Positions 1 through 60,788 of a stretch of 60,788 nucleotides of DNA are shown here, piece after piece. Origin of the DNA: Actinomycetota bacterium (GTDB lineage: Bacteria > Actinomycetota > Acidimicrobiia > Acidimicrobiales > Ilumatobacteraceae); the NCBI GenBank assembly GCA_043747765.1, contig JAYTOM010000112.1, positions 1 to 60,788 on the forward strand, in the 5' to 3' direction. How positions within the stretch are numbered: the first letter of the stretch is position 1; the number at the start of each line of letters is the position of its first letter. The notes under the pieces are model-generated. The model had not been told where the DNA came from, searched no databases, and was given only the letters and a program-made list of their open reading frames with translations. The position numbers were made by a program, and so were the translations under genes.

Positions 1-1217
1 CGACGTGTGCCGACGGCGACAGCCATGCGGTTGGTCTGCGACGTGTTGCGTCGTCGGCGGGTACCAACGCTCCGTGGTACTACGCAGCGGTCGGACTTCC
101 AGTCCGGCTGATCGGCGAGACGGCGGTGGTCGATCGGTACCGGATCTTTGCCGCTGCGCTGTTCGCAGGGACGATCGGCGCAGCAATGATGCGTGTTCGC
201 CGGACATCGGCTGACAACGGCGTGATCGTCATCGTCGCGGCGATCTCGCCAGTGGTCTGGTTCCTCGGTGGCGTCGTGAATCCGAGTTCCATGGAAATCG
301 CCCTTGCTCTGCTGGCCTGGACCGGTGTCGAACGACTGCGGACGGCTGGTTGCTCGAGCGTGTCCGAGTTGGTGTGGATCAGCGTGCCGTGCGGCATTGC
401 GGTCATCATCCGGCCGGTCTCGGCGGTCTTCGTTGCGACGGTCCTGGTGGTGACCTGGTTGATTCGACGTCCGGCGCGCAGCACGATTGCTCTGTCCCGT
501 CGCGCGTGGGCAGTACTGATGGCGGGTCCATTCGTCGGCGTCGTCGCCTCGTTCGTGTGGAGTCGGGCGACGAGCGTCGCCGTCAGCGATTCCCGGGCTG
601 CGACGCACCTGCCGCTGACGCACGTGTTCTGGCAATCGCTCACCGGTACCGCCGACACGCTTCACGAGATCGGTGGCTCACTCGGATGGCTCGAGTTCAG
701 CGCTCCCTCCGTTGTGCAGTGGTTGTGGTGGCTGATGGTCGTCAGCTGCGGTTGGGCGGCGATGCGATCGGCGACCCGGCCACGTTTGGCCTGGCTGTTC
801 GTCCTGGCCAGCGTGATCCTCTTCCCGATCGCGTTCGAGACGGCGCTCGCCGGTCGGCTCGGCTTCATCTGGCAGGGCCGCTATTCGATCCCGACTGCCG
901 TTGGATTGGTCGTACTCGGCTCATCGAATTGGTCCTCGGCAGTGCTGCGCCGCCGAGCATTGACGATGGCCGCACTCGTCGCCGCCGGCGTGCTCGAACT
1001 GACAACGCTATGGACAGCGTTGCGCCGCTACACGGTCGGGACCAACGGGTCGTGGTTCTTCACCAATACCCGCTGGCACCCTCCCGCTTCGCCGTGGTTG
1101 TTGATCGCGGCCAACGCGATCCTGTTTGCAGGGCTGATCGCGACCGGTCTGGGACAGACCACGAGCGGATCACCGGGCGGCGTCGGCCACCTTGCGACGA
1201 ACGACGTTGAGAGCTGA
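1..1217 (+). CDS. DUF2142-like polytopic membrane protein (GT-C-like); 5' end lies outside the window
   Basis: The frame of ORF 126..1217 stays open back to base 3 (..NAPWYYAAVGLPVRL.. precedes the first Met). There are many hydrophobic helices. The family call is from motif memory only. Confidence 0.55.
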   Translation, partial: TCADGDSHAVGLRRVASSAGTNAPWYYAAVGLPVRLIGETAVVDRYRIFAAALFAGTIGAAMMRVRRTSADNGVIVIVAAISPVVWFLGGVVNPSSMEIALALLAWTGVERLRTAGCSSVSELVWISVPCGIAVIIRPVSAVFVATVLVVTWLIRRPARSTIALSRRAWAVLMAGPFVGVVASFVWSRATSVAVSDSRAATHLPLTHVFWQSLTGTADTLHEIGGSLGWLEFSAPSVVQWLWWLMVVSCGWAAMRSATRPRLAWLFVLASVILFPIAFETALAGRLGFIWQGRYSIPTAVGLVVLGSSNWSSAVLRRRALTMAALVAAGVLELTTLWTALRRYTVGTNGSWFFTNTRWHPPASPWLLIAANAILFAGLIATGLGQTTSGSPGGVGHLATNDVES

Positions 1218-3434
1218 TCCGGCGCGGAACCACTCGATCTGCTCGGGGCTGAACGTGTGTACACCCTCGAAATCGATCAGTGATCCGTCCGGCTTGACGA
1301 TCTGACAGTGCACGTTCTGGCCGGGGACCGGGGGGAGGTCGACGACGTTGATCCGGTCGTCTTCACCGATCACGTCGTATGTTGCGCTGTCAGCGAAGGT
1401 GAGCGGGACGAGTCCCTGCTTCTTGAGGTTGGTCTCGTGGATCCGAGCAAAGCTGCGCGCGAAGATGACCACGCCTCCCCGAAAGCGGGGCTCCATCGCA
1501 GCGTGCTCGCGAGATGAACCCTCGCCGTAGTTGCGGTCACCGATCGCGCACCACTCGATGCCCGCCTCGCCGTACTTCTTGGCCAGGACCGGATAGCTGT
1601 CGACCGTCCCGTCGATGGCGCTCTTGCCTTGGCCGACCGCCCCGCCGAATGCGTTGACGGCGCCGAGGAACAGATTGCCGCTGATGTTCTCGAGATGGCC
1701 TCGGAATTTCAACCACTTGCCGGCGGCCGAGATGTGATCCGTCGTGCACTTGCCCTGGGCCTTCATCAACACCGGTAGGCCGAGGTAATCGTTGCCGTCC
1801 CACGCTGCGAACGGCTGCAGCAACTGCAGACGGTCGCTCGTCGGGGAGACCTCGACCACGACGTCCGAACCGTCGGCCGGGGGAGGGGTGAATGTGTTCT
1901 GGCCTTGGTCGTAACCGGCATCGGGCAGTACTTCGCCGACGGGCGCCTCGAGTTTGATCTCGACGCCACTCGGGCTGGTGATCGTGTCAGTGGTCGGGTC
2001 GAAGTCGAGTCGGCCCGCGAGAGCAAGCGCGATGACCGTGTCGGGCGACGTGACGAAGCTGAGCGTGTTCGCTGAACCGTCGTTGCGTTTCGGGAAGTTG
2101 CGGTTGAAGCTGTTGACGATGGTGTTGACCTTGCCGTTGTCCTCCGGCGGGCGGTCCCATTGGCCGATGCAGGGGCCACAGGCATTGGCCAATACGGTCG
2201 CGCCGATTGCCTCGAGGTCGGCCAACAGGCCGTCTCGCTCGATGGTCGCACGGATCTGCTCCGACCCAGGACTGATCAACAGATCGGTCTTGACCATCAG
2301 TCCGGCCGCCGACGCCTGACGGGCCACCGACGCAGCGCGCGTGATGTCCTCGTACGAGCTGTTCGTGCAGCTGCCGATGAGTGTTGCACTGATCTCGAGC
2401 GGCCAGCCGTTGATCGCGGCTTCCTTGCCGACGGCCGCACCGACCCGGTTGGCCCGGTCCGGGGAATGTGGCCCGTTGATCAACGGCTTGAGTTGATCGA
2501 GGTCGATCTCGATGGTCTGGTCATAGGTGGCGCCATCGTCCGCGCGGAGGTCGGCGGCAACATGTTCGGCTGCGTCCGCAATCGCCTCACGGCCGGTTGC
2601 CTTGAGGTAGCTGCTCATGTTCTGGTCGTATCCGAAGAGGCTGCATGTTGCACCGATTTCGGCTCCCATGTTGCAGATGGTGGCTTTGCCGGTGGCGGAA
2701 ATCGTGTCGGCACCCGGTCCGTAATACTCGACGATCGCGCCGGTACCACCCTCGACAGTCAGCACGCGTGCCACTTCGAGGATGACATCCTTCGGCGACG
2801 ACCAGCCGCTGAGCGTCCCGGTCAGCTTGACGCCGATGACCTTCGGCCAGCGAACGTTGAACGGGAAGCCGGTCATCACGTCCACCGCATCGGCGCCGCC
2901 GACACCGATCGCGACCATGCCCAGTCCGCCCGCATTGGGGGTGTGGCTGTCGGTGCCGATCATCATGCCGCCGGGGAACGCATAGTTCTCGAGCACCACC
3001 TGATGGATGATGCCGCTGCCGGGCCCCCAGAAGCCGATTGCGTACTTGGCCGAGACACTGCGCAGGAAGTCGTAGACCTCTCGGTTGGTGTCGATGGCGA
3101 CGCCCATGTCGATCAGCGCGCCGACCTTGGCCGAGATCAGGTGGTCGCAGTGGACGGTGCTCGGGACCATTGCCTCCGGCAGTCCGGCAGTCATGAACTG
3201 CAACAGGGCCATCTGTGCGGTTGCATCCTGCATCGCGACGCGGTCCGGATTGAAGTCGTTGTACGTCACGCCACGTTCGATCGATTGTTCCGGGTCGACG
3301 AGGTGATTGATCAGGATCTTCTCTGTCAAAGTCAACGGGCGGCCGAGGCGCTGACGACCCAGTTCGCTGCGCTCCGTCAGTCGCCCGTACACGCCGTGAA
3401 CGAGTTCGATGGGTGTTCCTGCGGTGACGGCCAT
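1170..3434 (-). CDS. acn: aconitate hydratase, mitochondrial-type (~754 aa)
   Basis: Track ORF 1170..3935 was trimmed to ATG 3434 (MAVTAGTPIELVHG..), preceded by an AAGGGAG RBS. Motifs seen: ..PDRVAMQDATAQMALLQF.., ..VHCDHLI.., GSCTNSS, NACGPCIGQW. Confidence 0.93.
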   Translation of the reverse strand: MAVTAGTPIELVHGVYGRLTERSELGRQRLGRPLTLTEKILINHLVDPEQSIERGVTYNDFNPDRVAMQDATAQMALLQFMTAGLPEAMVPSTVHCDHLISAKVGALIDMGVAIDTNREVYDFLRSVSAKYAIGFWGPGSGIIHQVVLENYAFPGGMMIGTDSHTPNAGGLGMVAIGVGGADAVDVMTGFPFNVRWPKVIGVKLTGTLSGWSSPKDVILEVARVLTVEGGTGAIVEYYGPGADTISATGKATICNMGAEIGATCSLFGYDQNMSSYLKATGREAIADAAEHVAADLRADDGATYDQTIEIDLDQLKPLINGPHSPDRANRVGAAVGKEAAINGWPLEISATLIGSCTNSSYEDITRAASVARQASAAGLMVKTDLLISPGSEQIRATIERDGLLADLEAIGATVLANACGPCIGQWDRPPEDNGKVNTIVNSFNRNFPKRNDGSANTLSFVTSPDTVIALALAGRLDFDPTTDTITSPSGVEIKLEAPVGEVLPDAGYDQGQNTFTPPPADGSDVVVEVSPTSDRLQLLQPFAAWDGNDYLGLPVLMKAQGKCTTDHISAAGKWLKFRGHLENISGNLFLGAVNAFGGAVGQGKSAIDGTVDSYPVLAKKYGEAGIEWCAIGDRNYGEGSSREHAAMEPRFRGGVVIFARSFARIHETNLKKQGLVPLTFADSATYDVIGEDDRINVVDLPPVPGQNVHCQIVKPDGSLIDFEGVHTFSPEQIEWFRAGSALNVVRRKVADAAR

Positions 3435-3490
3435 GTGTGGCTCCCTTGTTCGTGCCTCGAAGTGCGGGGCAATTGCCCCTTGCGTCAGCG

Positions 3491-3502
3491 GTCTATGTAG
3501 AC
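3491..3502. promoter_or_regulatory. HutC/GntR-type operator candidate (GTCTA-TG-TAGAC)
   Basis: This inverted repeat lies in the acn / VOC-GntR divergent spacer, directly upstream of the TATAAT box. It resembles the GT-N-TA-N-AC cores of HutC-family operators. Confidence 0.4.
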
Positions 3503-3505
3503 AAC

Positions 3506-3511
3506 TATAAT
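3506..3511 (+). promoter_or_regulatory. -10 box TATAAT for a leaderless VOC-GntR transcript
   Basis: A perfect TATAAT ends 4 nt before the GTG start at 3516. There is no room for an RBS. The local sequence is an AT-rich patch in otherwise GC-rich DNA. Confidence 0.45.
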
Positions 3512-3515
3512 ACAA

Positions 3516-3953
3516 GTGAGCGAGCACGCAACCAGTGATCCTGGATACCTCGAACGCTGGCGGTTCTTGGCTGTCGACCATGTACAACTGGCCATGCCAG
3601 CCGGTCAGGAAGCCGTTGCACGGGACTTTTACGTGAACGCACTCGGATTTCGCGAGTTGCCCAAACCGCCGGTTCTCGCGGCTCGGGGCGGGTGCTGGTT
3701 CGAGTCCGGTTCCGTGCAGATCCACCTCGGTGTCGAGGCAGATTTCCGGCCTGCGCAGAAGGCCCATCCCGCCGTCGTCGTCGAGGGACTCGATGCGCTG
3801 ATCGCGATCGCTGGACTGACGCCTCGATGGTCCGACGAGATCCCCGGCACGCGGCGCTGTCACGTCGATGACCCGTTCGGCAATCGACTCGAACTGATCG
3901 ATGCCGCCGGCCCTGTATCCCCCCCGGTCGCGCACTCAGCGGAGACCGAATGA
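3516..3953 (+). CDS. VOC/glyoxalase-bleomycin resistance family protein
   Basis: ..VDHVQLAMPAGQE..ARDFY..LGF.. and ..HVDDPFGNRLELI.. blocks are present. GTG start. Confidence 0.8.
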   Translation: MSEHATSDPGYLERWRFLAVDHVQLAMPAGQEAVARDFYVNALGFRELPKPPVLAARGGCWFESGSVQIHLGVEADFRPAQKAHPAVVVEGLDALIAIAGLTPRWSDEIPGTRRCHVDDPFGNRLELIDAAGPVSPPVAHSAETE

Positions 3954-4687
3954 GGACCATCAGGTATCAGGCGATCGCCGCTGCAGTGCGTGACCGTGTG
4001 CGCGAAGGTCACTACGGGCCAGGCCGATTGTTGCCGAGTGAAGCGGAACTCTCTGCCGAGTTCGAGGCCAGTCGGGTCACGATCCGCCGGGCGTTGGAGA
4101 CGTTGCGTGACGACGGACTGATTGCCGCCCGGCAGGGGTTCGGCTGGTTCGTGGCCGGCGAGCCGTTACGTCAGACCCTCGGCGAATTGCACACGATCGA
4201 GGGCCAACTCGAGGAAAGTGGAATCGTCACCGAGCGGAGGATCATTGAGTTCGCCTTCGGCCGGGCACCTGCTGCTGTCCGCAAGGCACTGTCGACCGAT
4301 CAGATCCTGCGTGTCAAGCGCGTCAACATGGCCGATGGCGAACCGTTCGCTGTGGTCACCGTGTGGTGCCCGGCCGAACTCGCCCAGTCGCTTTCGCGTC
4401 GCGACGTGGAACGGTCACCGTTCTATGAGTTGCTCGGCGTGTCGCTCCGTGGTGCCACACAGACGATCGGAGCCGACCTCGTTGCGTCCGACGACGCAGC
4501 GCTTCTCGGTGTACCCGAAGGCTCCCCGGTGCTCGTGTGCGAACGGTTGACCACCGATGTCGACGGTCGACCGGTGCTGTTCTCGCATCACGTCTTCCCC
4601 GCCCACCGCACCGAGTTCGTCGTGGAATTGCCACACGCCGAGCCCTCGATCGCACCGACTGGACTCCGCCTGCTCGAATCGTCGTGA
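3950..4687 (+). CDS. GntR family transcriptional regulator, HutC subfamily (wHTH + UTRA)
   Basis: The N-terminal ..LPSEAELSAEFEASRVTIRRALETL.. is a winged HTH. The C-terminal ~150 aa is UTRA-like. ATGA overlap with the VOC stop. Confidence 0.85.
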   Translation: MRTIRYQAIAAAVRDRVREGHYGPGRLLPSEAELSAEFEASRVTIRRALETLRDDGLIAARQGFGWFVAGEPLRQTLGELHTIEGQLEESGIVTERRIIEFAFGRAPAAVRKALSTDQILRVKRVNMADGEPFAVVTVWCPAELAQSLSRRDVERSPFYELLGVSLRGATQTIGADLVASDDAALLGVPEGSPVLVCERLTTDVDGRPVLFSHHVFPAHRTEFVVELPHAEPSIAPTGLRLLESS

Positions 4688-4733
4688 TTCATTTCCCGGC
4701 CGTCCGGTCAGGGTCGTCCCGGCGAGAGGGTCC

Positions 4734-5495
4734 TCAGCGGGCGCGGACGAACGCATCGCCGACGAGTTCGGCGACGACGGTGGTGACGTCGAGTGCAGCA
4801 CTCGTGGCGACGTCGTCCTCCCAGCCTCGGGCGACCAATTCGCGCCCGGACGCCGACGCGGTCAGGGCCTCGAACAACAAGGCCCCGGTGTCGAGAAAGG
4901 CCGCGCGTGCCGCTCGAGCCTCTGGTGAACACCGCTGGCCGCCAATCGCGCCGGAGGGATCGAAGGCGGCGAGAATCGCGCCGGCACCGAGCATGTCCTC
5001 GACCGCTGGGCGCAGCAGGCCAGCGGCACCGCCCCAACGCTCGCCGGCTGCGATGACCGCAACGCTCGGTGCGGTGATCCGGGAGCGAATGTAGGTAGCG
5101 GTTGCGGTTGCGTTCCGCAGGCAGCCCGCGAACACGCGTGACGCGCCCGACTGGCGAGCGGCGTACGCCAACGTCGCACCATTCGGCGACCTCAGCACGA
5201 GCCTCGCCGGGCAGCCGGCGAGCAGATCAGTGGGTGACAGAGACGGCCCGCGTGCCCTACGTTCGCCGGCCAGCACTGCGTCGTGGGCGGCCGCGAAATC
5301 GCGTGCCGCCGTCGAATTCGGAGCCCACGGATAGGGGTACACGGTCGCTCCGCTCTCGAGCGCGGCGGACACGGCCGACGTGAATCGGAGGACGTCGACG
5401 ACGATGACGACGTCAGCATGTGGAGCCAGCGCACGCAGGCCGTCGAGGCCCCAGTCGAAGCGGTATGTGGAATCGCTCTGGGACGCGTCGATCAC
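4734..5495 (-). CDS. 2-phosphosulfolactate phosphatase (ComB) family protein
   Basis: The ..VVIVVDVLRFTS.. block is typical of the ComB family. The start was chosen at GTG 5495, which forms a GTGA overlap with the upstream stop (alternatives: 5498 and 5507). Confidence 0.7.
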   Translation of the reverse strand: MIDASQSDSTYRFDWGLDGLRALAPHADVVIVVDVLRFTSAVSAALESGATVYPYPWAPNSTAARDFAAAHDAVLAGERRARGPSLSPTDLLAGCPARLVLRSPNGATLAYAARQSGASRVFAGCLRNATATATYIRSRITAPSVAVIAAGERWGGAAGLLRPAVEDMLGAGAILAAFDPSGAIGGQRCSPEARAARAAFLDTGALLFEALTASASGRELVARGWEDDVATSAALDVTTVVAELVGDAFVRAR

Positions 5496-6139
5496 CACTG
5501 ATCCCAATGCAGCACCGTGTCGAGGGGCATCCGCTTGGCGGGCTTGAAGTCGGTCCCGATCGTGTACGCGATCGGGAACAGTCCACCCTGGGTGATCTTG
5601 TCGAACGGGATGCCGAGCACGTCAGCAGCGCGCTTCTCGCCGTCGTTCATCATGTGGATCGTGGTCCACGCCGAGCCGAGACCACGTTCACGGGCGGCAA
5701 GCATGAAGCTCCACACTGCTGGCAGCAACGAGCCCCATGCTCCGGCTCCGGCGACCGCCGGAAGGTTGTCGAACCGGCCCTGGATCGCGGGAATCAGGAG
5801 CAGCGGAGCGCGGTGGAAGTTGTCGGACAGATAGGTGGCCGACTCGGTGATACGGATTGCCTGTTCACCGCGAAGGTCGCCGTCCTCGTACTTCGGTCGA
5901 GGGCTGTTCGCATACATCTGAAAGTTCTCGCGGTAGATGTCGGCGAGAGCCTTGCGCTTGACGGAGTTCTCGACGACGATCCAGTGCCAACCCTGCGAGT
6001 TCGAGCCGGTCGGCGCCTGCAAGGCGATTTCGAGGCATTCCTCGACCACGCTCCGCTCGACGGGCTTGTCGAAGTCCAATCGTTTGCGCACGGAGCGGGT
6101 GGTGGTCAGCACTTCATCGGCGGAAAGGTTGAGTTTCAT
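5492..6139 (-). CDS. nitroreductase family protein
   Basis: The track ORF was trimmed to ATG 6139 (MKLNLSADEVLTTTRSVRKRL..). ..ALQAPTGSNSQGWHWIVV.. is the nitroreductase FMN-binding block. Confidence 0.8.
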   Translation of the reverse strand: MKLNLSADEVLTTTRSVRKRLDFDKPVERSVVEECLEIALQAPTGSNSQGWHWIVVENSVKRKALADIYRENFQMYANSPRPKYEDGDLRGEQAIRITESATYLSDNFHRAPLLLIPAIQGRFDNLPAVAGAGAWGSLLPAVWSFMLAARERGLGSAWTTIHMMNDGEKRAADVLGIPFDKITQGGLFPIAYTIGTDFKPAKRMPLDTVLHWDQW

Positions 6140-6176
6140 CGGGTCAGCTTGGCACGGGAGTGGCAGGCTGGTCATC

Positions 6177-7001
6177 GTGGACGAGTACGCATTCACGAAT
6201 CGCGCGAACTGGGAGACCAGGGTCGTCGCGCATGTTGCGTCCGCCGAGTACGGCGTGAAGCTGTTCATCGACGACCCGACACACATCAGCGGCGTCGTTG
6301 CCTTCGACCGCGCCCGTCTCGGTGACATCACGGGCAAGGACGTCGTCCACCTCCAGTGTCACATCGGCACCGACACGTTGTCGCTGGGCCGCCTCGGTGC
6401 GCGGGTGACGGGTCTCGACTTCTCGCCGGCGGCGCTGGCCTCGGCGCGTCAGCTCGCTCTCGACTGCGACCAGCCCGTCCGATACGTCGAATCCGAGTTG
6501 TACAACGCGCCGGCAGCGCTCGGTGTCAACAGGTTCGACGTGGTCTACACCGGGATCGGTGCGCTGTGTTGGCTGCCGGACATCAAGCGCTGGGCGTCTG
6601 TTGTTGCCTCGCTCCTTCGTCCGGGTGGCCGACTGTTCATCCGTGAGGGCCATCCGATGCTGTGGGCGCTCGGCGAGGCTCGCGCCGATGGCCTAGTCGT
6701 CGTCGACCTCCCGTACTTCGAGGGCGCCGGTACATCGACCGTGTCCGCTGCGACCTACGTCGACACCGACCACGAACTGCCGGCGGTCGAATCGATCGAC
6801 TTCAACCATGGGCTGGGTGAGATCTTCACGGCGCTGTTGCGTGCCGGAATGTCGATCACTGCGTTCGAAGAGCATGACACGGTACCGTGGCAGGCGTTGG
6901 AACTCGGACAGATGGAGTTGCTCGGCGGTGGAGAGTGGCGGCTGCGTGACCGTCCCGAACGCGTTGCGATGAGCTACACGCTGCAGGCTGTCAAGCACTG
7001 A
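6177..7001 (+). CDS. class I SAM-dependent methyltransferase
   Basis: ..VVHLQCHIGTDTLSLGRLGARVTGLDFSP.. is the SAM motif I region. The upstream part of track ORF 5937.. is antisense to the nitroreductase gene. GTG 6177 is the first plausible start, but the start remains uncertain. Confidence 0.7.
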   Translation: MDEYAFTNRANWETRVVAHVASAEYGVKLFIDDPTHISGVVAFDRARLGDITGKDVVHLQCHIGTDTLSLGRLGARVTGLDFSPAALASARQLALDCDQPVRYVESELYNAPAALGVNRFDVVYTGIGALCWLPDIKRWASVVASLLRPGGRLFIREGHPMLWALGEARADGLVVVDLPYFEGAGTSTVSAATYVDTDHELPAVESIDFNHGLGEIFTALLRAGMSITAFEEHDTVPWQALELGQMELLGGGEWRLRDRPERVAMSYTLQAVKH

Positions 7002-7018
7002 CCTGCAAAGCTGGCGCG

Positions 7019-7861
7019 ATGTCTAGCAACGACCGCGTCTCGATCACCATCTCCGGCGGCATCGCCGACTGTCGGCTCGACCGGGCCGACAAGCGCAACG
7101 CGCTCGACAACGAAATGTTCGTCGCGATCGCCAAGGCCGGCGAACGGCTGAAGACGGAGCCCGGCGTGCGCGTCGTCGTCCTCTCCGGGAACGGACCGTC
7201 GTTCTGCGCTGGCCTCGACTTCAGTTCGTTCCGGTCGATGGCCGGCGACGATTCCCCCGCAGGCGCTGACGGCGACGCCCCCGCGAAGATCTCGAACGGT
7301 GACGGCCCCGGGTCGATGAAAGCGGGCCGGATCACGCACCTCGGGCAGCAGGTGGCCTGGGCCTGGCAGGAGATCCCGGTGCCGGTGATTGCCGCCGTGC
7401 ACGGCCACGCGCTCGGCGGTGGCATCCAGATAGCGCTCGGGGCGGACATCCGCATCGTCCATCCCGACACCAAGCTGTCCGTACGCGAGGTTCACTGGGG
7501 TCTCGTTCCGGACATGACGGGCACGCAGGTCCTGTCCGGTCTCGTCCGTCCGGACATCGCCAAAGAACTGACGTTCACCGCTCGTGTGTTCAGCGGCACC
7601 GAGGCATTCCAGCTGGGTATCGCGACGCGCCTCAGCGACGCGCCGCTCGACGATGCACTGGCGATGGCAGGTGAGATCGCGGAACGGAGTCCCGATGCGA
7701 TCCGGGGATCGAAGGCGCTGTTCAACCGAATCGTCAACGCCGGAGCGGCCGAGCAGTTCGCAGAAGAGCGGCGCGTGATCGGATCGCTCATTGGTCGCCC
7801 AAACCAGGTCGAGGCGGTGACGTCGAACTTCGAGAACCGCTCTGCGAGGTTCGTCGACTGA
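7019..7861 (+). CDS. enoyl-CoA hydratase/isomerase (crotonase) family protein
   Basis: ..RADKRNALD.., ..VVVLSGNGPSFCAGLD.. and ..IAAVHGHALGGGIQIAL.. blocks are present. Confidence 0.85.
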   Translation: MSSNDRVSITISGGIADCRLDRADKRNALDNEMFVAIAKAGERLKTEPGVRVVVLSGNGPSFCAGLDFSSFRSMAGDDSPAGADGDAPAKISNGDGPGSMKAGRITHLGQQVAWAWQEIPVPVIAAVHGHALGGGIQIALGADIRIVHPDTKLSVREVHWGLVPDMTGTQVLSGLVRPDIAKELTFTARVFSGTEAFQLGIATRLSDAPLDDALAMAGEIAERSPDAIRGSKALFNRIVNAGAAEQFAEERRVIGSLIGRPNQVEAVTSNFENRSARFVD

Positions 7862-7899
7862 AACACCGAGGCGGGCACCAGCAGTACCAGGAAAGACTG

Positions 7900-7938
7900 T
7901 TGCCGGTTGCCCGCGCAATCGCGTAACATGCTGGCAAC
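7900..7938 (+). promoter_or_regulatory. candidate gltBD promoter (TTGCCG-18-TAACAT) overlapping a GlnR-like box GTAAC-N6-GCAAC
   Basis: The hexamers are at 7900..7905 and 7924..7929. GTAAC(7923..7927)-ATGCTG-GCAAC(7934..7938) fits the gTnAc-n6-GnAAc pattern. Confidence 0.3.
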
Positions 7939-7989
7939 CGTTCGGGCCAGCGTCGTCCTGAGCGTCCACACAAGCCAACCTCGACTTCA

Positions 7990-10900
7990 GTGGATGTGAC
8001 GATGCCCAACCAGTTCCCCGCGTCCGGCTACCCGACGCGTGTCCCGCCATCCCGACACGGTCTGTATGACCCTCGCTTCGAACACGATGCCTGTGGCGTT
8101 GGATTCGTGGCCAACATCAAAGGTGTCGCGAGCAGGGCGATTGTTGCGATGGGCATCGGTGCGCTCTGCAACATGGAACATCGCGGTGCCACCGGTGCCG
8201 AGGCTGACACCGGCGACGGTGCTGGCATCTTGATCCAGGTCCCGGACCGGTTCCTCCGCGAGGTCGTTCAGTTCGAATTGCCCGCAGCCGGCCACTACGC
8301 CGTTGGCCTCGCCTTCCTTCCGAGCGACGGCGAGGCCGCCCACAAGGCAATGGCATCGATCGAGGCAATCGTCGTCGATGAAGGCCTGACCGTGCTCGGC
8401 TGGCGTGACGTTCCTGTCGATCCGAGCACACTCGGCCGTAGTGCCCGAGCGGTGATGCCCAGCTTCAAGCAGTTGTTCCTCTCCGAGCCCGTTCCATCAG
8501 GGGTCGAGTCGGCGTCGGGCCTCGAGCTCGATCGCAAGGTGTTCATCGCACGCAAGCGGATCGAACACGACCTTGCGCCGGAACAGAGCACCTACTTCCC
8601 GTCGCTGTCCAGCCGGACGTTGATCTACAAGGGAATGCTGACGACGCCACAGTTGCAGTTGTTCTTCCCCGACCTCACGGATCAGCGCGTGGAGAGCGCA
8701 GTGGCCCTGATTCACAGTCGGTTCAGTACCAACACGTTTCCCTCGTGGCCGCTCGCGCATCCATATCGCTACATCGCGCACAACGGCGAGATCAATACGG
8801 TGCAGGGCAACAGAAACTGGATGCGCGCCCGCGAGGCGTTGCTGCAGAGTGATCAGTTCCGCGGTCTCGAGCGTGCCTTTCCGATCTGCACACCGGGCGG
8901 TTCCGATTCGGCGACGTTCGACGAGGTCCTCGAACTGCTGCACCTCTCCGGTCGCTCGCTGCCGCATGCGATGCTGATGATGATCCCCGAGGCGTGGGAG
9001 AACAACACCATCATGGACCCGGCCAAGCGGGCGTTCTACCGCTTTCATTCATCGATGATGGAGCCATGGGACGGCCCGGCCGGCGTTTCCTTCACCGATG
9101 GCACGGTCGTCGGATCGGTCCTGGACCGCAACGGTCTGCGGCCCGGTCGGTACTGGGTCACCGACGACGACGTGGTTGTCATGGCCAGCGAGGCCGGCGT
9201 GATCGACATCGATCCGGCGCACATCGTCGAGAAGGGCCGCCTCCGCCCGGGCAAGATGTTCTTGATCGACATGGCCCAGGGCCGGATCATCTCCGACGAG
9301 GAGGTCAAGGCAACTCTGGCTGCCGAACACCCTTACCAGCAGTGGCTGGATGCCGGACTGGTCGAACTCGTCGACCTGCCAGGGCGCGAGCACATCGTGT
9401 TCAGTCACTCCAGCGTGCTGCGCCGCCAACAGGTCTTCGGATACACGCACGAAGAGCTGAAGATCATCGTCGCACCGATGGCCAAGTCCGGTCTCGAGCC
9501 GATCGGCTCGATGGGAACCGACACGCCGATCGCCATTCTGAGCAGCCGCTCGCGTCTGCTCTTCGACTACTTCCAGCAGTTGTTCGCGCAGGTCACCAAC
9601 CCGCCGCTCGACGCGATCAGGGAAGAGGTCGTGACGGCTGTCGGCTCCACCATCGGGCCCGAGCACAACCTGCTCGAACCGGGACCGGAGAGCTGTCGTC
9701 AGCTCGTGCTGCCGTTCCCGATCATCGACAACGACGAACTCGCCAAGATCATCCACATCAACGACGAAGGCGAGTACCCGCACCTCAAGGCCGTGACGAT
9801 CAATGGTCTGTTCCGTGTCAACGGCGGCGGACTGGCGCTGAAGCGCGCCCTCGACGCGATCCGTTCAGAGGCCAGCAAGGCCATCGATGACGGTGCGCGT
9901 ATCATCGTGCTCAGCGACCGCAACAGTGACGAGGTGCACGCGCCGATCCCGTCACTGCTGATCGCCGCCGCTGTGCACCATCACCTCGTGCGCGAGAAGA
10001 AGCGCACCCAGGTTGGTCTCGTGATCGAGTGTGGCGACGCTCGAGAGGTGCACCACATGGCGCTCCTCGTCGGCTTCGGTGCCGGCGCGATCAACCCCTA
10101 CCTGGCCTTCGAATCGGTCGAGGACATGATTGCCGAGGACCTCCACGGACTCGGTGGAATGGACCCGCACAAGGCCGTCAAGAACTACATCAAAGCCAGC
10201 GGCAAGGGCGTGCTGAAGGTGATGTCGAAGATGGGCGTCAGTACTGTTGCGTCGTACACGGGCGCGCAGATCTTCGAGGCGATCGGCCTCGGCCGTGAGC
10301 TCGTCGACGAATACTTCACGGGTACGGTCAGCCGGCTCGGAGGCATTGGATTGGACGAGGTCGCGACCGAAGTCGCAACCAGGCACACGATGGCTCATCC
10401 GACGCGTCCCGCCGAGCGAGCACATCGCAAGCTCGAACTCGGTGGCGAGTACCAGTGGCGCCGCGAGGGCGAAGTCCATCTGTTCAATCCCGACACCGTC
10501 TTCAAGCTGCAGCACAGCACGCGGGCCAAGCGCTACGACATCTTCAAGCAGTACACGGCGTTGGTGAACGATCAATCGAAGAACCTGGCGACGTTGCGCG
10601 GCCTGTTCGAATTCAAGAGCGGGTTCCGCGCGGCGATCCCTATCGACGAGGTCGAGCCGGTGACGGAGATCCTCAAGCGTTTCTCCACCGGCGCGATGAG
10701 CTACGGCAGCATCAGCGCCGAGGCCCACGAGACGTTGGCCATCGCGATGAATTCGATCGGTGCGAAGAGCAACACCGGCGAGGGTGGCGAGGACAGCGAT
10801 CGTCTCCACGACCCACAACGACGGAGCAGTATCAAGCAGGTTGCCAGTGGTCGGTTCGGAGTGACGAGCGAGTACCTCGTCAACGCCGATGACATCCAGA

Positions 10901-12597
10901 TCAAGATGGCCCAAGGTGCCAAGCCCGGCGAGGGCGGTCAGTTGCCCGGTCACAAGGTGTATCCGTGGATCGCCAAGACCCGCCACAGCACGCCCGGCGT
11001 TGGTCTGATCAGCCCGCCACCGCACCACGACATCTACTCGATCGAAGACCTCAAGCAGCTGATCCACGACCTCAAGAACGCCAATCCGCTCGCCCGCGTA
11101 CACGTCAAGCTCGTTGCCGAGATGGGTGTCGGAACAGTTGCCGCAGGCGTCAGCAAGGCCAAGGCCGATGTGGTTCTGATCAGCGGACACGATGGCGGCA
11201 CCGGTGCATCGCCGTTGACGTCGTTGAAGCACGCCGGCGGTCCGTGGGAACTCGGCCTCGCCGAAACACAGCAGACGCTGCTTCTCAATGGTCTTCGCGA
11301 TCGCATCGTGGTGCAGGCCGACGGACAGCTGAAGACCGGTCGTGACGTGGTCGTGGCGGCGCTGCTCGGTGCCGAAGAGTTCGGTTTCGCCACGGCACCG
11401 TTGGTCGTCAGCGGTTGCGTGATGATGCGCGTCTGCCACCTCGACACGTGTCCCGTCGGTGTCGCGACGCAGAATCCGGAGCTGCGCAAGAAGTTCAGCG
11501 GCAAGCCGGAGTTCGTTGTCAACTTCTTCGAGTTCATCGCGACGGAGGTACGCGAACTGATGGCCGAGTTGGGCTTTCGGACGGTGGCCGAGATGATCGG
11601 CCACGTCGAGATGCTCGATACCAGGACGGCCATCACCCATTGGAAGGCAGCTGGGCTGGACATCAGCCCGATCCTGACCCAGCCACAAAACCCCTACGGC
11701 CAGACACTGCTGCATTCCGTGGCACAGGACCACGGACTCGAGGCTGCACTCGATCAGCAATTGATCGCCAAGTCGCAGAGCACGCTCGACGGTGGTGATC
11801 CGGTCGCATTCGAGATGCAGGTGCACAACGTCAACCGCACAGTCGGGACGATGCTCGGCAACGCCGTCACAACACGTTTCGGTGGCGCAGGACTTCCGGA
11901 CGGTTCGATCACGATCCACTTCCGCGGGTCGGCGGGCCAGAGCTTCGGGGCCTTCGTGCCATCCGGAATCGAACTCCGGCTCGAGGGCGACGGCAACGAT
12001 TACGTCGCCAAAGGGCTCAGCGGAGGGCGGATCATCGTCCATCCCGATCGGCGCGCGATCCTGGTCGCCGAGGACAACGTGATTGCCGGCAACGTCATCG
12101 CCTATGGCGCGACGAGCGGCGAATTGTTCCTCCGTGGCATCGTCGGCGAGCGGTTCTGCGTCCGCAACTCCGGCGCCACCGCCGTCGTCGAAGGCGTCGG
12201 TGACCACGGTTGCGAATACATGACCGGTGGTCGCGTGGTCGTGCTCGGCCCGACCGGACGCAATTTTGCAGCCGGGATGAGCGGCGGCGTCGCGTACGTC
12301 TACGACCCGCACGAGACGTTCGCGGCGCTGGTCAACTACGACATGGTGCAGCTCGAGAACCTCGACGAGACCGACGTCGATGAGTTGCGAGCGATGATCA
12401 TCCGACATCGTGATTTCACCGACAGCGCTGTCGCCGGTCGAATCCTCGACGACTGGAACGCCCACGTCGGTAGCTTTCGCAAGGTGATGCCACAGGACTA
12501 CAAGCGAGTTCTCGGCGTGATGAAGCAGGCCGCGGTCGAAGGCCTGGACGAGGACGCGACCAGCGCCCGTGTGATGGCCAGTGTCGGAGGCGTGTGA
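7990..12597 (+). CDS. gltB: glutamate synthase large subunit
   Basis: The 1535-aa ORF has an Ntn amidotransferase start ..[14 protein letters not shown].., FMN and 3Fe-4S regions, and a C-terminal GXGXG domain. The start is GTG 7990 or ATG 8002. Confidence 0.95.
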
Positions 12598-14048
12598 TGG
12601 GTGAAGCAACCGGGTTCTTGAAATGGCAGCGCGAGATGCCGACGCGACGCGCCGTGCCGGTGCGGTTGCGCGACTGGAAAGAGGTCTACGAGCCGTTCGA
12701 GCGCGACAAGGTGCAGACCCAGGCCGGGCGCTGCATGGACTGCGGTATCCCGTTCTGCAACAACGGTTGCCCATTGGGCAATCTGATTCCGGACTGGAAC
12801 GATCTCGTCTACCGAGAGCACTGGCGCGATGCGATCGATCGGTTGCACGCCACGAACAACTTCCCAGAATTCACGGGTCGGCTGTGTCCTGCGCCGTGCG
12901 AATCGGCGTGCGTGCTCGGGATCAACTCCGATGCGGTGACGATCAAGCAGGTCGAGGTGGAGATCATCAACCGCGCCTGGGACGAGGGCTGGGTCGTGCC
13001 ACAACGTCCGGCGACCAAGACCGGCAAGCGCGTCGTGGTCGTCGGATCGGGTCCCGCCGGGTTGGCGGCGGCCCAGCAACTGACCCGGGCCGGTCACGAC
13101 GTCGTGGTGCTGGAGCGCGCCGACCGCATCGGCGGACTGCTCCGCTACGGCATTCCCGAGTTCAAAATGGAAAAGCGTCACCTGGATCGACGGATCGAAC
13201 AGATGGAGGCTGAAGGCACCGAGTTCCGCACCAACGCAGCGGTCGGCGCCGGGATCGACATCGACATCCTGCTTGCCAGCAACGACGCAATCGTGCTCGC
13301 CTGTGGTGCGACGGCGTGGCGAGATCTGCCGATCCCCGGGCGCGAACTGCAGGGCATCCATCAGGCAATGGAATTCCTTCCGCTGGCCAATCGGGTTCAG
13401 CAGGGCGACACGGCGTCGTCCGCCATCGATGCATCGGGCAAGCACGTCATCATCATCGGCGGCGGCGACACGGGTGCTGACTGCCTCGGAACATCACACC
13501 GACAGGGCGCGGCATCGGTGACCCAACTCGAGATCATGCCGGAGCCGCCGCAGACCCGTGCCGATGGGAACCCGTGGCCACAGTGGAGTTTGGTGCTGCG
13601 TACCTCGTCGGCTCACGAAGAGGGTGGCGAGCGCGTCTACAGCGTGAACACCGAGCGTTTCATCGACGACGGCCACGGCCACGTCAAGGCGCTGCTGTTG
13701 TACGAGGTGGAAATGGTCCAGGGCACGTTCACCAAGATCGAAGGATCCGATCGTGAACTTCCGGCCGATCTCGTCTTTCTCGCAATGGGGTTCCTCGGGC
13801 CCGAGAAGGCGGCGTGGCTCGACGAGCTCGGTGTCGATCTGGATGAACGCGGCAACGTCCGCCGCAATGACGATTTCATGTCCAGCGTTCCGGGTGTGTT
13901 CGTGGCCGGCGACATGGGACGCGGCCAGAGCCTCATCGTGTGGGCGATCGCTGAGGGACGGGCCTGCGCGGCAGGGGCCGACCGCTACCTCGTCGGCGAG
14001 ACGGATCTGCCGTCTCCGGTACTGCCGACGACACGACCGGTGGCGTGA
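12594..14048 (+). CDS. gltD: glutamate synthase small subunit (NADPH)
   Basis: ..CMDCGIPFC.. and ..CPAPCE.. Fe-S cysteines are present, plus [14 protein letters not shown] dinucleotide folds. 4-nt overlap with gltB. Confidence 0.95.
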
Positions 14049-14127
14049 CGTACAACGCCGTCGTATCGGGCTGTGGGCTCCTGAGAGTGCCGGAACTCCT
14101 GGTCGGACCGGGCCTATGATCTGGCCC

Positions 14128-14751
14128 ATGAAGTCGAGAATCGTCCTGGTCGGGTTCAGCGCGACAGCGCTGCTCGGACTGAGCGGGTGCGGGAGTTCGG
14201 CTGGTACGGGCGCCGCGCCGGCGACCACCATCCGACTCGGTACTCCGAGCTACCAGACCCTGTTACCGCAGGTCACCAGCACCCTTCCAGCTCAGACGGT
14301 CCCGGGCCAGGTGGTCGGAATCGTCCCCGGAGAGCAGACGCACACCGTCGTCAGTGGCGACTATCTGGTCAAGATTGCCAAGTCCTTCTGCACCACCGCT
14401 CAGAAGGTCGCCGACTACAACGCCTGGACCGACGGGATCACGCATCGACTGCAGCCGGGCCAGGTGATCAAGATCGCCGGCGGTTCCTGCGCACCCGGGA
14501 CCGGCGCGACCACCGTTGCCAACACCAACGCTCCGACTGCTGCGACGACGGTCACTCCACAGCGGACGACAACCACGTTCAATGCCAGCACGGGGGGCAC
14601 CTACACCGTCGTCGCTGGGGATTACCTCGGCAAGATCGCAACCAAGACCGGGTCGACGGTGGCCGGCATCGTCGCCGCCAACGGCTGGGCAGATTCGACG
14701 CACAACATCATCCCCGGTCAGACGATCAAGCTGCCCGCCAAGACCGGCTGA
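14128..14751 (+). CDS. lipoprotein with two LysM domains
   Basis: The signal peptide MKSRIVLVGFSATALLGLSGC carries a lipobox. There are two LysM repeats (HTVVSGDYLVKIAK..., YTVVAGDYLGKIAT...). The upstream part of track ORF 13753.. is out-of-gene. Confidence 0.8.
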   Translation: MKSRIVLVGFSATALLGLSGCGSSAGTGAAPATTIRLGTPSYQTLLPQVTSTLPAQTVPGQVVGIVPGEQTHTVVSGDYLVKIAKSFCTTAQKVADYNAWTDGITHRLQPGQVIKIAGGSCAPGTGATTVANTNAPTAATTVTPQRTTTTFNASTGGTYTVVAGDYLGKIATKTGSTVAGIVAANGWADSTHNIIPGQTIKLPAKTG

Positions 14752-14975
14752 ACTCTGCGCTCGGCTTCGGCAGTGAACTCATTGCCGACGAGATCGAGCC
14801 CGGGATTCGGATTGTTGGAGCGGTCAGACGGTGCAAGAAACACTCAAGTTCGACCACGACGCGCCGATCACTTCGGCGGCGGAAGAGCGAACGTGCTCGA
14901 TGCGACGGACCAGCGCTGCTGGATCGTTCGAGCTGGCAGATGTCCAGCTCGTTCCAAGGAAGAGGAACACCTCGA

Positions 14976-15332
14976 ATGAGCAAGATCCTGCACTGGTCCA
15001 TGATCGGTGTCCTGTCACTCGGCGGTCTCGCCGCGTGTGGCAGTGACAAGAAGAACGACACGGTCACGACGACGGCGGCCAGCACCGCCGGCACCGCCAG
15101 CACCGGTGCTACGCCAGCCGGCACGCTCTCGGAGTTCTGCGCCAAGACCGAGGCCCTCGGCGTCGACTATGCCGCAGCCCAGACCGGGACCGTGGCCGAC
15201 GATGTCAAGGCTGCCCTGATCGCCCGTGCGACCGCACTCGGCGAGGACCTCAAGGCGGCAATCATCGCCAGCCCCGCCGACAAGGATGCGCTCATCGCCT
15301 GCCTCGCCGCAGTCAAGACCGCAGGCGGCTGA
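14976..15332 (+). CDS. small Thr/Ala-rich lipoprotein, unknown function
   Basis: ATG 14976 follows an AAGGAAGAGGA RBS. MSKILHWSMIGVLSLGGLAACG contains a lipobox. Confidence 0.55.
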   Translation: MSKILHWSMIGVLSLGGLAACGSDKKNDTVTTTAASTAGTASTGATPAGTLSEFCAKTEALGVDYAAAQTGTVADDVKAALIARATALGEDLKAAIIASPADKDALIACLAAVKTAGG

Positions 15333-15398
15333 CCCCAGCCCCTTCGGGACATCCACGAATCGACAGCCGCCGCTGGTCGGACCTCACGAGCCTGTGGC

Positions 15399-16433
15399 TC
15401 ACCCGAGGTCGGGCCAGCGGCGTTTCTGACGGCGACGGATGCCCATGTCGCCGAGCTGACGCTGCTCGGTCAATGACCACTCGCGACGCCAGCCGTTGTA
15501 CTCCGGGCCGGTCAGCTTCGGGTTCTTGCCTTCGGCTCGGTTGCGGCGAGCCGTCCAGTAGTCGGTCAGGCTCTCGTCGCCGAGCAGAGCAACGGCGGCC
15601 TCGATGCGCGCATTGAAACGGCGTGTGTTCTCGTCGGCACCGGCCAGCAGCGGATGACCGAAGATCACCGTGGTGCGTCCGGGCTTGGGCCGCTTCATCC
15701 CCTTGCCGAAGATCGGCCCCGTTCCGTCGATGAACATCGGCACCACTGGTGCGCCGGTTCGTGACGACAGATATGCCGCGCCACCTTTGAAGTCCTGGCC
15801 CCAGCCGTCGGGTGAGCGCCCACCCTCTGGGTAGATCAGCAGGCTCCAACCGTCGGCCATCAGATCGCGGATCTGGTCGGCCGACTTGCGGCCGGTGGAG
15901 TCGCGATCGATCGGCAGGGCGTTCATCGTCAGCGCGGCCGCATTGCCCTTGGCCTTGGTGGTGAAGAAGTAGTCGGCGGCCGCAGCGACCATCAGCTTGT
16001 GCCGCCACGGCTCGGGAATTGCATAGACGGACAGCGGCGTGTCGAGGTGGCTGTGATGATTCGGGGTGAAGATCAGCGGCGGGGGATTCTTGCGCGTGCG
16101 CAGATCCTCCAACCGATCAGCGCCCTTCACCGTCGGCGAGGCGATCCCCTTGATGAACAGCCTCATCGGCCCTTCGGTCCACAGCACGCGACCGAGGCGG
16201 GCAGGGTATTTGCGTGCCCATCCGGTCTCGAAATCGCCGAGCAACTTCGACGGTTCTTGCGATACGACGACGCCCTGCGGGACATTCGGCTTGCGGTACG
16301 GGAAACCCTTCGTCGACAAGGGTTTGGCGACCTTTGCGAGAGCCGATTCGACCGAGCCCGCCGCCCTCGCGGCGCGCTTGAGGTTGGCGACGTCGCGGAT
16401 CTTGTCGTCGCGCTTGCCGATCAGGGATGCCAT
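15399..16433 (-). CDS. lysophospholipid/1-acyl-sn-glycerol-3-phosphate acyltransferase family protein
   Basis: The H(X)4D motif ..PNHHSHLDTP.. and the ..IYPEGGRSPDG.. block are present. Confidence 0.85.
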   Translation of the reverse strand: MASLIGKRDDKIRDVANLKRAARAAGSVESALAKVAKPLSTKGFPYRKPNVPQGVVVSQEPSKLLGDFETGWARKYPARLGRVLWTEGPMRLFIKGIASPTVKGADRLEDLRTRKNPPPLIFTPNHHSHLDTPLSVYAIPEPWRHKLMVAAAADYFFTTKAKGNAAALTMNALPIDRDSTGRKSADQIRDLMADGWSLLIYPEGGRSPDGWGQDFKGGAAYLSSRTGAPVVPMFIDGTGPIFGKGMKRPKPGRTTVIFGHPLLAGADENTRRFNARIEAAVALLGDESLTDYWTARRNRAEGKNPKLTGPEYNGWRREWSLTEQRQLGDMGIRRRQKRRWPDLG

Positions 16434-16446
16434 CGTCAGCGACCCG

Positions 16447-18033
16447 TCACTTGACGTCGGCCACCAGGACCGGCGGAGTGTGGATGTGGGTGATCGTCGG
16501 CGTGGTGCCGACGACGTCGGAGGCGATCTCGAATGCGTCGTCCATCGTCGATGCCGGCGTGAACCCGAGCCGACGGACGGCCTTGACGTTGCCGCCGACG
16601 ATGATCACGCGACTGCAGTGCTGCATGCCGTGTGCGCCCCAGTACCACATGTAGAACGGGTGCACACCGTGGTAGGCGTAACTGGTGCGGTACAGGTGCT
16701 TGTACCACTCGTCCTCGGCGAAGCGCTTCTCGTACTTCTCGTGCATCACGTGCGGGTCGGTCGTCTCCGACAGCACCTGTTCGAAGAAGTCGATGTAGCT
16801 CGGGTGATGCACGGGGTGGAAGTCCCACGGGGTCGGGTGGGTCATGATCACGACGCCTCCCTCTTTGACGAGCGGCTTGCCCTTGTACATGTTGAATAGG
16901 TAGCCGAGTCCCATGCACATCACAAGGATCGGATTCATGATCGAGTTGACGTTGTACGGGCAGATGAACGGGATGCCCATCGTCAGGATGTCGGTCTGGC
17001 CTTGCACCTCGACGAGTTGCTGCTTCCACACGTTCTCGGTGGTCTGCTTGTGCACGGCCTCGACCTCGCCGGCGTGCACGCTGGTCATCTGATGCGGTGC
17101 TTCGATGCTGTGGAAGATGTTGCGGGCGATCCTGGAGGGCGTGCGCTTCAGGGCTTGCGACGAGGCCACGAAGCTGGCTCGGTCGCGGGCGTTCCACTCC
17201 CACTCGCGCTTCGACAGGAATCCGAACGGCTTCGGGAAGGTGTCGGTGTTCATCGTGGTCTCGATCTGAAAGACCTTGACGCCGCTGTCCACCATCACCT
17301 TGCCCATTCGCCAGTTGCTCTTGTGCAACTCGCTCTTGTGCTGATCCATGAAGCTGCGGGTCTGCTCCATCGTCTTCGGGTTGTGGTGGTGCCGCAGGCT
17401 CTTGTAGCTGCTGAGGCCGGTCGCGGTACTCTTCCAGCCACCGTCCATCGCGACGAGGTTGATGTTCACATAGACGAGCAGATCGCTCTCGGCCGCTCGC
17501 TTGTTGATCTCGACGTCTTCGCCGTGGGGGGTCTGACCGAGGTACTCGAGTTTGTCCGGATCCTCGGCATCGTGCTGATAGAGGAATCCCCGTGGTGCGA
17601 ATGCGTCGAAGACGCGGTCGCCGACAGCGTGACGCAGTTCGGCCTCGGTCATCCGCCGATGCAACGCCAACGCGGCGATGATGTGCACATCGTCCACGCC
17701 GGCGTCGGCGGCCATGTCCAGCACGGCTTCGATCACGCGCTGGCGGATGTCCGGCTTCGTCATCGGCGGCAGCGGCAGGCTGATGTCGTCGAACGCGATG
17801 GTCAACTTCATCCCTGGGAACAGCAACTCCGGCAACGGGTCGTGGTCGATCGGGTTGAGCAGGGCGTGCACGATCGAGCCGTCGATGTCCTTCAGCGCGT
17901 CCAATGGCTCGGGGGCATAGATGACGCGGCTGCGGCCGGCGGGCAGTTTCTCGAGGCTGTAGCCCTCGCCGCGCCAGAACAGGATCGGTGGAGTGTTTCG
18001 ATCCACCTCGAGGACGAATCCGGGACGAGGCAT
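16447..18033 (-). CDS. LarA-like (lactate racemase N-terminal domain/DUF2088) protein
   Basis: The track ORF was trimmed to ATG 18033 (MPRPGFVLEV..). ..IAFDDISLPLPP.., ..IIAALALHRRMT.. and ..MDGGWKSTATG.. match the LarA blocks, including a GGxK lysine. 1-nt TGATG overlap with the upstream ADH. Confidence 0.75.
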   Translation of the reverse strand: MPRPGFVLEVDRNTPPILFWRGEGYSLEKLPAGRSRVIYAPEPLDALKDIDGSIVHALLNPIDHDPLPELLFPGMKLTIAFDDISLPLPPMTKPDIRQRVIEAVLDMAADAGVDDVHIIAALALHRRMTEAELRHAVGDRVFDAFAPRGFLYQHDAEDPDKLEYLGQTPHGEDVEINKRAAESDLLVYVNINLVAMDGGWKSTATGLSSYKSLRHHHNPKTMEQTRSFMDQHKSELHKSNWRMGKVMVDSGVKVFQIETTMNTDTFPKPFGFLSKREWEWNARDRASFVASSQALKRTPSRIARNIFHSIEAPHQMTSVHAGEVEAVHKQTTENVWKQQLVEVQGQTDILTMGIPFICPYNVNSIMNPILVMCMGLGYLFNMYKGKPLVKEGGVVIMTHPTPWDFHPVHHPSYIDFFEQVLSETTDPHVMHEKYEKRFAEDEWYKHLYRTSYAYHGVHPFYMWYWGAHGMQHCSRVIIVGGNVKAVRRLGFTPASTMDDAFEIASDVVGTTPTITHIHTPPVLVADVK

Positions 18034-19244
18034 CAGTGCTTCTCCATCTTCTTCAGATCTGAGTGTGTCTCGCGAGGGTCGAAGGCGACCTTCACGGCGC
18101 CACGACGCCCGGCGGCGGCGGCGTGGGCAATGGCATCTTCGTAGTCGTCGAGTGGGTATGTGGCCGACACCAGCCGACCCATGTCGAGCGCGGTGACGGT
18201 CTCGATCGCGAGGTCGAACGTGCGCGCCGTGGTGCCGTCGGGCATCGTCTCGGTGCCGTAGGTGTACGAGCCGGAGATCGTCGTCTCGCGATGCCAGAGT
18301 CCGGTCAGATCGACCGTGACCTCGGCCGGCATGCCCATCAGGATCACGGTGCCGCGCGGCTTGGTGATCTGCAGGCACGATTCGATCGACCCACTGTTGC
18401 CGACGGCATCGATCGTCACGTGCGCGCCACCACTGAGGTAGTCGCCGATGACATGGCAGCCGACCGTGCGACGCACGGCGCGGGCCAGTTCTTTGGGCGC
18501 CACCACCTCGTCGGCGCCGAACGCTCGGGCGTACGACTGCTGATGCGGGTATCTGGCTCCGACGATGATGTGCGCGTGCGGGATGTACCGACGCAGGCCG
18601 GCGATCGCGCACAGGCCCATCGTCCCGGCTCCGAGCACGGCGATCACGGGGACGGCGACGTCGGCGATCGCGGGCCAGCACATCAGAGCGGTGTGGATGC
18701 CACCGGCCGCAGGCTCGATCATCACGGCAGCCTCGTCGCTCAGGTCGTCCGGAACCGTGTGGATCTGCGAGGAGTGTGCCTGGAAGTACGTGCTCCAGCC
18801 GCCACCTGTCGAGTGGCAGAAGCCGGTCTGGATACCCGGGTCGAGCGGGGGGAGAGCGAGGTGGGCGTAGTCGTCGCCGTCGCCGGGCGCTGCACCCGGA
18901 AAGGGCAGCGGGAAGCCCCGTGCCGCGTGGCCGAGGACCGGCTCGATGACCACGCGGGTGCCGTCCTGCAGCTCGCCGACCACCTCGTGGCCGGGCGTGA
19001 ACGGGAACGAGACGAGGTCGTCGAAGTAGGTCGACGCATGACCCTCGATTGTCGACAGATCACTCCCGCAGATACCGCTGAGCCGCGTCTTGACGACATG
19101 CCAACCATCGCCGAGCAGCTCTGGTGGATCGAGTGAGACGAGCTTGATCGGACCGACCCTGGCAGCGGCGGACGGGCTGACAGCCGAGGCCATCCGGGCC
19201 AATCCGAGCCTGGCGATGTTGCGGGAAACTTGCAGTGCTTTCAT
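18033..19244 (-). CDS. zinc-dependent alcohol dehydrogenase (MDR family)
   Basis: The ORF was trimmed to ATG 19244 (MKALQVSRN..). ..GICGSDL.., ..GHEVVGEL.. and ..VLGAGTMGL.. are present. TGATG overlaps occur at both ends. Confidence 0.85.
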   Translation of the reverse strand: MKALQVSRNIARLGLARMASAVSPSAAARVGPIKLVSLDPPELLGDGWHVVKTRLSGICGSDLSTIEGHASTYFDDLVSFPFTPGHEVVGELQDGTRVVIEPVLGHAARGFPLPFPGAAPGDGDDYAHLALPPLDPGIQTGFCHSTGGGWSTYFQAHSSQIHTVPDDLSDEAAVMIEPAAGGIHTALMCWPAIADVAVPVIAVLGAGTMGLCAIAGLRRYIPHAHIIVGARYPHQQSYARAFGADEVVAPKELARAVRRTVGCHVIGDYLSGGAHVTIDAVGNSGSIESCLQITKPRGTVILMGMPAEVTVDLTGLWHRETTISGSYTYGTETMPDGTTARTFDLAIETVTALDMGRLVSATYPLDDYEDAIAHAAAAGRRGAVKVAFDPRETHSDLKKMEKH

Positions 19245-21610
19245 CAGCCGCGGCCTCGCGTCAGCGACGTGCCGTTGAACATCCGTTTGCGCTCGCGTTC
19301 GCCGAGCATCGTCCCGATCGGCAGCAGTGGGCGCGGTCCGCCTGGCGCCTTGGACCAATCCTCGACAAGCCAGCCGCGTTTGCGGGCGATCGCCGCCAGA
19401 CGAGTCTCGGGGTTGACCGCGACTGGAAAGCCGACGCATTCGAGCATCGGCAGGTCGCTGGTGCTGTCGGCGTAGGCGATGCTCTCCTCGAGCAGCAGCC
19501 CCTCGGCCTTGCAGTAGTCGCTGAGGACTTGGGCGCGGGTTTCGCCTGTCGGTGGGACCTTGGCCAGTTCACCGCTGTAGGTGCCGTTGGGTCGTACGGT
19601 CATCTCGGCGGCGACGATCTCGTCGAACAATGGCTTCAAGCCGGCGACCGCGAAATCCATCGCCCCGGTGATCAGGATCGTGCGGTGGCCGAGCGCTCGG
19701 TGCTCGCGGACACGACGGATGCCGGCGGGGAAGCTCTTCGTGACGATCAACTGGGTCAGCAGTTCCTTGCTGTCCTCGGCGATCTGATCGACGGGTGCGT
19801 CCTCGTAGCGTCGGTAGAAAAAGCGCAGGAAGTCGCCGCGGTCCTTGCGGTCCATCGCCGAAAGGCTGGGGGCTTGAGCGAGCGTGCGGAGCACGTACCG
19901 GATCCGTTCTGGGGCATTCAGTCGTCGCGTCGCCAACCACGAGAAACTCTCCACGACATTGCTGCTGATCAGGGTGTTCTCTAGATCGAAGGCGGCGAGT
20001 TGTCGCTCTGGGGAGAGGATGCTGCGGCGCAGACGATCGGTGCGATCGTTGCGGTTCTTGCCCGGCTTGGTCTTCGCTCTGGCGTGGGTGACGATCGACG
20101 GGAGGTGGATCTCGGTGACGTAGAACGACCAGTCGACCGAACGCGGATCGAAGTTGAACCGAGCCTGATCGACGGCATCGAGGGTATCCCACATGCCGAG
20201 CAGGTTGTTCACCTGGTACAGCGCTTCGCACTCGGTGTACAGGCCGTACAGTTGAACGTATTCATAGGCGCGGTCGATGTCGTGTTTGCGTTCTTCCAGC
20301 TTCGCCGCCCACTCGGCCTGGGTGCCGCGCAACGGCAGCATCTGCAGTGCCTGCTCAGCGCGCGTGACCAGCATCTGGGCCCGCTTCAATTGCTGCTGCA
20401 CTTTGCCGCGCGCCGGGAACTTCCATTCCGGGACTTCGATTGGTTGACCCTCGGCGTCGTACAGCGGATGCTGGGTGAACCAGTCGCGGATGTAGTCGAC
20501 CATTGCCTGGTACTTCAGCGGGTTGACGCCACCACTGGCCACCTGCGTGATGCGCGGCGCGCTGGGGCCAACGGCGGCGACGGCGATGATCGAGGCAACG
20601 ACGATGTCGACCGGGATCACGTCGACCGTTCCCTCCGGCACGCCGGGGAACTGGGTCAGCAGACCGCGGGCATAGCTGAGGATGACCGGCTCGGCCATCC
20701 GGAATCCGCGGATCCAACCCGGACGTGGCTCTGACAGCGCCGATTCGATGATCGACGGGCGGACGATGTTGACGGCGATGTTGCCCTTCGACTCCATCAG
20801 CGCCTGTTCGCCGAGTGCCTTCGTGAACGCATACGCGTCCGGCCAGCCGACGCTGGCGGCGCGCGCCCGCCCGGCTTCGACCAACTCGTCGGTGACCCAG
20901 CGCTCACGCAGTTGTTCGGTCTTTGCAGCCAGAGCCGGCGCACCGGCAGCGCCGAGTTCTTTGATCGCGCTGGAGCGGAACTCGCGTAGCTTGTCCGGAA
21001 GACGGCTGGCTGCCTCGGCGTCGCTGCGTAGCCGGCGTGCCGACAGCACCTCCTTGCGCCAGTTCAGCCCGAGGTCGAACGGACCCTCGCTGACCAGTTC
21101 CTCCGGCGCGTTGCCGCGTCGATTGCCTGCCACGTAGCAGGTGCTGACGGTGACGAGATGCGGCGCGACGCCCAGCTTCTGTAGTGCCTCGGCGACACGC
21201 GTCGGGCCGAGCAGGTTGATCTCGACGGCTGTGTCGAGCGGTGAGTCGAACGCAACGGCGGCGGCGGAATGGATGATGGTATGGCACGAGGCGAGAATCA
21301 CCTGATCGGTGTCGTTCAACCCCAGCCCGTCGTTGCTGACGTCGCCGTTGATGGTCTGAACACGCCGGGCGACCATCTCGTCGAAGGTCTCGGCGGTGCC
21401 TGTCAGTTCTTCGCGCAGGCGGTCGAAGCAGTCGTTCTTGAAGATTTCGCGACGGGCTCGTTCCGGCGCGCCGCGCTTGCCGCCGCGGATCAGCAGGACG
21501 AGGTCGCACCCGGGAACACTGCGCAGCAACCGCTCGACGAGCGCTGTGCCGACGAAGCCGGTTGCGCCGGTGATGGCGATCCGCTTCCCGGCGAGTTGTT
21601 CGGCGATCAT
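19244..21610 (-). CDS. fatty acyl-CoA reductase (SDR, male-sterility type) fused to a C-terminal HAD-IB hydrolase domain
   Basis: The N-terminal part has ITGATGFVGTALVERLL, ..STCYVAG.. and YAFTKALGE (YxxxK). The C-terminal part has ..AAFDLENTLISSN.., ..ILITGAMDF.. and ..YADSTSDLPML.., the HAD motifs I-IV. An AAGAGGA RBS precedes the start. Confidence 0.85.
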   Translation of the reverse strand: MIAEQLAGKRIAITGATGFVGTALVERLLRSVPGCDLVLLIRGGKRGAPERARREIFKNDCFDRLREELTGTAETFDEMVARRVQTINGDVSNDGLGLNDTDQVILASCHTIIHSAAAVAFDSPLDTAVEINLLGPTRVAEALQKLGVAPHLVTVSTCYVAGNRRGNAPEELVSEGPFDLGLNWRKEVLSARRLRSDAEAASRLPDKLREFRSSAIKELGAAGAPALAAKTEQLRERWVTDELVEAGRARAASVGWPDAYAFTKALGEQALMESKGNIAVNIVRPSIIESALSEPRPGWIRGFRMAEPVILSYARGLLTQFPGVPEGTVDVIPVDIVVASIIAVAAVGPSAPRITQVASGGVNPLKYQAMVDYIRDWFTQHPLYDAEGQPIEVPEWKFPARGKVQQQLKRAQMLVTRAEQALQMLPLRGTQAEWAAKLEERKHDIDRAYEYVQLYGLYTECEALYQVNNLLGMWDTLDAVDQARFNFDPRSVDWSFYVTEIHLPSIVTHARAKTKPGKNRNDRTDRLRRSILSPERQLAAFDLENTLISSNVVESFSWLATRRLNAPERIRYVLRTLAQAPSLSAMDRKDRGDFLRFFYRRYEDAPVDQIAEDSKELLTQLIVTKSFPAGIRRVREHRALGHRTILITGAMDFAVAGLKPLFDEIVAAEMTVRPNGTYSGELAKVPPTGETRAQVLSDYCKAEGLLLEESIAYADSTSDLPMLECVGFPVAVNPETRLAAIARKRGWLVEDWSKAPGGPRPLLPIGTMLGERERKRMFNGTSLTRGRG

Positions 21611-21616
21611 TCCTCT

Positions 21617-21636
21617 TGTCTACCAGATGGTAGACA
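21617..21636. promoter_or_regulatory. TetR operator candidate: palindrome TGTCTACCA-GA-TGGTAGACA
   Basis: Perfect 9-bp arms fill most of the 26-bp spacer between the reductase ATG (21610) and the TetR GTG (21637). Confidence 0.55.
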
Positions 21637-22239
21637 GTGATCGTGACACGGCGGGCCAACACGAGGGCATCGATCCTGGAAGCCAGTGTCGATCTGTTCG
21701 GATCGCGAGGCTTCGGAGCAACGTCGCTCGACGACATCGCCGGCAAAGTGGGCGTGGCCAAACAGACGCTCCTGTACTGGTTCCCGTCGAAGGACGAGTT
21801 GCTCGACGCAGTCCTGGCCCAGACAGCCCTCGAGCTCGCGGCGGTGATCGAGGCCGCGGTGCGCGCCGCGCCGGACGATCCGTTGGCACGGGTCGAGGCT
21901 GTGGTCAAGGCCGTGTTCCGCCCTGCCGTGCGGCGCCCGGCGCTGCTCGGCCTGGTGCGCGAGGTCAGTCGTTTGTCGCCGGCTCACGCCGAGCGTTTGA
22001 CGCTGCAGGTTCAGCCGTTCGTTCGCCGAGCGATCGACTACCTCGACGAACAGATGGCGGCCGGTCGGCTCCGGCGCGCCGACCCGGGACTGGTCATCGC
22101 CCTCGCCTACGCCACGGTCACCGGCATCGCCACCGAGCCCGAGGCGCTACGCGCTGTCGAGTGGCCGGCGACGGCAACTGGCTTGCGCCGCCTGCGCAAC
22201 GAGTTGATCGCCTTCGTGCTCGCCGCCCTCCGCCCCTGA
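21637..22239 (+). CDS. TetR/AcrR family transcriptional regulator
   Basis: ..RASILEASVDLFGSRGFGATSLDDIAGKVGVAKQTLLYWFPSK.. is a TetR HTH. Confidence 0.88.
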   Translation: MIVTRRANTRASILEASVDLFGSRGFGATSLDDIAGKVGVAKQTLLYWFPSKDELLDAVLAQTALELAAVIEAAVRAAPDDPLARVEAVVKAVFRPAVRRPALLGLVREVSRLSPAHAERLTLQVQPFVRRAIDYLDEQMAAGRLRRADPGLVIALAYATVTGIATEPEALRAVEWPATATGLRRLRNELIAFVLAALRP

Positions 22240-22339
22240 CACGAGCTCACGAACCACACCCCCACGAAAGTTCGGCGAGCGGAAAAACCCCTACAGCGCG
22301 CTTTGCACACGTCGAAACTTTGGGGCAAGGGGGTGTCCG

Positions 22340-23431
22340 TCAGCGTTTGGTGTTGCGACGACGGCGCTGATGACGTTCGAGGGCGAGGTCGATCAGCTGA
22401 TCGACCAATCCGGAGTACGTCATGCCTGTCTGTCGCCACATCTTCGGATACATCGAGATCGGTGTGAAGCCAGGCATCGTGTTGACCTCGTTGATCAGAA
22501 ACCCACGACCGCGTTCTTCGAAGAAGAAGTCGACCCGAGCCAGCCCCTCACACCGCAGGGCCTGATACACCTGCACCGCCAGAGCACGCACCTCGGCAGT
22601 CTGTGCGTTCGTCAGTGGCGCCGGAATGAGCAGTTGCGCACTGTCGGCGAGGTACTTGTCCTCGTAGTCGTAGAAGTCCTTGCCCGGCACGATCTCGCCG
22701 GGCATGCTGGCGACCGGATGGAGGTTGCCGAGCACTGCGACTTCGATCTCGCGCCCGACGACCATCTCCTCGATGACCACCCACTCGTCGTACGTCAACG
22801 CGTGTTCGACCGATCGCTGAAGTTCCTCGCGCGACGAGGCCTTGGTGACCCCGACCGACGAACCCATGTTGGCCGGCTTGACGAACAGCGGAAGGCCGAG
22901 CGACTCGACGATGGCCGCCAGTCGGGTGGGTCCGACTTCGTGTTCGCGCAGGCTGACCCATCGCGCCTGAGGGATGGCGTGGAAGCCAACCAGCTCCTTG
23001 GCGACCGCCTTGTCCATCGCGACGGCGGATGCCAACACGCCGCTGCCGACGTACGGCACGTCGAGCAGTTCCAACATGCCTTGCACCGTTCCGTCCTCGC
23101 CGAGCGGGCCGTGCAGCAACGGCATCACCACCACTGGTCCAGCGGACGACGCGCTGCTGATCATCGATGTCGGTGACAGCGCGTCTCCAACCGCCTCCAG
23201 TCGCTCCGGGAGGGCGTCGGGGCCGGCGGCCAACGCGCGTTGGGCCGCTGTGGCCAGTTGCCAGTGTCCGTCGCGGTCGATGCCGATCGGGGTGATCCGG
23301 TAGCGGGTCTGGTCAACGGCGCGCAGGACGTGTGTTGCGGTGACGCAGCTGACATCGTGCTCGGCCGATTGACCTCCGAAGATGACGATCAGGTTGATTC
23401 GCTCGTCGGGGGAGGCGACCGGATCGACCAT
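22340..23431 (-). CDS. ddl: D-alanine--D-alanine ligase
   Basis: The ORF was trimmed to ATG 23431 (MVDPVASPDERINLIVIFGGQSAEHDVS..). An ATP-grasp C-terminal half (..VNTMPGFT..) is present. Confidence 0.9.
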   Translation of the reverse strand: MVDPVASPDERINLIVIFGGQSAEHDVSCVTATHVLRAVDQTRYRITPIGIDRDGHWQLATAAQRALAAGPDALPERLEAVGDALSPTSMISSASSAGPVVVMPLLHGPLGEDGTVQGMLELLDVPYVGSGVLASAVAMDKAVAKELVGFHAIPQARWVSLREHEVGPTRLAAIVESLGLPLFVKPANMGSSVGVTKASSREELQRSVEHALTYDEWVVIEEMVVGREIEVAVLGNLHPVASMPGEIVPGKDFYDYEDKYLADSAQLLIPAPLTNAQTAEVRALAVQVYQALRCEGLARVDFFFEERGRGFLINEVNTMPGFTPISMYPKMWRQTGMTYSGLVDQLIDLALERHQRRRRNTKR

Positions 23432-23463
23432 GGGCCAACGGTAGTCCGGGCTACCGTGCGGGA

Positions 23464-24762
23464 ATGCGATTTCGGGCCAGCGACGTGGCGCACGCGACGG
23501 GCGGCACCCTGTTCGGGCCAGACGTCGCGTTGGACGGGGCGTCGTTCGACAGTCGCTCGGTCGAAGCGGGCCAACTGTTCGTCGCGATCGTGGCAGAGCG
23601 TGACGGTCACCAGTTCGTCGGCAGCGCCTTGCAGGCCGGCGCCGGTGCATGCTTGATTCAGCGCGAACCGGGATCAGGGACCTCGATCGTGGTCGCGAGT
23701 ACGTCTGAATCGCTGCTCCGACTCGGTCGGTGGGGCCGCGAGCGGCTCCCCGGAGACGTCGTCGGCATCACCGGTTCGGTCGGCAAGACGAGTACGAAGG
23801 ACCTGGCTCGAGCAGCGCTGTCGGCGGGTCGTCGGACTGCCGCCAACGAGCGCAGCTTCAACAACGAGCAGGGCCTGCCCGTGACGATCCTCGGTGCTCC
23901 GGACGACACCGAGGTACTCGTGCTGGAGATGGGGATGCGTGGCTTCGGCGAGATCGCCCGACTGTGTGAGGTCGCCCGGCCCAACGTCGGCGTGGTCACA
24001 CGAGTTGCCGCGGCACACACCGAGCGCCTCGGAGGAATCGAAGGCGTCGCCCGCGCCAAATCCGAATTGATCGAAGCGCTCCCGGACAACGGAACAGCGA
24101 TCCTCAACGCCGACGATCCCTACGTGGTTCCTATGGCGGCCCTGTGCGCTGGGTCTGTCGTCATGTTCGGCACCGGTCAATCGGCGAACTTCCGGATTCA
24201 GAGTCTGACCCTCGATGCCCTCGCGCGGCCGCATTTCACGCTGGCGACCCCATGGGGAACGACGCCGGTGACGCTCGGAGTGAGTGGCGCGCACATGGCG
24301 ACGAACGCTGCAGCCGCACTCGCGACAGCGGTTGTCTGCGGTGTCGACCTGCACGCCGCCGCCGATGCCCTGCGGGTCGCGACGATGTCGCCGTGGCGGA
24401 TGGAGATAGCTCGAACACCAGCGGGTGCGCTCCTGATCAACGATGCCTACAACGCCAACCCGGCATCGATGCGTGCTGCGATCGAGACGTTGTCGACGAT
24501 GCATGTCGACGGCCGACGTGTCGCCCTTCTGGGGGTGATGGCCGAACTCGCCGACCCTGTTGCCGACCACCTCGAAATTGCACGGCTGCTCGATCTCCAC
24601 GGCATCGAGTTGATCGCCATCGGAACAGATCTGTACGGAGTGGAGCCTGTGTCCGATCCGTTGGCGGCGCTCGGCTTAATCGCCAGCGACGACGCCCTGC
24701 TCGTCAAAGGAAGCCGAGTTGCGGGATTGGAGCGGTTGGCTGCGCTCCTCCTCGGGCAATAG
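23464..24762 (+). CDS. murF: UDP-N-acetylmuramoyl-tripeptide--D-alanyl-D-alanine ligase
   Basis: The Mur ligase P-loop ..GITGSVGKTSTKD.., ..LEMGMRGFGEI.. and ..DAYNANP.. are present. Confidence 0.85.
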   Translation: MRFRASDVAHATGGTLFGPDVALDGASFDSRSVEAGQLFVAIVAERDGHQFVGSALQAGAGACLIQREPGSGTSIVVASTSESLLRLGRWGRERLPGDVVGITGSVGKTSTKDLARAALSAGRRTAANERSFNNEQGLPVTILGAPDDTEVLVLEMGMRGFGEIARLCEVARPNVGVVTRVAAAHTERLGGIEGVARAKSELIEALPDNGTAILNADDPYVVPMAALCAGSVVMFGTGQSANFRIQSLTLDALARPHFTLATPWGTTPVTLGVSGAHMATNAAAALATAVVCGVDLHAAADALRVATMSPWRMEIARTPAGALLINDAYNANPASMRAAIETLSTMHVDGRRVALLGVMAELADPVADHLEIARLLDLHGIELIAIGTDLYGVEPVSDPLAALGLIASDDALLVKGSRVAGLERLAALLLGQ

Positions 24763-25992
24763 GTCGGCCGGCCGCCTGATCAGGTCGCAGTACCAACTCA
24801 TCCCGATCGCGCCAACGACGCCGACCAAGAGCACCGGCTTGGGGCCGATCCAGTCGACGAACGGCCCGAACGCCAGAGCTCCGATACTGACCATCCCGCC
24901 GAACGACATGAACCACAGCGACATCAACCGGGCCCGCTCGTGGTCGCGCATGTTCGTCTGGAAGATGGTGATCATCGGTGTGACGGCGGCAAAGTAGAAG
25001 AAGCCGAGGAGGAACCCGACCGGGAGGGCCAGTTCTGGCCCCTCGGCGAGAGCGAAAACGAGCAGCGACACGGCAAATCCGCGAAAGGAGTTGACGATCA
25101 GCTTTCGCCGATCGAAGCGGAGGAACACCGTGCCGCACCCAAGTCCTCCGAGGGCGGCGCCCAAACCCCAGGTCGCGTACAGCCACTTGTAGGTCGGTCC
25201 TTCGGCATCGATCCCGAAGTTGAGTCTGGCAATCGAGGGGAACAGGCCGATGTAGGGCAGGCAGATGAACGAAAAGAGGGTCATCGCAATCAACATCCTG
25301 CTCAAAACGGATCGCTCGCGCGCGATGCGGATGCCACTCAGCAGCTTCTGGAAACCCTTCTCCACCGACTTCACGGACACATGTGGAATGACGATCATCA
25401 GGATGCCGGCCACGGCAAAAAGGTAGGTACCGGCGTTGATCAGGAAGATCTGCGGGACCGTCACACCAGCGCCGATGAGGATTGCGGCAAGTGCCGGGCC
25501 GATGACGCGCGACCCGTTCAGCGTCACCGAGTTGAGAGCAAGTGCACCCGGCAGATCCTCACGACTGACGAGCAACGGAATCGAAGCTTGGATGGCGGGT
25601 GCGCCAAGGGCGTTGAACGTGCCGATCGCGAGATTGACGAAGAAGAGTGCGATCAGTGGTGAGTCGCGCGCAATCAGGATCGCAATGCCGACCGAAAAAA
25701 CGAGCTGCATCGACTGGTTCATCACGAGCCACGGCCGACGTGGGAACCTGTCGGCCAGCACGCCGCCCGGAATCGACAGCAGCAGTAGCGGTCCGAGTTG
25801 GGCGAAGCCGATCAGCGCGACCCACGTTGCCTTGTGCGTGCGTGCGTCGATGTAGGCGGGCAGGGCCAGGTTCTGCATCCAGGTACCGACATTGCTGGCG
25901 AAGAGCGCGATCCAGATGATGCGGAAGTCGCGATAGCCGAGGGCTGCCCGTGCAGTGCCGGGGCCCGCAGTGCCCCGTTCTTTCCTGCTCAC
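24676..25992 (-). CDS. MFS transporter (EntS/DUF894-like)
   Basis: There are about 12 TM helices and ..GGVLADRFPRR.. The start was set at GTG 25992 and is uncertain. The upstream part of track ORF ..26277 overlaps the methyltransferase gene. Confidence 0.75.
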   Translation of the reverse strand: MSRKERGTAGPGTARAALGYRDFRIIWIALFASNVGTWMQNLALPAYIDARTHKATWVALIGFAQLGPLLLLSIPGGVLADRFPRRPWLVMNQSMQLVFSVGIAILIARDSPLIALFFVNLAIGTFNALGAPAIQASIPLLVSREDLPGALALNSVTLNGSRVIGPALAAILIGAGVTVPQIFLINAGTYLFAVAGILMIVIPHVSVKSVEKGFQKLLSGIRIARERSVLSRMLIAMTLFSFICLPYIGLFPSIARLNFGIDAEGPTYKWLYATWGLGAALGGLGCGTVFLRFDRRKLIVNSFRGFAVSLLVFALAEGPELALPVGFLLGFFYFAAVTPMITIFQTNMRDHERARLMSLWFMSFGGMVSIGALAFGPFVDWIGPKPVLLVGVVGAIGMSWYCDLIRRPADLLPEEERSQPLQSRNSASFDEQGVVAGD

Positions 25993-26038
25993 CTCGAGCC
26001 GTGTGGATTGGCGAGGTGATGCGCTGGGGACAACCGGC

Positions 26039-26746
26039 TCACGCAGGTCGTCGGGCCACAACGACCGCCGACAGGCCGAATGGTAGGTCGAAGCGTCGGA
26101 GTAGCCGACGCTCGGCCCGCGCCGCGAGCGCCAGCGAGCCACCGAGGCCACCCTGGTTGCGTCCGACGTCGCTCTTGCTTGCTCCCCGTTCGAAGAGGTG
26201 CATTGCGTAGGCCGGGGGGACGAGGAAGCTGTAGGCGCCGGTAGCGCGAAGTACATCCAGACCCGCCGACTCGGCAATCTCGCGGAGGCCGCGGATGCTG
26301 AATCGACGAGCGGCTTGGGTCACATCGTCGTGGCTGCGCCACAGTCGCTGCCCTCCGGGTTCGATGAGGCAGATCGTCGCACCCGGCTTGGCCACGCGAG
26401 CGAACTCGCGAACGACGACAGCGGGGTCCGGATTCATCCGGTGGTACAGCGCTGTGACACACATCACTGCGTCGAAAGCCCGGTCGGCGAACGGTAGGTG
26501 ATTGAGGTCACCGCGAGTCACCCTGTAGCCGGGGTGGTCGGTGCGGGCCGTCTGCAACGCGAAAGGTTCGTAGTCGATCAGGACAGTCGGTGCCCGGTCG
26601 GCCAACCACCCTCCTGTGGCCCCCGTTCCGCCGGCGGCATCCAGGTAGAGGGCGGTTTCGGCCGGCCCGAGATGGGGCTCGATCAACTGCTTGAGCAGGG
26701 CTCGGGTGCTTTCGTACCACCAGTGTTGATCACCGTTCTCGGCCAT
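26039..26746 (-). CDS. class I SAM-dependent methyltransferase
   Basis: The ORF was trimmed to ATG 26746 (MAENGDQHWWYES..). ..YLDAAGGTGATGGWL.. is motif I (alternative start GTG 26770). Confidence 0.75.
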   Translation of the reverse strand: MAENGDQHWWYESTRALLKQLIEPHLGPAETALYLDAAGGTGATGGWLADRAPTVLIDYEPFALQTARTDHPGYRVTRGDLNHLPFADRAFDAVMCVTALYHRMNPDPAVVVREFARVAKPGATICLIEPGGQRLWRSHDDVTQAARRFSIRGLREIAESAGLDVLRATGAYSFLVPPAYAMHLFERGASKSDVGRNQGGLGGSLALAARAERRLLRRFDLPFGLSAVVVARRPA

Positions 26747-26821
26747 CAGTCGGTATTCCTGTTCGTCCACGGAACCAAGTGTGGCAGCAGGAGTCGCCGT
26801 GCGATGCAGTAGCTTCGGCGA

Positions 26822-27829
26822 ATGATGCAGCACGACCGGGGGGAAACGACGGCTGATTTGCGTGGAACTGTCTGTGTCGTGACGGGTGGTCTGGGATTCA
26901 TCGGTTCCAACCTGGTCCACCGTCTGGTTGCCATGGGCGCCACAGTTCGCGTGATCGACGCACTGGTGCCGTCCCACGGTGGTGATCGTCGCAACGTCGA
27001 CGGTCTGGACATCGCGATCCTGGATTCGCGACTCGGTGGCGATCTCGTCGCCGACCTGATCGCTGGCGCCGATCTGATGTTCAACTTCGCCGGTCAGGTC
27101 AGCCACACGGCGTCGATGATCGATCCGCAGCTCGACCTGCAGTTGAATGCGCTGGATCATGCACACCTGCTCGAGACGGTGCGGCGGGTCAATCCGTCGT
27201 TGCGGATCGTGCATGCGTCCACCCGCCAGGTCTATGGCAGGGTGGATCGGCTCCCCGCCGACGAAACCACAGCTGCAAACCCAGTCGACGTCAACGGGGT
27301 GGCCAAACTGGCGGGCGAACAACTGCACATGGTCTACAACCACGCTCACGGAATTCCGTGTACGTCATTGCGGCTGAGCAACGTGTACGGACCGAGGCAG
27401 CGCCTGACGAGTGACGATCTCGGCTTCCTGCCCGTGTTCTTCCGTCGAGCCCTTCGGGGCGAGCAGATCGACATCTTCGGCGACGGTTCGCAACAGCGCG
27501 ATTGTCTGCACGTCGACGACGTCGTCGATGCGGCCCTCGCCGCGACGGCCGATGCGGCCGTTGGTCGTATCTACAACGTCGGAAACCGGAACGCACACAG
27601 TCTCTCGCACATCGCTGCGCTCATTTCCACGGCGGCGTCCAGCTCGATCCCTGTCCGTTACGTCCCCTTCCCCGATGACCATCAGCGGATCGACATCGGT
27701 TCGTTCATGACCGACAGCGGCCGCATTGCTGCCGAACTCGGTTGGGTTTCGTCGATCGAGATGGCAGCCGGCATCGTCCAGACGATGACTTTCTACAAGG
27801 AGAATCCGTGGTACCTGTCGTCGATCTGA
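26822..27829 (+). CDS. NAD-dependent epimerase/dehydratase (UXS/4,6-dehydratase-like SDR)
   Basis: ..VCVVTGGLGFIGSNLVHRL.. is a Rossmann motif, and the length matches extended SDRs. Confidence 0.85.
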   Translation: MMQHDRGETTADLRGTVCVVTGGLGFIGSNLVHRLVAMGATVRVIDALVPSHGGDRRNVDGLDIAILDSRLGGDLVADLIAGADLMFNFAGQVSHTASMIDPQLDLQLNALDHAHLLETVRRVNPSLRIVHASTRQVYGRVDRLPADETTAANPVDVNGVAKLAGEQLHMVYNHAHGIPCTSLRLSNVYGPRQRLTSDDLGFLPVFFRRALRGEQIDIFGDGSQQRDCLHVDDVVDAALAATADAAVGRIYNVGNRNAHSLSHIAALISTAASSSIPVRYVPFPDDHQRIDIGSFMTDSGRIAAELGWVSSIEMAAGIVQTMTFYKENPWYLSSI

Positions 27830-28899
27830 GCCGGCGCGGCGGCGAGCTGGCATCCGAATTTGCCGTGACCGTCGCTCGAATCGTGGCGTCCGGAAGCCGT
27901 CTGTTGGGAGCCGAGACTGCTGCCTTCGAGCGCGAATTCGCGGCCTGGTTGCAACCCGAAGCCAGCGGAACCAGCCCCACCTCACCACCCTCGGTGACTC
28001 CGATCGAGGTCGTCGCGGTGTCTTCCGGCGCCTCGGCATTGCAGCTGGCACTTGCCGGTCTGGGCATCGGTCGCGGCGACGAGGTCATCGTCCCTGCGTT
28101 CACCGCAGTGCCGACCGCTGCGGCAGTTTGCGCACTCGGAGCCGTCCCCGTGCCGGTGGACGTCGAAGCCGAATCTGCGTGCCTCGACCCCGGACTGGTC
28201 GACGCTGCCCGGACGGCCCGCACCAAGGCTGTAGTCGTCGTCCATCTCTATGGCCGGCCGGCGACACTTCCGGTCACGGATCTCCCGATCGTAGAGGACG
28301 CCGCGCAGGCCCACGGAGCAATCGACGATCATCATCGTTCTGCCGCCGTTGCCTACAGCTTCTATCCGACGAAGAACCTCGGTGGAATCGGCGACGGGGG
28401 TGCGGTCGTCACCGCCGACGCCACACTCGCCTCGCGTGTCCGACGCCTGCGCGTGCACGGGATGACGGAGAACTACGTGCACGAAGAGATCAGCCAGAAC
28501 TTCCGGATGTCGGAGTTGGAAGCGGCATGGCTGCGGTTGTCGTTGCAACGACTGACATCCGACAACGATCGCCGGCGTGCGATTGCTGCTCACTACCGCT
28601 CAGCCGCGCCGCAGCTCCGTTGGCAGAGCACCGATCCCGCACACGTCTACCATCTCTGCGTGATGCGCAGCGTCCGTCGCCAGGCCGTGCGCGATTCGCT
28701 TGCGGCTCTCGATGTTGCGACAGCGATCCAGTACCCGTTGTCGATCCCGGATCAGCCCGCTTACCGGTCGTTCACCCGCGTTGCCTGCCCCGAGTCGCGC
28801 GCGTGGGCGCAAGAATGCATCAGCCTGCCGTGCTTCCCAGATCTCAGCGACGGCGAAGTCGAACAGGTGGCATCGGCGCTGACCGATCTTCGCGCATGA
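27808..28899 (+). CDS. DegT/DnrJ/EryC1/StrS (ArnB-like) sugar aminotransferase
   Basis: GTG 27808 follows an AAGGAGA RBS and lies 22 nt inside the SDR 3' end. ..AVSSGASALQLAL.., ..VPAFTAVPTA.. and ..AYSFYPTKNLGG.. (PLP lysine block) are present. Confidence 0.85.
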   Translation: MVPVVDLSRRGGELASEFAVTVARIVASGSRLLGAETAAFEREFAAWLQPEASGTSPTSPPSVTPIEVVAVSSGASALQLALAGLGIGRGDEVIVPAFTAVPTAAAVCALGAVPVPVDVEAESACLDPGLVDAARTARTKAVVVVHLYGRPATLPVTDLPIVEDAAQAHGAIDDHHRSAAVAYSFYPTKNLGGIGDGGAVVTADATLASRVRRLRVHGMTENYVHEEISQNFRMSELEAAWLRLSLQRLTSDNDRRRAIAAHYRSAAPQLRWQSTDPAHVYHLCVMRSVRRQAVRDSLAALDVATAIQYPLSIPDQPAYRSFTRVACPESRAWAQECISLPCFPDLSDGEVEQVASALTDLRA

Positions 28900-29618
28900 C
28901 CCCTCTCGCGGTCTCGGCGATGTTCCCGTGTTACAACGATGCCGAGACGATCGGCGGACTCGTCGACGAGGTCTACTTCGCACTGTCTCCGATCGTGGAC
29001 GAGGTGGAAGTCATCGTGGTCAACGACGGTTCGGCGGACAACTCGCGTGAAGTGCTCGACCTATTGGTCACCACTCGGCCGTGGCTGCGTCCGATCCATC
29101 ACGAGCGCAACCGCGGCTATGGCGGGGCGCTGATCACTGGGTTCGACGCCGCCCGTTACGACTGGATCTTCTACACCGATGGCGATGCGCAGTACGACGC
29201 CCGTGAGGCGGCGATGCTCATCCCGCTCGCCACAGAAGATGTCGACATCGTCCAGGGTTACAAGTTGGGGCGTGGCGATCCGTTGCATCGCAAGATCATC
29301 GGCCGCCTCTACCACCACGTCGTCAAGGTGATGTTTTCGCTCCCCGGACGCGACACGGACTGTGACTTTCGGCTGTTCCGACGCTCGCTGATCGAGTCCC
29401 GTCCGCTCACGTCGACCAGCGGAGTGATCTGCGTCGAGATGATGTGCAGCTTTCGCGAGCAAGACGCCCGTTTCGTCGAAGCGCCCGTGCACCACTACGC
29501 GCGCACCTCTGGCACATCCGAGTTCTTTCGACTGCCGGCGATCTCACGGAGCGCCGTTGGACTGGTGCGCCTGTGGTGGCGGATGGTCGTCCGGCGCGAC
29601 AGCTCGCAACGACGATGA
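28896..29618 (+). CDS. GT2 polyprenyl-phosphate glycosyltransferase (ArnC/PpgS/GtrB-like)
   Basis: ATGA overlap with the upstream gene. ..AMFPCYNDAETI.., ..VVNDGSADNS.. and ..YTDGDAQYD.. (DxD) are present. Only the last 240 codons of track ORF 28128.. are genic. Confidence 0.85.
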   Translation: MTPLAVSAMFPCYNDAETIGGLVDEVYFALSPIVDEVEVIVVNDGSADNSREVLDLLVTTRPWLRPIHHERNRGYGGALITGFDAARYDWIFYTDGDAQYDAREAAMLIPLATEDVDIVQGYKLGRGDPLHRKIIGRLYHHVVKVMFSLPGRDTDCDFRLFRRSLIESRPLTSTSGVICVEMMCSFREQDARFVEAPVHHYARTSGTSEFFRLPAISRSAVGLVRLWWRMVVRRDSSQRR

Positions 29619-30970
29619 CGCTGGAGGCGCGCCTGAAACGCGGGGTCGACACCCTGCGATCCGAATCGGCTGCGAATTGGGCTTTCGCCCTCGCGGTCGT
29701 CGGAGCGGTCGCCGTGTTCTACTTCGTCGGCCGCCATCAGACCTTCGTCCGCGACGATTGGGCCAGTGTGCTGACCCGAGACAAGGTCCACCAGGTCTAC
29801 GGATGGCAGCACTGGCTCCTCGATCCGCAGGACGGACACTGGCTGACCGTTCCGGTCCTCGTCTTTCACGTGACGATGAGTTGGTTCGGGCTTCACTCCT
29901 ACTGGCCGTTCCTCGTGCCGACGCTGCTCTCGCACGTCGCCGCAGTTCTGCTGGTGCGCGTCATGTGCAGACGCAACGGTGTCTCGGCATGGACGACGAC
30001 GCTCGTCTGTTCGCTGCTGCTCGTGTTCGGAGCGGGTTGGGAGAACATGGTCTTTGCGATCCAGATCAGCTACAACTTCTCACTGGTCGCCTTCCTCGCC
30101 CAGATCGTTCTCACCGATCACGACGGACCCGTCGACCGTCGCGACTGGATCGCGGTCGGGCTCAGTCTGATCGGCGTCATGTCCTCTGGATTCGGACCGA
30201 TCTTCATGGTTGGAATCTTCGTCTTCCTCGCGGTGCGACGCCGTTGGAAGGCTGTGCTGGTCGCGTTGGTTCCGCAGGCTGTCGCGTACGGATGGTGGTT
30301 CGTGTTCTGGGAAACCGATCCCGCCAGCGATTCGAATCCCGGCAACAAATCGCATCTTCCGGCGTTCGTACAACACGGCCTCAGCGCGACGTTCGAAGCG
30401 CTGACCAGCATCCCGGGCCTCGGCGGAATTGCACTGGTCGCCACCTTGGCTGTTGCGCTCACCGGGCGTTTCGGTCTGCGTGCGCACAGCACGTTCATCG
30501 CGCTGTCGGTCACAGTGGTCGTGATGTTCACCGCAATCGGCAACGAGCGAGTCGGTTTCGGAATGACCATTGCTTCGTCGTCGCGGTATCTGCACGTCGC
30601 AGCGATTCTGATCGCTCCTGTCTTCGCGATGACCGTCGATCAACTCGCCCGCATTTCGCGCGAAGCGAGATGGGCGGGTTTGGCTGTTGTTTCCGCCTCC
30701 GCCGTACTGAATGTGGGTGTGTTGCACGAACTGTCGATCGATTGGGCAATGGCTGCACGCGCCGAACTGGACACCTACGACCTGATCGTCGGTTCCGGTC
30801 TCGCTGGTCAAGCTCCCGACCAGAGCAAGTCGATCTTCGAAGACAGCCCGGATGTGCGGGTGTCGTCGTTGCCCGTTCTGTTGGCCAACGGTGCGCTCCA
30901 CCCGCGCCCACCGGTCACGCCCGATGAAGTGCAACGGGTGCGCACGGCGCTGGGCCTGCCGAACCCGTAG
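29615..30970 (+). CDS. polytopic membrane protein, possible GT-C-type glycosyltransferase
   Basis: ATGA overlap with the GT2 stop. About 451 aa with ~11 hydrophobic helices. No family motif was recognised; the role is inferred from operon context. Confidence 0.5.
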   Translation: MTLEARLKRGVDTLRSESAANWAFALAVVGAVAVFYFVGRHQTFVRDDWASVLTRDKVHQVYGWQHWLLDPQDGHWLTVPVLVFHVTMSWFGLHSYWPFLVPTLLSHVAAVLLVRVMCRRNGVSAWTTTLVCSLLLVFGAGWENMVFAIQISYNFSLVAFLAQIVLTDHDGPVDRRDWIAVGLSLIGVMSSGFGPIFMVGIFVFLAVRRRWKAVLVALVPQAVAYGWWFVFWETDPASDSNPGNKSHLPAFVQHGLSATFEALTSIPGLGGIALVATLAVALTGRFGLRAHSTFIALSVTVVVMFTAIGNERVGFGMTIASSSRYLHVAAILIAPVFAMTVDQLARISREARWAGLAVVSASAVLNVGVLHELSIDWAMAARAELDTYDLIVGSGLAGQAPDQSKSIFEDSPDVRVSSLPVLLANGALHPRPPVTPDEVQRVRTALGLPNP

Positions 30971-30973
30971 GCG

Positions 30974-31024
30974 TCGATCCATCGATCCATCGATCCATCG
31001 ATCCGGTCGATCCGGTCGATCCGC
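30974..31024. repeat. tandem octamer/nonamer array (TCGATCCA)x3 (TCGATCCGG)x3
   Basis: Read directly from the sequence. It starts 4 nt after the stop at 30970, between convergent genes. Confidence 0.9.
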
Positions 31025-31054
31025 GGACACTCGGGTCCTGGGTCAGGTCGAGCG

Positions 31055-32269
31055 TCAGGTGGGTGTGAAGCGAACCGGCAGGTGTTGCGGCCCGAAGATG
31101 CCGACGTTGCTCGGCTTCCACGTGACATCGCCGTCGATGCGCAGATCGGGCATCCGCCTGGCGAGGATGGGCAGGGCCTCTTGCAGTTCGGCTTTGGCCA
31201 ACGCTGCGCCGAGGCAGTAGTGGATGCCGCTCCCGAGCGTCAGATTCGGCTGGCCGGCTGGTTCTGCGGCGATGTCGAAGGTGCCGGGATCGGTGAACAC
31301 CGTTTGGTCCCGGTTGGCGACGGACATCGACGGCATCACCATCGTCCCAGCGGGGAACAAGATGTCGCGATACTCGATGTCCTCGGATGCGAAGCGACCC
31401 GTGCCGCGTACCGCTCCGAAGAAGCGCATGGCTTCCTCGACAGCGCGAGGGGCCAGTTCTGGTCGTTCGGCGAGAAGCGCCCATTGATCGGGGTGGTCGG
31501 CGAACAAGGCAACCGAGCAGCCGAGTTGGTTGCGTGTCGTATCGGTTCCGCCGACGATCACCGCGCCGACCATCGTCACCAACTCGTCCGACGACAGCCG
31601 ATCCCCGGCTTGCTCGGCCGCGATCAGCGCGGTGATCAGATCGTCGGCGGGCTTCGCTCGACGTGCCGAGATCAACCCGCGGACGTAGTCGTCCAGTTCG
31701 TCCTGGGCGGCCATGATGATCGGCAGGTCCTGTTCGAAATTGCCGTTGAACACCCGCAGGACGTCCTCGGCCAATCGACTGAACAGCTGCCAATCCTGCT
31801 TGGGTGCGCCGAGGAGCTCGCAGATGATCGGGATCGGGTACGGCTCGCAGATGTCGATCGCCACGTCGGCGTGGCCGCTCGCGACCACGGCATCAACGAG
31901 CCCGTCGACAACTTCGCGCATGAACGGCCGAAGTCTGTCGGCAGCTCGCGGCGAGAATGCAGGAGCGACGAGCCTGCGCAACCGAGTATGCACATCGCCT
32001 TCTGCGCTGAGGATGCTCTCGCGATTGCGAGCCAGGAACTCCTCGTTGGTCACGCCGGCCAGCTGCGGCAGGATCGAGGCGGCGTTGTGCCACCGTCGGT
32101 CGCGGAGGACGGCAGCGACGTCGTCGTAACGCAGGACGGTGTAACCGAACGGATTGCGGGCCAGCCAGCTGGTGGCCGCCAGATCCCGCATGACTGCCTG
32201 AGCGTCCTCGAAGGGTACGTCCAGCAGGTCGAGTGTGGGCAGATCGAGCTCGTGAACAGACGTCGCCAT
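31055..32269 (-). CDS. cytochrome P450
   Basis: The ORF was trimmed to ATG 32269 (MATSVHELDLP..). The Cys-ligand loop ..LGSGIHYCLGAALAKAE.. and the ..GGTDTT.. I-helix are present. Confidence 0.9.
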   Translation of the reverse strand: MATSVHELDLPTLDLLDVPFEDAQAVMRDLAATSWLARNPFGYTVLRYDDVAAVLRDRRWHNAASILPQLAGVTNEEFLARNRESILSAEGDVHTRLRRLVAPAFSPRAADRLRPFMREVVDGLVDAVVASGHADVAIDICEPYPIPIICELLGAPKQDWQLFSRLAEDVLRVFNGNFEQDLPIIMAAQDELDDYVRGLISARRAKPADDLITALIAAEQAGDRLSSDELVTMVGAVIVGGTDTTRNQLGCSVALFADHPDQWALLAERPELAPRAVEEAMRFFGAVRGTGRFASEDIEYRDILFPAGTMVMPSMSVANRDQTVFTDPGTFDIAAEPAGQPNLTLGSGIHYCLGAALAKAELQEALPILARRMPDLRIDGDVTWKPSNVGIFGPQHLPVRFTPT

Positions 32270-32309
32270 CTGGCGAACCGTAGTACTACAACTGACAGGA
32301 CTCGGCAGC

Positions 32310-32942
32310 GTGAGTAGGGTCCGCGTCGTGACCGACACGATGATTCCCGCCAGGCCGACCGAGCTGTCGGCGGTCGCTCTGACCCTCGCTCGAGCGTTCC
32401 ACGACGATCCGATTTTCGCCCTGCTGTTCGGCGCCATCGGAACCGGCCATGTTCCCGAGCTGCCGTCGAAGCGATTCTTCACGATCATGGCCAAGGTCCA
32501 GTTGCATCACGAACTCGTGTTCAGGACGCCGGGAGACGAGGCCGCCGCTATCTGGGCGCCGCCGGGGGAGTGGAAGCTGCCCAATATCCAGATCGCCAAG
32601 CATGCGCTGCCTTTGGCTCGGACTTTCGGGTGGCGATTGTTCGCCAACCTCGAGATCCTCGGCCGACTCGAAAAGGACCATCCGATCGAGCCGCACTACT
32701 ACCTCGAGTTCATCGGCACCGACCCGACACACCAGGGCAAAGGGATGGCCACCGCTCTGATCGAACCGATGATGGAGCGGTGCGACGCAGAAGGGGTCGG
32801 CGCATACCTGGAATCATCGAAGGAATCGAACGTCGCGTTTTACGGGCGATTCGGCTTCGCCGTGACGAAGGTGATCACCCACAAGCCGGCGAAGGGGCGG
32901 GCCGGCCTGGAGCAATGGTTGATGTGGCGCGACCCGCGCTGA
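32310..32942 (+). CDS. GNAT family N-acetyltransferase
   Basis: ..THQGKGMATALIEPMMERCD.. and ..VAFYGRFGF.. are present. The start is GTG 32310 or ATG 32340. Confidence 0.75.
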   Translation: MSRVRVVTDTMIPARPTELSAVALTLARAFHDDPIFALLFGAIGTGHVPELPSKRFFTIMAKVQLHHELVFRTPGDEAAAIWAPPGEWKLPNIQIAKHALPLARTFGWRLFANLEILGRLEKDHPIEPHYYLEFIGTDPTHQGKGMATALIEPMMERCDAEGVGAYLESSKESNVAFYGRFGFAVTKVITHKPAKGRAGLEQWLMWRDPR

Positions 32943-32976
32943 ACTCTGCTCGATTTTCACTCGGCGATCACCCAGG

Positions 32977-34107
32977 TCAAGCAGTGAGTGCCAGCATCGG
33001 ATCGACATACGGCAGCGAGAGTGCTTCTGCGACGGGGGCATTGGTGACGTGACCGGCGACGGTGTTGACGCCGTGGACGAGCGCAGGATCGCGCCGCGCT
33101 GCGCCGCCGGGGCCGTGCAGGGCGACCTCGAGTTGGTACGGGAGCGTCGCATTGGTGAGCGCGTAGGTGCTCGTGTGCGGCACGGCACCTGGCATGTTGC
33201 CGACGCCGTAGTGCAGCACTCCGTGCAGCATGTAGACGGGGTCGGTGTGTGTTGTCTCGTGGATCGTCTCGATGCACCCGCCCTGGTCGATCGCGACATC
33301 GACGATGACAGCTCCGGGCTTCATGTTGCGGACCATGTCCGCGCTGACGACGACCGGTGCCCGACCGCCGGCCACGAGCACCGCACCGATGACCAGATCG
33401 GCATCGGCGACGTTGCGCTCGATCGCGCCGCGGTTGGAGGCAAGGGTCACGATTCGACCTTTCTGAATCTGGTCGACCCACCGCAGACGATCGAGATTCT
33501 TGTCGAACAGAACAACTTCGGCTTCCATCCCTGCAGCAATCCACGCCGAGTTCCATCCGACGTTCCCGGCGCCCAGCACCACGACTTTGGCAGGCCGAAC
33601 CCCAGGGGCACCGCCCATCAGCACACCGCGACCGCCATTGTGACGTTCGAGGTAGTGGGCACCCATCTGCGGCGCCAGTCGCCCGGCGACCTCGCTCATC
33701 GGAGCCAGGAGCGGCAACGCCCCTGACTCGCTCTGCACCGTTTCGTACGCGATGCCGGTGGTTCCGGCCGCGAGTAAGGCCGTGGCGACCTCTGGGTACG
33801 CCGCCAGATGCAGATACGTGAACAGCGTCAGGTCGGCGCGCAGGAATTCGAACTCCTCGACCTTCGGCTCCTTGACTTTGACGACCATCTGTTGCGACCA
33901 TGCGTCGGCCGCTGTCGGCACGATCGTCGCTCCGGCTGCGGTGTAGTCCGCATCGGAGAAGCTCGCACCCTCACCGGCGTGGCTCTCGATGAACACCTCG
34001 ATCCCATGGCGCTCGAACTCCCGCACACCGTCGGGTGTCATCGCCACCCGATGTTCGGCGGTCTTGATCTCCTTGGGAACACCGACAGATGTGATCGTTG
34101 CGCTCAT
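32977..34107 (-). CDS. ald: alanine dehydrogenase
   Basis: ..[21 protein letters not shown].. and ..[14 protein letters not shown].. are present. Confidence 0.92.
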
Positions 34108-34132
34108 CCGTTCATCGTGTCACCTTTCGCCT

Positions 34133-34186
34133 GTCCAACCGTCCAACCGTCCAACCGTGCCGACCAACCGTCCAACCGTCCGAGCC
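34133..34186. repeat. tandem octamer array (GTCCAACC)x3 - GTGCCGACCAACC - GTCCAACC - GTCCGAGCC
   Basis: Read directly from the sequence. It occupies half of the 101-bp ald / aldehyde-DH divergent spacer. Confidence 0.9.
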
Positions 34187-34208
34187 GGCGGAGTTATATT
34201 GCGGGGCC

Positions 34209-35636
34209 ATGAAGACGTTCAAGAATTTCATCAACGGCACCTACATCGACACGGGAGAAGGACGCACGTCTGCGGTCATCGACCCGACGACGGGAGAGCA
34301 GTACGCCGAGGCTGCGCTGTCGGGACCTGCCGATGTGGACATGGCCATGAAGGCCGCCGCAGCGGCGTTCGATGGATGGCGTGATTCGACGCCATCGGAA
34401 CGCTCGTTGGCGTTGATCCGGATTGCCGATGCGGTCGAAGCCCGTGCGGAGGAGTTGATTGCGCGCGAGGTCGAGAACACTGGCAAGCCGATCGCCCTGA
34501 CCCGCAGCGAGGAGATCCCTCCGATGGTCGATCAGATTCGCTTCTTCGCTGGCGCTGCTCGTCACCTTGAGGGCAAGGCTGCTGCCGAGTACATGCGCGG
34601 TATGACCAGCTTCGTGCGTCGCGAACCAGTTGGTGTGTGTGCGCAGGTGGCGCCGTGGAACTACCCGATGATGATGGCTGTGTGGAAGTTCGCGCCCGCT
34701 CTCGCTGCTGGTAACACCGTGGTCCTCAAGCCGAGCGACACCACTCCGGCGACGGCTGGACTGTTGGCCGAGATCGCCGCCGAGTTCCTGCCGCCTGGCG
34801 TCTTCAACGTGATCTGTGGTGATCGTGACACCGGCCGGGCGATGGTCGTGCACGAAACACCGGCGATGATCAGCATCACGGGCTCTGTCCGCGCCGGAAT
34901 GGAGGTTGCCGAGGCTGCGTCGCACAGCCTCAAGCGGCTCCATCTCGAACTCGGGGGCAAAGCGCCCGTCGTCGTCTTCGACGACGCCGACATCGCTGCA
35001 GCAGCCGAGGGCATTTCGACCGCTGGGTTCTTCAACGCCGGACAGGATTGCACGGCAGCGACACGTGTCATTGTCGCTCCACGCATCTACAGGGACTTCG
35101 TCGCCGCATTGACCGAGGCCGCAGCTGGGATCAAGACCGGTATGCCGGACGACGAAGACGTTCTCTACGGTCCGGTCAACAACGCCGCCCAACTGGCTCG
35201 AGTCAGTGGTTTCCTCGACCGCACGCCGGACCATGCAACGGTCTCCAATGGTGGTCATCGCGTCGGCGTCTCGGGCTACTTCTACGAGCCGACGGTCGTC
35301 TCCGACCTCCGTCAGGACGACGAGATGATCCAGAACGAGGTCTTCGGGCCCGTCATCACCGTCCAGCAGTTCAGCGATGAGGACGAGGCTGTGCGGTGGG
35401 CGAACGGTGTGGAATACGGGCTGGCGTCCTCGGTCTGGACCAAGGACTTCGGGCGCGCGATGCGGATGTCGAAGCGGCTCGATTTCGGCTGCGTGTGGAT
35501 CAACACGCACATTCCGCTCGTGGCGGAGATGCCTCACGGCGGGTACAAGAAGAGTGGTTACGGCAAGGACCTGTCGTCCTATGCACTCGACGATTACACG
35601 CGCATCAAACACGTGATGGCGAACATCGAATCCTGA
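34209..35636 (+). CDS. NAD-dependent aldehyde dehydrogenase (aminobutyraldehyde/betaine-aldehyde DH-like)
   Basis: The ORF was trimmed to ATG 34209 ([14 protein letters not shown]..). ..VAPWNYP.., ..LELGGKAP.. and ..[13 protein letters not shown].. (catalytic Cys) are present. Confidence 0.9.
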
Positions 35637-36360
35637 ACCGAACGACTCCAGGTGAACGTAGGTGGCAGTCCAAGCTGGCACTCAGTTGAGGATGTCGCGC
35701 GCCGACGATGACGACTGTGCCGAGCGAAGCCAGCGACTGCACCGCCATGATCGTTTTCGCCCGTGCGGTCAGTGGCAGAGCATCCGTCGGGCTGAACGCC
35801 GTCGAGTTGGTCAGTGACAAGTACAGGTAATCGATGAAACGGGGCGACCATCGCGTTGCCGACGAGTTCGGATTCTCCATCTGCGGGAACAGGAAGTCCG
35901 GCTGGTCGTGGTCGACCGTGCATCGTTTGACTGGACCGCCACGGTCGATCTCCTAGTACAAGAGCCCGAACGCCGTGACCGCGGTGAACCAGACGGCAAT
36001 CGCGGAATAGATCAGCGAGCGGCCATTGATCCGATTTCCCTGGCGGAGCAAGTCGTGGATCAGAATTCCGAGTGTCGTGCTATTGGCGACGATCAAGATT
36101 CCGGCCAGGCTGAGTGCGAAGAAACGGACGTCCTTCGTCTCGGCCGTCAATTTCGACGGACCGACGACGATCAGGGTGAGCAATACGGCCGCTTCGATCG
36201 CTGGGATCAGCCATGGCGGCCCGATTGTCAAACGATCCGGCAGCAGCACCTGAAGGACCAAGACCGCGACGACCGAGATCGCCGCTGGAAATCGAGTCTC
36301 GCCGGGGGACACGAATCCCCATGCTGCGTCGTTCTCACGATCGAACGGAGTGTCGTTCAT
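35605..36360 (-). pseudogene. DUF1345-like membrane protein interrupted by an in-frame TAG (35953..35955)
   Basis: ORFs 35953..36360 and 35605..35880 are in the same frame. Reading through gives ..AFGLLY-*-EIDRGGPV..DFLFPQME..WSPRFIDYLYLSLTNSTAFSPTD... ATGA overlap with the upstream aminotransferase stop. Confidence 0.6.
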
Positions 36361-37763
36361 CGTGACTGAAATGCGTCCCATGCATCGGTGAACACCCGAA
36401 TCAGTGTGTCGCCGATGAACCGCAACTCGTCCGGACCGCAGGTCAGCGTCGGGGCCAGGACAACCACTGGATCGGCTCGGTCGTCCGCCCTGCAGAACAG
36501 CCCGGCTTTGTACAATGCCGGGGACAACACGTCGCGCAACAGCCAATCGCATTCGTCGTCGGTGAAGGTGGTTCGTCGTTCCTTCTCCTTGATCAATTCG
36601 GCAACGCGGAAATACCCACAGCCGCGTACCTGGCCGACAATCGGCAGTTCCGCGATTCGGGCCATCACCTCGTCGAACAGGGGCTCGTTGGCGAGCACGT
36701 TGGCGTTGATGCCCTCCCGCTCCATCAGGTCGATGTTGGCGAGGGCAACCGCGCAGCTGACCGGATGCCCGCCGAATGTGAGTCCGTGGAGGAACACCCG
36801 TCCCCCCTCGAGGAACGGCGCGGCGAGACGATCGCTGGCGATGACGCCGCCGAGGGGTGCGTAGCCACTGGTCACACCCTTGGCGAACACGATCATGTCC
36901 GGCTGGTACCCGAAGCGATCGCACCCGAACCAGTGGCCCAGCCTCCCGAAGGCGCAGATCACTTCGTCGCTGACGAGCAACACACCGTGCCGGTCACAGA
37001 TCTCGCGGACGCGTCGCCAATAGCCGGGTGGGGGGACAAGCGCCCCGCCGGTGTTCTGGACGGGTTCGAGAATGACGCAGGCAACCGTGTCCGGACCCTC
37101 CATCACGATTCTCGCTTCTATGTCGTCTGCGCATGCCAAGGTGCAGGCGCCGGCCGACGCGCACATACTGCAGCGGTACTGATTGGTGTTGGCGACCTTC
37201 ACCGCGCCGGGAAGGAGCGGCTCCCACGGGTTCTTGATCGCCGGGATACCGGTGATCGACAGCGCTCCCAGCGTCGTGCCGTGGTACGCGTAGTGGCGAC
37301 TGATCACCTTGCGGCGACCGGGTTGTCCGATCGCGGCGAAGTACTGGACGGCCAACTTCCATGCGCTCTCCACCGCTTCGCCGCCACCGGTTGTGAAGAA
37401 CACCCGGTTCAGATCGCCCGGAGCAAGTGCGGCGAGCCGCTCCGCCAATCGGATCGCCGGTTCGTGACCGAAACTCCACAGGGGAAAGAAGCCCAGGGTG
37501 GCCGCTTGGCGGGTCGCGGCTTCAGCCAATTCGTGGCGACCGTGACCGACCTGCACGGTGAACAGACCGGAGAGCCCGTCGAGCAGCCGATGGCCGTTCT
37601 GGTCGAAGATGAAGTTGCCCTCGCCACGCACGATGATGGGCAAGGGCTCCCGCTGGAAAGCGTCCATTTTCGTGAAATGGCCCCACAGATGTCGACGCGC
37701 TGCGGTCTGAAGGTCGGTGGTTACGGTTCCGTCGGTGGCGTCCATCGACTCGGATACTGCCAC
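36357..37763 (-). CDS. class-III (omega) aminotransferase, putrescine/GABA:pyruvate type
   Basis: ..FFTTGGGEAVESAWKLA.. and ..LLVSDEVICAFGRLGHWFG.. are present. GTG start. Confidence 0.9.
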   Translation of the reverse strand: MAVSESMDATDGTVTTDLQTAARRHLWGHFTKMDAFQREPLPIIVRGEGNFIFDQNGHRLLDGLSGLFTVQVGHGRHELAEAATRQAATLGFFPLWSFGHEPAIRLAERLAALAPGDLNRVFFTTGGGEAVESAWKLAVQYFAAIGQPGRRKVISRHYAYHGTTLGALSITGIPAIKNPWEPLLPGAVKVANTNQYRCSMCASAGACTLACADDIEARIVMEGPDTVACVILEPVQNTGGALVPPPGYWRRVREICDRHGVLLVSDEVICAFGRLGHWFGCDRFGYQPDMIVFAKGVTSGYAPLGGVIASDRLAAPFLEGGRVFLHGLTFGGHPVSCAVALANIDLMEREGINANVLANEPLFDEVMARIAELPIVGQVRGCGYFRVAELIKEKERRTTFTDDECDWLLRDVLSPALYKAGLFCRADDRADPVVVLAPTLTCGPDELRFIGDTLIRVFTDAWDAFQSR

Positions 37764-37912
37764 TGATCGTGTTGTTTCTGTGTGAACAACCCTTCTGACA
37801 CTTGCCGCGAGGTGCGGCCTATGACACGCTCACAGCCGTACTGATCGATGGAATTGTCGGCAGGGACGGGGGCGGTCCACTAGAACAGAGCTGTGAGAAA
37901 GAGGCGCCAGGA

Positions 37913-39034
37913 ATGAGCGATGAACGGGGCAGCGTCGAACTCGTCGACGTCACCAAACGGTTCGGCTCGATGCTCGCCGTCGACAAACTGACTCTGGAGG
38001 TCCACGCCGGTGAATTTCTGTCGCTGCTCGGTCCCAGCGGATGTGGCAAGACCACGACCCTGCGGATGCTGGCCGGATTCGATCAGCCGGACGAGGGATT
38101 CATTCGGATCAGTGGTTCCTACGTGCAAGGGATTCCGCCGTACAAGCGTGATGTGAACACCGTGTTCCAGCAGTATGCGTTGTTCCCGCACATGACTGTC
38201 TCGGAGAATGTCGCCTACGGACTCCGCCAGAAGAAAGTACCGAGGGGTGAGATCTCCGGTCGTGTGGCCGAAGCTCTCGACATGGTCAAGATGACCAAGC
38301 TCGCCGACCGCAAACCGCGTCAGATGTCGGGTGGGCAGCAGCAGCGAGTTGCCGTCGCTCGGGCGCTGGTCAATCGGCCGAGCGTACTTCTGCTCGATGA
38401 ACCGCTCGGCGCGTTGGATCGCAAGCTCCGTGAGGAGATGCAGATCGAGCTGAAACTGTTGCAGAGTCAACTCGGGATCACGTTCGTCTTCGTCACCCAC
38501 GATCAGGAAGAAGCGATGGGCATGAGCGACCGGATCGCAATCATGCTCGACGGACACATCGAGCAACTCGCCGATCCGGAGAGCGTCTACGAGCGGCCGG
38601 ATTCCGCCTTCGTCGCCGGCTTCATCGGTCGGAACAACTTCTGGCAGGGCATCTCGACCGGGAACGGCGTGCAGGCCATTGACGGCACGATCTTCGCGTC
38701 ATCGACTCCCGAGGAGCGGGTTGCCAAGGGCGACCAGGCGCTGGCTGCGGTTCGACCGGAGTCGATTCAACTCAGCGCCCAAGACCCGGGGCTGACTGCC
38801 AACGTCATCCACGGTAGCGTCGCGGGGGTCTCGCACTACGGCGACGTGCTGCAGTACGTGATCCGCACGGCGACCCGCGATGTCATTTCGCTTCTGCCGC
38901 GCCAAGGTGCGCTCCGTTTGGCCCCGGGAGACCCTGTGTGGTGCCATTGGCCGGCCGCCGATGTGTATCAGTTCTCGGCTGACCAAGCCGATCTCGTGAT
39001 CCGCGATCCCGCCGAGGATGACATCGCCTCATGA
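37913..39034 (+). CDS. potA: spermidine/putrescine ABC transporter ATP-binding protein
   Basis: The ORF was trimmed to ATG 37913. It has Walker A GPSGCGKTT, the signature MSGGQQQRVAVARAL, Walker B LLLDEP and a TOBE-like C-terminus. Confidence 0.9.
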   Translation: MSDERGSVELVDVTKRFGSMLAVDKLTLEVHAGEFLSLLGPSGCGKTTTLRMLAGFDQPDEGFIRISGSYVQGIPPYKRDVNTVFQQYALFPHMTVSENVAYGLRQKKVPRGEISGRVAEALDMVKMTKLADRKPRQMSGGQQQRVAVARALVNRPSVLLLDEPLGALDRKLREEMQIELKLLQSQLGITFVFVTHDQEEAMGMSDRIAIMLDGHIEQLADPESVYERPDSAFVAGFIGRNNFWQGISTGNGVQAIDGTIFASSTPEERVAKGDQALAAVRPESIQLSAQDPGLTANVIHGSVAGVSHYGDVLQYVIRTATRDVISLLPRQGALRLAPGDPVWCHWPAADVYQFSADQADLVIRDPAEDDIAS

Positions 39035-39086
39035 CGCGAACACGCCAACATCTCATCATCTCCAGGCGTTCAGAAAGGAACCAACC

Positions 39087-40403
39087 ATGAGTCGTCGTAC
39101 GTTTCGTCAGAGCGATACACCACGGATCCTGATGTCACAAGAGGCTGCCCAGCGTTTAGCCCATTCGATCAGTCGACGGCGATTTCTGGCCATGTCGGGA
39201 GGAGCGGCTGCAGCAGCGGCCCTCGCGGCTTGCGGTAGCGATTCCAAGTCCTCGTCGGCGCCAACGACGGGCGGCGGCACTGCGACGACAGGCAGCAGCG
39301 CGACGACGTCGGCAGGGAGCACCGCGACGACGTCGGCAGGGAGCACCGCGACGACGGGCGGCAGTGCGACGTCATCGGCAGGCAGCACAGCGACGACTGC
39401 AGCCGCTGGCAACTTCTCCAAGAACATCAACATGTTCACATGGGCCGAGTACGACGACCCCGACCTGCTCAAGAAGTGGGGCGACATCAACCTGACGATC
39501 TTCAACTCGAACGAGGAGGCGATCCAGAAGTTGGTCCAAGGTGGTGGGTCGTCCGGTTTCGACATGGTGGTGCCGACGGGCGCGTACATCCCGCAATTGG
39601 CCAAGGCGGGTCTCCTGCTGCCCCTCGACAAGACCAAGATCCCCAACTTCTCCAACCTGGATGCGGCGTACGCCAATCAGAGTTGGGATCCCAACAACAA
39701 ATACAGCGTGTGCAAGAACTGGGGCACGACCGGCTGGGTCTACGACACCAAGGTGGTCAAGACCGAGATCAAGACGTGGAGCGATTTCATCAAGGCTGCC
39801 CAAACGGATGCGAGCGGCCAGACCAGCGTGCTGGACACTGCGCCGAACCTGTGCGGCATGTATTTCTGGGCAAATGGGATCGACTGGACAACCGAAAAGG
39901 CGGCCGACCTCGATGCTTGCGAGAAATTTCTGGTCGATGACTTCGCCAGTCATTTGAAGGCGTTCGACTCGTACCCCGGCATCAACTTGACGCAGGGCAA
40001 TTATGCGCTGTCGATGGTATGGAACGGTGACGCCCGTCAGGGGCTGATTGCTGTTCAGGCAGCTGGTGACAAGGTTTCGGAATACAAATGGGGGCTCGGT
40101 GCGCCACAGACGGAATTGTGGATGGACAACTGGTGCATCCTCAAGGAGGCAAAGAACGTCGACGCCTCCTACGATTTCATCAACTTCATCCTCGACCCGA
40201 AGAACAGCATCACCGACCTGAAGTTCCACGGCTACAACACGGGCATCAAAGGTGTCGAGCCGCTCGCCGGGGACATTCCGTTCAAGGACATGGTTTTCTT
40301 CACCGATGAGCAGGTCAAGACGTTCCGGTCCGGTACCGTCAACAACGCTCAGGACCGATTGGTCTCGATCTACAGCAAGGTCAAGGCCAAGGCCGGCGGC
40401 TGA
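39087..40403 (+). CDS. potD: polyamine-type ABC substrate-binding lipoprotein (PotD/PotF family)
   Basis: ATG 39087 follows a GAAAGGAA RBS. There is a twin-arginine-like SRRRFLAMSGG..LAACG lipobox, then a Thr/Ser/Ala/Gly linker, then a PBP2 fold. Confidence 0.8.
   Translation: MSRRTFRQSDTPRILMSQEAAQRLAHSISRRRFLAMSGGAAAAAALAACGSDSKSSSAPTTGGGTATTGSSATTSAGSTATTSAGSTATTGGSATSSAGSTATTAAAGNFSKNINMFTWAEYDDPDLLKKWGDINLTIFNSNEEAIQKLVQGGGSSGFDMVVPTGAYIPQLAKAGLLLPLDKTKIPNFSNLDAAYANQSWDPNNKYSVCKNWGTTGWVYDTKVVKTEIKTWSDFIKAAQTDASGQTSVLDTAPNLCGMYFWANGIDWTTEKAADLDACEKFLVDDFASHLKAFDSYPGINLTQGNYALSMVWNGDARQGLIAVQAAGDKVSEYKWGLGAPQTELWMDNWCILKEAKNVDASYDFINFILDPKNSITDLKFHGYNTGIKGVEPLAGDIPFKDMVFFTDEQVKTFRSGTVNNAQDRLVSIYSKVKAKAGG
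39301..39348 (+). repeat. perfect 2 x 24-bp tandem repeat inside the SBP linker (TTSAGSTA x2), with degenerate copies on both sides
   Basis: CGACGACGTCGGCAGGGAGCACCG occurs twice in tandem. Confidence 0.85.
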
Positions 40404-40405
40404 AG

Positions 40406-41362
40406 GTGACGGTGGCGATCGGCTCGCAGGCGGGGCCACCGCCGAGGAAGTTCCGCTTTCGCGCGCCGAAGTTCGCCCTCGCCATTCCGGCGGTGGTCTG
40501 GTACATCTTCCTGTTCGTCATCCCGGTGGCGTTGGTCATCGTCAACAGCTTCGGCAAGAAGGTGCAGGGAACGCCGGGCAAGGTCGATCTCAGCGCTCCC
40601 GGGCTCGACCGCTACCGCGAGGTCATCCACGGATCGTTCCGGGACCTGCTGGTGCAGACGATGCGGACTTCGTTGCTCGGCACCGTGCTGTGCCTGCTGA
40701 TCAGTCTGCCGGTCGCGTACTTTCTGGCGTTCAAGGTCGGCCAGCGAGCCAAGGTCGTGGTCCTCGCGCTGCTGATGGTCCCGTTCTTCACGAACTATCT
40801 GCTGCGGACGCTGGCGTGGAAGATCGTCCTGCAGCCGAAGGGGTTCGTCTCCAATCTGCTCCAGGACACGCACTGGTGGACGTTCGGGCAGGCCCTCCGT
40901 GACGGTTCGATCCAGATCCTCGACACTCGCAGCGCCGTCCAGTTGGCGATTGTGTACAACTATCTGCCGCTGATGATCTTCCCGCTCTGGGTCGCGCTGG
41001 ATCGAGTCGAGTTGCATCTGCGTGAGGCCTCGAAGGATCTCGGGGCGAACAGGGTCCGCACGTTCTTGCGAGTGACGCTGCCGCTCGCTTCACCGGGCAT
41101 CATGGCGGGTCTGATCCTCGTCTTCGTTCCGCTCTCGGGGGACTATGTCACCGCTGAACTGCTCGGCGGAGTGAAGGGCAACATGGTCGGCCGAGCCGTT
41201 GCCGACCAGTATTTCCGGGCCCAGGACGCGGCCTCAGGATCGGCGATCGCTGTGTCGTTGATCATCTCGATCCTCGTCGTGCTCGGCGTGTTCGCGGCGT
41301 TTTTCTGGTTCATGCGAAAGCTGCTTGCTGCGAATCGCGCGGTCCGGGTTCTGGCCCGATGA
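40406..41362 (+). CDS. potB: ABC transporter permease (PotB-like)
   Basis: About 6 TM helices and an EAA-like loop ..LREASKDLGANRVRTFLRVTLP.. Confidence 0.85.
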   Translation: MTVAIGSQAGPPPRKFRFRAPKFALAIPAVVWYIFLFVIPVALVIVNSFGKKVQGTPGKVDLSAPGLDRYREVIHGSFRDLLVQTMRTSLLGTVLCLLISLPVAYFLAFKVGQRAKVVVLALLMVPFFTNYLLRTLAWKIVLQPKGFVSNLLQDTHWWTFGQALRDGSIQILDTRSAVQLAIVYNYLPLMIFPLWVALDRVELHLREASKDLGANRVRTFLRVTLPLASPGIMAGLILVFVPLSGDYVTAELLGGVKGNMVGRAVADQYFRAQDAASGSAIAVSLIISILVVLGVFAAFFWFMRKLLAANRAVRVLAR

Positions 41363-42225
41363 CAAGCGTTGCCCCTCTCCCACAATCGACGACGGCCCGA
41401 ATGCGAGTTCGGCTCGCCAAGGCACTGCTGCCCGGCTGGAGTGCCATCGTCATCCTGTTCCTGTTCACCCCGATCTTCTTTCTGATCGCGATGTCGTTCA
41501 ACGATTTCAAGACGATTTTCAAGTGGACAAAGTTCTCCACCCACTGGTGGGGCCAGATGTTCAGCAACACCACCATGGTCGACGCTGTCGTGACGTCGCT
41601 CAAGGTCGCAGTGATCAGCACGATCCTCGCTGTGGTGCTCGGCACCTTGTCCGGCATCGCTCTCGCCAGAAAGCCCGGTCGGTGGACCGTTGGCTTCGTT
41701 GCCATCGTGCTGCTGATCCTCGTCACTCCCGAGATCGTCGACGGTGCCGGTCAACTCAGCTGGTTCGTCAAGCTGGGTGGGGTGTTCCGAGAAGGGATCA
41801 CGCCGATCGTGCTGGTCCACACCGTGTTCAGTTCGGCGGTCGTCACGCTCATCGTGCGGGCCCGAGTCTCCGGCATCGATGCGCGGCTGGAGGAAGCAGC
41901 GGCCGACCTGTTCGCGACACCGACCCGGGCGTTCATCCAGATCACTCTGCCGCTCGTGATGCCGGCGGTGCTGTCAGGAGCAATGCTGTCGTTCACGCTC
42001 AGTCTCGACAACGTCGTGGCCACCAGCTTCGTCAGTCCTGCTGGCAGCACGACATTCCCGAACTACGTGTTCGGCCTGTCCGGCGGAATCATCCGGCCGG
42101 AGGTGGCTTCGATGTCGACCGTGTTCATCGGCATCACTCTCGTTTCCATCGTGCTCGTCGCGCTCCTCCTTCGCAAACAAGGTGAGTCCGGTGCCGAGAT
42201 CGCGACGACGTTCACCGGTAACTGA
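41359..42225 (+). CDS. potC: ABC transporter permease (PotC-like)
   Basis: ATGA overlap with the upstream gene. EAA-like loop ..LEEAAADLFATPTRAFIQITLP.. Confidence 0.85.
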   Translation: MTSVAPLPQSTTARMRVRLAKALLPGWSAIVILFLFTPIFFLIAMSFNDFKTIFKWTKFSTHWWGQMFSNTTMVDAVVTSLKVAVISTILAVVLGTLSGIALARKPGRWTVGFVAIVLLILVTPEIVDGAGQLSWFVKLGGVFREGITPIVLVHTVFSSAVVTLIVRARVSGIDARLEEAAADLFATPTRAFIQITLPLVMPAVLSGAMLSFTLSLDNVVATSFVSPAGSTTFPNYVFGLSGGIIRPEVASMSTVFIGITLVSIVLVALLLRKQGESGAEIATTFTGN

Positions 42226-42227
42226 GG

Positions 42228-43562
42228 GTGCACAAGCGGGTCATCGTTGTCGGTGCGGGCCTGTCCGGATTGACCGCCGCCGACATCGTGTCGTCAGCCG
42301 GCTGCGACGTCGTCGTTCTCGAAGCGTCCGCGCGTCTTGGCGGACGGGCATATACGCGCACCGCTGACTTCGTCGACGGCCAATATGCAGAAGCTGGCGC
42401 CGAGTGGATCGATTCGGTCCACCAGCGTGTCCACGCCCTGATCGAGCGATTCGGACTGCAGGTCGACCCTCGTTCGACGACGTGGACAGCGGTACGGCGA
42501 TGGCTCTACCGGGCTGGCCGATTGCTCGGCCCTGACGAACTGCTCACCGTGGAACCAACTCTGGCCGCCGATCTCGATCGGCTCGAGGACTTCGTGGCGG
42601 AGGTGGCCGATGGGATCGCTGATCCTGGTCGACCGCAGAACCATCCCCTGGCCGTCAGGTTCGACGCCATGTCTGTCGCCGACCTTGTCGAACAACTCGA
42701 ACTCGGCGACCTCGCCCGGTTCTTCGCGATGCGGAACATGCAGGGCGAGTTCGCAGCTGAGCCGCGCGAGGTATCGGTGCTGTTCATGGCGCAACAGCGG
42801 GCCGTCTACGAACAGAGCGCTGCGCGGCATGGATTCGTCGAAGCGCAGCGCCTGCTCGGTGGGGTCAGCGGGCTCACAGACGGGCTTGCCCGGCAGCTGC
42901 CGAGCGGTACTGTTCGCCTCGAACAGCTAGTGGTCTCGGTCGACGTGTCGGGCGAGGGCGGTGTGGTCGTGAGAACCATGACCGAGTCGTTCGACGCTGA
43001 CCACGTGATCCTGGCCTGTTCGTTGGTCGCACTCCGTTCCGTGAGATTCCGCCCGTCACTGCCCGATGACCTCGCAGCCGCGATTGCAGGTCTCGGCTAC
43101 GGAACCGTGACCAAGACGGCACTGCAATTCCCGTCCCGGGTGTGGCCACACGGGTACGCCACGACGGAGGGGGCGGCCCAGCGTGTCTACGAGCCGACCG
43201 CCGACGTGCCCGGCTCCGCTGGGATCCTGATGGCGTACACAGGGGGCGATGGTGGCCGCAGGCTGGCGGCAATCGAGGAGACCGCGCGGCTCGACGCGAT
43301 GGAACGCAGCGAGCGCGAGATGTACGCGAATCTGCCGAAACGGATCGCCGGCTTCTCACGTGCCTGGTCGGCGGAGCCCCTGTTCGGCGGGAGCTATGCC
43401 GTTTACCGACCAGGCGAAATCGGTCGGTTCTGGGAGGTCCTCCGCCGGGCTCACGGTCCGTTGCACCTCGCCGGCGAGCATGCCGCGACGTGGACGGGTT
43501 ACCTCGAGGGAGCGATCGAGAGCGGTCAGACGGTTGCGGCTCGCATTCTCTCGACCGACTAG
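42228..43562 (+). CDS. flavin-containing amine oxidase (putrescine/monoamine oxidase-like)
   Basis: VIVVGAGLSGLTAA..VVVLEASARLGGR is an FAD fold, and ..LHLAGEHAA.. is near the C-terminus. Confidence 0.85.
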   Translation: MHKRVIVVGAGLSGLTAADIVSSAGCDVVVLEASARLGGRAYTRTADFVDGQYAEAGAEWIDSVHQRVHALIERFGLQVDPRSTTWTAVRRWLYRAGRLLGPDELLTVEPTLAADLDRLEDFVAEVADGIADPGRPQNHPLAVRFDAMSVADLVEQLELGDLARFFAMRNMQGEFAAEPREVSVLFMAQQRAVYEQSAARHGFVEAQRLLGGVSGLTDGLARQLPSGTVRLEQLVVSVDVSGEGGVVVRTMTESFDADHVILACSLVALRSVRFRPSLPDDLAAAIAGLGYGTVTKTALQFPSRVWPHGYATTEGAAQRVYEPTADVPGSAGILMAYTGGDGGRRLAAIEETARLDAMERSEREMYANLPKRIAGFSRAWSAEPLFGGSYAVYRPGEIGRFWEVLRRAHGPLHLAGEHAATWTGYLEGAIESGQTVAARILSTD

Positions 43563-43574
43563 CGTTTGCCGATC

Positions 43575-44498
43575 ATGCCCAACACCAATGCGCCCCGTGT
43601 CGCGCTCGGCCCATCGACTGCGCCGTCATGGATGGCCGAAGCGATCCGGTCCGGCGGTGGTGAATTGGTCGATCTGTCCGAGGCCGAGGCCCTTGTCTGG
43701 AGCGATCCTCGAAATGCTACGGCATTGGCTGAATCGCTCGATGGCGCCGATCACATCCGCTGGGTGCAGTTGCCCTTCGCCGGCGTCGAGGCATATGTGC
43801 ACCTCGTCGGCCACGACAGGGTGTGGACGTGCGGAAAAGGCGTGTACGCCGATCCGTGCGCAGAGATGGCCCTCACTCTTGCCCTCGCCGGCTTGCGCGG
43901 TCTCGGCACGTTCGCTCGTGCTTCGAAATGGAGCACACCGCGGGGTCGCAATCTGCTGGGTGCGCGCGTCACGATTCTCGGCGGAGGAGGCATCACCGAA
44001 TCGCTGCTGACCCTCCTCAGGCCGTTCGACTGTCATGTCACCGTTGTTCGCAACCACGTGCAGAGCATGGACGGTGCTGACGTCGTCGTCGAGGCCGACC
44101 GTTACGCCGACTGCCTGCCGGGCGCCGACCTCATCGTGCTGGCGCTTCCGCTCACGCCGGACACCGAGGGGATGATCTCGCGCGGCGAACTGGAGATGAT
44201 GGAACCCCACGCGTGGCTCGTCAACGTCGCCCGCGGCGGCCACATCGTCACCGACGATCTCGTCTGGGCGCTGCAGAACGACGGTATCGGGGGAGCAGGG
44301 CTCGACGTCACCGACCCTGAGCCCTTGCCGGACGGGCACCCATTGTGGTCACTGGCCAATTGCATCATCACGCCACACACCGCCAACACGCTGGAGATGG
44401 CGGAGCCGTTGCTCGCTGAACGGATCTCCCGCAATGTGCGGCTGTTCGCCACGGGCCAAGACCTGATCGGTCCGGTGGACGCCGAACTCGGATACTGA
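43575..44498 (+). CDS. D-isomer-specific 2-hydroxyacid dehydrogenase family protein
   Basis: ..VTILGGGGITESL.. and ..NVARGGHIVTDDLVWAL...GAGLDVTDPEPLP.. are present. The start is ATG 43575 or TTG 43566. Confidence 0.85.
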   Translation: MPNTNAPRVALGPSTAPSWMAEAIRSGGGELVDLSEAEALVWSDPRNATALAESLDGADHIRWVQLPFAGVEAYVHLVGHDRVWTCGKGVYADPCAEMALTLALAGLRGLGTFARASKWSTPRGRNLLGARVTILGGGGITESLLTLLRPFDCHVTVVRNHVQSMDGADVVVEADRYADCLPGADLIVLALPLTPDTEGMISRGELEMMEPHAWLVNVARGGHIVTDDLVWALQNDGIGGAGLDVTDPEPLPDGHPLWSLANCIITPHTANTLEMAEPLLAERISRNVRLFATGQDLIGPVDAELGY

Positions 44499-44573
44499 TT
44501 GCTCGCCAGATGTCGGTGGACGGCCAGCGCGAGTGGGACGCCGGAGGCTCACGCCGCACCAGGCCTCGGTAAC

Positions 44574-45194
44574 GTGGTGATCATCGTTGATCACTACGAA
44601 CGCCTCGGGGTCGCTCCGTCTGCGACGAGGGACGACATCCGTTCTGCATACCGCAACCTGGCTCGCCTGCATCATCCTGACGCCAAGGGTGACGCGTCGG
44701 CCGTGCGTATGGCACAGATCAACGAAGCGTGGAGAGTGCTGTCGGACCCCGGCCGTCGAGCCGTCTACGACATGCAGCTCGACGGGTCGATGGTCGGATC
44801 GCAGACGAGTTCGGCGAGAGGTCCGGCGTCACGCCCGCCGCCGACCGAGACGGTGGGGCGCCCCGACAGACCGCCGCCACCGGCGACGCCCGCCCGCTTC
44901 CCGTGGCGCTTCATGTTGATCATCGCTTCGCTCGGTATCGCATTCATCCTGGTCAACGCTGCTCTGACCAAACCCGGTCAGCCGCAACGCTCGAACAACC
45001 TGATCGATGCGGGTTCCTGTGTGAACTTCGCCGACAACAATGATGCGGTCGAGGTTGCGTGCGACGGCTCGAATCAGGGCGTGGTCGTCTCGTTCCGAGC
45101 GAGCGATTCGGCTTGTTCGCAAGGCACCGAAGAACATCGCGACCGCCAAGGGATGGGCGAGGTCTGCGTTCGTCTGACGGCCGCAGGTCGCTGA
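44574..45194 (+). CDS. J-domain (DnaJ-like) membrane-anchored protein
   Basis: ..DHYERLGVAPSATRDDIRSAYRNLARLHHPD.. is a J domain. One TM segment (FMLIIASLGIAFILVNAAL) is present. The GTG start (44574 or 44577) is uncertain. Confidence 0.7.
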   Translation: MVIIVDHYERLGVAPSATRDDIRSAYRNLARLHHPDAKGDASAVRMAQINEAWRVLSDPGRRAVYDMQLDGSMVGSQTSSARGPASRPPPTETVGRPDRPPPPATPARFPWRFMLIIASLGIAFILVNAALTKPGQPQRSNNLIDAGSCVNFADNNDAVEVACDGSNQGVVVSFRASDSACSQGTEEHRDRQGMGEVCVRLTAAGR

Positions 45195-45284
45195 CGGGCG
45201 TACTGACTCGCTCTCGTTGCCGCGCTTTTCCCGGCGATGCCATGTTAGATTGCGATGTTCCTGAGTGCCCTTCGAGGGCCCTGA

Positions 45285-45357
45285 GGGCGATTAGCTCAGT
45301 TGGTAGAGCGCTACGTTCACACCGTAGAGGTCATCGGTTCGAGACCGGTATCGCCCA
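45285..45357 (+). tRNA. tRNA-Val: tRNA-Val (anticodon CAC)
   Basis: A cloverleaf was folded by hand. The acceptor stem is GGGCGAT/ATCGCCC. The anticodon arm is CTACG-TTCACAC-CGTAG, and the T-arm is ATCGG-TTCGAGA-CCGGT. The discriminator is A. CCA is not encoded. Confidence 0.9.
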
Positions 45358-45358
45358 C
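45315..45358 (+). repeat. attL core: 44-bp tRNA-Val 3' segment (copy 1 of 3)
   Basis: Identical to 58366..58409, and 43/44 identical to 60109..60152. Confidence 0.9.
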
Positions 45359-45445
45359 TAGATAACCCCAGCTCAGAGGGTATAGACGCTCAGCAACTGA
45401 CGAGGTTGCTTGACTGTCTGTGGGACGCGTGGGACGATGCGTCCC

Positions 45446-46522
45446 ATGAGCATCGAGAAACTGCCTTCTGGGAAGTACCGCGGCACCGTCCGTCACGATG
45501 GCAAGAAGGCCTCTACGCAGGCGTTCGCGACACGTGCTGAGGCTGCCATGGCAGAGGCACAACTGAAGATGAAGATGGGCGGTACGCCCGATGCCAGCGA
45601 GGTGACGATGGGGGAGCTGTTGCTCACTCATCTGGCTGAGAATGGCTACTCGCCAACGACTCACGCTGACGTTCTCAGAGTCATCACGAAGCTGCCCGAT
45701 GCCTTCAAGTCAAGGGCCGTTGCTGACGTGACGCCGCACATCCTCTATGGGCTGTACAAGCAACTGGCCGAGGAAGGCTGGACCGTCTACAGCATCCGGC
45801 GTGTGCATGAGACAGTCGGCAGTGCATACCGCAAGCGTGCCATTCCGTTCAGGTGGGCCGCGACCAACCCAGCACGTGACGTACAGCCCCCAGCACTGCC
45901 GCCCACAGAGATCCACCCACCGACAGTGGACGAGGTACGCACGATTCTGCAGGGGGCCGATGGGGCATTCGGTGCCTACTTGAAGCTGTCAGCCAACAGC
46001 GGGGCGCGGCGTGGCGAGATGCTTGCACTGCAGTGGCAGGACATGGACCTCGACCTCGGCCGTGTCGTGATCCGCAGATCGATCGTGAACACCCCAGCCA
46101 CCGGTATGACGGTACGTGAGACGAAGACAGGCAAGAAGGGCCATCGCGTGATCGGCGTGGGGCCTGGCATCGTGGGGGAGCTGAGAGCACATCGAGATGA
46201 GCAGAAGGCAGCCGCTGATTCCAATGGCCTACCGGCCCCTGTGTGGGTCTTCAGTCACGATGGTGGAATCACACCATGGCGCCCTGACTACATCACCTTG
46301 AAGTTCAACCGACTTCGTAAGACCCTGGGGCTGGATCACGTGAGGTTGCACGACCTTCGCCACTTCGTTGCCACCAAGATGCTGGGCGATGGTGTGCCGT
46401 TGGCAACCGTGTCCAAGAGGTTGGGCCATGCTCGTGCATCAACCACGCTCGATCGATACTCCCACTGGATGCCCCAGCAGGATCAGGACGCAGCTGACAG
46501 CCTGGACGCTCTACTGAGCTAG
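45446..46522 (+). CDS. int: tyrosine-type site-specific integrase
   Basis: MSIEKLPSGKYRGTVRHDGKK.. is an AP2-like N-terminus. The C-terminal catalytic blocks are ..GARRGEMLAL.., ..HDLRHFVAT.. and ..GHARASTTLDRYSH.. (alternative ATG 45437). Confidence 0.9.
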   Translation: MSIEKLPSGKYRGTVRHDGKKASTQAFATRAEAAMAEAQLKMKMGGTPDASEVTMGELLLTHLAENGYSPTTHADVLRVITKLPDAFKSRAVADVTPHILYGLYKQLAEEGWTVYSIRRVHETVGSAYRKRAIPFRWAATNPARDVQPPALPPTEIHPPTVDEVRTILQGADGAFGAYLKLSANSGARRGEMLALQWQDMDLDLGRVVIRRSIVNTPATGMTVRETKTGKKGHRVIGVGPGIVGELRAHRDEQKAAADSNGLPAPVWVFSHDGGITPWRPDYITLKFNRLRKTLGLDHVRLHDLRHFVATKMLGDGVPLATVSKRLGHARASTTLDRYSHWMPQQDQDAADSLDALLS

Positions 46523-46722
46523 TTGAGGCCACGTACAAGGGTGGCGCACTCGGCGCGTTCCACTGCAGCGATGCTGAACACCCACCGACCGGCCCCCGGC
46601 CCCATGATCGGCATCACTGGTGCTGTACCAGTTCGTACGGCACGCTTAATCGACTCTGGATGCAGGCCCCATCGCTGGGCCAATTGATCGGTTGTCAGAG
46701 TGAGGCAATCAACGGCATTCAT
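46519..46722 (-). CDS. xis: excisionase/AlpA-like helix-turn-helix DNA-binding protein
   Basis: 67 aa, with ..LTTDQLAQRWGLHPESIKRAVRTG.. HTH. It is convergent with int and shares a 4-nt CTAG stop overlap. Confidence 0.65.
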   Translation of the reverse strand: MNAVDCLTLTTDQLAQRWGLHPESIKRAVRTGTAPVMPIMGPGAGRWVFSIAAVERAECATLVRGLN

Positions 46723-46948
46723 GTTCGTTCTCCATGTGCGGAGCGCTGTGCAGCGCTGTCAGGACTGTTACTCAACCATTCTGGTTACGCGCATGTCAAC
46801 AACGCTGCAGCACCCATATCGAAACTATGGGCAATGAAGCTGAACAGCGAGAGCGTGGAGACGACACATGAGGGGGCCAGTTCCAATCCAAGACGGTTGC
46901 TCAGCTGCTTCGCTTGCCCCGCATCAGTGGCCACAGGCTCGCTGCTGA

Positions 46949-47440
46949 CCGCCCGGGCGCAGTAACTGTGGGGGGCTGGCGGCCTCCGAAGCTGGGGTCG
47001 ACAAGGTGGTCATAGAGCGCCTGTTGATGAGACTCTGGGAGACCGAAAGTACTACGCCCAAGGTCAATGTTCGAGCCCTCGTGGACGCACTTGCGGCCGA
47101 CCGGACGGCCTTGGAGGATCTGTCGACACAGCGCTTCATCAAGCGCACAATTCCGGCTGACCTGTTCGACAAGCTGTCCTCAGAGCTGTCCGACAAGATT
47201 GCCGTTACCGAGTCCGAGATTGAGCGTGCTTCGCGGTTCGGTGTCGGGGGACCGATGACACTGCAGTCACTTAGCGCACGCGTCATCGAGTTCGGCCCCT
47301 ATGCAGATTGGAATGCAGCCGATCCGAATCAACAGCGGAGCATTCTCCGCTCGATGGTGGAGCAGATTGTGATTCACCCTGCCAAGCATCTAGGTGGCAA
47401 CGTGTTCGATCCTGACCGCGTGGAACTGGTCTGGCGCTGA
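46949..47440 (+). pseudogene. C-terminal relic of a large serine recombinase (coiled-coil/tail only)
   Basis: The frame is open from 46949. ..RALVDALAADRTALEDL.., ..QQRSILRSMVEQIVIHP....FDPDRVELVWR resembles a typical large-serine-recombinase C-terminus. No catalytic domain lies upstream. Confidence 0.5.
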
Positions 47441-47864
47441 CGGTAGATGGTTCGTCCACCGCAGGCGGGCTGTGAGAGGTCTGCTGATCATGGGCCCACG
47501 AGCAGTGGACTCACCGTAGACAAGGCGTTCGCGAAGCCAAGTGCCGCAGCTCGATGTCCCTTCCTTCCTGTTTACTTGTTCCAGGTTCCGCTTAGTTTTG
47601 CATAGTATGAATTAACCCATAATGAATCGCGAATTTGCCCTCGCCATTCTTGACTGGCGACCCTCCAATAGTCTATATTGACCCCCATGGAATCACGAGC
47701 GCAGAAGATATCCAGAGGTGCCAATCCAAGAACGTTTGGCGCCCGGGGGCGACCGCTGACGATCGTTCGGCCTTTCACCTTCGGGGATCGATCGGTTTGG
47801 AAGACCAGCGTCAATCGAGATCTTTCTGTCACGTCGCAACTCTCTTGGAAGAACTGAGCGGCGG

Positions 47865-48449
47865 GTGTTTACTCCGACCTACATCAAGCGCCGACCTATG
47901 GGGCGCACCTTTGCGAAGAAGGGCCGGGCTTGTACTCAGGCGCGGGAGTGTGACAGGACCTATCTCCGCAACTTCGGGCGACAGATTGCGGCTCTAGTTG
48001 AGCCACGGCTCCGCCAGAATTGCCATGGTTGGCGCAAGGGTCATTCGGTGGCGACGGCCGTGAGCGATATCGAGTCAAGAGTCGGCAATCGGGTCGTGTG
48101 CGACGTGCATCACTACTTTCCAACCGTCGATCAGGTTCGCCTACGCAAGATGGTCAACAAGCTCGATGCCACTTTGTGGTCGGAGATAGCGCCATGGCTA
48201 CCAGAAACAGGGTTGCCGACGGGGTGCGCCATTTCAAGCCCTCTCGCCAACCTCTATCTCAGCGACATTGATCGGCGGTTTCCCATCGTCCGATACGCGG
48301 ACAACTTTCTCGTGACAGCCGATGACACAGAACGGGTCTTGCGCAAACTTCAACGGCACCTCGACGACATCGGCCTACAGATGCACGAGGTCGAACACAA
48401 TCCAGCGCGCTTCTGCGGAACCCTTCTCGGCCCCATCAAGGGGCGCTAA
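47865..48449 (+). CDS. miniature reverse-transcriptase-like protein (fingers/palm only; YADN)
   Basis: RT blocks appear in order: TYIKRRPMGRTF, CHGWRKGHS, VVCDVHHYFPTVD, GLPTGCAISSPLANLYL, RYADNFLV, GLQMHEVEH..FCGTLLG. GTG start. There is no N-terminal extension and no thumb domain. It may be a relic. Confidence 0.6.
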   Translation: MFTPTYIKRRPMGRTFAKKGRACTQARECDRTYLRNFGRQIAALVEPRLRQNCHGWRKGHSVATAVSDIESRVGNRVVCDVHHYFPTVDQVRLRKMVNKLDATLWSEIAPWLPETGLPTGCAISSPLANLYLSDIDRRFPIVRYADNFLVTADDTERVLRKLQRHLDDIGLQMHEVEHNPARFCGTLLGPIKGR

Positions 48450-49129
48450 TTCGACATGTAGTTCCGTCGGTATTGCACCGATCGAACGAGTAACCAGCGC
48501 CCATGCCCTTCGCACGAGTGGGGATGTGGTGCGTGATCCAGCGTGGGCTCCATGATGGTGTCCTATGGGGATCAGGCGACGGCATCGGCACGGATGCCGT
48601 TACGGGCGGGGTATTCAGCACTGCGGCTGTCTACACCCTCTGCAAGAATGCCCTTTGTCCTCGCAGGCTTTGACCGGGACAATGGGCGTACGTCGCACGA
48701 ACGAGGGATTGTTGTCACGATCCTGGTACTGGACGTACGGTAGCAAGACATTTTCCAGTGCAGCCTCCGATATCTCGGTTGGAGCCGGGGGCAGGTAGCA
48801 AGTATCTGGGTCGGAATGATGGCTGAATCGATCAAATATTGGGGCCTAGAGCCTATATTTCTGGGAATTCACAGAATCGAAGATGACACCAGGTAAACGC
48901 GTGTGCAACGGGGGCAGATAGCAACTACCAGGGTCTGACTGGCGTCAGCGAGGGCCTATCAAACCAACGATGTGCTGATCTCTGCCACATGTGGCCTAGG
49001 GGCCCCTCTGCTTGTTTTGGGCTGTTGAGGGTGGTCGGTCCCGTCGTACTTCACTCGCGCAATAGTCAATTGTCCGAGCGTCTCACGCCAAGGACGGTAA
49101 CGAGTACGGTGCCTGCCGGAGGTTCTGTG

Positions 49130-50632
49130 ATGCGAATGACAATGGTTCGATCTCGTTGGACGGCGTTTGGTGTGGTGTTGGCAACTTTCGTCGGATCAGG
49201 CGGCCTGCTGGGTGCGTCGGCCACTGGTCCCTCTGGCGGGTCCGTATTTGTGCCGATCACGCCGTGTCGCCTGTTGGACACTCGACCGTCCTCGACAGTG
49301 GGGCCGAGGGCCGTCGCATTGGGCGCGTCGGAGACTTACACCGTGGCGGTCACGGGCAACGCCGGTAACTGCAACGTCCCTTCGGGCGCTACTGGATTGT
49401 CCATGAACGTTGTCGCGATCGACCCGACTGGCTCGTCATATCTCGCTGTGTTTCCGGCGGACAAGCCTCTGCCGTTGTCTTCCAACCTGAACTGGATTGC
49501 TCGCCAGCCTCCTACGCCGAATGCCGTCACGGTCGCCGTGTCGGGCGATGGCCGAATCAGCTTTTTCAACAACGCTGGCGCAGTCGATCTGGCTGTCGAC
49601 ATCGTCGGCTACTACGCAACCTCGGCCGATGGACCCGCCGGACCGACGGGACTCACAGGACCTGTTGGCCCTGCTGGGCCGACTGGAGCTACCGGAGCCA
49701 CTGGGCCAGTTGGGGCAGTTGGGCCAGCAGGAGCCAACGGTTCTTCGAACCGAATAAACAACGCTCAGATCGCCCAACTCCGTTGGGACCAGGCGAAGAA
49801 CGCACTCTTTGCGACGGTAGCGGTCGGGTCGGAGCCGGTCGGCGTTGCTTTTGACGGGGTGAGCGTCTGGGTAGCCAACTACCTGGCGGGCTCGGTCTCG
49901 AAGATCAACCCAACCACGAACGCAGTGATTGCGACGGTCGCCGTGGGCAACAACCCGCAGGGCGTTGCCTTTGACGGAGCAAGCATTTGGGCGGTCAATA
50001 CCGGTGATGGCACCGTTTCCAAGATCAACGCCACATCTAATGTGGTCTCGGCGCCCATCACAGTCGGCAGCGGGCCGGTGTGGGCTGCGTTCGATGGCAC
50101 GAGCCTCTGGGTTTCAAACGGCGTGTCCAACACGGTGTCGAAGATCAATGTCACGACGAACGCCGTGACCGGCCCCTACGCCGTCGGAACCAACCCGAGT
50201 GGCGTGGTCTTCGATGGGACAAGCATCTGGGTAGCAAACGGCGGATCTGGAAACGTCTCAAAGATCAACCCGAACACGAACACGGTGATTGCCACAATCG
50301 GCGTCGGCAACGGAGCGAACGGAATTGCTTTCGACGGAACCAACGTGTGGGTTGCGAATTCGTCCGACGCCACCGTGTCGAAGATCAACGCCGCGACCAA
50401 TGCCGTATCGCCGCCCATCACCGTGGGCAGCAATCCGAACAGGATCGCGTTCGACGGGACCAGCGTTTGGGTTACGAACTACGGGTCCGGAACCGTATCC
50501 AAGATCGACCCGACGACGAACGCGGTGAGCACGCTCACGATGGGTGGAAATCCATCTGGAGTGGCATACGACGGAACCAACGTCTGGGTCGCTGACTTCG
50601 CCACGAGCATAGTTCGAAAGCTGCTGCCCTAA
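49130..50632 (+). CDS. secreted protein: unknown N-domain + collagen-like G-X-Y stretch + ~7 YVTN-type beta-propeller repeats
   Basis: ATG 49130 follows a GGAGG RBS, with signal peptide MRMTMVRSRWTAFGVVLATFVGSGGLLGASA. There are 37 aa of G-X-Y (49631..49741). A ~40-aa unit then repeats, e.g. ..VGxxPxGVAFDGxxVWVANxxxGTVSKINxxTNAV.. Confidence 0.8.
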   Translation: MRMTMVRSRWTAFGVVLATFVGSGGLLGASATGPSGGSVFVPITPCRLLDTRPSSTVGPRAVALGASETYTVAVTGNAGNCNVPSGATGLSMNVVAIDPTGSSYLAVFPADKPLPLSSNLNWIARQPPTPNAVTVAVSGDGRISFFNNAGAVDLAVDIVGYYATSADGPAGPTGLTGPVGPAGPTGATGATGPVGAVGPAGANGSSNRINNAQIAQLRWDQAKNALFATVAVGSEPVGVAFDGVSVWVANYLAGSVSKINPTTNAVIATVAVGNNPQGVAFDGASIWAVNTGDGTVSKINATSNVVSAPITVGSGPVWAAFDGTSLWVSNGVSNTVSKINVTTNAVTGPYAVGTNPSGVVFDGTSIWVANGGSGNVSKINPNTNTVIATIGVGNGANGIAFDGTNVWVANSSDATVSKINAATNAVSPPITVGSNPNRIAFDGTSVWVTNYGSGTVSKIDPTTNAVSTLTMGGNPSGVAYDGTNVWVADFATSIVRKLLP

Positions 50633-50648
50633 GTTTGCCCTGTGGATA

Positions 50649-50668
50649 ACACTCGTGGTCACGAGTGT
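50649..50668. promoter_or_regulatory. perfect inverted repeat ACACTCGTG-GT-CACGAGTGT (terminator or recombinase site candidate)
   Basis: 9-bp arms with a 2-bp centre. It lies 17 nt after the stop at 50632 and 23 nt before the serine recombinase GTG. Confidence 0.4.
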
Positions 50669-50690
50669 GAAACCCCTGTAGGGTGGGGCG

Positions 50691-51398
50691 GTGAAACAGA
50701 CTCCGAATCCCGAGCTGAACGCGGACCGTCCCGCAATCGGCTATCTGCGAGTATCCACAAACGTCCAGGCGAAGGACGGCTTTGGACTGGACGTTCAACG
50801 TGCGAGCATTGAGGCAACGGCCGATCGCATTGGGGCCAAGGTCGTGGTCTGGTGCTCAGACGAAGGAGTGTCGGGAACAGTCGAGGCGTTGGACCGTCCT
50901 GGGTTCAACTGCATTGTGGAGCACCTCAAGGCAGGAGACGCTGATCTTGTGCTCGTGCATCACGCCGATCGGCTCGCACGTACCCTCACGGTGCAAGAGG
51001 CCGCGCTCGCAGTGCTCTGGTCGAACAAGGCGACTGTGTTCATCGGCGGCGAAGAAGTGATTGCCGACGACCCGTCTGACCCTATTCGCACGATGGTTCG
51101 TCAAATCCTCGGGGCCGTGAACGAGTACGCACGTCGGGACGCGATGCTCAAGATGCATTCGGGTCGAAAGGCAATCCGACGCGCCGATCCCGCCCGGTAT
51201 ATCGGAGGCATCGTGCCAGCTGGGTGCGTCGTGATTGATGGCCGGCTCACCGCAACCCCCGAGTTCATCGACCAGATCAAGGGCATCCGTGAAGGGATTG
51301 CGTCTGGAATGTCAGCCAACGCGGTGGCCAAGGAGCTGGGCATGCATCCCCAGCAGATCAGCCGCCGCCTGGCCACGGCAACCCGTGTCGGCATCTGA
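50691..51398 (+). CDS. small serine recombinase (resolvase/invertase type) with C-terminal HTH
   Basis: ..AIGYLRVSTNVQAKDGFGLDVQ.. carries the catalytic Ser. ..LVLVHHADRLARTL.. is present, and the C-terminal ..MSANAVAKELGMHPQQISRRL.. is an HTH. Confidence 0.85.
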   Translation: MKQTPNPELNADRPAIGYLRVSTNVQAKDGFGLDVQRASIEATADRIGAKVVVWCSDEGVSGTVEALDRPGFNCIVEHLKAGDADLVLVHHADRLARTLTVQEAALAVLWSNKATVFIGGEEVIADDPSDPIRTMVRQILGAVNEYARRDAMLKMHSGRKAIRRADPARYIGGIVPAGCVVIDGRLTATPEFIDQIKGIREGIASGMSANAVAKELGMHPQQISRRLATATRVGI

Positions 51399-51668
51399 AC
51401 AACCTTGATGAGGTCCGACACGTACTACAAAGTCGTGCCGGGCGGGACGTTGTTTGACCGAACCGTCGATATCGCGAGAAACTTGGTGTTCACTTTCCAG
51501 CGGGATACTTTGGCGTCGATGACGTCGGCAAAGCCAGCGCTGTGTTTGAGCAGTTTGCGCCGTGTGACAAAGGGAGGGGCTCTATCGATCTGTACTGGTC
51601 GGTGACCTGAGTGAAGCCACAGCGATGGCGAGGATTGTGCCGAGCAGCTTCTTCAGGCTTGGATCCCG

Positions 51669-52847
51669 TTAGCTGACCACCATTCGAGGGTAACGAGGCT
51701 GGTACGCAGCCGGCGGCTCGTCACCAAAGAGGTGTGCGCCGATCGCAGCGCTGCAGCGCTGTGAGGCTGCGCCGTCCCCGTACGGTGACACGACCTCGGT
51801 CCCAGCGTGGTCTAGCGACTCTGTGGCATGTTTGAGGATAAGCGCACGGTCGGTGCCCACGAGCACGGCAGCTCCTGCGTCCACGGCTTCGCTGCGTTCG
51901 GTGACGTCCCGCAGTACGACGACAGGGCATCCGAGCGCCGGCGCTTCTTCCTGGACGCCGCCGGAGTCGCTGATCACGAGGCGTGACCGTCCGAGCAGTT
52001 GAGCGAAGTCCGAGTACGACAACGGATCGAGGAGGCTGATTGAGGGATGGTCGCCGACCACGGGGACGACGACGGCGCGCACGGCGGGGTTACCGTGCAG
52101 TGGCCAGATGACCCGGACATTCGCTGTGTCCGCAAGGTCGCGGATAGCAAGCGCGACGTTTCGCAGTGGTTCGCCCCATGATTCGCGCCGATGAGCGGTG
52201 ACTGTCACGATCGGCCGCTCGTCTGTGAGTGCATCTGCGAGGCCGCTGTCGATCAGAGGCGGTCGGCTCTTAAGGACGTGGTGAAGCGCGTCGATAACGG
52301 TGTTGCCCGTGACGAACACAGAATTGGCCGGGATGCCTTCGGCGAGCAGGTTGGCGGCGTTCGCTGCGGTAGGGGCGAGGTGGATAGCGGCGATCCGGCT
52401 GATCATCAATCGGTTGCCTTCTTCGGGGAATGGGCGGCCCAGGTCCCATGACCGCAGCCCAGCTTCGAGGTGGACCACCGGCGTCTCCGAATAGAACGCG
52501 GCAAGCGCCGCGATGAACGCAGTGGACGTGTCACCTTGAACGACGACCAGGTCGGGGCGATTCTGCTCGAAGGTTGTGGTGAGCTCGGCGAGGACCCGGG
52601 CGGAGAACGCGCTCAGCGTCTGGCCCGATTCGCCGGGCTTGAGCCGCACAGCAGGCGTCAGGTCGAACAGGTCGAGGACCTGGTCGAGCATCAGCCCATG
52701 TTGTCCAGTGGACACCGACAGCACTTCCAGCCGCGGGTCTCGCTGCAGTTCGTGGATCAACGGTGCGAGCTTGATCGCTTCCGGTCGGGTACCGAAGACG
52801 ACAGCGACCTTCTTACGCGTACCAGGGCCGGCGCTCGTGCCGGTCAC
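51669..52847 (-). CDS. wecB: UDP-N-acetylglucosamine 2-epimerase (non-hydrolysing)
   Basis: ..KVAVVFGTRPEAIKLAPLI.., ..VVQGDTSTA.. and ..LVISDSGGVQEEAPALG.. are present. GTG 52847 forms a GTGA overlap with the GT2 stop. Confidence 0.85.
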   Translation of the reverse strand: MTGTSAGPGTRKKVAVVFGTRPEAIKLAPLIHELQRDPRLEVLSVSTGQHGLMLDQVLDLFDLTPAVRLKPGESGQTLSAFSARVLAELTTTFEQNRPDLVVVQGDTSTAFIAALAAFYSETPVVHLEAGLRSWDLGRPFPEEGNRLMISRIAAIHLAPTAANAANLLAEGIPANSVFVTGNTVIDALHHVLKSRPPLIDSGLADALTDERPIVTVTAHRRESWGEPLRNVALAIRDLADTANVRVIWPLHGNPAVRAVVVPVVGDHPSISLLDPLSYSDFAQLLGRSRLVISDSGGVQEEAPALGCPVVVLRDVTERSEAVDAGAAVLVGTDRALILKHATESLDHAGTEVVSPYGDGAASQRCSAAIGAHLFGDEPPAAYQPRYPRMVVS

Positions 52848-54157
52848 GCAGGCACCGTCGCGCTCGCAGGCACCGTGGCGCTCGCTGGCACGTCGTCCAC
52901 GCGTTGGGTCTTCGCCCAGCCCTGGCGACGCAGTACGATCCGCCCGACGGCTCGCCAGGTCGCAACGTACCACGCGTAGTTGTAGACGGTTAGGAAGTGG
53001 ACGAGCACGAGCGTCCGGGGCCAGGAGATGTCACCTGCTTGGCGTTTGTAGATGGTTCCGAGCAGCCACGAGGGACCGAACGACAGCAAGTACAGCAGAG
53101 CGATGCTTCCCGAGTCGAAGGTGAACCCCGACACTACGGTGCCTCGGGCCATTGCCAGCACCAAAAGGATTGCCGGTAGCCCAAAGACGAGGCTAGCGAT
53201 GAGCGTGACAGCAGGCGCGGCGAGGTACCACGTCAGATCGAACGCGGAGATGGTCGACACTTCCGGCGAGCGCATTATCGCCGGGAGGTGCTTCCAGCAC
53301 TGGAAGTGCCCTTGCATCCACCGAGTCCGTTGCCGGGCGATGCGCCGAAGCGACGTCAGTCCCTGCTGCGCGACGTACGTCTGGTCGACGAAACGGTTGT
53401 TCCACCCGTTGAGAGCGAACCGGATGCCAAGGTCGAGGTCCTCAGTCAGGCAGTCAGTCCACGGTTCGTCGCCGAATTCGTCGAGCGCGCTAAGGCGGGT
53501 GAACTGCCCGTTGCCGCCCAGCCCAACACTGCCGAGGTGCTCGCGGGCGTTCTGGACGAACGTGCTGAATGTCAAGAATTCGTAGTCCTGGCAGCGCGCC
53601 AACCAGCCCGAGCCGCGGTTGATGATTCGCACTTGGATCTGCGCACCGCCAGTCAGCGGGTCCGTGAACGCCTCGCCGATCGAGTCGAGCACGTCGGACT
53701 GCAGCCGGCCGTCGGCATCGACGATGCCGACGATCACGACATCGTGTCGCAGCCCGCGGCTGTCAGCGTTTGCACGGATCAGTCGGTACGCGCAATTGAG
53801 CACCTCGCCTTTGCCCTGGCGAGCGTTGGGCAGCGTCCGTTCAACTAGAAGCACGTTGGGAGCTGCGATCGATCGGACGACGTCAGCGGTGCCGTCGTCG
53901 GAGCCGTCGTCGACCACGAGAATGGTGACGCTCTGGTCGGTGGAGATCGCAAGCAGCGAACGCACTGTGTTGGCGATTACTTTCGCCTCGTTTAACGCTG
54001 GGACGATGAAGTAGTAGGCGAACCCTGGCACTCGATTGTCGGTCGGCCATCTTCGACGGCGGCGCGAGAGGATCAGCATGAGCACCATGTAGCTGCCCAT
54101 GACGACGAACATCGCGGTGGCGAGCACCTCGACCATCGTCCCGATGGGAAGGCTCAC
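52844..54157 (-). CDS. membrane-embedded processive GT2 glycosyltransferase (PgaC/NodC/BcsA-like)
   Basis: ..VVDDGSDDGT.., ..IVDADG.., ..TEDLDLG.. and ..QRTRWMQG.. (QxxRW) are present, with N- and C-terminal TM helices. The C-terminal tail is encoded by an 18-bp tandem repeat (52851..52886). Confidence 0.8.
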   Translation of the reverse strand: MSLPIGTMVEVLATAMFVVMGSYMVLMLILSRRRRRWPTDNRVPGFAYYFIVPALNEAKVIANTVRSLLAISTDQSVTILVVDDGSDDGTADVVRSIAAPNVLLVERTLPNARQGKGEVLNCAYRLIRANADSRGLRHDVVIVGIVDADGRLQSDVLDSIGEAFTDPLTGGAQIQVRIINRGSGWLARCQDYEFLTFSTFVQNAREHLGSVGLGGNGQFTRLSALDEFGDEPWTDCLTEDLDLGIRFALNGWNNRFVDQTYVAQQGLTSLRRIARQRTRWMQGHFQCWKHLPAIMRSPEVSTISAFDLTWYLAAPAVTLIASLVFGLPAILLVLAMARGTVVSGFTFDSGSIALLYLLSFGPSWLLGTIYKRQAGDISWPRTLVLVHFLTVYNYAWYVATWRAVGRIVLRRQGWAKTQRVDDVPASATVPASATVPA

Positions 54158-54660
54158 GCCTTTACGGGCTGACGCCGGACCAACGTCATGCGTAGGAACG
54201 CCGCGCCAGCCAACAATGCGATCAGGCCGAGGCCCAAGATGCCGCCAACTGCCGCGCCGGTAGCGGGCAGACCGCCGTTCTCTCGGATCGTGATCGGGCT
54301 GGCGACCACGTGGGCGCCGTTCGACGCATCGTTGCCAAGCGCGACGACGGTGTGCGCACCGACCAGCAGCGGGACCGTGGCAGTCGCTTTAGCGACACCG
54401 GAGCTGTCGGCGACGACGGCCGCCAGGACAGTCGGATCCGAGTACAGCGTGAACGTCACGTTCGCTGACGGGGCGAAACCTGCCGCTTGCATGCTGAGAA
54501 GAGATCCGCTTGCGACCGACGCAGACGCGCCGCCATTGACCACCATCGCTGCGTCCACAGTCGTTGGCTTCACAGACGGCGGGACCGGGGCGGCCGAATC
54601 AGGTGCGCAGATGAACAACGCCGTAGCAAAACAGATGCCAGCGAGTGGTTTGGTGTACAT
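54154..54660 (-). CDS. secreted surface protein with an LPXTG-type sorting signal
   Basis: ATG 54660 follows a GAGAAGGA RBS, with signal peptide MYTKPLAGICFATALFICAPDSAA. The C-terminus has LPATG, a hydrophobic stretch and RRQ. GTGA overlap with the GT2 start. Confidence 0.65.
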   Translation of the reverse strand: MYTKPLAGICFATALFICAPDSAAPVPPSVKPTTVDAAMVVNGGASASVASGSLLSMQAAGFAPSANVTFTLYSDPTVLAAVVADSSGVAKATATVPLLVGAHTVVALGNDASNGAHVVASPITIRENGGLPATGAAVGGILGLGLIALLAGAAFLRMTLVRRQPVKA

Positions 54661-54931
54661 GAGATCCTTCTCTTCAAGGAGAACTGAGCGACGATACAAC
54701 GCCTCTCATGCAAAAGCAACGTGGAGTGGTCTATCCGTCACGCAAAGTCCTATAGCGCCCGACGGATCGCCGACCGCCGTCCTGCGAAGTGGTTGGAAGA
54801 TGCTGCCGTCGGTGTCGTCGGCTGGCCCGCGTCTGCATTGGTGTGTCGCTCTTGTCTGGAGCGTTGCTAATGCCGAGAGCAATGGCCGTGCTAGCGAGAT
54901 GGTGGGGCAAGTAGCCCACAGACCACAAACC

Positions 54932-55189
54932 ATGGCGTTCCTGTATGGATCTACACTTGGCTTTGGACCAAACAAGCGAAGGCAGCTAGAAGGCACGAAT
55001 GAGGGCGCATTCGTGAACGGTTTAAGCGTTCAGCTCCAACGGTCAGCCGCAGCATTACAGGTCACGCCTGAGCCGCCTGCGGACTCTGATCTAGTCGGAC
55101 AGCTTGAACGGCTCGCCGCTCTTCATTATTCAGGCGTACTCTCGGACGAGGAACTTCGCGCGGCGAAGCAGCAACTACTCGGACCGTGA
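54932..55189 (+). CDS. small SHOCT-domain protein
   Basis: The C-terminal ..LVGQLERLAALHYSGVLSDEELRAAKQQLLG fits the SHOCT pattern. The start is uncertain. The rest of track ORF 54188.. is antisense to the LPXTG gene. Confidence 0.4.
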   Translation: MAFLYGSTLGFGPNKRRQLEGTNEGAFVNGLSVQLQRSAAALQVTPEPPADSDLVGQLERLAALHYSGVLSDEELRAAKQQLLGP

Positions 55190-55538
55190 CCTGGCGAACG
55201 TGGGGCAACGGGCTCGACTCTCGCTTATCGGAACCACGCGACCAACTTTCCGACTAGGTAGATCAGCGGAGTGGCGATGGTGGCCACTTCCGCGAGCTTG
55301 GAAATGAGACGTTTGTTGGAATCGCGCTGAGGTTTCACTGCCTGTTCTATCGGTGGTGGCCGCGCACGACATGAGACTTTGCTCCTACAACTCCAAAGTA
55401 GATCGGCATCTCGACGTCTGATCTAAAGTCTGTGTGACAAAAGTCACTGTTTGGACTGACTGCGCGAAGTCATCTGACCAATTGCGAGCGGAGCGTTCCG
55501 AACGCCACACCACGACGGGCTGCATGCGAAACTTCACT

Positions 55539-56084
55539 ATGGAACTCGATGACCAACTTTCGTGGCTAATTGGTCGCGTGGTGCGCGTGGGCGCTCTGGC
55601 CGAGATGGAGGCTCGTCGTGTCCAGTTGGCGTTGCTGGGTGACAGTCTGGCGGCGTTTATGCCACACACAATGCATATGAATGCCACTCTCGGTTCGATC
55701 GAGGCGATGGTGAAACACGCAGATCTTGACCCCGACCGACTCTCACTCGCCTTACGAGTTGTCGTTGATTCGAGGACCGCTAATTCCGAGCGCAACAGGT
55801 GCGTGCATGACATCTGGTACCCGAACTCAGACGTGGAGGCTGATTCGTGGATTCGCCTTCGCTGGCAGAAGGCGTTCGATTTGAACGACGAGCCCCCTGC
55901 CGTGAAGCCGCTGGTGAGCAGGGCGGAACTTGGACGGACAGTTGAAGACCTTGATAGCGCTGGTTACAAACTGAACTGCCTGATGCGTTGCCTCGTAGCC
56001 ACGCTGCCGAGTTGGGCGGCTGCTCGGCCCGAGCCGTTCGACTACGCAGCGCCATGGACTGAGTTGGCGCTGGCGTTCGACTGA
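55539..56084 (+). CDS. hypothetical helical protein with an R-N-x3-H (HEPN-like) motif
   Basis: ..ANSE-RNRCVH-DIW.. lies at codons 55791..55808. Alternative starts are ATG 55524 and GTG 55434. The sequence is lower-GC cargo DNA. Confidence 0.4.
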   Translation: MELDDQLSWLIGRVVRVGALAEMEARRVQLALLGDSLAAFMPHTMHMNATLGSIEAMVKHADLDPDRLSLALRVVVDSRTANSERNRCVHDIWYPNSDVEADSWIRLRWQKAFDLNDEPPAVKPLVSRAELGRTVEDLDSAGYKLNCLMRCLVATLPSWAAARPEPFDYAAPWTELALAFD

Positions 56085-56249
56085 ATGTCTGTCGAGGGTG
56101 GTGCCGGGCCACTTTCGGTCAAACCTGCTACGAATGACACGCTAACTCTTGCAAGCACTGGGGGTTTATATCCCTACGGCGAGGCCTTCTGAATGTTCTT
56201 TGGCGGATCTCGGGGCGCGTGTTCGAAACCTTGCGCCACAATCAAGCCC

Positions 56250-57137
56250 ATGGATCCAATAACAATCGCAGCAGCCGCAAAGGTTGCATCTTCGGTGGAC
56301 AAGTCCGACGGCCTTCTGAAGCGTGTGCTGGGGCCACCCGCCGATGCTTTGGGCGTAGCCCTGGGCCGCTTCGTGGAGGCACGCACTCAGAACGTCGGGC
56401 GAATTCTGGAGAATGCGGACACCAAGTTGGGTGCTAGAGGCGATCGCCCCGAGAAGGTTCCAATGCGCATTGCGGGGCTCTTGATGGAGGATTGCAGCTA
56501 CTGCGACGAACCGATAATGGTCGAGTACATCGGCGGAGTGCTGGCCTCATCCCGTTCTGGAGTATCCAGGGACGATCGAGGGGCGAAGTGGATGAAGCTC
56601 GTCCTGCAACTCTCCACCTACGAACTTCGTGCTCATTACATCGCGTATCAGGCAACTCAGCTCGCGCTCCGCGAACGCAACGCTCGTCGCAACTGGACGG
56701 ATGTCAATGATGCGGCGGCGTTTGGCCCAATGTGCATCCCCTACAAAGATTTCATGTCAGCAATGGACTTCGTATTAGGCGAGCCGCAGGACGAGATAGT
56801 CTCGGAAACAGTATTCGGGCTCTCCAGGGCCGGCCTGCTCGACCAGTTCTCGTTGTTCACACCGCTCACCTTTGAAGTGGTTCATCAGCGTCAGTCCCAC
56901 CCAACGGGGATGTTGACGTTCATGCCCACTGTTCCGGGCATACACCTATTCCTGTACGCCTTGGGAATGGGCGACCTTCCGATCAGCGCGTTCGACGATC
57001 CCGAGGTGAATGTGCCGGGGCTGGAGGGGGTGGCGTGCAATCCAGCCACTCTGTTCGTGGACGTTGCTCCCTTCACCAGCGAGCAAATGTCAGAGCGAGC
57101 GCAGAGGGCCGTCTCTGATGCCCTGAATCACCCTTAG
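56250..57137 (+). CDS. Abi-alpha/DUF4393-like protein
   Basis: MDPITIAAAAKV..LLKRVLGPPADALGVAL..RTQNVGRILENA..VPMRIAGLLMEDCSYCDEPIMVEYIGGVLASS..LQLSTYELRAHYIAY matches the family pattern from memory. Confidence 0.55.
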   Translation: MDPITIAAAAKVASSVDKSDGLLKRVLGPPADALGVALGRFVEARTQNVGRILENADTKLGARGDRPEKVPMRIAGLLMEDCSYCDEPIMVEYIGGVLASSRSGVSRDDRGAKWMKLVLQLSTYELRAHYIAYQATQLALRERNARRNWTDVNDAAAFGPMCIPYKDFMSAMDFVLGEPQDEIVSETVFGLSRAGLLDQFSLFTPLTFEVVHQRQSHPTGMLTFMPTVPGIHLFLYALGMGDLPISAFDDPEVNVPGLEGVACNPATLFVDVAPFTSEQMSERAQRAVSDALNHP

Positions 57138-57199
57138 GTTTCTGGTGCTTCCCAAACCGCTCCGGACAGCTTTCATCATCTTCGATCATCAGCGGCAGT

Positions 57200-57533
57200 T
57201 GACGACCCGTCTGATCCCATTCGCACGATGGTTCGTCAGATCCTCGGAGCCGTGAACGAGTACGCGCGTCGGGACGCGATGCTCAAGATGCATTCGGGTC
57301 GGAAGGCGATTCGACGTGCCGATCCTGCTCGTTACATAGGAGGCATCGTGCCAGCTGGGTGCGTCGTGATTGATGGCCGGCCAACCGCAACCAGCGACTT
57401 CATCGAGCAGGTCTCTGCCATTCGTGAAGGGGTTGCGGCTGGAATGTCAGCGAACGCTGTAGCGAAGGAGCTGGGTATGCATCCGCAGCAGATTAGCCGC
57501 CGACTTGCGACCGCAGCGCGTGTTGGGATCTGA
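57200..57533 (+). pseudogene. 5'-truncated paralogue of the serine recombinase gene (C-terminal 110 codons only)
   Basis: About 90% identical to 51066..51398, in direct orientation. Homology starts abruptly at GACGACCCGTCTGA. No catalytic domain lies upstream. Confidence 0.8.
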
Positions 57534-57680
57534 ATCCGAAGAACACGACGATGTTTGCTTACTAGGGCTCACCGGGCCAAAGCCCGACCACCGGGGATCG
57601 GGGCCGAGGACTTCGACACCGACCGATAGAGGAATGCCGACCAGACCCCCGACCGTAGTCGTTTCCAGACCTCCACCACG

Positions 57681-58241
57681 GTGGGCGGTAACGTCCGTGG
57701 CGTGGGACCACAGCTTGCGTCGATTGGAACACTCGCTTGGGTCGGTGTTGGTCTTCAGTTGATGGGTGGTGCCATCACGATCTTCGGCTTCAACCAGACC
57801 ATGAAAGAGATGATGCCTGGCTCAAACGGACTACCGATCATCAGCCACATCGTGAAGAGCGCTCGATGGGCGATGCGGAAGATGGGCCGCAAACCTCCGA
57901 CGCAGTTTCTCGGAACGGGCTCCATGCACCTGGGCCTAACGACGATGAGTGCCCACGCAGTCGTCACCGCTGGGCCTGATTGCACGATCGAGCACAGGTT
58001 GGAAATCTTGGAGCAAAGCATCGCGGCCGTACACGCGAGGGTGGGCGCACAAGAGATCAATGCAAGGAACGAAGTCGCCAAGGTCGACGCACGCGTGGAC
58101 GAAGTGCAGCGTCAGATTGGCCAGCTCGATCAGCAAATGAAACAGCGAATCGTCGGTGGCCCGAAGGGTGGGGGACTCCAGATCGCGGCTAGTGGCGTGG
58201 CACTCGCCATGATCGGAACATTGCTCAGCGCTATCGGTTGA
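57681..58241 (+). CDS. hypothetical membrane protein: TM - coiled coil - TM
   Basis: There is an N-terminal hydrophobic helix, a heptad-like middle (..EILEQSIAAVHARVGAQEINARNEVAKVDARVDEVQRQIGQLDQQMK..) and a C-terminal hydrophobic helix. GTG start. Confidence 0.4.
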   Translation: MGGNVRGVGPQLASIGTLAWVGVGLQLMGGAITIFGFNQTMKEMMPGSNGLPIISHIVKSARWAMRKMGRKPPTQFLGTGSMHLGLTTMSAHAVVTAGPDCTIEHRLEILEQSIAAVHARVGAQEINARNEVAKVDARVDEVQRQIGQLDQQMKQRIVGGPKGGGLQIAASGVALAMIGTLLSAIG

Positions 58242-58365
58242 GTGGGCTGATTTCGTGGGACGCTGTGGGACGAAACCTCGCAACAGGCCACACATGAGGC
58301 ATGTCGAGAATCGTCTGAGCTGGGACTATGTGTCGAGAGTAGTCACGACATGACCACTGAAGCCT

Positions 58366-58409
58366 GTTCACACCGTAGAGGTCATCGGTTCGAGACCGGT
58401 ATCGCCCAC
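58366..58409 (+). repeat. attR of island 1 / attL of the remnant: 44-bp tRNA-Val 3' segment (copy 2, 44/44)
   Basis: Exact direct repeat of 45315..45358. Confidence 0.9.
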
Positions 58410-58693
58410 CAGGTCAGCCGTAGTAAACGGTTGACTGTTAGGTCAGCCGGAGACGCCCGTGAGACGTTTCTTCGTGCGTTCGTTGTGCCGTGCCGGCGGA
58501 GACGCGTGCGTGGACGTGTTTGCAGTCGGGTGCGATCGCCTCCGACGACGACGCACACGCAGCAAGCTGGCGGGCGTATGTTCCCAGGAACACAATTGGC
58601 AGATGTGCTGCCCGTTGTGTTCCTGGGGAAACTCGCCGAGCAGACCACTTGAATTGTGCTGAGCCCCGTCGGTGGTCGGAGTGCGATTTCGCG

Positions 58694-58924
58694 ATGACGT
58701 TCACTCGGATCACGGTCGATGCGGTGCGCATGGGTGGCTTGCCGTGTGTTCGTGACCTTCGGTTTCCCGTTGCGTCAGTGGTCGCGATGGTCGCTCACCG
58801 AATGACCGTCGATGAGATCCTCGATGAGCATGCAGATCTCGAGGCTGAAGATGTGGCTGAGTGCCTGCCGTACGCAGCGCTTGCCGTGCAAGAACGCGAG
58901 CTGCCGCTGCGCCAGCCGGCGTGA
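58694..58924 (+). CDS. DUF433-family antitoxin-like protein
   Basis: ..ITVDAVRMGGLPCVRDLRFPVASVVAMV..MTVDEILDEHADLEAEDVAECLPYA.. is the DUF433 pattern. Confidence 0.7.
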   Translation: MTFTRITVDAVRMGGLPCVRDLRFPVASVVAMVAHRMTVDEILDEHADLEAEDVAECLPYAALAVQERELPLRQPA

Positions 58925-59193
58925 GGTTTCTGATCGACCAGAACCAGTCGCCGTTGCTCGTCGAACTGATCGCAGTTCATGGTCACGATGTCGCCCATGC
59001 CCGCGATCGTGGCCGGTCCGGAGCGCCGGACCGCCACGTTCTGGAAGTGGCGATCGACCGGAGCAGCATCGTTGGCGTTTCCTCTGTCATCGGATCTTGG
59101 TCCGCTGGACTTACAGCAGGAGGACGAATCGTGTGTACGGTCGGTCTTCCGGAGGATAGCTCTCGTTGGCCTCGGGGAACACGGATCGGCTGA
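58921..59193 (+). CDS. DUF5615 (PIN-like, Mut7-C type) toxin-like protein, possibly degenerate
   Basis: GTGA overlap with the DUF433 gene. The N-terminal VRFLIDQNQSPLLVELI..GHDVAHARD.G..GAPDRHVLE fits DUF5615. The C-terminal half lacks the usual DxDF block. Confidence 0.5.
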   Translation: MRFLIDQNQSPLLVELIAVHGHDVAHARDRGRSGAPDRHVLEVAIDRSSIVGVSSVIGSWSAGLTAGGRIVCTVGLPEDSSRWPRGTRIG

Positions 59194-59590
59194 AGGCGAT
59201 CGACGCAAGATTGGTTGGGTAGACGAGCCAGTGGACGTAGCGGACATCATTCCGTTGCATGTCTGCGATGACGGACTCGGCGAGCGTGCTCGCGATGCCG
59301 TCTCGGCGATGGTCGTGTCGAACGGCGACGACCATCAGGTAGCGCTCGGCGGGTATTGGCCCGTGTTGGTCGTCTTCGCCGAGTTCGTGCGCAGCGACGG
59401 CCACGACCTCGCCCCTGATGTCAGCGACGACGACCCGTCGATCGAGGTCTGCTCGGGTCTCGTCGTCGCGCCATGCAATGAGGCCGGACAGGATCTCAGA
59501 GATCTCGCTGAGCCAGATCGTGGGTTGTGGCCCGAGGTCGAAGTCCTGGAGCGCCAGTTCGTCACTGCGCGCGGCGTCACGGAGGATCAC
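59111..59590 (-). CDS. GNAT family acetyltransferase (toxin candidate)
   Basis: GTG 59590 forms a GTGA overlap with the XRE gene stop. ..YLMVVAVRHDHRRDGIASTLAESVIADM.. is GNAT motif A-like. Confidence 0.6.
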   Translation of the reverse strand: MILRDAARSDELALQDFDLGPQPTIWLSEISEILSGLIAWRDDETRADLDRRVVVADIRGEVVAVAAHELGEDDQHGPIPAERYLMVVAVRHDHRRDGIASTLAESVIADMQRNDVRYVHWLVYPTNLASIAFSRSVFPEANESYPPEDRPYTRFVLLL

Positions 59591-59910
59591 CGCTCGGCGT
59601 CGCCGATCTCGAGGACCTTGCCGCGAGGTATCCACTTCTTCGGGGCGCCCGTCGGCGTTGCAGTCGTGGTCTTGCGGCCGTTGGACAGGCTGCGCTGGGG
59701 GAGTGAGGCTGGATCGGCGAGTGCTGCGGAAAGTCGCTGGATGGTCGACCAGCGGGCATCCAGCCGGCCGTTCTCGATGCGCGAGATGTCGGCTTGGGGC
59801 ACGCCGGTCCGCTTCGACAGCTCTGCTTGCGTCCAGCCAAGTTCGGCTCGGCGTTCACGGATCGAGTCACCTGGGTGTGAGAGTTCAGCGAGTGTCGACC
59901 AGGAAGTCAT
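59587..59910 (-). CDS. XRE-family helix-turn-helix protein (antitoxin candidate)
   Basis: ..IRERRAELGWTQAELSKRTGVPQADISRIENGR.. is present. The ORF was trimmed to ATG 59910. Confidence 0.75.
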   Translation of the reverse strand: MTSWSTLAELSHPGDSIRERRAELGWTQAELSKRTGVPQADISRIENGRLDARWSTIQRLSAALADPASLPQRSLSNGRKTTTATPTGAPKKWIPRGKVLEIGDAER

Positions 59911-60108
59911 GCCGCAAGTGTATGTGGGAAAACACATAGTCTCAAGTGTGTTTCGCCGAGAATGCCTCAGATACCTTCACAACGTCCCGTGAGACGCTCG
60001 TGAGACGTTTTGCGACAACAGGCCACGATTCGGCTGTGTCGGCTGTGTCGGCTGTCGTCGCGAGTGGTCCTGACCTGCGGTTTGTTGTTTTCTGCAGCGC
60101 CTGGATCT

Positions 60109-60152
60109 GGTTCACACCGTAGAGGCCATCGGTTCGAGACCGGTATCGCCCA
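60109..60152 (+). repeat. distal att: 44-bp tRNA-Val 3' segment (copy 3, 43/44; T to C at 60125)
   Basis: Direct repeat of 45315..45358 with one mismatch. Confidence 0.88.
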
Positions 60153-60363
60153 CCGAATAAGACCTGCTCAGCGGTATTGCATTCAAAATTGTCGGAGTTG
60201 AGATCTCCGCCAGGTGCACACCAGGTGCACAGGATTTTCTGGCACTATGCATCACCAGGTGGACAAATTGAGCTTCAGGCGGACCCAGACGGCCGGGCTG
60301 GACTGAGGTCGCCAGTGGAGGAACCGGCCGCCGACCGTTTGGCAGCCGATGTTGACCGAACAC

Positions 60364-60788
60364 TTAACCTCGATCCACCGATTGGGTTTGGGTGTTGGTC
60401 GTGGTGGGGCGAACGGGGTCGGGTTGGTGGTGTGGGGGCTGAGGGTGGGTCAGCGGGTTCGTAGAGGCTTGTGGTGGACGTGGCGAGGCGGGTGTGGTGC
60501 GATCGCGGGTTGTCAGCGCTGGGGGTGGTGTGCGGTGCGCCTGGCCGCGATGGCTGTTTCGGCCGGTCGCTGGTTGCAGGGCGCGTAGTGCCTCAAGCGC
60601 TGTGGTGAAGGACTTCGCCCAGGGCCAGTCGGTCGGCAATGCGCAGGGTTGGTCGTCCGGCGCGGTTGACGAGACGGCCGGGGATCGTCAGGAGTCGGGT
60701 GCGGATCGTGCGGTGGCGACGAGTTGGTTGTCGACACGGACGCGCCCAATGGTCGCTGTCCAGCGGATCATGTTGTGAGCGTGGACAG
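60364..60788 (-). pseudogene. IS1380-like transposase C-terminal fragment, frameshifted; continues beyond the window end
   Basis: One frame reads ..RTIRTRLLTIPGRLVNRAGRPTLRI.. The next frame continues LPTDWPWAKSFTTALEALRALQP.. The switch is near 60636..60646. The family call is from motif memory. Confidence 0.45.

Follow-up and report, generated by a model that had tools for sequence, protein, structure and literature searches.

A TetR-linked operon of Acidimicrobiia with homology to the elb genes of Myxococcus xanthus and its putative role in ether lipid formation

The ether lipid operon elbABCDE of M. xanthus comprises MXAN_1531 to MXAN_1527 (Lorenzen et al. 2014, via the reviews PMC9131029 and PMC13012113), and the order of the locus is SDR, HAD, Lar_N, a fusion of FAR, AMP-binding, ACP and acyltransferase domains, and again SDR. 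Disruption of elbD leads to a strong loss of alkyl and vinyl ether lipids; i15:0 aldehyde, though no fatty alcohol, was detected when elbD was intact and only then. The insertions described in the review affect elbA, elbB, elbD and elbE, the elbB phenotype being ascribed to polarity; elbC, a gene of "unknown function", is not among them. Some elb-like clusters of sponge symbionts harbour homologues of elbD and elbB only, so that the LarA homologue may be dispensable, and Pontiella possesses elbD homologues yet no detectable ether lipids. M. xanthus also encodes the eukaryote-type aerobic route (FAR, GNPAT, AGPS and acyl/alkyl-DHAP reductase; MXAN_1676 to MXAN_1674).

ElbC (MXAN_1529) is listed in group 15 of the LarA homologues (LarAH). 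For LarAH group 14, Table S1 of Desguin et al. 2020 (PMC7583248) gives neighbours of COG0204, COG0560 and COG1063 (88% each) and COG3320 (50%), which fit the operon presented here. The association of these genes has thus been on record since 2020, and the operon is a variant of a known system and not a new kind. It lies in a contig of 60,788 nucleotides from a member of the Ilumatobacteraceae, which was analysed over its full length and is called the window below. The features are as follows.

19244-21610, minus strand: FAR::HAD fusion, ORF of 788 aa
20036..21610, minus strand: FAR domain of the fusion (aa 1-525), fatty acyl-CoA/ACP reductase with NAD_binding_4 and Sterile
19244..20035, minus strand: HAD-IB phosphohydrolase domain of the fusion (aa 526-788), PF12710 and TIGR01488
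18033-19244, minus strand: Zn-ADH of 403 aa, a zinc MDR of the polyol-dehydrogenase type with ADH_N and ADH_zinc_N
16447-18033, minus strand: LarA-like protein of 528 aa (LarAH14, ElbC homologue), Lar_N and NF052592
15399-16433, minus strand: PlsC-like protein of 344 aa, PlsC/AGPAT-type acyltransferase, PF01553
21637..22239, plus strand: TetR-family regulator of 200 aa with TetR_N, divergent from FAR::HAD
21617-21636, unstranded: operator-like palindrome TGTCTACCA-GA-TGGTAGACA in the FAR/TetR intergenic gap, read directly

The genes form a translationally coupled operon that is probably under TetR control. As had been noted in the preliminary description, its four genes are co-directional (15399-21610), the first two junctions are TGATG overlaps, read directly as GGC TGATG AAA at 19244 and CAC TGATG CCT at 18033, and the LarA-like and PlsC-like genes are separated by TGA, 13 nt and ATG. 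The motifs FDLENT, GGWK and H(X)4D are likewise found in the proteins to which they had been assigned. The divergent TetR gene (TetR_N, 2.8e-14 in Pfam) shows weak NCBIfam similarity to lipid-responsive regulators such as FasR (2.9e-12). Its GTG start directly follows the palindrome, which takes up most of the 26-nt gap, and the transcript is probably leaderless. The operator had been called perfect, and this holds for both 9-nt arms of the 9+2+9 arrangement; the central 2 nt (GA) are not palindromic. In about 40 of 52 related loci, the core CTACCA-NN-TGGTAG is found again at this place between the two genes.

Essentially all of 80 related Acidimicrobiia genomes show TetR, FAR::HAD, Zn-ADH, LarA-like and PlsC in this order, and relatives are present in at least 573 species genomes. 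Among the 80 species-level Acidimicrobiia loci the LarA homologue was counted 80 times, PlsC 78, HAD 72, ADH 71, FAR 67 and TetR, divergent from FAR, 55 times; absences, also those of TetR, are mostly due to contig ends, and the gene order never varies. A more distant actinobacterial MAG has the identical four-gene order. Because the order recurs in the 80 relatives and the palindrome core in about 40 of the 52 loci, the gene set did not come together by chance, and its conservation as a unit, which the preliminary description had proposed to survey, is evident. The flanking Ddl and Mur-ligase genes are conserved too, which indicates vertical inheritance. The LarA-like gene is the best conserved and slowest evolving of the cluster, with 70-96% identity across the Acidimicrobiia loci versus 37-86% for PlsC, and its product is the one component common to every cluster architecture seen.

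In the FAR::HAD fusion the reductase part matches NAD_binding_4 (2.5e-54) and Sterile, has the Rossmann motif GATGFVG and the catalytic YAFTK, and also matches the solved fatty acyl-CoA reductase 7eoz (4.1e-62). The phosphohydrolase part matches HAD PF12710 (5.5e-23) in Pfam and HAD-IB TIGR01488 in NCBIfam. Its motif I is indeed FDLENT (aa 541-546, nt 19973-19990), in which Glu takes the Asp+2 position of DxDxT, and FDLE[NH]T is kept in 68 of 68 Acidimicrobiia, while Rubrobacter and ElbB have FDVDGT. The Glu is a conserved lineage-specific variant and not a decayed site. The PlsC-like protein (PF01553, 2.9e-15; PDB 5kym PlsC, 2.7e-08) contains the HX4D motif as HHSHLD at aa 126-131 as well as EGGRS.

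The Zn-ADH carries the motifs CGSD, GHE, IEPAAGG and GAGTMG, with those for catalytic zinc present and the Cys4 structural-zinc lobe absent from the sequence; among solved structures, NADP-ketose reductase 1e3j and sorbitol dehydrogenase 1pl6 are closest to it. The gene is missing from eight otherwise intact Acidimicrobiia clusters, in which FAR::HAD and the LarA-like gene are immediate neighbours and no SDR substitute is found nearby, and Zn-ADH is therefore an accessory component. In the one remaining locus of the 80 it could not be scored, the short contig having its 5' end just upstream of the LarA-like gene. Zn-ADH is also the sole part of the operon without a homologue among the Myxococcus elb genes.

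The other four of the five operon parts are homologous to ElbB, ElbC and ElbD. The FAR domain is 29% identical to residues 9-539 of ElbD (5e-48), the acyltransferase 31% to the ElbD domain 1230-1415 (2e-17), the HAD domain 32% to ElbB (5e-34) and the LarA-like protein 49% to ElbC over 523 aa. Both operons consist of co-directional, tightly packed genes, and both are devoid of an alkyl-DHAP synthase. They differ in how the parts are joined: in M. xanthus FAR, acyltransferase, acyl-AMP ligase and ACP form one protein of 1470 aa and HAD is separate, whereas in the window FAR is joined to HAD, the acyltransferase is separate, and ligase and ACP are missing. The elb oxidoreductases ElbA and ElbE are SDRs and not homologous to the zinc MDR of the window, and a divergent TetR accompanies only the window operon. 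That the window cluster has neither the acyl-activating and ACP domains known from ElbD nor ElbA and ElbE counts against the ether lipid reading. Rubrobacter radiotolerans (CP007514.1) has a cluster of PlsY, FAR::HAD, ZnADH and LarAH (55% identity); fusion and order are those of the window, but the coupled acyltransferase is PlsY upstream and not PlsC downstream, motif I is the canonical FDVDGT, and a divergent TetR was not seen at this locus. Mixed ether/ester lipids are reported to dominate the membranes of Rubrobacterales (Sinninghe Damste 2023).

The LarA-like protein matches Lar_N (2e-38) and, with 901.8 bits against a cut-off of 740, the NCBIfam profile NF052592, named 'NPN-dependent hydroxyacid isomerase, LarAH14/15/16 family', a family for which no activity is known. 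It is a plain member of LarAH group 14 without structural difference and 72% identical to the group-14 protein YM304_22240 of Ilumatobacter coccineum. In the AF2 model (pLDDT 92.9) the fold is confidently predicted to be that of LarA, the top 19 Foldseek matches all being LarA family members (TM 0.78/0.85 against 9q3k). The key residues are D83, H125, N192, K201 within GGWK (aa 198-201, nt 17431-17442), H217, Y360 and H458, of which D83, H125, K201 and H217 are invariant in 37 sequences from three phyla and align with D73, H115, K195 and H211 of the NPN-bound LarA_Sp structure. Thus the Lys that tethers the cofactor, the His that ligates Ni and one catalytic His are kept in the alignment, while R75 is replaced by Leu, H174 by Asn and K298 by Asn. 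Leu also stands in the place of the Arg/Lys with which other LarA enzymes bind the phosphate of the cofactor, and this counts against an NPN role. Among the grounds on which the preliminary description would have given up its reading are a gene set not conserved as a unit and the absence of the cofactor-binding residues; the set is conserved and the residues are present, so that neither point speaks against it. As it had also stated, larB, larC and larE are missing from the window: a Pfam scan of about 45 ORFs over its whole length revealed no LarB (AIRC), LarC (DUF111) or LarE-type protein, and the M. xanthus and Rubrobacter loci likewise have none of these genes within 10 kb.

Because it has neither a second catalytic His nor the Arg for carboxylate binding, the protein is not a hydroxyacid racemase. 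The changes at R75, H174 and K298 speak against such an activity, as does the Frankia LarAH14, which after loading with NPN showed no activity in any of the seven hydroxyacid reactions tried. The best solved matches (E 1.1e-31) are the single-histidine enzymes LarA_Sp and LarA_Bw (PDB 9q2u, 9q3k, 9q3j; PMC12611868), the former with covalently bound NPN. They share the change of His174 to Asn and the set Asp, His, Lys, His, Tyr and His, but identity is only about 21%, K76 and H306 are Leu and Pro in the window protein, and their gene context is glycolysis and sugar metabolism and not lipid. In the sister single-His subfamily, group 17, genes for TPI and GAPDH are neighbours and a phosphorylated ligand co-purifies. 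Because of this context and ligand, and because the ADH is of the C2-polyol/ketose type, a glycerol-phosphate-type substrate is plausible for the LarA-like protein.

On these comparisons we regard it as somewhat more probable than its negation that the operon is an actinobacterial "unbundled" version of the elb cluster, the product most likely being a 1-O-alkyl(-2-acyl)-glycerol(-phosphate) lipid. The FAR domain would convert acyl-CoA or acyl-ACP to a fatty aldehyde or alcohol. The LarA homologue, using the nickel-pincer nucleotide as hydride shuttle, would transiently oxidise a glycerol-phosphate-type substrate at its C2 hydroxyl and pass the hydride to the hemiacetal or oxocarbenium formed with the fatty aldehyde, a net redox-neutral reaction to 1-O-alkyl-DHAP; alternatively, the hydride may return to C2, giving 1-O-alkyl-G3P. 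Either way it would replace the absent alkyl-DHAP synthase. Zn-ADH, where present, would reduce the C2 ketone, the PlsC-type enzyme would acylate, and the HAD-IB domain would remove a phosphate, its exact substrate being the least certain step. TetR would bind the conserved palindrome and probably leave it once a lipid-derived ligand is bound. The eukaryote-type route shares with this scheme the FAR alcohol or aldehyde, the glycerone/glycerol-phosphate backbone, the C2 carbonyl reduction and an acyltransferase, but has a FAD-dependent alkyl-DHAP synthase where the cluster has the LarA homologue; no such FAD-linked oxidase is encoded anywhere in the window.

The earlier proposal of an ether/alkyl glycerolipid pathway is partly supported: the relation to ElbB, ElbC and ElbD, on which it could not yet draw, and the conservation as a unit speak for it, and homology supports the ether lipid reading without proving it; the step given to each enzyme is tentative. 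Likewise, the LarA-like protein in the place of an alkyl-DHAP synthase has its counterpart in ElbC within the elb operon, and we infer from this a possible ether-forming role, for which the protein is a testable candidate. The proposed ether-forming chemistry is without precedent in the literature on the LarA family. If true, the LarA-like protein would supply the missing ether-bond-forming step of elb-type ether lipids.

To our knowledge, ether lipids have not been reported from Acidimicrobiia, Frankia, Kribbella or Nocardioides, which all carry the cluster, and this counts against the ether lipid reading. The operon might instead make or remodel a non-ether lipid from fatty alcohol or aldehyde, with the LarA homologue isomerising or epimerising a hydroxyl of the lipid or a polar precursor; such a lipid could be a wax-type ester, an alkyl phosphate, a long-chain 1,2-diol lipid or an acylated hydroxy-lipid. 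FAR, acyltransferase and phosphatase also make up the logic of wax and neutral lipid synthesis, the LarA enzymes characterised so far are all isomerases, most carrier taxa are without reported ether lipids, and elbD homologues do not always predict them. However, the sole genetic data on a homologous cluster concern ether lipids, Rubrobacter with the same core is reported to be ether lipid dominated, the lost catalytic His argues against simple stereo-inversion, and a WS/DGAT-type wax synthase is absent from the cluster. We hold this explanation to be unlikely.

It is quite unlikely, in our judgement, that ether lipids are made while the LarA homologue is accessory and maybe nickel-free, acting in substrate supply (G3P/DHAP interconversion), scaffolding or regulation, and the ether bond is formed by FAR and acyltransferase or an unlinked enzyme. 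The missing larBCE genes, the Leu at the cofactor-phosphate position, the loss of the tether Lys in the Frankia paralogue of group 16 and the elb-like clusters without elbC would fit; the slow evolution of the gene, the residues invariant across three phyla, its presence in all architectures and the lack of another ether-forming candidate in the cluster would not. Transient oxidation and re-reduction of a C2 hydroxyl is LarA chemistry, a review names the M. xanthus ether lipid TG-1 as rac/3-alkyl glycerol, and unusual stereochemistry was already raised in the preliminary description. Action on the glycerol C2 stereocentre, for example from sn-glycerol-3-phosphate to sn-glycerol-1-phosphate via enzyme-bound DHAP, with lipids of unusual stereochemistry as the result, nevertheless appears highly improbable: inversion needs acid/base groups on both faces, at least 90% of the aligned family sequences have Asn at the second-His position, and the FAR domain would be left without a role.

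Two further systems, neither encoded in the window, touch on single aspects of the preferred ether lipid reading. Ger of the anaerobic Ger/PlsA route also gives bacterial sn-1 alkyl ethers, but it works by reducing an ester that is already there, and its sequence is unrelated. NphT, an NPN-dependent AKR with TIM-barrel fold and sugar substrates, extends nickel-pincer hydride shuttling beyond racemisation.

The four genes for which a preliminary description had proposed a translationally coupled operon are all located on the minus strand, and profile searches identify their domains unambiguously. Direct reading gives the TGATG stop/start overlap at both upstream junctions and a 13-nt gap at the last one. 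The motifs quoted earlier are found in FAR::HAD (FDLENT, aa 541-546), in the LarA homologue (GGWK, aa 198-201) and in the acyltransferase (HHSHLD, aa 126-131).

Genes of the operon and operator-like palindrome
19244-21610, minus strand, FAR::HAD (fatty acyl-CoA reductase fused to a HAD domain), 788 aa
18033-19244, minus strand, Zn-ADH (zinc alcohol dehydrogenase), 403 aa
16447-18033, minus strand, LarA homologue, 528 aa
15399-16433, minus strand, PlsC-type acyltransferase, 344 aa
21617-21636, operator-like palindrome TGTCTACCA-GA-TGGTAGACA, between FAR::HAD and TetR

The divergent TetR gene and the perfect arms of the palindrome could be confirmed as well; TetR starts with a GTG at 21637, right after the palindrome. 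Since the last palindromic base adjoins this GTG, the TetR mRNA is probably leaderless. The start codons of FAR::HAD and TetR are separated by just 26 nt (window 21611-21636), so that both promoters should either overlap the operator or sit within the neighbouring coding sequences. A sigma-70 consensus scan returned no promoter and is uninformative. About 40 out of 52 loci have the core CTACCA-NN-TGGTAG between TetR and FAR, which makes it a genuine operator candidate. Terminators were not more frequent than in shuffled sequences, and an Rfam scan found one tRNA and nothing else. Housekeeping genes flank the operon: gltB/gltD are found at one end, and the other carries genes for Ddl, a Mur ligase and an MFS transporter. 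Related loci keep the first two of these, Ddl and the Mur ligase, next to the cluster, which indicates vertical inheritance. An ORF convergent on the PlsC gene (14187-15332, plus strand) was considered as a fifth member and rejected: Pfam gives no hit for it, and none of 86 related loci contains a homologue. Gene-like sequence is confined to its last ~115 codons, and its 3′ end resembles a small lipoprotein gene with the signal MSKILHWSMIGVLSLGGLAAC.

A cross-phylum alignment of the LarA-like protein was scanned against a set with one genome for each GTDB species. At least 573 of these species-level genomes contain a relative, the closest among the matches listed being an Acidimicrobiales MAG with 96% identity. 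Among the carriers are abundant Acidimicrobiia of freshwater, soil, activated sludge (Microthrix) and sponges (the symbiont Ca. Poriferisocius). The best 80 of the at least 573 loci were compared; all are from Acidimicrobiia and thus give depth, not breadth, and breadth was addressed by separate contig searches with ElbC of Myxococcus xanthus, with Rubrobacter and with two other relatives.

Genes found by tblastn in the 80 Acidimicrobiia loci
LarA homologue, 80 of 80
PlsC, 78 of 80
HAD, 72 of 80
ADH, 71 of 80
FAR, 67 of 80
TetR, 55 of 80

The gene order is identical throughout these loci and missing genes are mostly at contig ends, so that the four genes represent a conserved unit and not a chance neighbourhood. 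An actinobacterial MAG that is less closely related shows the window's four-gene order again. Of the genes compared, the LarA homologue evolves most slowly (70-96% identity, compared with 45-88% for ADH and 37-86% for PlsC). The ADH is absent from eight otherwise intact Acidimicrobiia clusters, including those of Ca. Microthrix and Ca. Poriferisocius (L030, L035, L036, L048, L049, L053, L064 and L074), and in these FAR::HAD directly abuts the LarA homologue. An SDR as stand-in for the ADH can be dismissed here, because no match to the SDRs ElbA or ElbE was found within ±10 kb of these eight loci, nor of the Acidimicrobiia locus L001 and the Rubrobacter-type locus L083. The invariant core therefore consists of FAR::HAD, the LarA homologue and the acyltransferase.

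The LarA homologue contains a Lar_N domain (PF09861, 2e-38) and scores 901.8 bits against the NCBIfam model NF052592 (LarAH14/15/16; cut-off 740; query 7-529, model 1-520). By its sequence it is a full-length member of this family and belongs to group 14, where the protein YM304_22240 of Ilumatobacter coccineum (group 14, Desguin et al. 2020) is 72% identical. An AlphaFold (AF2) model calculated from a 37-sequence alignment covering three phyla (pLDDT 92.9, pTM 0.91) has the two-domain LarA fold, and all 19 significant Foldseek matches in the PDB are LarA family proteins. The top matches, 9q3k and 9q3j (TM 0.78/0.85; NPN, nickel-pincer nucleotide), are enzymes of the NPN-binding "single catalytic histidine" type; 5huq gives TM 0.63/0.76. 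Residues were mapped by HMMER alignment, using the roles described in PMC12611868, and their conservation was counted over the 37 sequences.

Active-site residues (LarA_Lp / LarA_Sp, then LarA homologue, then conservation over 37 sequences)
Ribose-binding Asp, D72 / D73, D83, invariant
Catalytic His, H108 / H115, H125, invariant
Second catalytic His, replaced, H174 / N185, N192, at least 90% conserved
Cofactor tether Lys, K184 / K195, K201, invariant
Ni-ligand His, H200 / H211, H217, invariant
Active-site Tyr, none / Y307, Y360, invariant
Active-site His, none / H401, H458, invariant

The alignment check suggested beforehand thus finds D83, K201 and H217 retained and invariant in all 37 sequences, and GGWK, which had been compared with the tether block of lactate racemase, does supply the tether Lys (K201, aligned with K184/K195). 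As judged from these residues the predicted cofactor site is retained. At the position of Arg75, the LarA residue that contacts both the phosphate of the cofactor and the carboxylate of the substrate, there is Leu86 instead, and according to Desguin's table group 14 has L or I there. HMMER aligns His174 with Asn192, and Desguin's alignment has a gap at this point; LarA_Sp His306 corresponds to Pro359 and LarA Lys298 to Asn. The LarA enzymes known so far all racemise or epimerise hydroxyacids. A role as lactate or 2-hydroxyacid racemase was rejected for this protein as very unlikely, since the equivalents of Arg75, His174 and Lys298 are missing; in agreement, a Frankia LarAH14 supplied with NPN showed no activity in seven assays. 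A second Frankia paralogue group, LarAH16, likewise has PlsC and HAD neighbours, but its tether Lys is changed to Gly (Desguin et al. 2020, PMC7583248). Genes of the larB, larC and larE type (NPN biosynthesis) are not found in the window, as noted before (Pfam scan, ~45 ORFs, 60.8 kb), and none are located within ±10 kb of the M. xanthus and Rubrobacter loci.

A functional context comes from M. xanthus. The LarA homologue is 49% identical to MXAN_1529 over 523 aa (E 0.0). The locus of this protein encodes an SDR, a HAD protein, the Lar_N protein MXAN_1529, a 1470-aa multidomain protein (NAD_binding_4, Sterile, AMP-binding, PP-binding and Acyltransferase domains) and a further SDR. This matches the published ether-lipid operon elbABCDE (MXAN_1531 to MXAN_1527), and therefore ElbC is a LarA homologue. 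The elbA-E order is repeated on one metagenomic contig. The FAR domain aligns with ElbD 9-539 (29% identity over 554 columns, E 5e-48), the HAD domain with ElbB (32% identity, E 5e-34) and the PlsC-type enzyme, which has HX4D and EGGRS motifs, with ElbD 1230-1415 (31% identity, E 2e-17), so that FAR, acyltransferase, HAD and LarA homologue all have homologous counterparts in both systems. There are also differences. ElbD carries an acyl-AMP ligase and an ACP, whereas no AMP-binding or PP-binding domain is found in the four proteins or in the window. In place of the SDRs ElbA and ElbE the window has a non-homologous Zn-MDR, which matches no Elb protein in pairwise comparison and is the gene absent from the eight loci. 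The actinobacterial version, with four separate proteins and no megasynthase, is the simpler of the two.

A second link leads to Rubrobacter. R. radiotolerans has the order PlsY, FAR::HAD, ZnADH, LarA homologue, and a Rubrobacter-like contig carries the same genes. R. radiotolerans is said to be among the species of a Rubrobacter lipid study, which reportedly noted a putative operon "resembling" elb. In the two Rubrobacter-type loci (L083 5841-11581; L084 4554-11578) PlsY is coupled to FAR::HAD, tightly or by overlap, with no PlsC downstream; L084 has protoglobin and MarR genes as an insertion that separates the ADH from the LarA homologue. The polar lipids of Rubrobacterales are described as dominated by mixed ether/ester lipids (Sinninghe Damste et al. 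2023).

Both links strengthen the ether-lipid reading proposed for the operon, whose most fitting classification is that of an architectural variant of the elb system with a LarAH group 14 member; assigning the ether step to the LarA homologue goes beyond them and is an inference. The gene association itself is already on record in a supplementary table of 2020 and in the NCBIfam model. The neighbours of group 14 are COG0204 (PlsC), COG0560 (HAD) and COG1063 (Zn-ADH) with 88% each and COG3320 with 50%; those of group 15 are COG0451 (x1.5), COG0560 and COG1022, the HAD neighbour reaching 100% in groups 15 and 16, and MXAN_1529 is listed as a group 15 entry (Desguin et al. 2020, PMC7583248); the paper assigns no function here. 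In Table S1 of the same paper COG1063 is mislabelled "phosphoserine phosphatase". ElbC is without assigned function in reviews up to 2026, an elbC mutant has not been described, and we found no joint mention of elbC with "DUF2088" or "lactate racemase" in the open-access literature searched. As reviews report, disruption of elbD in M. xanthus strongly lowered alkyl and vinyl ether lipids, and an i15:0 aldehyde, though no fatty alcohol, could be observed solely with elbD intact. Some elb-like clusters lack elbC, and the presence of elbD homologues does not always predict ether lipids.

The HAD domain has a motif I (D-L-E-N-T) that departs from the canonical DxDx(T/V) by a Glu at the +2 general acid/base position. 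This Glu, pointed out before (nt 19973-19990), is no isolated feature: FDLE[NH]T is found in 68 of 68 Acidimicrobiia FAR::HAD fusions (L001-L080), while Rubrobacter FAR::HAD and M. xanthus ElbB have the canonical FDVDGT. On the basis of these alignments it is a conserved lineage-specific change. Enolase-phosphatase E1 likewise has D-x-E, and motifs II (ITGAMD) and IV (DSTSD) are present; by analogy to E1 phosphatase activity is possible. The HAD domain is fused to FAR in actinobacteria, and its role is the least certain one in the pathway. The nearest solved relatives of the Zn-ADH are ketose reductase and sorbitol dehydrogenase, and it has no structural-zinc lobe.

How could such a set of enzymes make an alkyl ether? 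The canonical route uses a FAD-linked alkyl-DHAP synthase (AGPS), but none of the ~45 window ORFs encodes a FAD_binding_4 or FAD-oxidase_C protein (Pfam), and this route was rejected for the window. Members of the single-His sister subfamily of LarA have TPI and GAPDH gene neighbours and bind a phosphorylated ligand, and authors in the LarA field have considered that one-His homologues might pass the hydride elsewhere. In the mechanism that we propose, the FAR domain would provide a fatty aldehyde or alcohol. The LarA homologue would oxidise a glycerol-phosphate-type substrate at its C2-OH, with the nickel-pincer cofactor taking up the hydride, and would then pass this hydride back to the hemiacetal/oxocarbenium that the aldehyde forms; the product would be 1-alkyl-DHAP, with no net redox change. 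The Zn-ADH might then serve as C2 ketone reductase and the PlsC-type enzyme in acylation. In an AGPS-like variant, 1-acyl-G3P would be transiently oxidised, the fatty alcohol would replace the acyl group, and C2 would be re-reduced. We lean towards the LarA homologue restoring the C2 alcohol itself, which is favoured by the operon-linked PlsY of Rubrobacter and by the dispensable ADH. That ElbC and LarAH14 proteins are nickel-pincer-dependent "ether synthases", which transfer the glycerol C2 hydride to an aldehyde-derived hemiacetal/oxocarbenium in one redox-neutral step, is a tentative proposal that we consider rather doubtful, and such ether-forming chemistry would be without precedent.

If true, it would be the first non-racemase reaction within the LarA family, the first nickel enzyme of membrane-lipid synthesis and the missing ether-forming step of an aerobic AGPS-independent route in Myxococcota, Rubrobacteria, Acidimicrobiia and many other Actinomycetota. 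With at least 573 carrier genomes, a positive result would also change the sources assigned to the non-isoprenoid alkylglycerols that serve as environmental biomarkers. The operon joins two questions, how the alkyl ether bond is made in aerobic bacteria without AGPS and what single-His LarA proteins do. It is of value because it bridges two literatures and offers a simple four-protein test system for a possible LarA-made alkyl ether bond; because the actinobacterial version consists of separate proteins and has no megasynthase, it is convenient for reconstitution.

Two further regions of the window deserve mention. The region 32977-44498 looks like an amine/polyamine utilisation cluster, with genes for alanine dehydrogenase, aldehyde dehydrogenase, a class-III aminotransferase, a flavin amine oxidase, a D-2-hydroxyacid dehydrogenase and an ABC importer (ATPase, solute-binding protein and two permeases). 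Beyond it, tRNA-Val(cac) (45285-45358) is directly followed by a phage-type integrase (45410-46522), a short reverse-transcriptase-like ORF (47865-48449) and a resolvase (50691-51398). The GC content falls to 0.59-0.61, and lower-GC DNA continues beyond 51398 to ~58 kb; this stretch, which includes several ORFs without Pfam match, looks like a tRNA-integrated mobile element.

What the first reader, a model, noticed from the sequence alone, without database searches (positions are those of the whole stretch)
47441..49129. Miniature RT-like ORF (194 codons, YADN) inside ~1.7 kb of ORF-poor, lower-GC island DNA: a decayed relic or a compact RT + ncRNA module
ORF 47865..48449 shows RT fingers/palm blocks in the canonical order. 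They are TYIKRRPMGRTF, CHGWRKGHS (compare GFRPGRS), VVCDVHHYFPTVD, GLPTGCAISSPLANLYL, RYADNFLV (codons 48294..48305) and GLQMHEVEH..FCGTLLG. Several features are unusual:
- Only ~5 residues precede motif 1, and the frame has no ATG/GTG/TTG between the stop at 47757 and GTG 47865.
- Only 9 residues separate motif 4 from motif 5.
- The ORF stops right after motif 7, with no thumb/X domain.
- The second catalytic Asp is Asn.

The flanks (47441..47864 and 48450..49129) have no convincing ORF in any frame and look more A/T-rich than the surrounding DNA. They contain hairpins at 48461..48487 (11-bp stem, 12 nt after the stop) and 48579..48600 (perfect 8-bp stem). Stand-alone RT plus adjacent structured ncRNA is the layout of retrons and of the DRT2/DRT9 defence RTs. 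The location, a tRNA island next to recombinases and Abi-like genes, fits a defence role. I cannot place this RT in a known class by eye.
Basis: partly seen in the sequence, partly recalled or inferred. Interest (0 to 1): 0.72.

Follow-up and report, generated by a model that had tools for sequence, protein, structure and literature searches.

The report
Miniature thumbless reverse transcriptase with RNA partner
This is a live gene for an unusually small reverse transcriptase (194 residues, no thumb domain), one of a rare undescribed family found in genomic islands of freshwater actinobacteria, and it is always followed by a conserved folded non-coding segment that is probably its RNA partner.

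Summary
ORF 47865-48449 encodes a 194-aa reverse transcriptase (RT) core with motifs 1-7 in order, YADN in place of YADD, and no thumb.

It is not a relic:
- An exhaustive search finds about 27 related clusters, nearly all 130-300 aa, then a sharp drop to ordinary RTs.
- Substitutions fall mainly on third codon positions (20/18/63 and 29/16/88 in two independent pairs).
- AlphaFold gives a confident compact fingers-palm fold (pLDDT 94).
- The Asp-Asn motif is conserved in at least 90% of the family.

A conserved stem-loop starts 8 nt after the stop codon (48458-48493, GTAG-stem-GGTAYYGCACC-stem-CGAGTGA). It occurs once per family locus, and 8 of its 11 pairs show compensatory changes. It opens a roughly 280-350-nt non-coding segment that, in one pair of loci, is more conserved than the ORF.

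Clustered GATAGCAAC-type sites, a tyrosine integrase and HTH_17 genes travel with the module in tRNA-integrated islands.

No group II intron, retron or DGR (diversity-generating retroelement) hallmark was met.

Best reading: a new compact RT plus cis-encoded RNA module. Its role (defence or island biology) is not shown.

The parts
47865..48449 (+). Miniature RT gene: 194 aa, fingers plus palm only, motifs 1-7, motif A Asp D80 (48102-48104), YADN (48294-48305), no thumb
   Evidence: RT profiles; short conserved family; purifying selection; confident RT-core fold that ends where the palm of solved RTs ends
48458..48493 (+). Conserved stem-loop HP1: GTAG (48458-61), 5' arm (48462-68), GGTATTGCACC apex (48469-79), 3' arm (48480-86), CGAGTAA (48487-93). 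It starts 8 nt after the stop codon.
   Evidence: alignment of 14 loci; 85.6% of cells paired against 65% when shuffled, 8/11 pairs with double changes, covariation 0.53 against 0.17, 0/500 shuffles; covariance model: one hit per family locus, 41-55 bits, none elsewhere in 256 kb
48494..48735 (+). Rest of the conserved non-coding segment (putative 3'UTR RNA). It includes the conserved CACTGCGGC (48619-48627) and a second long hairpin HP2 (48650-48687). The 3' end is approximate.
   Evidence: conserved blocks against L006; in L015/L025 the equivalent segment is 81-98% identical, above the ORF, then collapses at about +330; hairpins with compensatory differences, e.g. L005 GACGGUGC/GCACCGUC against L081 GGGGGUGC/GCACCCCC; no coding signal
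48739..48929 (+). Array of three RRTAGCAAS / GATAGCAACTAYC-type sites (48739-48747, 48794-48802, 48917-48925; 33-nt direct repeat 48786-48818 / 48909-48941). Probably protein-binding DNA sites.
   Evidence: 3 of only 4 exact sites in 60.8 kb cluster here; the same motif, 2-4 copies often about 55 nt apart, lies next to the RT in nearly all family loci
47650..47679 (+). Promoter-like site TTGACT-N18-TATATT, about 185 nt upstream of the RT start. The rest of 47441-47864 is non-coding leader or intergenic DNA.
   Evidence: 10/12 match; a consensus match only; both hexamers conserved in L006; no codon periodicity
45285..46522 (+). Island anchor: tRNA-Val (45285-45358) and tyrosine integrase (45410-46522)
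   Evidence: The tRNA 3' half is repeated at about 58367-58409 and 60111-60153. An integrase lies within 2.7 kb upstream of the RT in 6 of 8 loci with enough flank. Integrase and RT identities track each other.
46519..46722 (-). HTH_17-like (excisionase/MerR-like) small gene
   Evidence: HTH_17, 23 bits, below the cutoff of 27; PHROG excisionase/regulator. In L001, L005, L081 and L085 an HTH_17 gene lies directly upstream of, or overlaps, the RT on the same strand.
47006..47440 (+). 144-aa ORF similar to the C-terminal part of large serine integrases (context; a link to the RT is not shown)
   Evidence: phrog_95, E 1.1e-5, profile positions 454-573 of 651; mismatches 9/4/33, so coding

Best explanation
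ORF 47865-48449 is a functional gene for a miniature reverse transcriptase made only of the fingers and palm. It ends just after the primer-grip motif and has no thumb/X domain.

**The family.** It belongs to a small, rare, uncharacterised family, typically 165-250 aa, known only from metagenomes (one member is labelled freshwater) and one Actinobacteria metagenome-assembled genome. The family is a reduced offshoot of the group II-intron-like RT lineage.

**The RNA partner.** The gene is transcribed together with a conserved structured non-coding segment of about 280-350 nt that begins 8 nt after its stop codon. The first element is a covarying stem-loop with an invariant base (GUAG...CGAGUGA) and a conserved apical loop.

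**Proposed mechanism (inferred, not shown).**
- The RT binds this stem-loop on its own transcript.
- The RNA supplies the duplex-holding function that a thumb normally provides.
- The RNA also supplies the template and/or initiation site for synthesis of a short cDNA.

**Setting.** The RT-RNA unit travels with an array of GATAGCAAC-type protein-binding sites and with HTH_17 and tyrosine-integrase genes, in islands integrated at tRNA genes.

**Role.** By analogy with every characterised non-mobile bacterial RT-ncRNA pair, and from the defence genes next to it in other loci, I think island-borne phage defence or exclusion is the most likely role. A function in the island's own regulation or replication is a close second.
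For: **Shown.**
- RT domain and motif order.
- The family is uniformly short, with a sharp score gap to other RTs.
- The position of the N-terminus is conserved.
- Purifying selection acts in two independent pairs, with mismatches by codon position of 20/18/63 and 29/16/88.
- The AlphaFold2 model has pLDDT 94 and pTM 0.88. It matches RT cores with TM-scores of 0.77-0.80, for example GsI-IIC and the DGR RT bRT.
- The family profile stops where the palm of solved RTs ends.
- Catalytic-site residues are conserved: motif A Asp invariant, F at D+5, R57, and the first Asp of motif C. Distant members keep DD.
- HP1 covaries and is specific to the family.
- The downstream segment is more conserved than the ORF in L015/L025, with a sharp end at about +330. 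It contains several hairpins with compensatory changes.
- The downstream segment has no coding signal and hides no thumb.
- The site arrays are conserved.
- Linkage to an integrase and HTH_17, and integrase-RT co-variation.
- Defence genes neighbour the RT in L001, L012, L014 and L015.

**Inferred.** RNA binding, templating, cDNA synthesis and the biological role.
Against: - There is no expression, cDNA or phenotype data.
- The second catalytic Asp is Asn in most members. This inactivates some RTs, although GDN is the native motif C of mononegavirus RNA polymerases (from my own knowledge, not tested here).
- No thumb means poor duplex holding unless something else substitutes for it.
- Wobble counts do not show that the + strand RNA is what folds (8 G.U against 8 A.C cells). 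A DNA-level or minus-strand hairpin is therefore not excluded.
- The minimum-free-energy fold of the whole 3' segment in the window is not exceptional (z = -1.69).
- A family-wide structure beyond HP1 was not established.
- This window's island carries surface-modification cargo, not defence genes.
- Loci were selected through the RT, so 'conserved RT, variable neighbours' is partly a selection effect.
Confidence: 0.55

Rival explanations
1. Decayed relic. The ORF is an internal fragment of a group II intron or retron RT pseudogene, and the flanks are junk.
For: - The closest outside relatives are group II-like RTs of 300-440 aa that align to the ORF as an internal part.
- The region has lower GC and few ORFs.
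Against: - All close homologues are equally short and share the same start and end.
- There is a strong third-codon-position bias.
- The compact fold is predicted with high confidence.
- No intron RNA domains were found.
- No RT parts appear in other frames.
- The conserved downstream element covaries.
Confidence: 0.03
2. A catalytically dead RT-like RNA-binding protein. The fingers-palm core is kept only to bind the stem-loop in its own 3'UTR, for example to autoregulate or to control island excision together with HTH_17. No cDNA is made.
For: - The second catalytic Asp is Asn in at least 90% of the family.
- There is no thumb.
- The gene is translationally coupled to an HTH_17 regulator or excisionase-type gene in several loci.
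- Operator-like site arrays lie nearby.
Against: - The motif A Asp is invariant. The first motif C Asp, the steric-gate Phe at D+5 and the finger Arg are nearly invariant, which is unexpected for a dead active site.
- Distant members keep canonical DD, so DN and DD look interchangeable.
- Asn can still ligate a metal ion (from my own knowledge, not tested here).
Confidence: 0.2
3. Island replication or propagation factor. The RT-like polymerase and the hairpin act on DNA (or prime DNA synthesis) at an origin marked by the repeated GATAGCAAC sites. They would serve replication or maintenance of the excised island rather than defence.
For: - Integrase and RT similarities co-vary.
- An integrase lies within 2.7 kb in 6 of 8 loci.
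- The site arrays resemble iterons, with spacing of about 55 nt.
- The hairpin's strand and chemistry are unresolved.
- This window's cargo is not defence-related.
Against: - No RT is known to serve as replicase of an integrative element (from my own knowledge).
- No relaxase or Rep gene partner is conserved.
- The hairpin has a fixed orientation and lies 0-110 nt from the RT stop codon, which fits co-transcription better.
- No family member was found in plasmid or phage records.
Confidence: 0.15
4. A minimal diversity-generating retroelement or retron. The RT copies a template repeat into a target gene (DGR) or makes msDNA from an msr-msd RNA (retron).
For: - The best structural matches include the DGR RT (TM 0.80, rmsd 2.4 A) and retron RTs.
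- A repeat-rich surface protein gene lies downstream.
Against: - No second copy of either flank exists anywhere in the window, so there is no template/variable repeat pair.
- Motif 4 has SP, not the DGR SQ signature (the signature itself is from my own knowledge).
- There are no long flanking inverted repeats.
- The RNA lies 3' rather than 5' of the RT.
- The retron profile scores 20 bits against a cutoff of 235.
- Rfam finds nothing.
Confidence: 0.04

Closest known systems
Group II intron-encoded RT/maturase and domesticated group II-like RTs (G2L, CRISPR-associated RTs)
   Same: - Nearest by sequence and fold: TIGR04416 is the best NCBIfam hit.
- The next-best database neighbours are group II-like RTs of about 300 aa.
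- The top Foldseek and profile hits against solved structures are GsI-IIC, LtrA, Cas6-RT-Cas1 and the CART-CAPP RT domain.
- Motif 4 is of the 'GxPxGxxxSPxLxNxxL' type.
   Different: - It is less than half the size.
- It has no RT0, no 2a/3a insertions, and no thumb/X, D or En domains.
- It has YADN instead of YADD.
- There is no intron RNA.
- It scores 54 bits against a cutoff of 300.
Defence RT + ncRNA systems of the UG/Abi group (DRT2, DRT9, DRT10/UG17, DRT3)
   Same: - It is a stand-alone RT with an adjacent conserved structured non-coding RNA-like element.
- It occurs in islands that often carry restriction or defence genes.
- It gives partial PADLOC hits to UG17 and UG26 over the palm.
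- In those systems the RNA is required for defence or templates the product (PMC9226505, PMC12039810, PMC12483538, PMC12632851).
   Different: - Those RTs have 400-500 aa or more, with C-terminal domains.
- Their ncRNA is encoded upstream in DRT2 and DRT9 (from my own knowledge).
- No profile reaches its family threshold.
- Here the RNA starts inside or just after the 3' end of the RT ORF.
- Here the module is linked to integrase and HTH_17.
Retrons
   Same: - It has a small RT plus a contiguous structured ncRNA.
- It is often carried by prophage-like or integrative elements.
- The RT core is structurally similar.
   Different: - Retron RTs have about 300 aa with a thumb-like C-terminal region.
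- The retron msr-msd lies 5' of the RT and is flanked by inverted repeats (PMC7736814, and my own knowledge). Neither feature is found here.
Diversity-generating retroelement RT (bRT)
   Same: It gives the best TM-score and rmsd to the model (0.80, 2.4 A). It is a small RT that depends on an RNA scaffold and a partner.
   Different: There is no template/variable repeat pair, no Avd-like gene, and motif 4 lacks the DGR signature.

Membership tests
Reverse transcriptase superfamily (RVT_1) | Fingers-palm fold with motifs 1-7 and catalytic Asp residues in motifs A and C | tested here: met
   - RVT_1 scores 30.9 bits against a cutoff of 29.6.
- The AlphaFold2 model matches RT cores with probability 1.0 and TM 0.77-0.80.
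- D80 and D146 are conserved.
- The second motif C Asp is Asn.
Group II intron RT/maturase | Full-length match to the RT/maturase model, including the X/thumb (maturase) domain | tested here: not met
   - TIGR04416 scores 54.3 bits against a cutoff of 300, covering profile positions 75-246 of 353.
- No GIIM/PF08388 hit was found.
- The family ends at the palm.
Group II intron RT/maturase | ORF embedded in a group II intron RNA (domains V/VI and others) | tested here: not met
   Rfam gives no Intron_gpII or D1-D4 hits in the window or in 12 family loci, even at permissive E-values.
Retron | Retron-type RT sequence | tested here: not met
   NF038233 scores 20.4 bits against a cutoff of 235. PADLOC retron RT models give only weak partial hits.
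Retron | msr-msd ncRNA 5' of the RT, flanked by a1/a2 inverted repeats | tested here: not met
   - The conserved element lies 3' of the RT.
- There are no strong flanking inverted repeats.
- No Rfam retron family hit was found.
Diversity-generating retroelement | Template repeat and variable repeat pair near the RT | tested here: not met
   blastn (word size 7) of both flanks and the ORF against the whole window finds no second copy.
UG/Abi defence RTs (DRT2, DRT3, DRT9, DRT10 and others) | Match to a UG/DRT family profile over the RT and its specific C-terminal region | tested here: not met
   - The best hits, UG17 (1.6e-10) and UG26 (2.7e-10), cover only residues 113-175.
- The NCBIfam models Drt2, Drt3a and Drt4 score far below their cutoffs.
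UG/Abi defence RTs (DRT2, DRT3, DRT9, DRT10 and others) | Confers phage resistance; cDNA synthesis templated by the ncRNA | not testable with these tools
   This needs plaque assays and cDNA sequencing.
CRISPR-associated RT | Fusion to or adjacency with Cas1/Cas2 and a CRISPR array | tested here: not met
   - No cas genes were found among the neighbours scanned.
- No CRISPR-like array of short spaced repeats appears in the direct-repeat scan of 45200-60788.
- Similarity to Cas6-RT-Cas1 and CART is limited to the RT core.

The most novel reading that the evidence does not exclude
This would be the smallest natural reverse transcriptase lineage: a thumbless enzyme of about 190 aa with a native Asp-Asn active site. 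It would be active only as a ribonucleoprotein with the structured RNA encoded in its own 3'UTR, which acts as surrogate thumb, initiation site and template. It would form the conserved core, with HTH_17, integrase and repeated binding sites, of a family of actinobacterial tRNA-integrating islands, coupling reverse transcription to island immunity or propagation.
Probability: 0.25. Interest if true: 0.85.

Novelty: new variant of a known kind. Interest (0 to 1): 0.74.

Why it matters
- **A lower size limit for RTs.** If active, this family would set a new lower size limit for a natural reverse transcriptase, at about 190 aa. Retron, DGR and small UG RTs have about 290-330 aa. It would show that an RNA can replace the thumb.
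- **Possible use in tools.** A polymerase this small would be of interest for compact editing or recording tools.
- **Active-site chemistry.** It would provide a natural test of whether the second Asp of YxDD is dispensable.
- **A different layout.** The partner RNA sits in the enzyme's own 3'UTR rather than upstream, which adds a distinct arrangement to the growing set of RT-ncRNA systems.
- **Link to integrative islands.** The stable linkage with an integrase, an excisionase-type HTH and repeated DNA sites raises a testable possibility: that reverse transcription is used by integrative islands themselves, which is not known for any such element.
- **Poorly studied hosts.** The family comes from uncultured bacteria (one Actinobacteria metagenome-assembled genome, otherwise metagenomes, one labelled freshwater), where mobile-element and defence biology is poorly explored.

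Tried and rejected
- **Group II intron remnant.** Rejected: no intron RNA, no maturase domain, and all relatives are short.
- **Hidden thumb in another frame, or a small downstream ORF.** Rejected. tblastx similarity exists only between close pairs, in all six frames and with frame switches, and no cross-subgroup peptide appears. The few 'long' members are low-complexity read-through.
- **DGR.** Rejected: no template/variable repeat copy.
- **Retron.** Rejected: no flanking inverted repeats, and the RNA is on the wrong side.
- **HTH_17 remnant upstream of the RT in the window.** Not found by tblastn.
- **Pseudoknot partner for the HP1 loop.** No partner appears at a consistent position.
- **Tail complementarity.** The 3' tail CGAGTGAC is complementary to the GHS-coding string about 380 nt upstream in several loci. 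Coding constraint confounds this, so I did not use it.
- **Strand assignment from G.U against A.C counts.** Uninformative, at 8 against 8.
- **Whole-segment fold energy in the window.** Not exceptional (z = -1.69).
- **Family-wide alignment of the 3' segment beyond HP1.** MAFFT aligns only within subgroups. I did not obtain a consensus structure for the whole RNA.
- **Wider searches for family members.**
  - The IMG/VR pattern scan gave 0 hits.
  - Plasmid and phage records gave only RTs below 36% identity, none covering the whole protein.
  - GTDB species genomes gave a single member, the Actinobacteria metagenome-assembled genome casp-actino5.
- **Literature searches.** Searches for YADN, thumbless or miniature prokaryotic RTs found no description. 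The held library is incomplete, so this is absence of evidence only.
Full report
**1. Observation**

The ORF at 47865-48449 (+, GTG start, 194 aa) exists. GTG 47865 is the first possible start after the in-frame stop at 47757-47759.

It is a real RT domain:
- Pfam RVT_1 scores 30.9 bits against a cutoff of 29.6, over residues 44-170.
- The generic PADLOC RT model gives 8.8e-22, with only partial palm hits to UG17 and UG26.
- The NCBIfam group II RT/maturase model scores 54 bits against a cutoff of 300, and the retron and DRT models score far below their cutoffs.

The flanks have lower GC than the surroundings (0.54-0.60 against 0.62-0.68) and are non-coding (see section 3).

**2. A live gene, not a relic**

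*Homologues.*
- A word-indexed search found only five homologues, all 175-253 aa and 48-82% identical.
- A profile search raised this to about 25 proteins of 131-253 aa. Scores then fell from 172 bits (116 for a 131-aa fragment) to 76 bits, first to group II-like RTs of about 300 aa and then to intron RTs of 400 aa or more.
- An exhaustive phmmer pass over 1.84 billion representatives found 26 proteins at E<1e-10, nearly all 130-300 aa, and then generic RTs.
- The two 'long' members (278 and 300 aa) carry low-complexity tails that are read-through of the downstream hairpin region, not a domain.

*Conserved features.*
- The N-terminus is conserved in position, as (M/V)-x-x-P-(S/T).
- In the 25-sequence alignment the motif A Asp (D80) is invariant.
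- F85 (five residues after D80, the steric-gate position of RTs), R57, D146 and N147 are at least 90% conserved.
- Some distant members keep canonical DD: P0116, P0117 and P0120.

*Selection.*
- Against the 82%-identical relative L006, mismatches in the ORF fall 20/18/63 by codon position.
- In an independent pair, L015/L025, they fall 29/16/88.

*Structure.*
- AlphaFold2 with the family alignment gives pLDDT 94 and pTM 0.88.
- Foldseek matches RT cores with probability 1.0. GsI-IIC gives TM 0.77 and the DGR RT bRT gives TM 0.80 at 2.4 A. Retron, G2L4, DRT9 and DRT2 RTs and the isolated CART-CAPP RT domain also match.
- A family profile aligned to solved RTs stops where their palm ends, for example at about residue 250 of 428 in GsI-IIC.

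The protein is therefore a complete, selected fingers-palm RT core without a thumb. The nearest outside relatives are group II-like RTs, which score 233-300 bits on TIGR04416.

**3. The downstream flank holds a conserved structured element**

*Discovery.* The C-terminal 'extensions' of several homologues (...GIAP(T/E)...) correspond to the window's post-stop sequence read in another frame. That pointed to conservation at the nucleotide level. Extracting the sequence after the ORF in all family loci showed a common element: GTAG, a 7-nt arm, GGTAYYGCACC, a complementary arm, then CGAGTGA. The stop codon falls before, inside or after the element in different loci, so what is conserved is not a peptide.

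*Covariation* (alignment of 14 distinct loci).
- 85.6% of cells form standard pairs, against 65% in shuffles.
- 8 of 11 pairs have changes on both sides.
- The covariation score is 0.53 against 0.17 for shuffles (0 of 500 shuffles reach it), and 0.13 or less when the partner columns are slid.

*Specificity.* A covariance model finds exactly one copy per family locus, always on the RT strand just after the ORF, at 41-55 bits. It finds nothing else in 256 kb, which included nine loci with non-family RTs. The most divergent member tested, L080, keeps the GUAG...CGAGUA base but has a different, longer stem.

*Extent.*
- In L015 against L025, the 330 nt after the hairpin are 81-98% identical. That is higher than the ORF (64-88%). 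Identity then collapses to background.
- Other pairs show conserved peaks at +200 to +350.
- Subgroup alignments and local folding show further hairpins with compensatory differences. One example is L005 GACGGUGC...GCACCGUC against L081 GGGGGUGC...GCACCCCC. The window's counterpart lies at 48650-48687.

*Not coding.*
- Mismatches show no codon phase (33/36/33) and there are 16 gap columns.
- tblastx similarity appears only between close pairs, in all six frames and with frame switches.

*Unknown to Rfam.* Rfam has no match in the window or in 12 family loci.

*Caveats.*
- G.U and A.C counts are equal (8 against 8), so pairing chemistry does not show which strand folds. 'RNA, + strand' rests on the fixed orientation and on the 0-110 nt distance to the stop codon.
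- The whole-segment fold energy in the window is unremarkable (z = -1.69).
- I did not obtain a family-wide structure beyond the first hairpin.
It sits in the least conserved stretch against L006, which can only form a hairpin in a different register.

**4. The upstream flank**

The region 47441-47864 is 81% identical to L006 but shows no codon phase (21/25/24, with 11 gap columns). It contains a promoter-like site, TTGACT-N18-TATATT, at 47650-47679, and both hexamers are conserved in L006.

This flank is not conserved across the family. In L005 and L081 an HTH_17 gene overlaps the RT start by 8 nt, and in L001 and L085 it ends 30-40 nt upstream. No HTH_17 remnant lies upstream of the RT in the window. 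The upstream flank is therefore a promoter and leader, not part of a conserved RNA.

**5. A third conserved component**

A palindromic motif, GATAGCAAC(TAYC), clusters next to the RT in nearly all family loci. There are 2-4 copies, often about 55 nt apart.
- In most loci it lies upstream of the RT, or of the HTH_17-RT pair.
- In the window, L006, L001 and L027 it lies downstream of the RNA segment.
- In the window, three of only four exact RRTAGCAAS sites in 60.8 kb lie at 48739, 48794 and 48917. They fall within a 33-nt direct repeat. The 16-mer search gives 2 hits against 0.25 expected.

These look like protein-binding DNA sites: operators, iterons or arm-type sites. Which protein binds them is unknown.

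**6. Context**

The window locus lies in an island of about 13 kb.
- tRNA-Val is at 45285-45358.
- Its 3' half recurs at about 58367 and 60111.
- A tyrosine integrase follows the tRNA at 45410-46522.
- A weak HTH_17-like gene lies on the minus strand at 46519-46722.
- A 144-aa ORF resembles the C-terminal part of serine integrases and is under purifying selection.
- The cargo here is a secreted collagen/beta-propeller protein, a resolvase, a UDP-GlcNAc 2-epimerase and a GT2 glycosyltransferase. No Abi-like gene was found among those scanned.

In other loci the neighbours include:
- McrBC and HEPN/SNF2 genes (L001);
- DndB, Eco57I and SNF2-PLD genes (L012);
- SLFN/AlbA_2 plus an AAA_15 ATPase, and FtsK-like genes (L014);
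- a large helicase/restriction-like ORF (L015, judged by reading its sequence).

A tyrosine integrase lies within 2.7 kb upstream in 6 of 8 loci with enough flank. Integrase and RT identities track each other: L005-L081 are 73% and 62% identical, L005-L085 are 55% and 55%, and the window and L001 are each other's closest for both genes. tRNA genes lie near several loci.

The family is rare:
- one member among 185,579 species genomes, an Actinobacteria metagenome-assembled genome;
- four more in the JGI metagenome scan;
- none in IMG/VR, plasmid or phage collections.

**7. Mechanism**

*Shown:*
- a selected, thumbless RT core with an intact-looking active site apart from Asp-to-Asn;
- an adjacent covarying stem-loop that opens a conserved non-coding segment;
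- nearby repeated DNA sites;
- linkage to an integrase and HTH_17.

*Inferred:*
- The segment is the 3'UTR of the RT transcript.
- The RT binds the stem-loop in cis.
- The RNA compensates for the missing thumb and supplies the template and/or initiation site for a short cDNA.

The invariant base of the stem-loop, 5'-GUA-G...C-GA-3', resembles from memory a bulged-G (sarcin-ricin/loop E) module, which is a common protein-recognition motif. That is a lead, not a test.

Asn at the second motif C position need not abolish catalysis. GDN is the native motif of mononegavirus polymerases (my own knowledge), and DD and DN variants coexist in the family.

For the biological role I favour island-borne defence or exclusion. 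The reasons are the analogy with retrons and with DRT2, DRT9 and DRT10 (PMC9226505, PMC12039810, PMC12483538, PMC12632851) and the defence neighbours seen in other loci. The integrase co-variation and the non-defence cargo in this window keep a role in island regulation or replication close behind.

**8. Comparison and novelty**

- None of the group II intron, retron, DGR, UG/DRT or CRISPR-RT defining features that I could test was met (see the membership table).
- The module works like the RT-ncRNA defence systems in layout. It differs in size, in lacking a thumb, in active-site chemistry, in the position of the RNA (3' of the ORF and overlapping its end), and in its linkage to the integration module.
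- I found no description in the held literature, which is incomplete.
- I rate it a new variant of a known kind (an RT plus ncRNA module). The family itself appears undescribed.

**9. Verdict**

- The 'relic' reading is refuted.
- The 'compact RT + ncRNA' reading is supported for the downstream flank only.
- Function is not shown.
- Interest is high for specialists because of the size, the missing thumb, the native Asp-Asn motif and the 3'UTR RNA partner.

Noticed in passing
window 45316-45358, 58367-58409, 60111-60153: The 3' half of tRNA-Val occurs three times as a direct repeat. This bounds an island of about 13 kb and a second unit of about 1.7 kb, consistent with tandem integrations at the same tRNA.
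   Followed up: partly
window 48739-48929; L005, L010, L012, L014, L015, L024-L027, L081, L084: Arrays of the palindromic motif GATAGCAAC(TAYC), often about 55 nt apart, accompany the mini-RT in nearly all loci. They lie on different sides of the gene in different subgroups. The binding protein is unknown.
   Followed up: partly
window 47006-47440: A 144-aa ORF resembles only the C-terminal part of large serine integrases (phrog_95, E 1e-5) and has no catalytic N-terminal domain. It is nevertheless under purifying selection against L006 (9/4/33). L006 carries a 1-nt indel at about 47279.
   Followed up: partly
window 49841-50592 (within ORF 49130-50632): The gene downstream of the module encodes a secreted-looking protein with a collagen-like Gly-X-Y stretch and seven 120-nt (40-aa) YNCE-type beta-propeller repeats.
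   Followed up: no
window 51066-51365 and 57201-57500: A 300-nt direct repeat (88% identical), 6.1 kb apart. The first copy overlaps the 3' end of the resolvase gene at 50691-51398.
   Followed up: no
L005 4057-4130; L001 789-884; L012 13326-13399: tRNA genes (Arg-CCT, SeC, Ala-GGC) lie within 1-9 kb of the mini-RT in other loci. This suggests that islands carrying this family use several different tRNA targets.
   Followed up: no
window 48487-48494 against 48040-48051, and equivalent positions in L005, L010, L025, L081: The conserved tail after the hairpin (CGAGTGAC) is complementary to the string encoding the conserved G-H/R-S of RT motif 2, about 380 nt upstream. This could be a long-range mRNA pairing or a coincidence of two conserved strings.
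   Followed up: partly
L007-L009, L011, L013, L015, L024-L027, L082, L083: Many metagenome contigs carrying the family end within 130-820 nt upstream of the RT start. That hints at an assembly-breaking repeat or a strain-variable junction there.
   Followed up: no

Follow-up and report, generated by a model that had tools for sequence, protein, structure and literature searches.

The window, which is the whole stretch of 60,788 nucleotides analysed here, carries an island located at a tRNA-Val gene. Two genes of its cargo, named ORF A and ORF B, were studied. The features of the island and its surroundings are as follows.

45285..45358, plus strand: tRNA-Val(CAC), found by ARAGORN, at which the island with A and B is integrated
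45410..46522, plus strand: tyrosine-integrase-like ORF adjoining the tRNA gene, with a C-terminal ...HDLRH...LGH...Y pattern read by eye
50691-51398: full copy of a resolvase gene, with PF00239 (Resolvase) on record
ending at 55189: SHOCT-like C-terminus, 25.1 bits against a cutoff of 27
55225-55338, minus strand: 37-codon ORF
55539..56084, plus strand: ORF A, 181 aa (ORF list and translation), a predicted all-helical protein of a family without annotation
55524 and 55434, plus strand: alternative starts of ORF A, the former being the choice of the gene caller
56085..56249, plus strand: spacer of 165 nt between A and B
56250..57137, plus strand: ORF B, 295 aa (ORF list and translation), a putative distant relative of Abi_alpha (PF14337) from a widespread family of stand-alone genes
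56193, plus strand: start of the long form of ORF B, chosen by gene callers
57201..57500, plus strand: partial second copy of the 3' part of the resolvase gene, flanking the A/B segment
58357..58431, plus strand: direct repeat of the tRNA-Val 3' end, likely the distal att site (repeat search)
60101-60175: third copy of the tRNA-Val 3' end (repeat search)

The repeat of the tRNA-Val 3' end at 58357-58431 places the island with A and B at about 45.36-58.41 kb, which gives a length of 13 kb. The sequence-only reading had described a pair of same-strand ORFs in lower-GC DNA, lying between two recombinase repeats on a tRNA-Val island beside a SHOCT protein and a 37-codon ORF, and all these elements were found in place. 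The recombinase repeat is a segment of 300 nt from the resolvase gene, 88% identical between 51066-51365 and 57201-57500, and the 101-aa fragment of the second copy has a weak HTH_38 assignment on record. Both ORFs (55539-56084 and 56250-57137) are on the plus strand at the positions given by that reading, and the GC content is 0.571 and 0.585 over 55-57 kb compared to about 0.64 over 1-45 kb. In GC and GC3, A and B are alike and do not differ from the remainder of the island, so composition is uninformative on a common arrival.

The arrangement of the two genes was analyzed in the spacer region. ORF A, a 35-codon ORF and B in its long form lie in the same reading frame and are linked through two junctions in which a stop codon is directly followed by ATG.

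56082-56087, plus strand: first TGA-ATG junction
56190-56195, plus strand: second TGA-ATG junction

An ATG in this position follows only about 1% of the stop codons in the window. The promoter and terminator scan revealed neither promoter-like nor terminator-like sites inside the spacer, and the Rfam scan of the A-B region gave no RNA element. Because the genes are on the same strand and only 165 nt apart, with a spacer devoid of terminator-like sites and a single frame containing TGA-ATG junctions, their co-expression is possible. The two TGA codons are the only interruptions between the three ORFs, an arrangement also expected if A and B are remnants of one fused gene or if read-through of TGA yields an A-linker-B protein. 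This explanation was rejected on the basis of the homologue termini and is very improbable; the homologues of A stop at the end of A and those of B begin at the MDP of 56250. Fusions are absent among the homologues of either family, whose proteins are about 200 aa (A) and 270 aa (B) long, and the GC content by codon position in the spacer is not coding-like.

ORF A was considered as an orphan on the basis of a word-index search which returned the protein itself only. This was overturned by the homologues identified in a full HMMER search (39) and in a profile search (85). The family is small, with about 115 sequences, and every named member belongs to Actinomycetota. No match to ORF A was found in Pfam, NCBIfam, PADLOC or PHROG. 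Two short elements of the protein are relevant for its classification.

55602..55616, plus strand: E22-M-E-A-R26, an Ex3R element in helix 1 with a conserved acidic residue at position 22
55791..55808, plus strand: R85-N-R-C-V-H90, an Rx4H motif followed by D91-I-W93 (sequence read and 115-member alignment)

The codons CGC AAC AGG TGC GTG CAT at 55791-55808 encode R85-N-R-C-V-H90 in the frame of ORF A, as the sequence-only reading had noticed in what it took for a helix-prone protein. A single Rx4H within one protein of 181 aa could be the result of chance. In ORF A the motif is significant because R85 and H90 are both kept in 115/115 members at a mean identity of about 25%. The surrounding residues are also highly conserved, with N86 in 110, R87 in 111 and D91 in 112 of the 115 members and W93 in 110/114. 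Conservation of RNxxxH among homologues, which had been proposed as a check of the HEPN assignment, was thus observed. HEPN proteins possess a conserved Rx4-6H with a polar residue (N/D/H) next to the arginine (PMC3710099), and the family of ORF A shows this pattern with N86 straight after the invariant R85. An upstream Ex3[KR], described in helix 2, is frequent in HEPN families (PMC3710099). Position 22 of ORF A is occupied by E or D in 110/112 sequences and lies inside E-x3-R, in which R26 is less than 60% conserved; in the AlphaFold model, E22 is situated in the first helix and not in the second.

The AlphaFold model of ORF A (pLDDT 93.4) is composed of long helices at residues 3-33, 47-59, 65-90 and 128-155, and the roughly 35 residues after the motif form a beta hairpin. 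The motif (85-90) forms the C-terminal end of helix 65-90, the third long helix. The predicted topology agrees with the HEPN description, in which the core has four helices and the motif closes helix 3 or opens the loop to helix 4. Profile and structure comparisons linked A to no established HEPN family. The HEPN Pfam families matched neither 38 members of the family nor two consensus sequences at E values up to 10, and the PDB sequence-profile search with the ORF A alignment returned nothing. The hhalign comparison with AbiJ-like HEPN and Ymh alignments was null, these being shallow two-sequence alignments of low power. In Foldseek, no PDB entry matched the ORF A model at E below 0.1; the best matches were non-significant generic four-helix bundles, and the top 50 contained no HEPN entry. 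The HEPN fold suggested for A was accordingly not recovered by these checks, while the motif conservation and the predicted topology held, and these two are the only basis on which A may be assigned to HEPN. The R-N-R-x-V-H-D-x-W motif, with which helix 3 ends, would fit the active site of a HEPN-type metal-independent RNase. HEPN enzymes are usually dimers. ORF A may be a latent RNase which, once triggered, would cleave RNA and cause growth arrest. If confirmed, it would represent an added actinobacterial and so far unannotated family of HEPN-type RNases.

ORF B belongs to a much more widely distributed family, which covers many Gram-negative phyla, Actinomycetota and one archaeal MAG. The peptides VPMRIAGLLMEDCSYCDEPIMVEYIGGVLASS and LQLSTYELRAHYIAY, in which an Abi-alpha/DUF4393 pattern had been seen, are found in the translation of ORF B. 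Two conserved motifs were defined in its protein.

56523..56582, plus strand: core motif E92-Y-I-G-G-V-L-A-S-S-R-S-G-V-S-R-D-D-R-G111 (43-homologue alignment)
56619..56648, plus strand: second motif Y124-E-L-R-A-H-Y-I-A-Y133 (43-homologue alignment)

The homologues of ORF B number 146, with 16 invariant positions. Among the 43 aligned homologues, Y93, G95, G96, V97, A99, R107, D108, D109 and R110 are invariant in the core motif and Y124, R127, H129 and Y133 in the second one, which gives the family the core signature EY.GGVLASS...SRDDRG...Y..R.HY. The AlphaFold model of ORF B has a pLDDT of 87.5.

Direct scans of ORF B against Pfam, NCBIfam and PADLOC gave no match, and PHROGs gave nothing useful for ORF A, ORF B and eight homologues. 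Abi_alpha was the top or only recurrent Pfam family, with weak matches in 9/43 members (best E 0.0035). Against Abi_alpha, the family consensus reached a sub-threshold 21.8 bits (E 2e-4) in a colinear alignment covering profile positions 6-161 of 196; gp35 of phage Toast, a homologue of ORF B, reached 18.6 bits (E 2e-3). One homologue is named DUF4393 in UniRef. The gathering threshold of Abi_alpha in Pfam is 29 bits, which the family never reached, and the window protein itself had no match. Phage phiNM1 gp03 was tried as a DUF4393 reference sequence and dropped, as it has no Abi_alpha match. Foldseek with the ORF B model found nothing significant in PDB and BFVD. The Abi-alpha pattern claimed for B is hence retained as a colinear sub-threshold match, its sole database link, without fold support, and the family of ORF B may be a distant relative of Abi-alpha (DUF4393). 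The latter is a prophage-encoded single-protein abortive-infection factor which causes premature lysis, by a mechanism still unknown in 2025. It works as a single gene (PMC6356687). ORF B would act alone in phage exclusion in a similar way. For the study of how Abi-alpha works, the conserved and confidently modelled B is a usable entry point.

Both families are patchy and were found on islands, prophages and phage genomes, where known defence genes repeatedly adjoin them. The gp35 homologue of ORF B mentioned above comes from Toast, a temperate Gordonia phage, and is situated near the serine integrase. The family is present on four IMG/VR contigs, and PLSDB plasmids gave no match. The genes beside B homologues include AbiJ-like, Ymh, AIPR, SLATT, PIN and HNH genes. 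Homologues of A are present on two IMG/VR contigs; they immediately follow an integrase gene or have PycTM, DUF4145 and YaaC genes nearby. A and B are considered as two single-gene defence candidates clustered in one island, with a putative role in defence. It is rather unlikely that one or both genes serve outside defence, with A as a helical bundle of other chemistry or binding and B as a maintenance or regulatory protein of mobile elements. Such a role would agree with the winged-helix-like C-terminal part of B and its weak Foldseek matches to PadR, ScpA and H1-type winged helices, with the generic bundles found as best matches for A, with the failure of PADLOC to match either protein, and with the many housekeeping genes among the neighbours of B. 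It is opposed by the motif of A (R, N, hydrophobics and H-D at the end of helix 3), which matches the HEPN description, by Abi_alpha as the only recurrent affinity of B, and by the patchy occurrence of both families beside known defence genes on mobile elements.

The sequence-only reading had proposed A and B as a two-gene abortive-infection module, for which co-occurrence across genomes was the suggested check. An A-family gene was present at 0/87 other B loci. Similarly, at the independent A loci neither a B-family gene (0/9) nor an Abi_alpha neighbour (0/9) was found. Only contigs of the strain from which the window comes (L089-L092) have A next to B. A metagenome pattern scan with a narrow ORF A alignment retrieved one weak locus. 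A conserved neighbour or neighbour cluster was found for neither family; the 98 immediate neighbours of B fall in 94 Pfam families, each in at most two loci. A dedicated two-gene A+B module is thus not supported, as the two genes are apart elsewhere. With no conserved neighbour, and with homologues in phage Toast, on IMG/VR contigs and on the island, B has the character of an Abi-alpha-type single gene on a prophage or mobile element. The reading preferred here, with a probability of roughly 0.55, is that A and B are distinct accessory functions, each encoded by one gene and mobile independently of the other, which became neighbours in the cargo of a 13-kb island, and probably not two halves of a dedicated system. 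This locus alone does not justify listing them as a new two-gene system in genome annotation.

B-type and HEPN-type genes may nevertheless be functionally linked in a looser way, since the vicinity of B homologues is enriched in HEPN-motif genes from other families. Such genes account for 6/253 ORFs within 1 kb and 2/600 farther off (odds ratio 7.3, Fisher p = 0.01), although the six near hits include a methyltransferase-like ORF at L012 which is probably a false positive. In different lineages an unrelated HEPN-motif gene adjoins B on the same strand. A Ymh gene lies 57 nt upstream in L009 and 23 nt downstream in L010, an AbiJ-like gene 119 nt upstream in L034, and another HEPN-motif gene 51 nt downstream in L094. 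The L094 neighbour showed a weak likeness to A in hhalign (score 21.3, reached by 0/150 shuffles), but it was not detected by HMMER with the ORF A profile. In the actinobacterial sub-clade of B, a nuclease-family gene is present upstream on the same strand in 4/6 contexts (HEPN-like, HNH twice and PIN). The neighbours at L044 and L024 appeared nuclease-like by motifs read by eye; PDB searches to name them as nucleases returned nothing and they were left out of the counts.

These observations, along with the same strand, the 165 nt gap without terminator-like site and the infrequent TGA-ATG linkage of A, the 35-codon ORF and long-form B, would be expected if Abi-alpha-like proteins of the B type cooperate with an interchangeable HEPN-type nuclease, of which A/B would be a lineage-specific instance. 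B could then sense or regulate and A could be the RNase effector, or the two could form a toxin/antitoxin-like pair. This explanation is regarded as unlikely. Near about 90% of the B loci there is no HEPN-motif gene, the immediate neighbours of B are mostly unrelated and often housekeeping genes, the A loci are devoid of B or Abi_alpha neighbours, and Abi-alpha itself is a single gene (PMC6356687). Moreover, the HEPN neighbour differs between loci in its order and family, as clustering in defence islands would also yield, and the enrichment consists of six hits only. The wider proposal that B-family proteins are one component of a modular system, whose second component is an exchangeable nuclease of the HEPN or another type, is slightly more doubtful still. 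Its candidate partners are A in the window, Ymh, AbiJ-like and other RN..H proteins, and HNH or PIN proteins in the actinobacterial sub-clade. If true, A/B would be a unit of sensor or regulator and RNase, possibly translationally coupled via the TGA-ATG junctions, and would offer the first mechanistic handle on Abi-alpha-type killing or arrest of the cell.

Among known systems, HEPN-MNT (HepT-MntA) toxin-antitoxin pairs likewise consist of two genes including one for a small Rx4H protein. B has no nucleotidyltransferase features or match, and HEPN-MNT is defined by conserved adjacency, whereas the pairing of A and B is not conserved. Taken singly, A shares with HEPN RNases (HepT/DUF86, AbiV/AbiU2-type Abi proteins and the integron cassette 'Esos') the Rx4H with a polar N after R, and a predicted core made only of helices, the third of which bears the motif at its C-terminal end. 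It also shares, with the stand-alone and toxin forms, the small size and the mobile or defence contexts. Upstream, A has a conserved acidic residue in an Ex3R element, located in helix 1 instead of helix 2. 'Esos' is an integron defence cassette with a single HEPN-like domain (bioRxiv 10.1101/2024.07.02.601686). A differs from these RNases in having no profile or fold match to a HEPN Pfam family or solved HEPN structure, in the beta hairpin after the motif, in having no MNT-type antitoxin or other fixed partner, and in a family seemingly limited to Actinomycetota among its named members.

B resembles Abi-alpha (EF2833 of prophage 6 in E. faecalis V583; PF14337) and the DUF2806 cassette 'Belisama' in its size of about 270-300 aa, in being a single gene without a fixed partner, and in its patchy and wide distribution which includes prophages and temperate phages. 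The family of B also aligns colinearly, below threshold, with most of the Abi_alpha profile. The differences are the best score of 21.8 bits against the cutoff of 29 with no match for the window protein, the lack of PHROG, PADLOC or BFVD structural matches, and the invariant EY.GGVLASS/SRDDRG/Y..R.HY signature which is the family's own. While Abi-alpha homologues are mostly found in prophages of Gram-positive bacteria according to the cited Abi-alpha paper, the family of B is present in Gram-negative phyla, Actinomycetota and an archaeal MAG. If confirmed, B would extend the Abi-alpha group to a large family of many phyla with a sharply conserved core (SRDDRG, R127 and H129).

ORF A, a putative HEPN-like gene, and ORF B, a putative Abi-alpha/DUF4393-like gene, are both cargo of an integrative island with the following features.

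45285-45358: tRNA-Val(CAC)
45410-46522: tyrosine-integrase-like ORF, identified by eye
50691-51398: intact resolvase gene, one flank of the A/B segment
ends at 55189: SHOCT-like C-terminus (25.1 bits, cutoff 27)
55539-56084 (+): ORF A, 181 aa; other possible starts 55524 and 55434
56250-57137 (+): ORF B, 295 aa; longer form from 56193
57201-57500: copy of the last 300 nt of the resolvase gene, 88% identical, other flank of the A/B segment
45306-45380, 58357-58431 and 60101-60175: tRNA-Val 3' end (~45 nt) as a direct repeat in three copies

GC content is 0.57-0.585 at 55-57 kb against ~0.64 over the first 45 kb. The sequence-only reading had described both ORFs, the RNRCVH position, the lower GC, the tRNA-Val island, the recombinase repeats and the SHOCT-like neighbour, and this observation was confirmed. 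The three copies of the tRNA-Val 3' end imply two tandem integrative elements at the tRNA-Val (~13 kb and ~1.7 kb). A and B are situated towards the distal end of the 13-kb element, and the second, short one follows. A 100-aa ORF (58350-58652) is possibly an artefact of the second repeat, with which it overlaps. The second small element carries DUF433 (58694-58924) and DUF5615 (58921-59418) genes, both on the + strand with a 4-nt overlap and assigned by the recorded Pfam matches of the identical contig L089 of the same strain. DUF433 and DUF5615 form a known toxin-antitoxin-like pairing. A 194-aa ORF in the island of A and B (47865-48449, +) matches Pfam RVT_1 with 30.9 bits (cutoff 29.6) and has YADN. 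It is a short or truncated reverse transcriptase, possibly left over from a group II intron, a retron or an RT of defence type. At 49895-50528, a 120-nt periodic repeat (at least 4 copies, 60-71% identical) represents the 40-aa '...VSKIN..TN.V...' units of a 547-aa secreted repeat protein (48989-50632).

The two genes had been proposed to form a dedicated two-gene abortive-infection module, and their co-occurrence across genomes does not support it. In all-against-all BLAST of the ORFs flanking B at 80 loci of different species, every neighbour family was limited to 5 loci or fewer, and no A was found in B-locus flanks by the A-family HMM. An A-family gene is likewise missing beside the nearest relatives of B and on four viral contigs. 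A Pfam census of 98 immediate B neighbours gave 94 families, many of them housekeeping and each in at most 2 loci. Nine independent A loci showed neither a B-family gene nor a conserved neighbour of any kind. Adjacency of A and B was observed only on four contigs with identical proteins and the same neighbours, which belong to the window's own strain.

One reading frame, split only by two TGA codons, runs through ORF A, a 35-codon ORF (56085-56192) and ORF B in its long form. Both TGA codons immediately precede ATG (junctions 56082-56087 and 56190-56195) and the junctions have CTGAATGT in common. Across the window, only ~1% of stop codons are followed by ATG. These junctions could represent termination-reinitiation coupling or coincidence. 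A broken A-B fusion was also considered, and the termini of the homologues argue against it. By composition, the spacer appears non-coding. Scans of the A-B region gave no Rfam match and no promoter-like site, and both of its terminator-like sites are located outside the spacer.

A looser partnership of B with HEPN-motif genes was analyzed by searching the pattern RN-x-[hydrophobic]-[small]-H in the flanks of 87 other B loci. Of the ORFs less than 1 kb from B, 6 of 253 contained it, compared with 2 of 600 at greater distance (Fisher p = 0.010, odds ratio 7.3). The reversed pattern occurred once in each zone. The RN..(A/V)H proteins near B are located as follows, by locus.

L094: 2186-2713
L010: 6824-7337
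L009: 5111-5914 and 7532-8248
L082: 6652-7635
L095: 6592-8409

They are unrelated proteins (Ymh, RiboL-PSP-like and unnamed families) and come from several phyla. Several are encoded right beside B. On the same strand as B, a Ymh gene is situated 57 nt upstream at L009, and HEPN-motif genes are 23 nt (L010, Ymh) and 51 nt (L094) downstream. An AbiJ-like Rx5H protein is likewise encoded upstream of B on the same strand at L034 (119 nt away) and at two related loci. The 175-aa neighbour at L094 gave a weak colinear hhalign signal with the A family (score 21.3, reached by none of 150 shuffles) and was not detected by HMMER as a member. Among six contexts in the small B sub-clade of actinobacteria, four show an upstream, same-strand gene from a nuclease family: A, PIN_4 and, in two cases, HNH. 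The counts are small, one of the six near ORFs is probably false, and plain defence-island clustering explains the pattern equally well as a modular partnership. A looser B-plus-HEPN partnership is rather unlikely.

ORF A found no match in Pfam, NCBIfam, PADLOC or PHROGs, and a word-index homology search returned only itself. When 1.84 billion representatives were scanned in full with HMMER, 39 relatives were identified, and profile search gave 85, all of ~200 aa and all 'hypothetical'. Wherever the source names an organism, it belongs to the Actinomycetota (Kineosporia, Kribbella, Nocardioidaceae). The bases 55791-55808 encode R85-N-R-C-V-H90. Conservation analysis in an alignment of 115 sequences (mean identity ~25%) showed that R85 and H90 are invariant, along with G12. 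N86 (110/115), R87 (111/115), D91 (112/115) and W93 (110/114) are nearly so, and 110 of 112 sequences have E or D at position 22. A single Rx4H in one protein is possible by chance; conservation at this level, judged from the alignment, is not. The AlphaFold2 model built from the family alignment (pLDDT 93.4, pTM 0.87) is predicted to contain long helices at 3-33, 47-59, 65-90 and 128-155, with a beta hairpin immediately past residue 90. In a survey of HEPN domains, the position after the motif arginine is mostly N, D or H, and Csx1 has a beta hairpin that follows at once on the motif (PMC3710099). HEPN domains carry the motif at the end of the third core helix. With its motif at the end of predicted helix 65-90, the asparagine and the hairpin, ORF A agrees with all three features. 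However, 38 family members and two consensus sequences matched no HEPN family of Pfam, a PDB profile search with the family gave no match, and hhalign comparison with shallow alignments of HEPN proteins gave no signal. Foldseek of the model against PDB returned no HEPN entry, the best hits being generic four-helix bundles (E ~0.2 or worse). As every comparison-based test was negative, ORF A is termed HEPN-like by motif and predicted topology, and membership is not demonstrated.

For ORF B, homology search identified 146 relatives (E <= 1e-3). Counting one genome per species, they are distributed in Verrucomicrobiota, Acidobacteriota, Bacteroidota, Pseudomonadota, Planctomycetota, Chloroflexota, Actinomycetota, a Methanosarcinaceae MAG and others. 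The MDP of 56250 is the likely start because homologues begin there. Sixteen invariant positions cluster in EY.GGVLASS-x-S-x3-SRDDRG and Y..R.HY..Y. The model (pLDDT 87.5) showed no significant structural neighbour in PDB or BFVD. Pfam Abi_alpha (PF14337) is the only recurrent database affinity, and one homologue carries the UniRef name DUF4393. Nine of 43 members matched Abi_alpha (best E 0.0035), and the consensus is colinear with profile positions 6-161 of 196 (21.8 bits, E 2e-4), but all scores fall below the 29-bit cutoff. ORF B is thus a plausible remote Abi-alpha relative. Abi-alpha (EF2833), the product of one prophage gene, causes premature lysis of infected Enterococcus (PMC6356687), with its mechanism still unknown in 2025 (bioRxiv 10.1101/2025.10.23.684294). 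A DUF4393 protein was reported in a 2025 preprint as the most abundant prophage protein. In phage phiNM1, gp03 (1402-2334, -), flanked by the genes for excisionase and cI repressor, has no Pfam match at E <= 0.1; therefore the protein of the preprint is another gene or lies below this threshold.

Both families keep defence-type or mobile company. In the temperate Gordonia phage Toast (NC_053173), the B homologue is gp35 (3866-4852), annotated hypothetical, 30% identical to P0092 and scoring 18.6 bits with Abi_alpha (cutoff 29). Its gene separates the tail genes from the serine integrase and is on the strand opposite to the tail genes, a position which suits a candidate prophage-expressed defence gene. 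Other B homologues adjoin AbiJ-like, Ymh, AIPR, SLATT_5, MvaI/BcnI, PIN_4, HNH, NERD and integrase genes. In an Acidimicrobiales MAG (L041), a B homologue (~1316-2151; 55% identical over residues 1-126) begins where an HNH-type ORF of 391 aa (147-1322) has its stop codon and shows an apparent frameshift after ~126; it appears to be a pseudogene or assembly error. One A homologue is directly downstream of an integrase in a Dpd-bearing element carrying DpdA, and in Kribbella sindirgiensis a PycTM gene (Pycsar effector-type) is present in the same island as the A homologue. A homologues also adjoin DUF4145 and YaaC genes, and two IMG/VR contigs carry them.

ORF A as a HEPN-like putative RNase and ORF B as a plausible remote Abi-alpha relative are credible putative single-gene candidates for abortive-infection-type defence. 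The earlier interpretation is partly supported, for defence candidates in island cargo but not for a dedicated system, as the pairing is not conserved. Both genes are so far unannotated, and the locus stretches no known kind of system.
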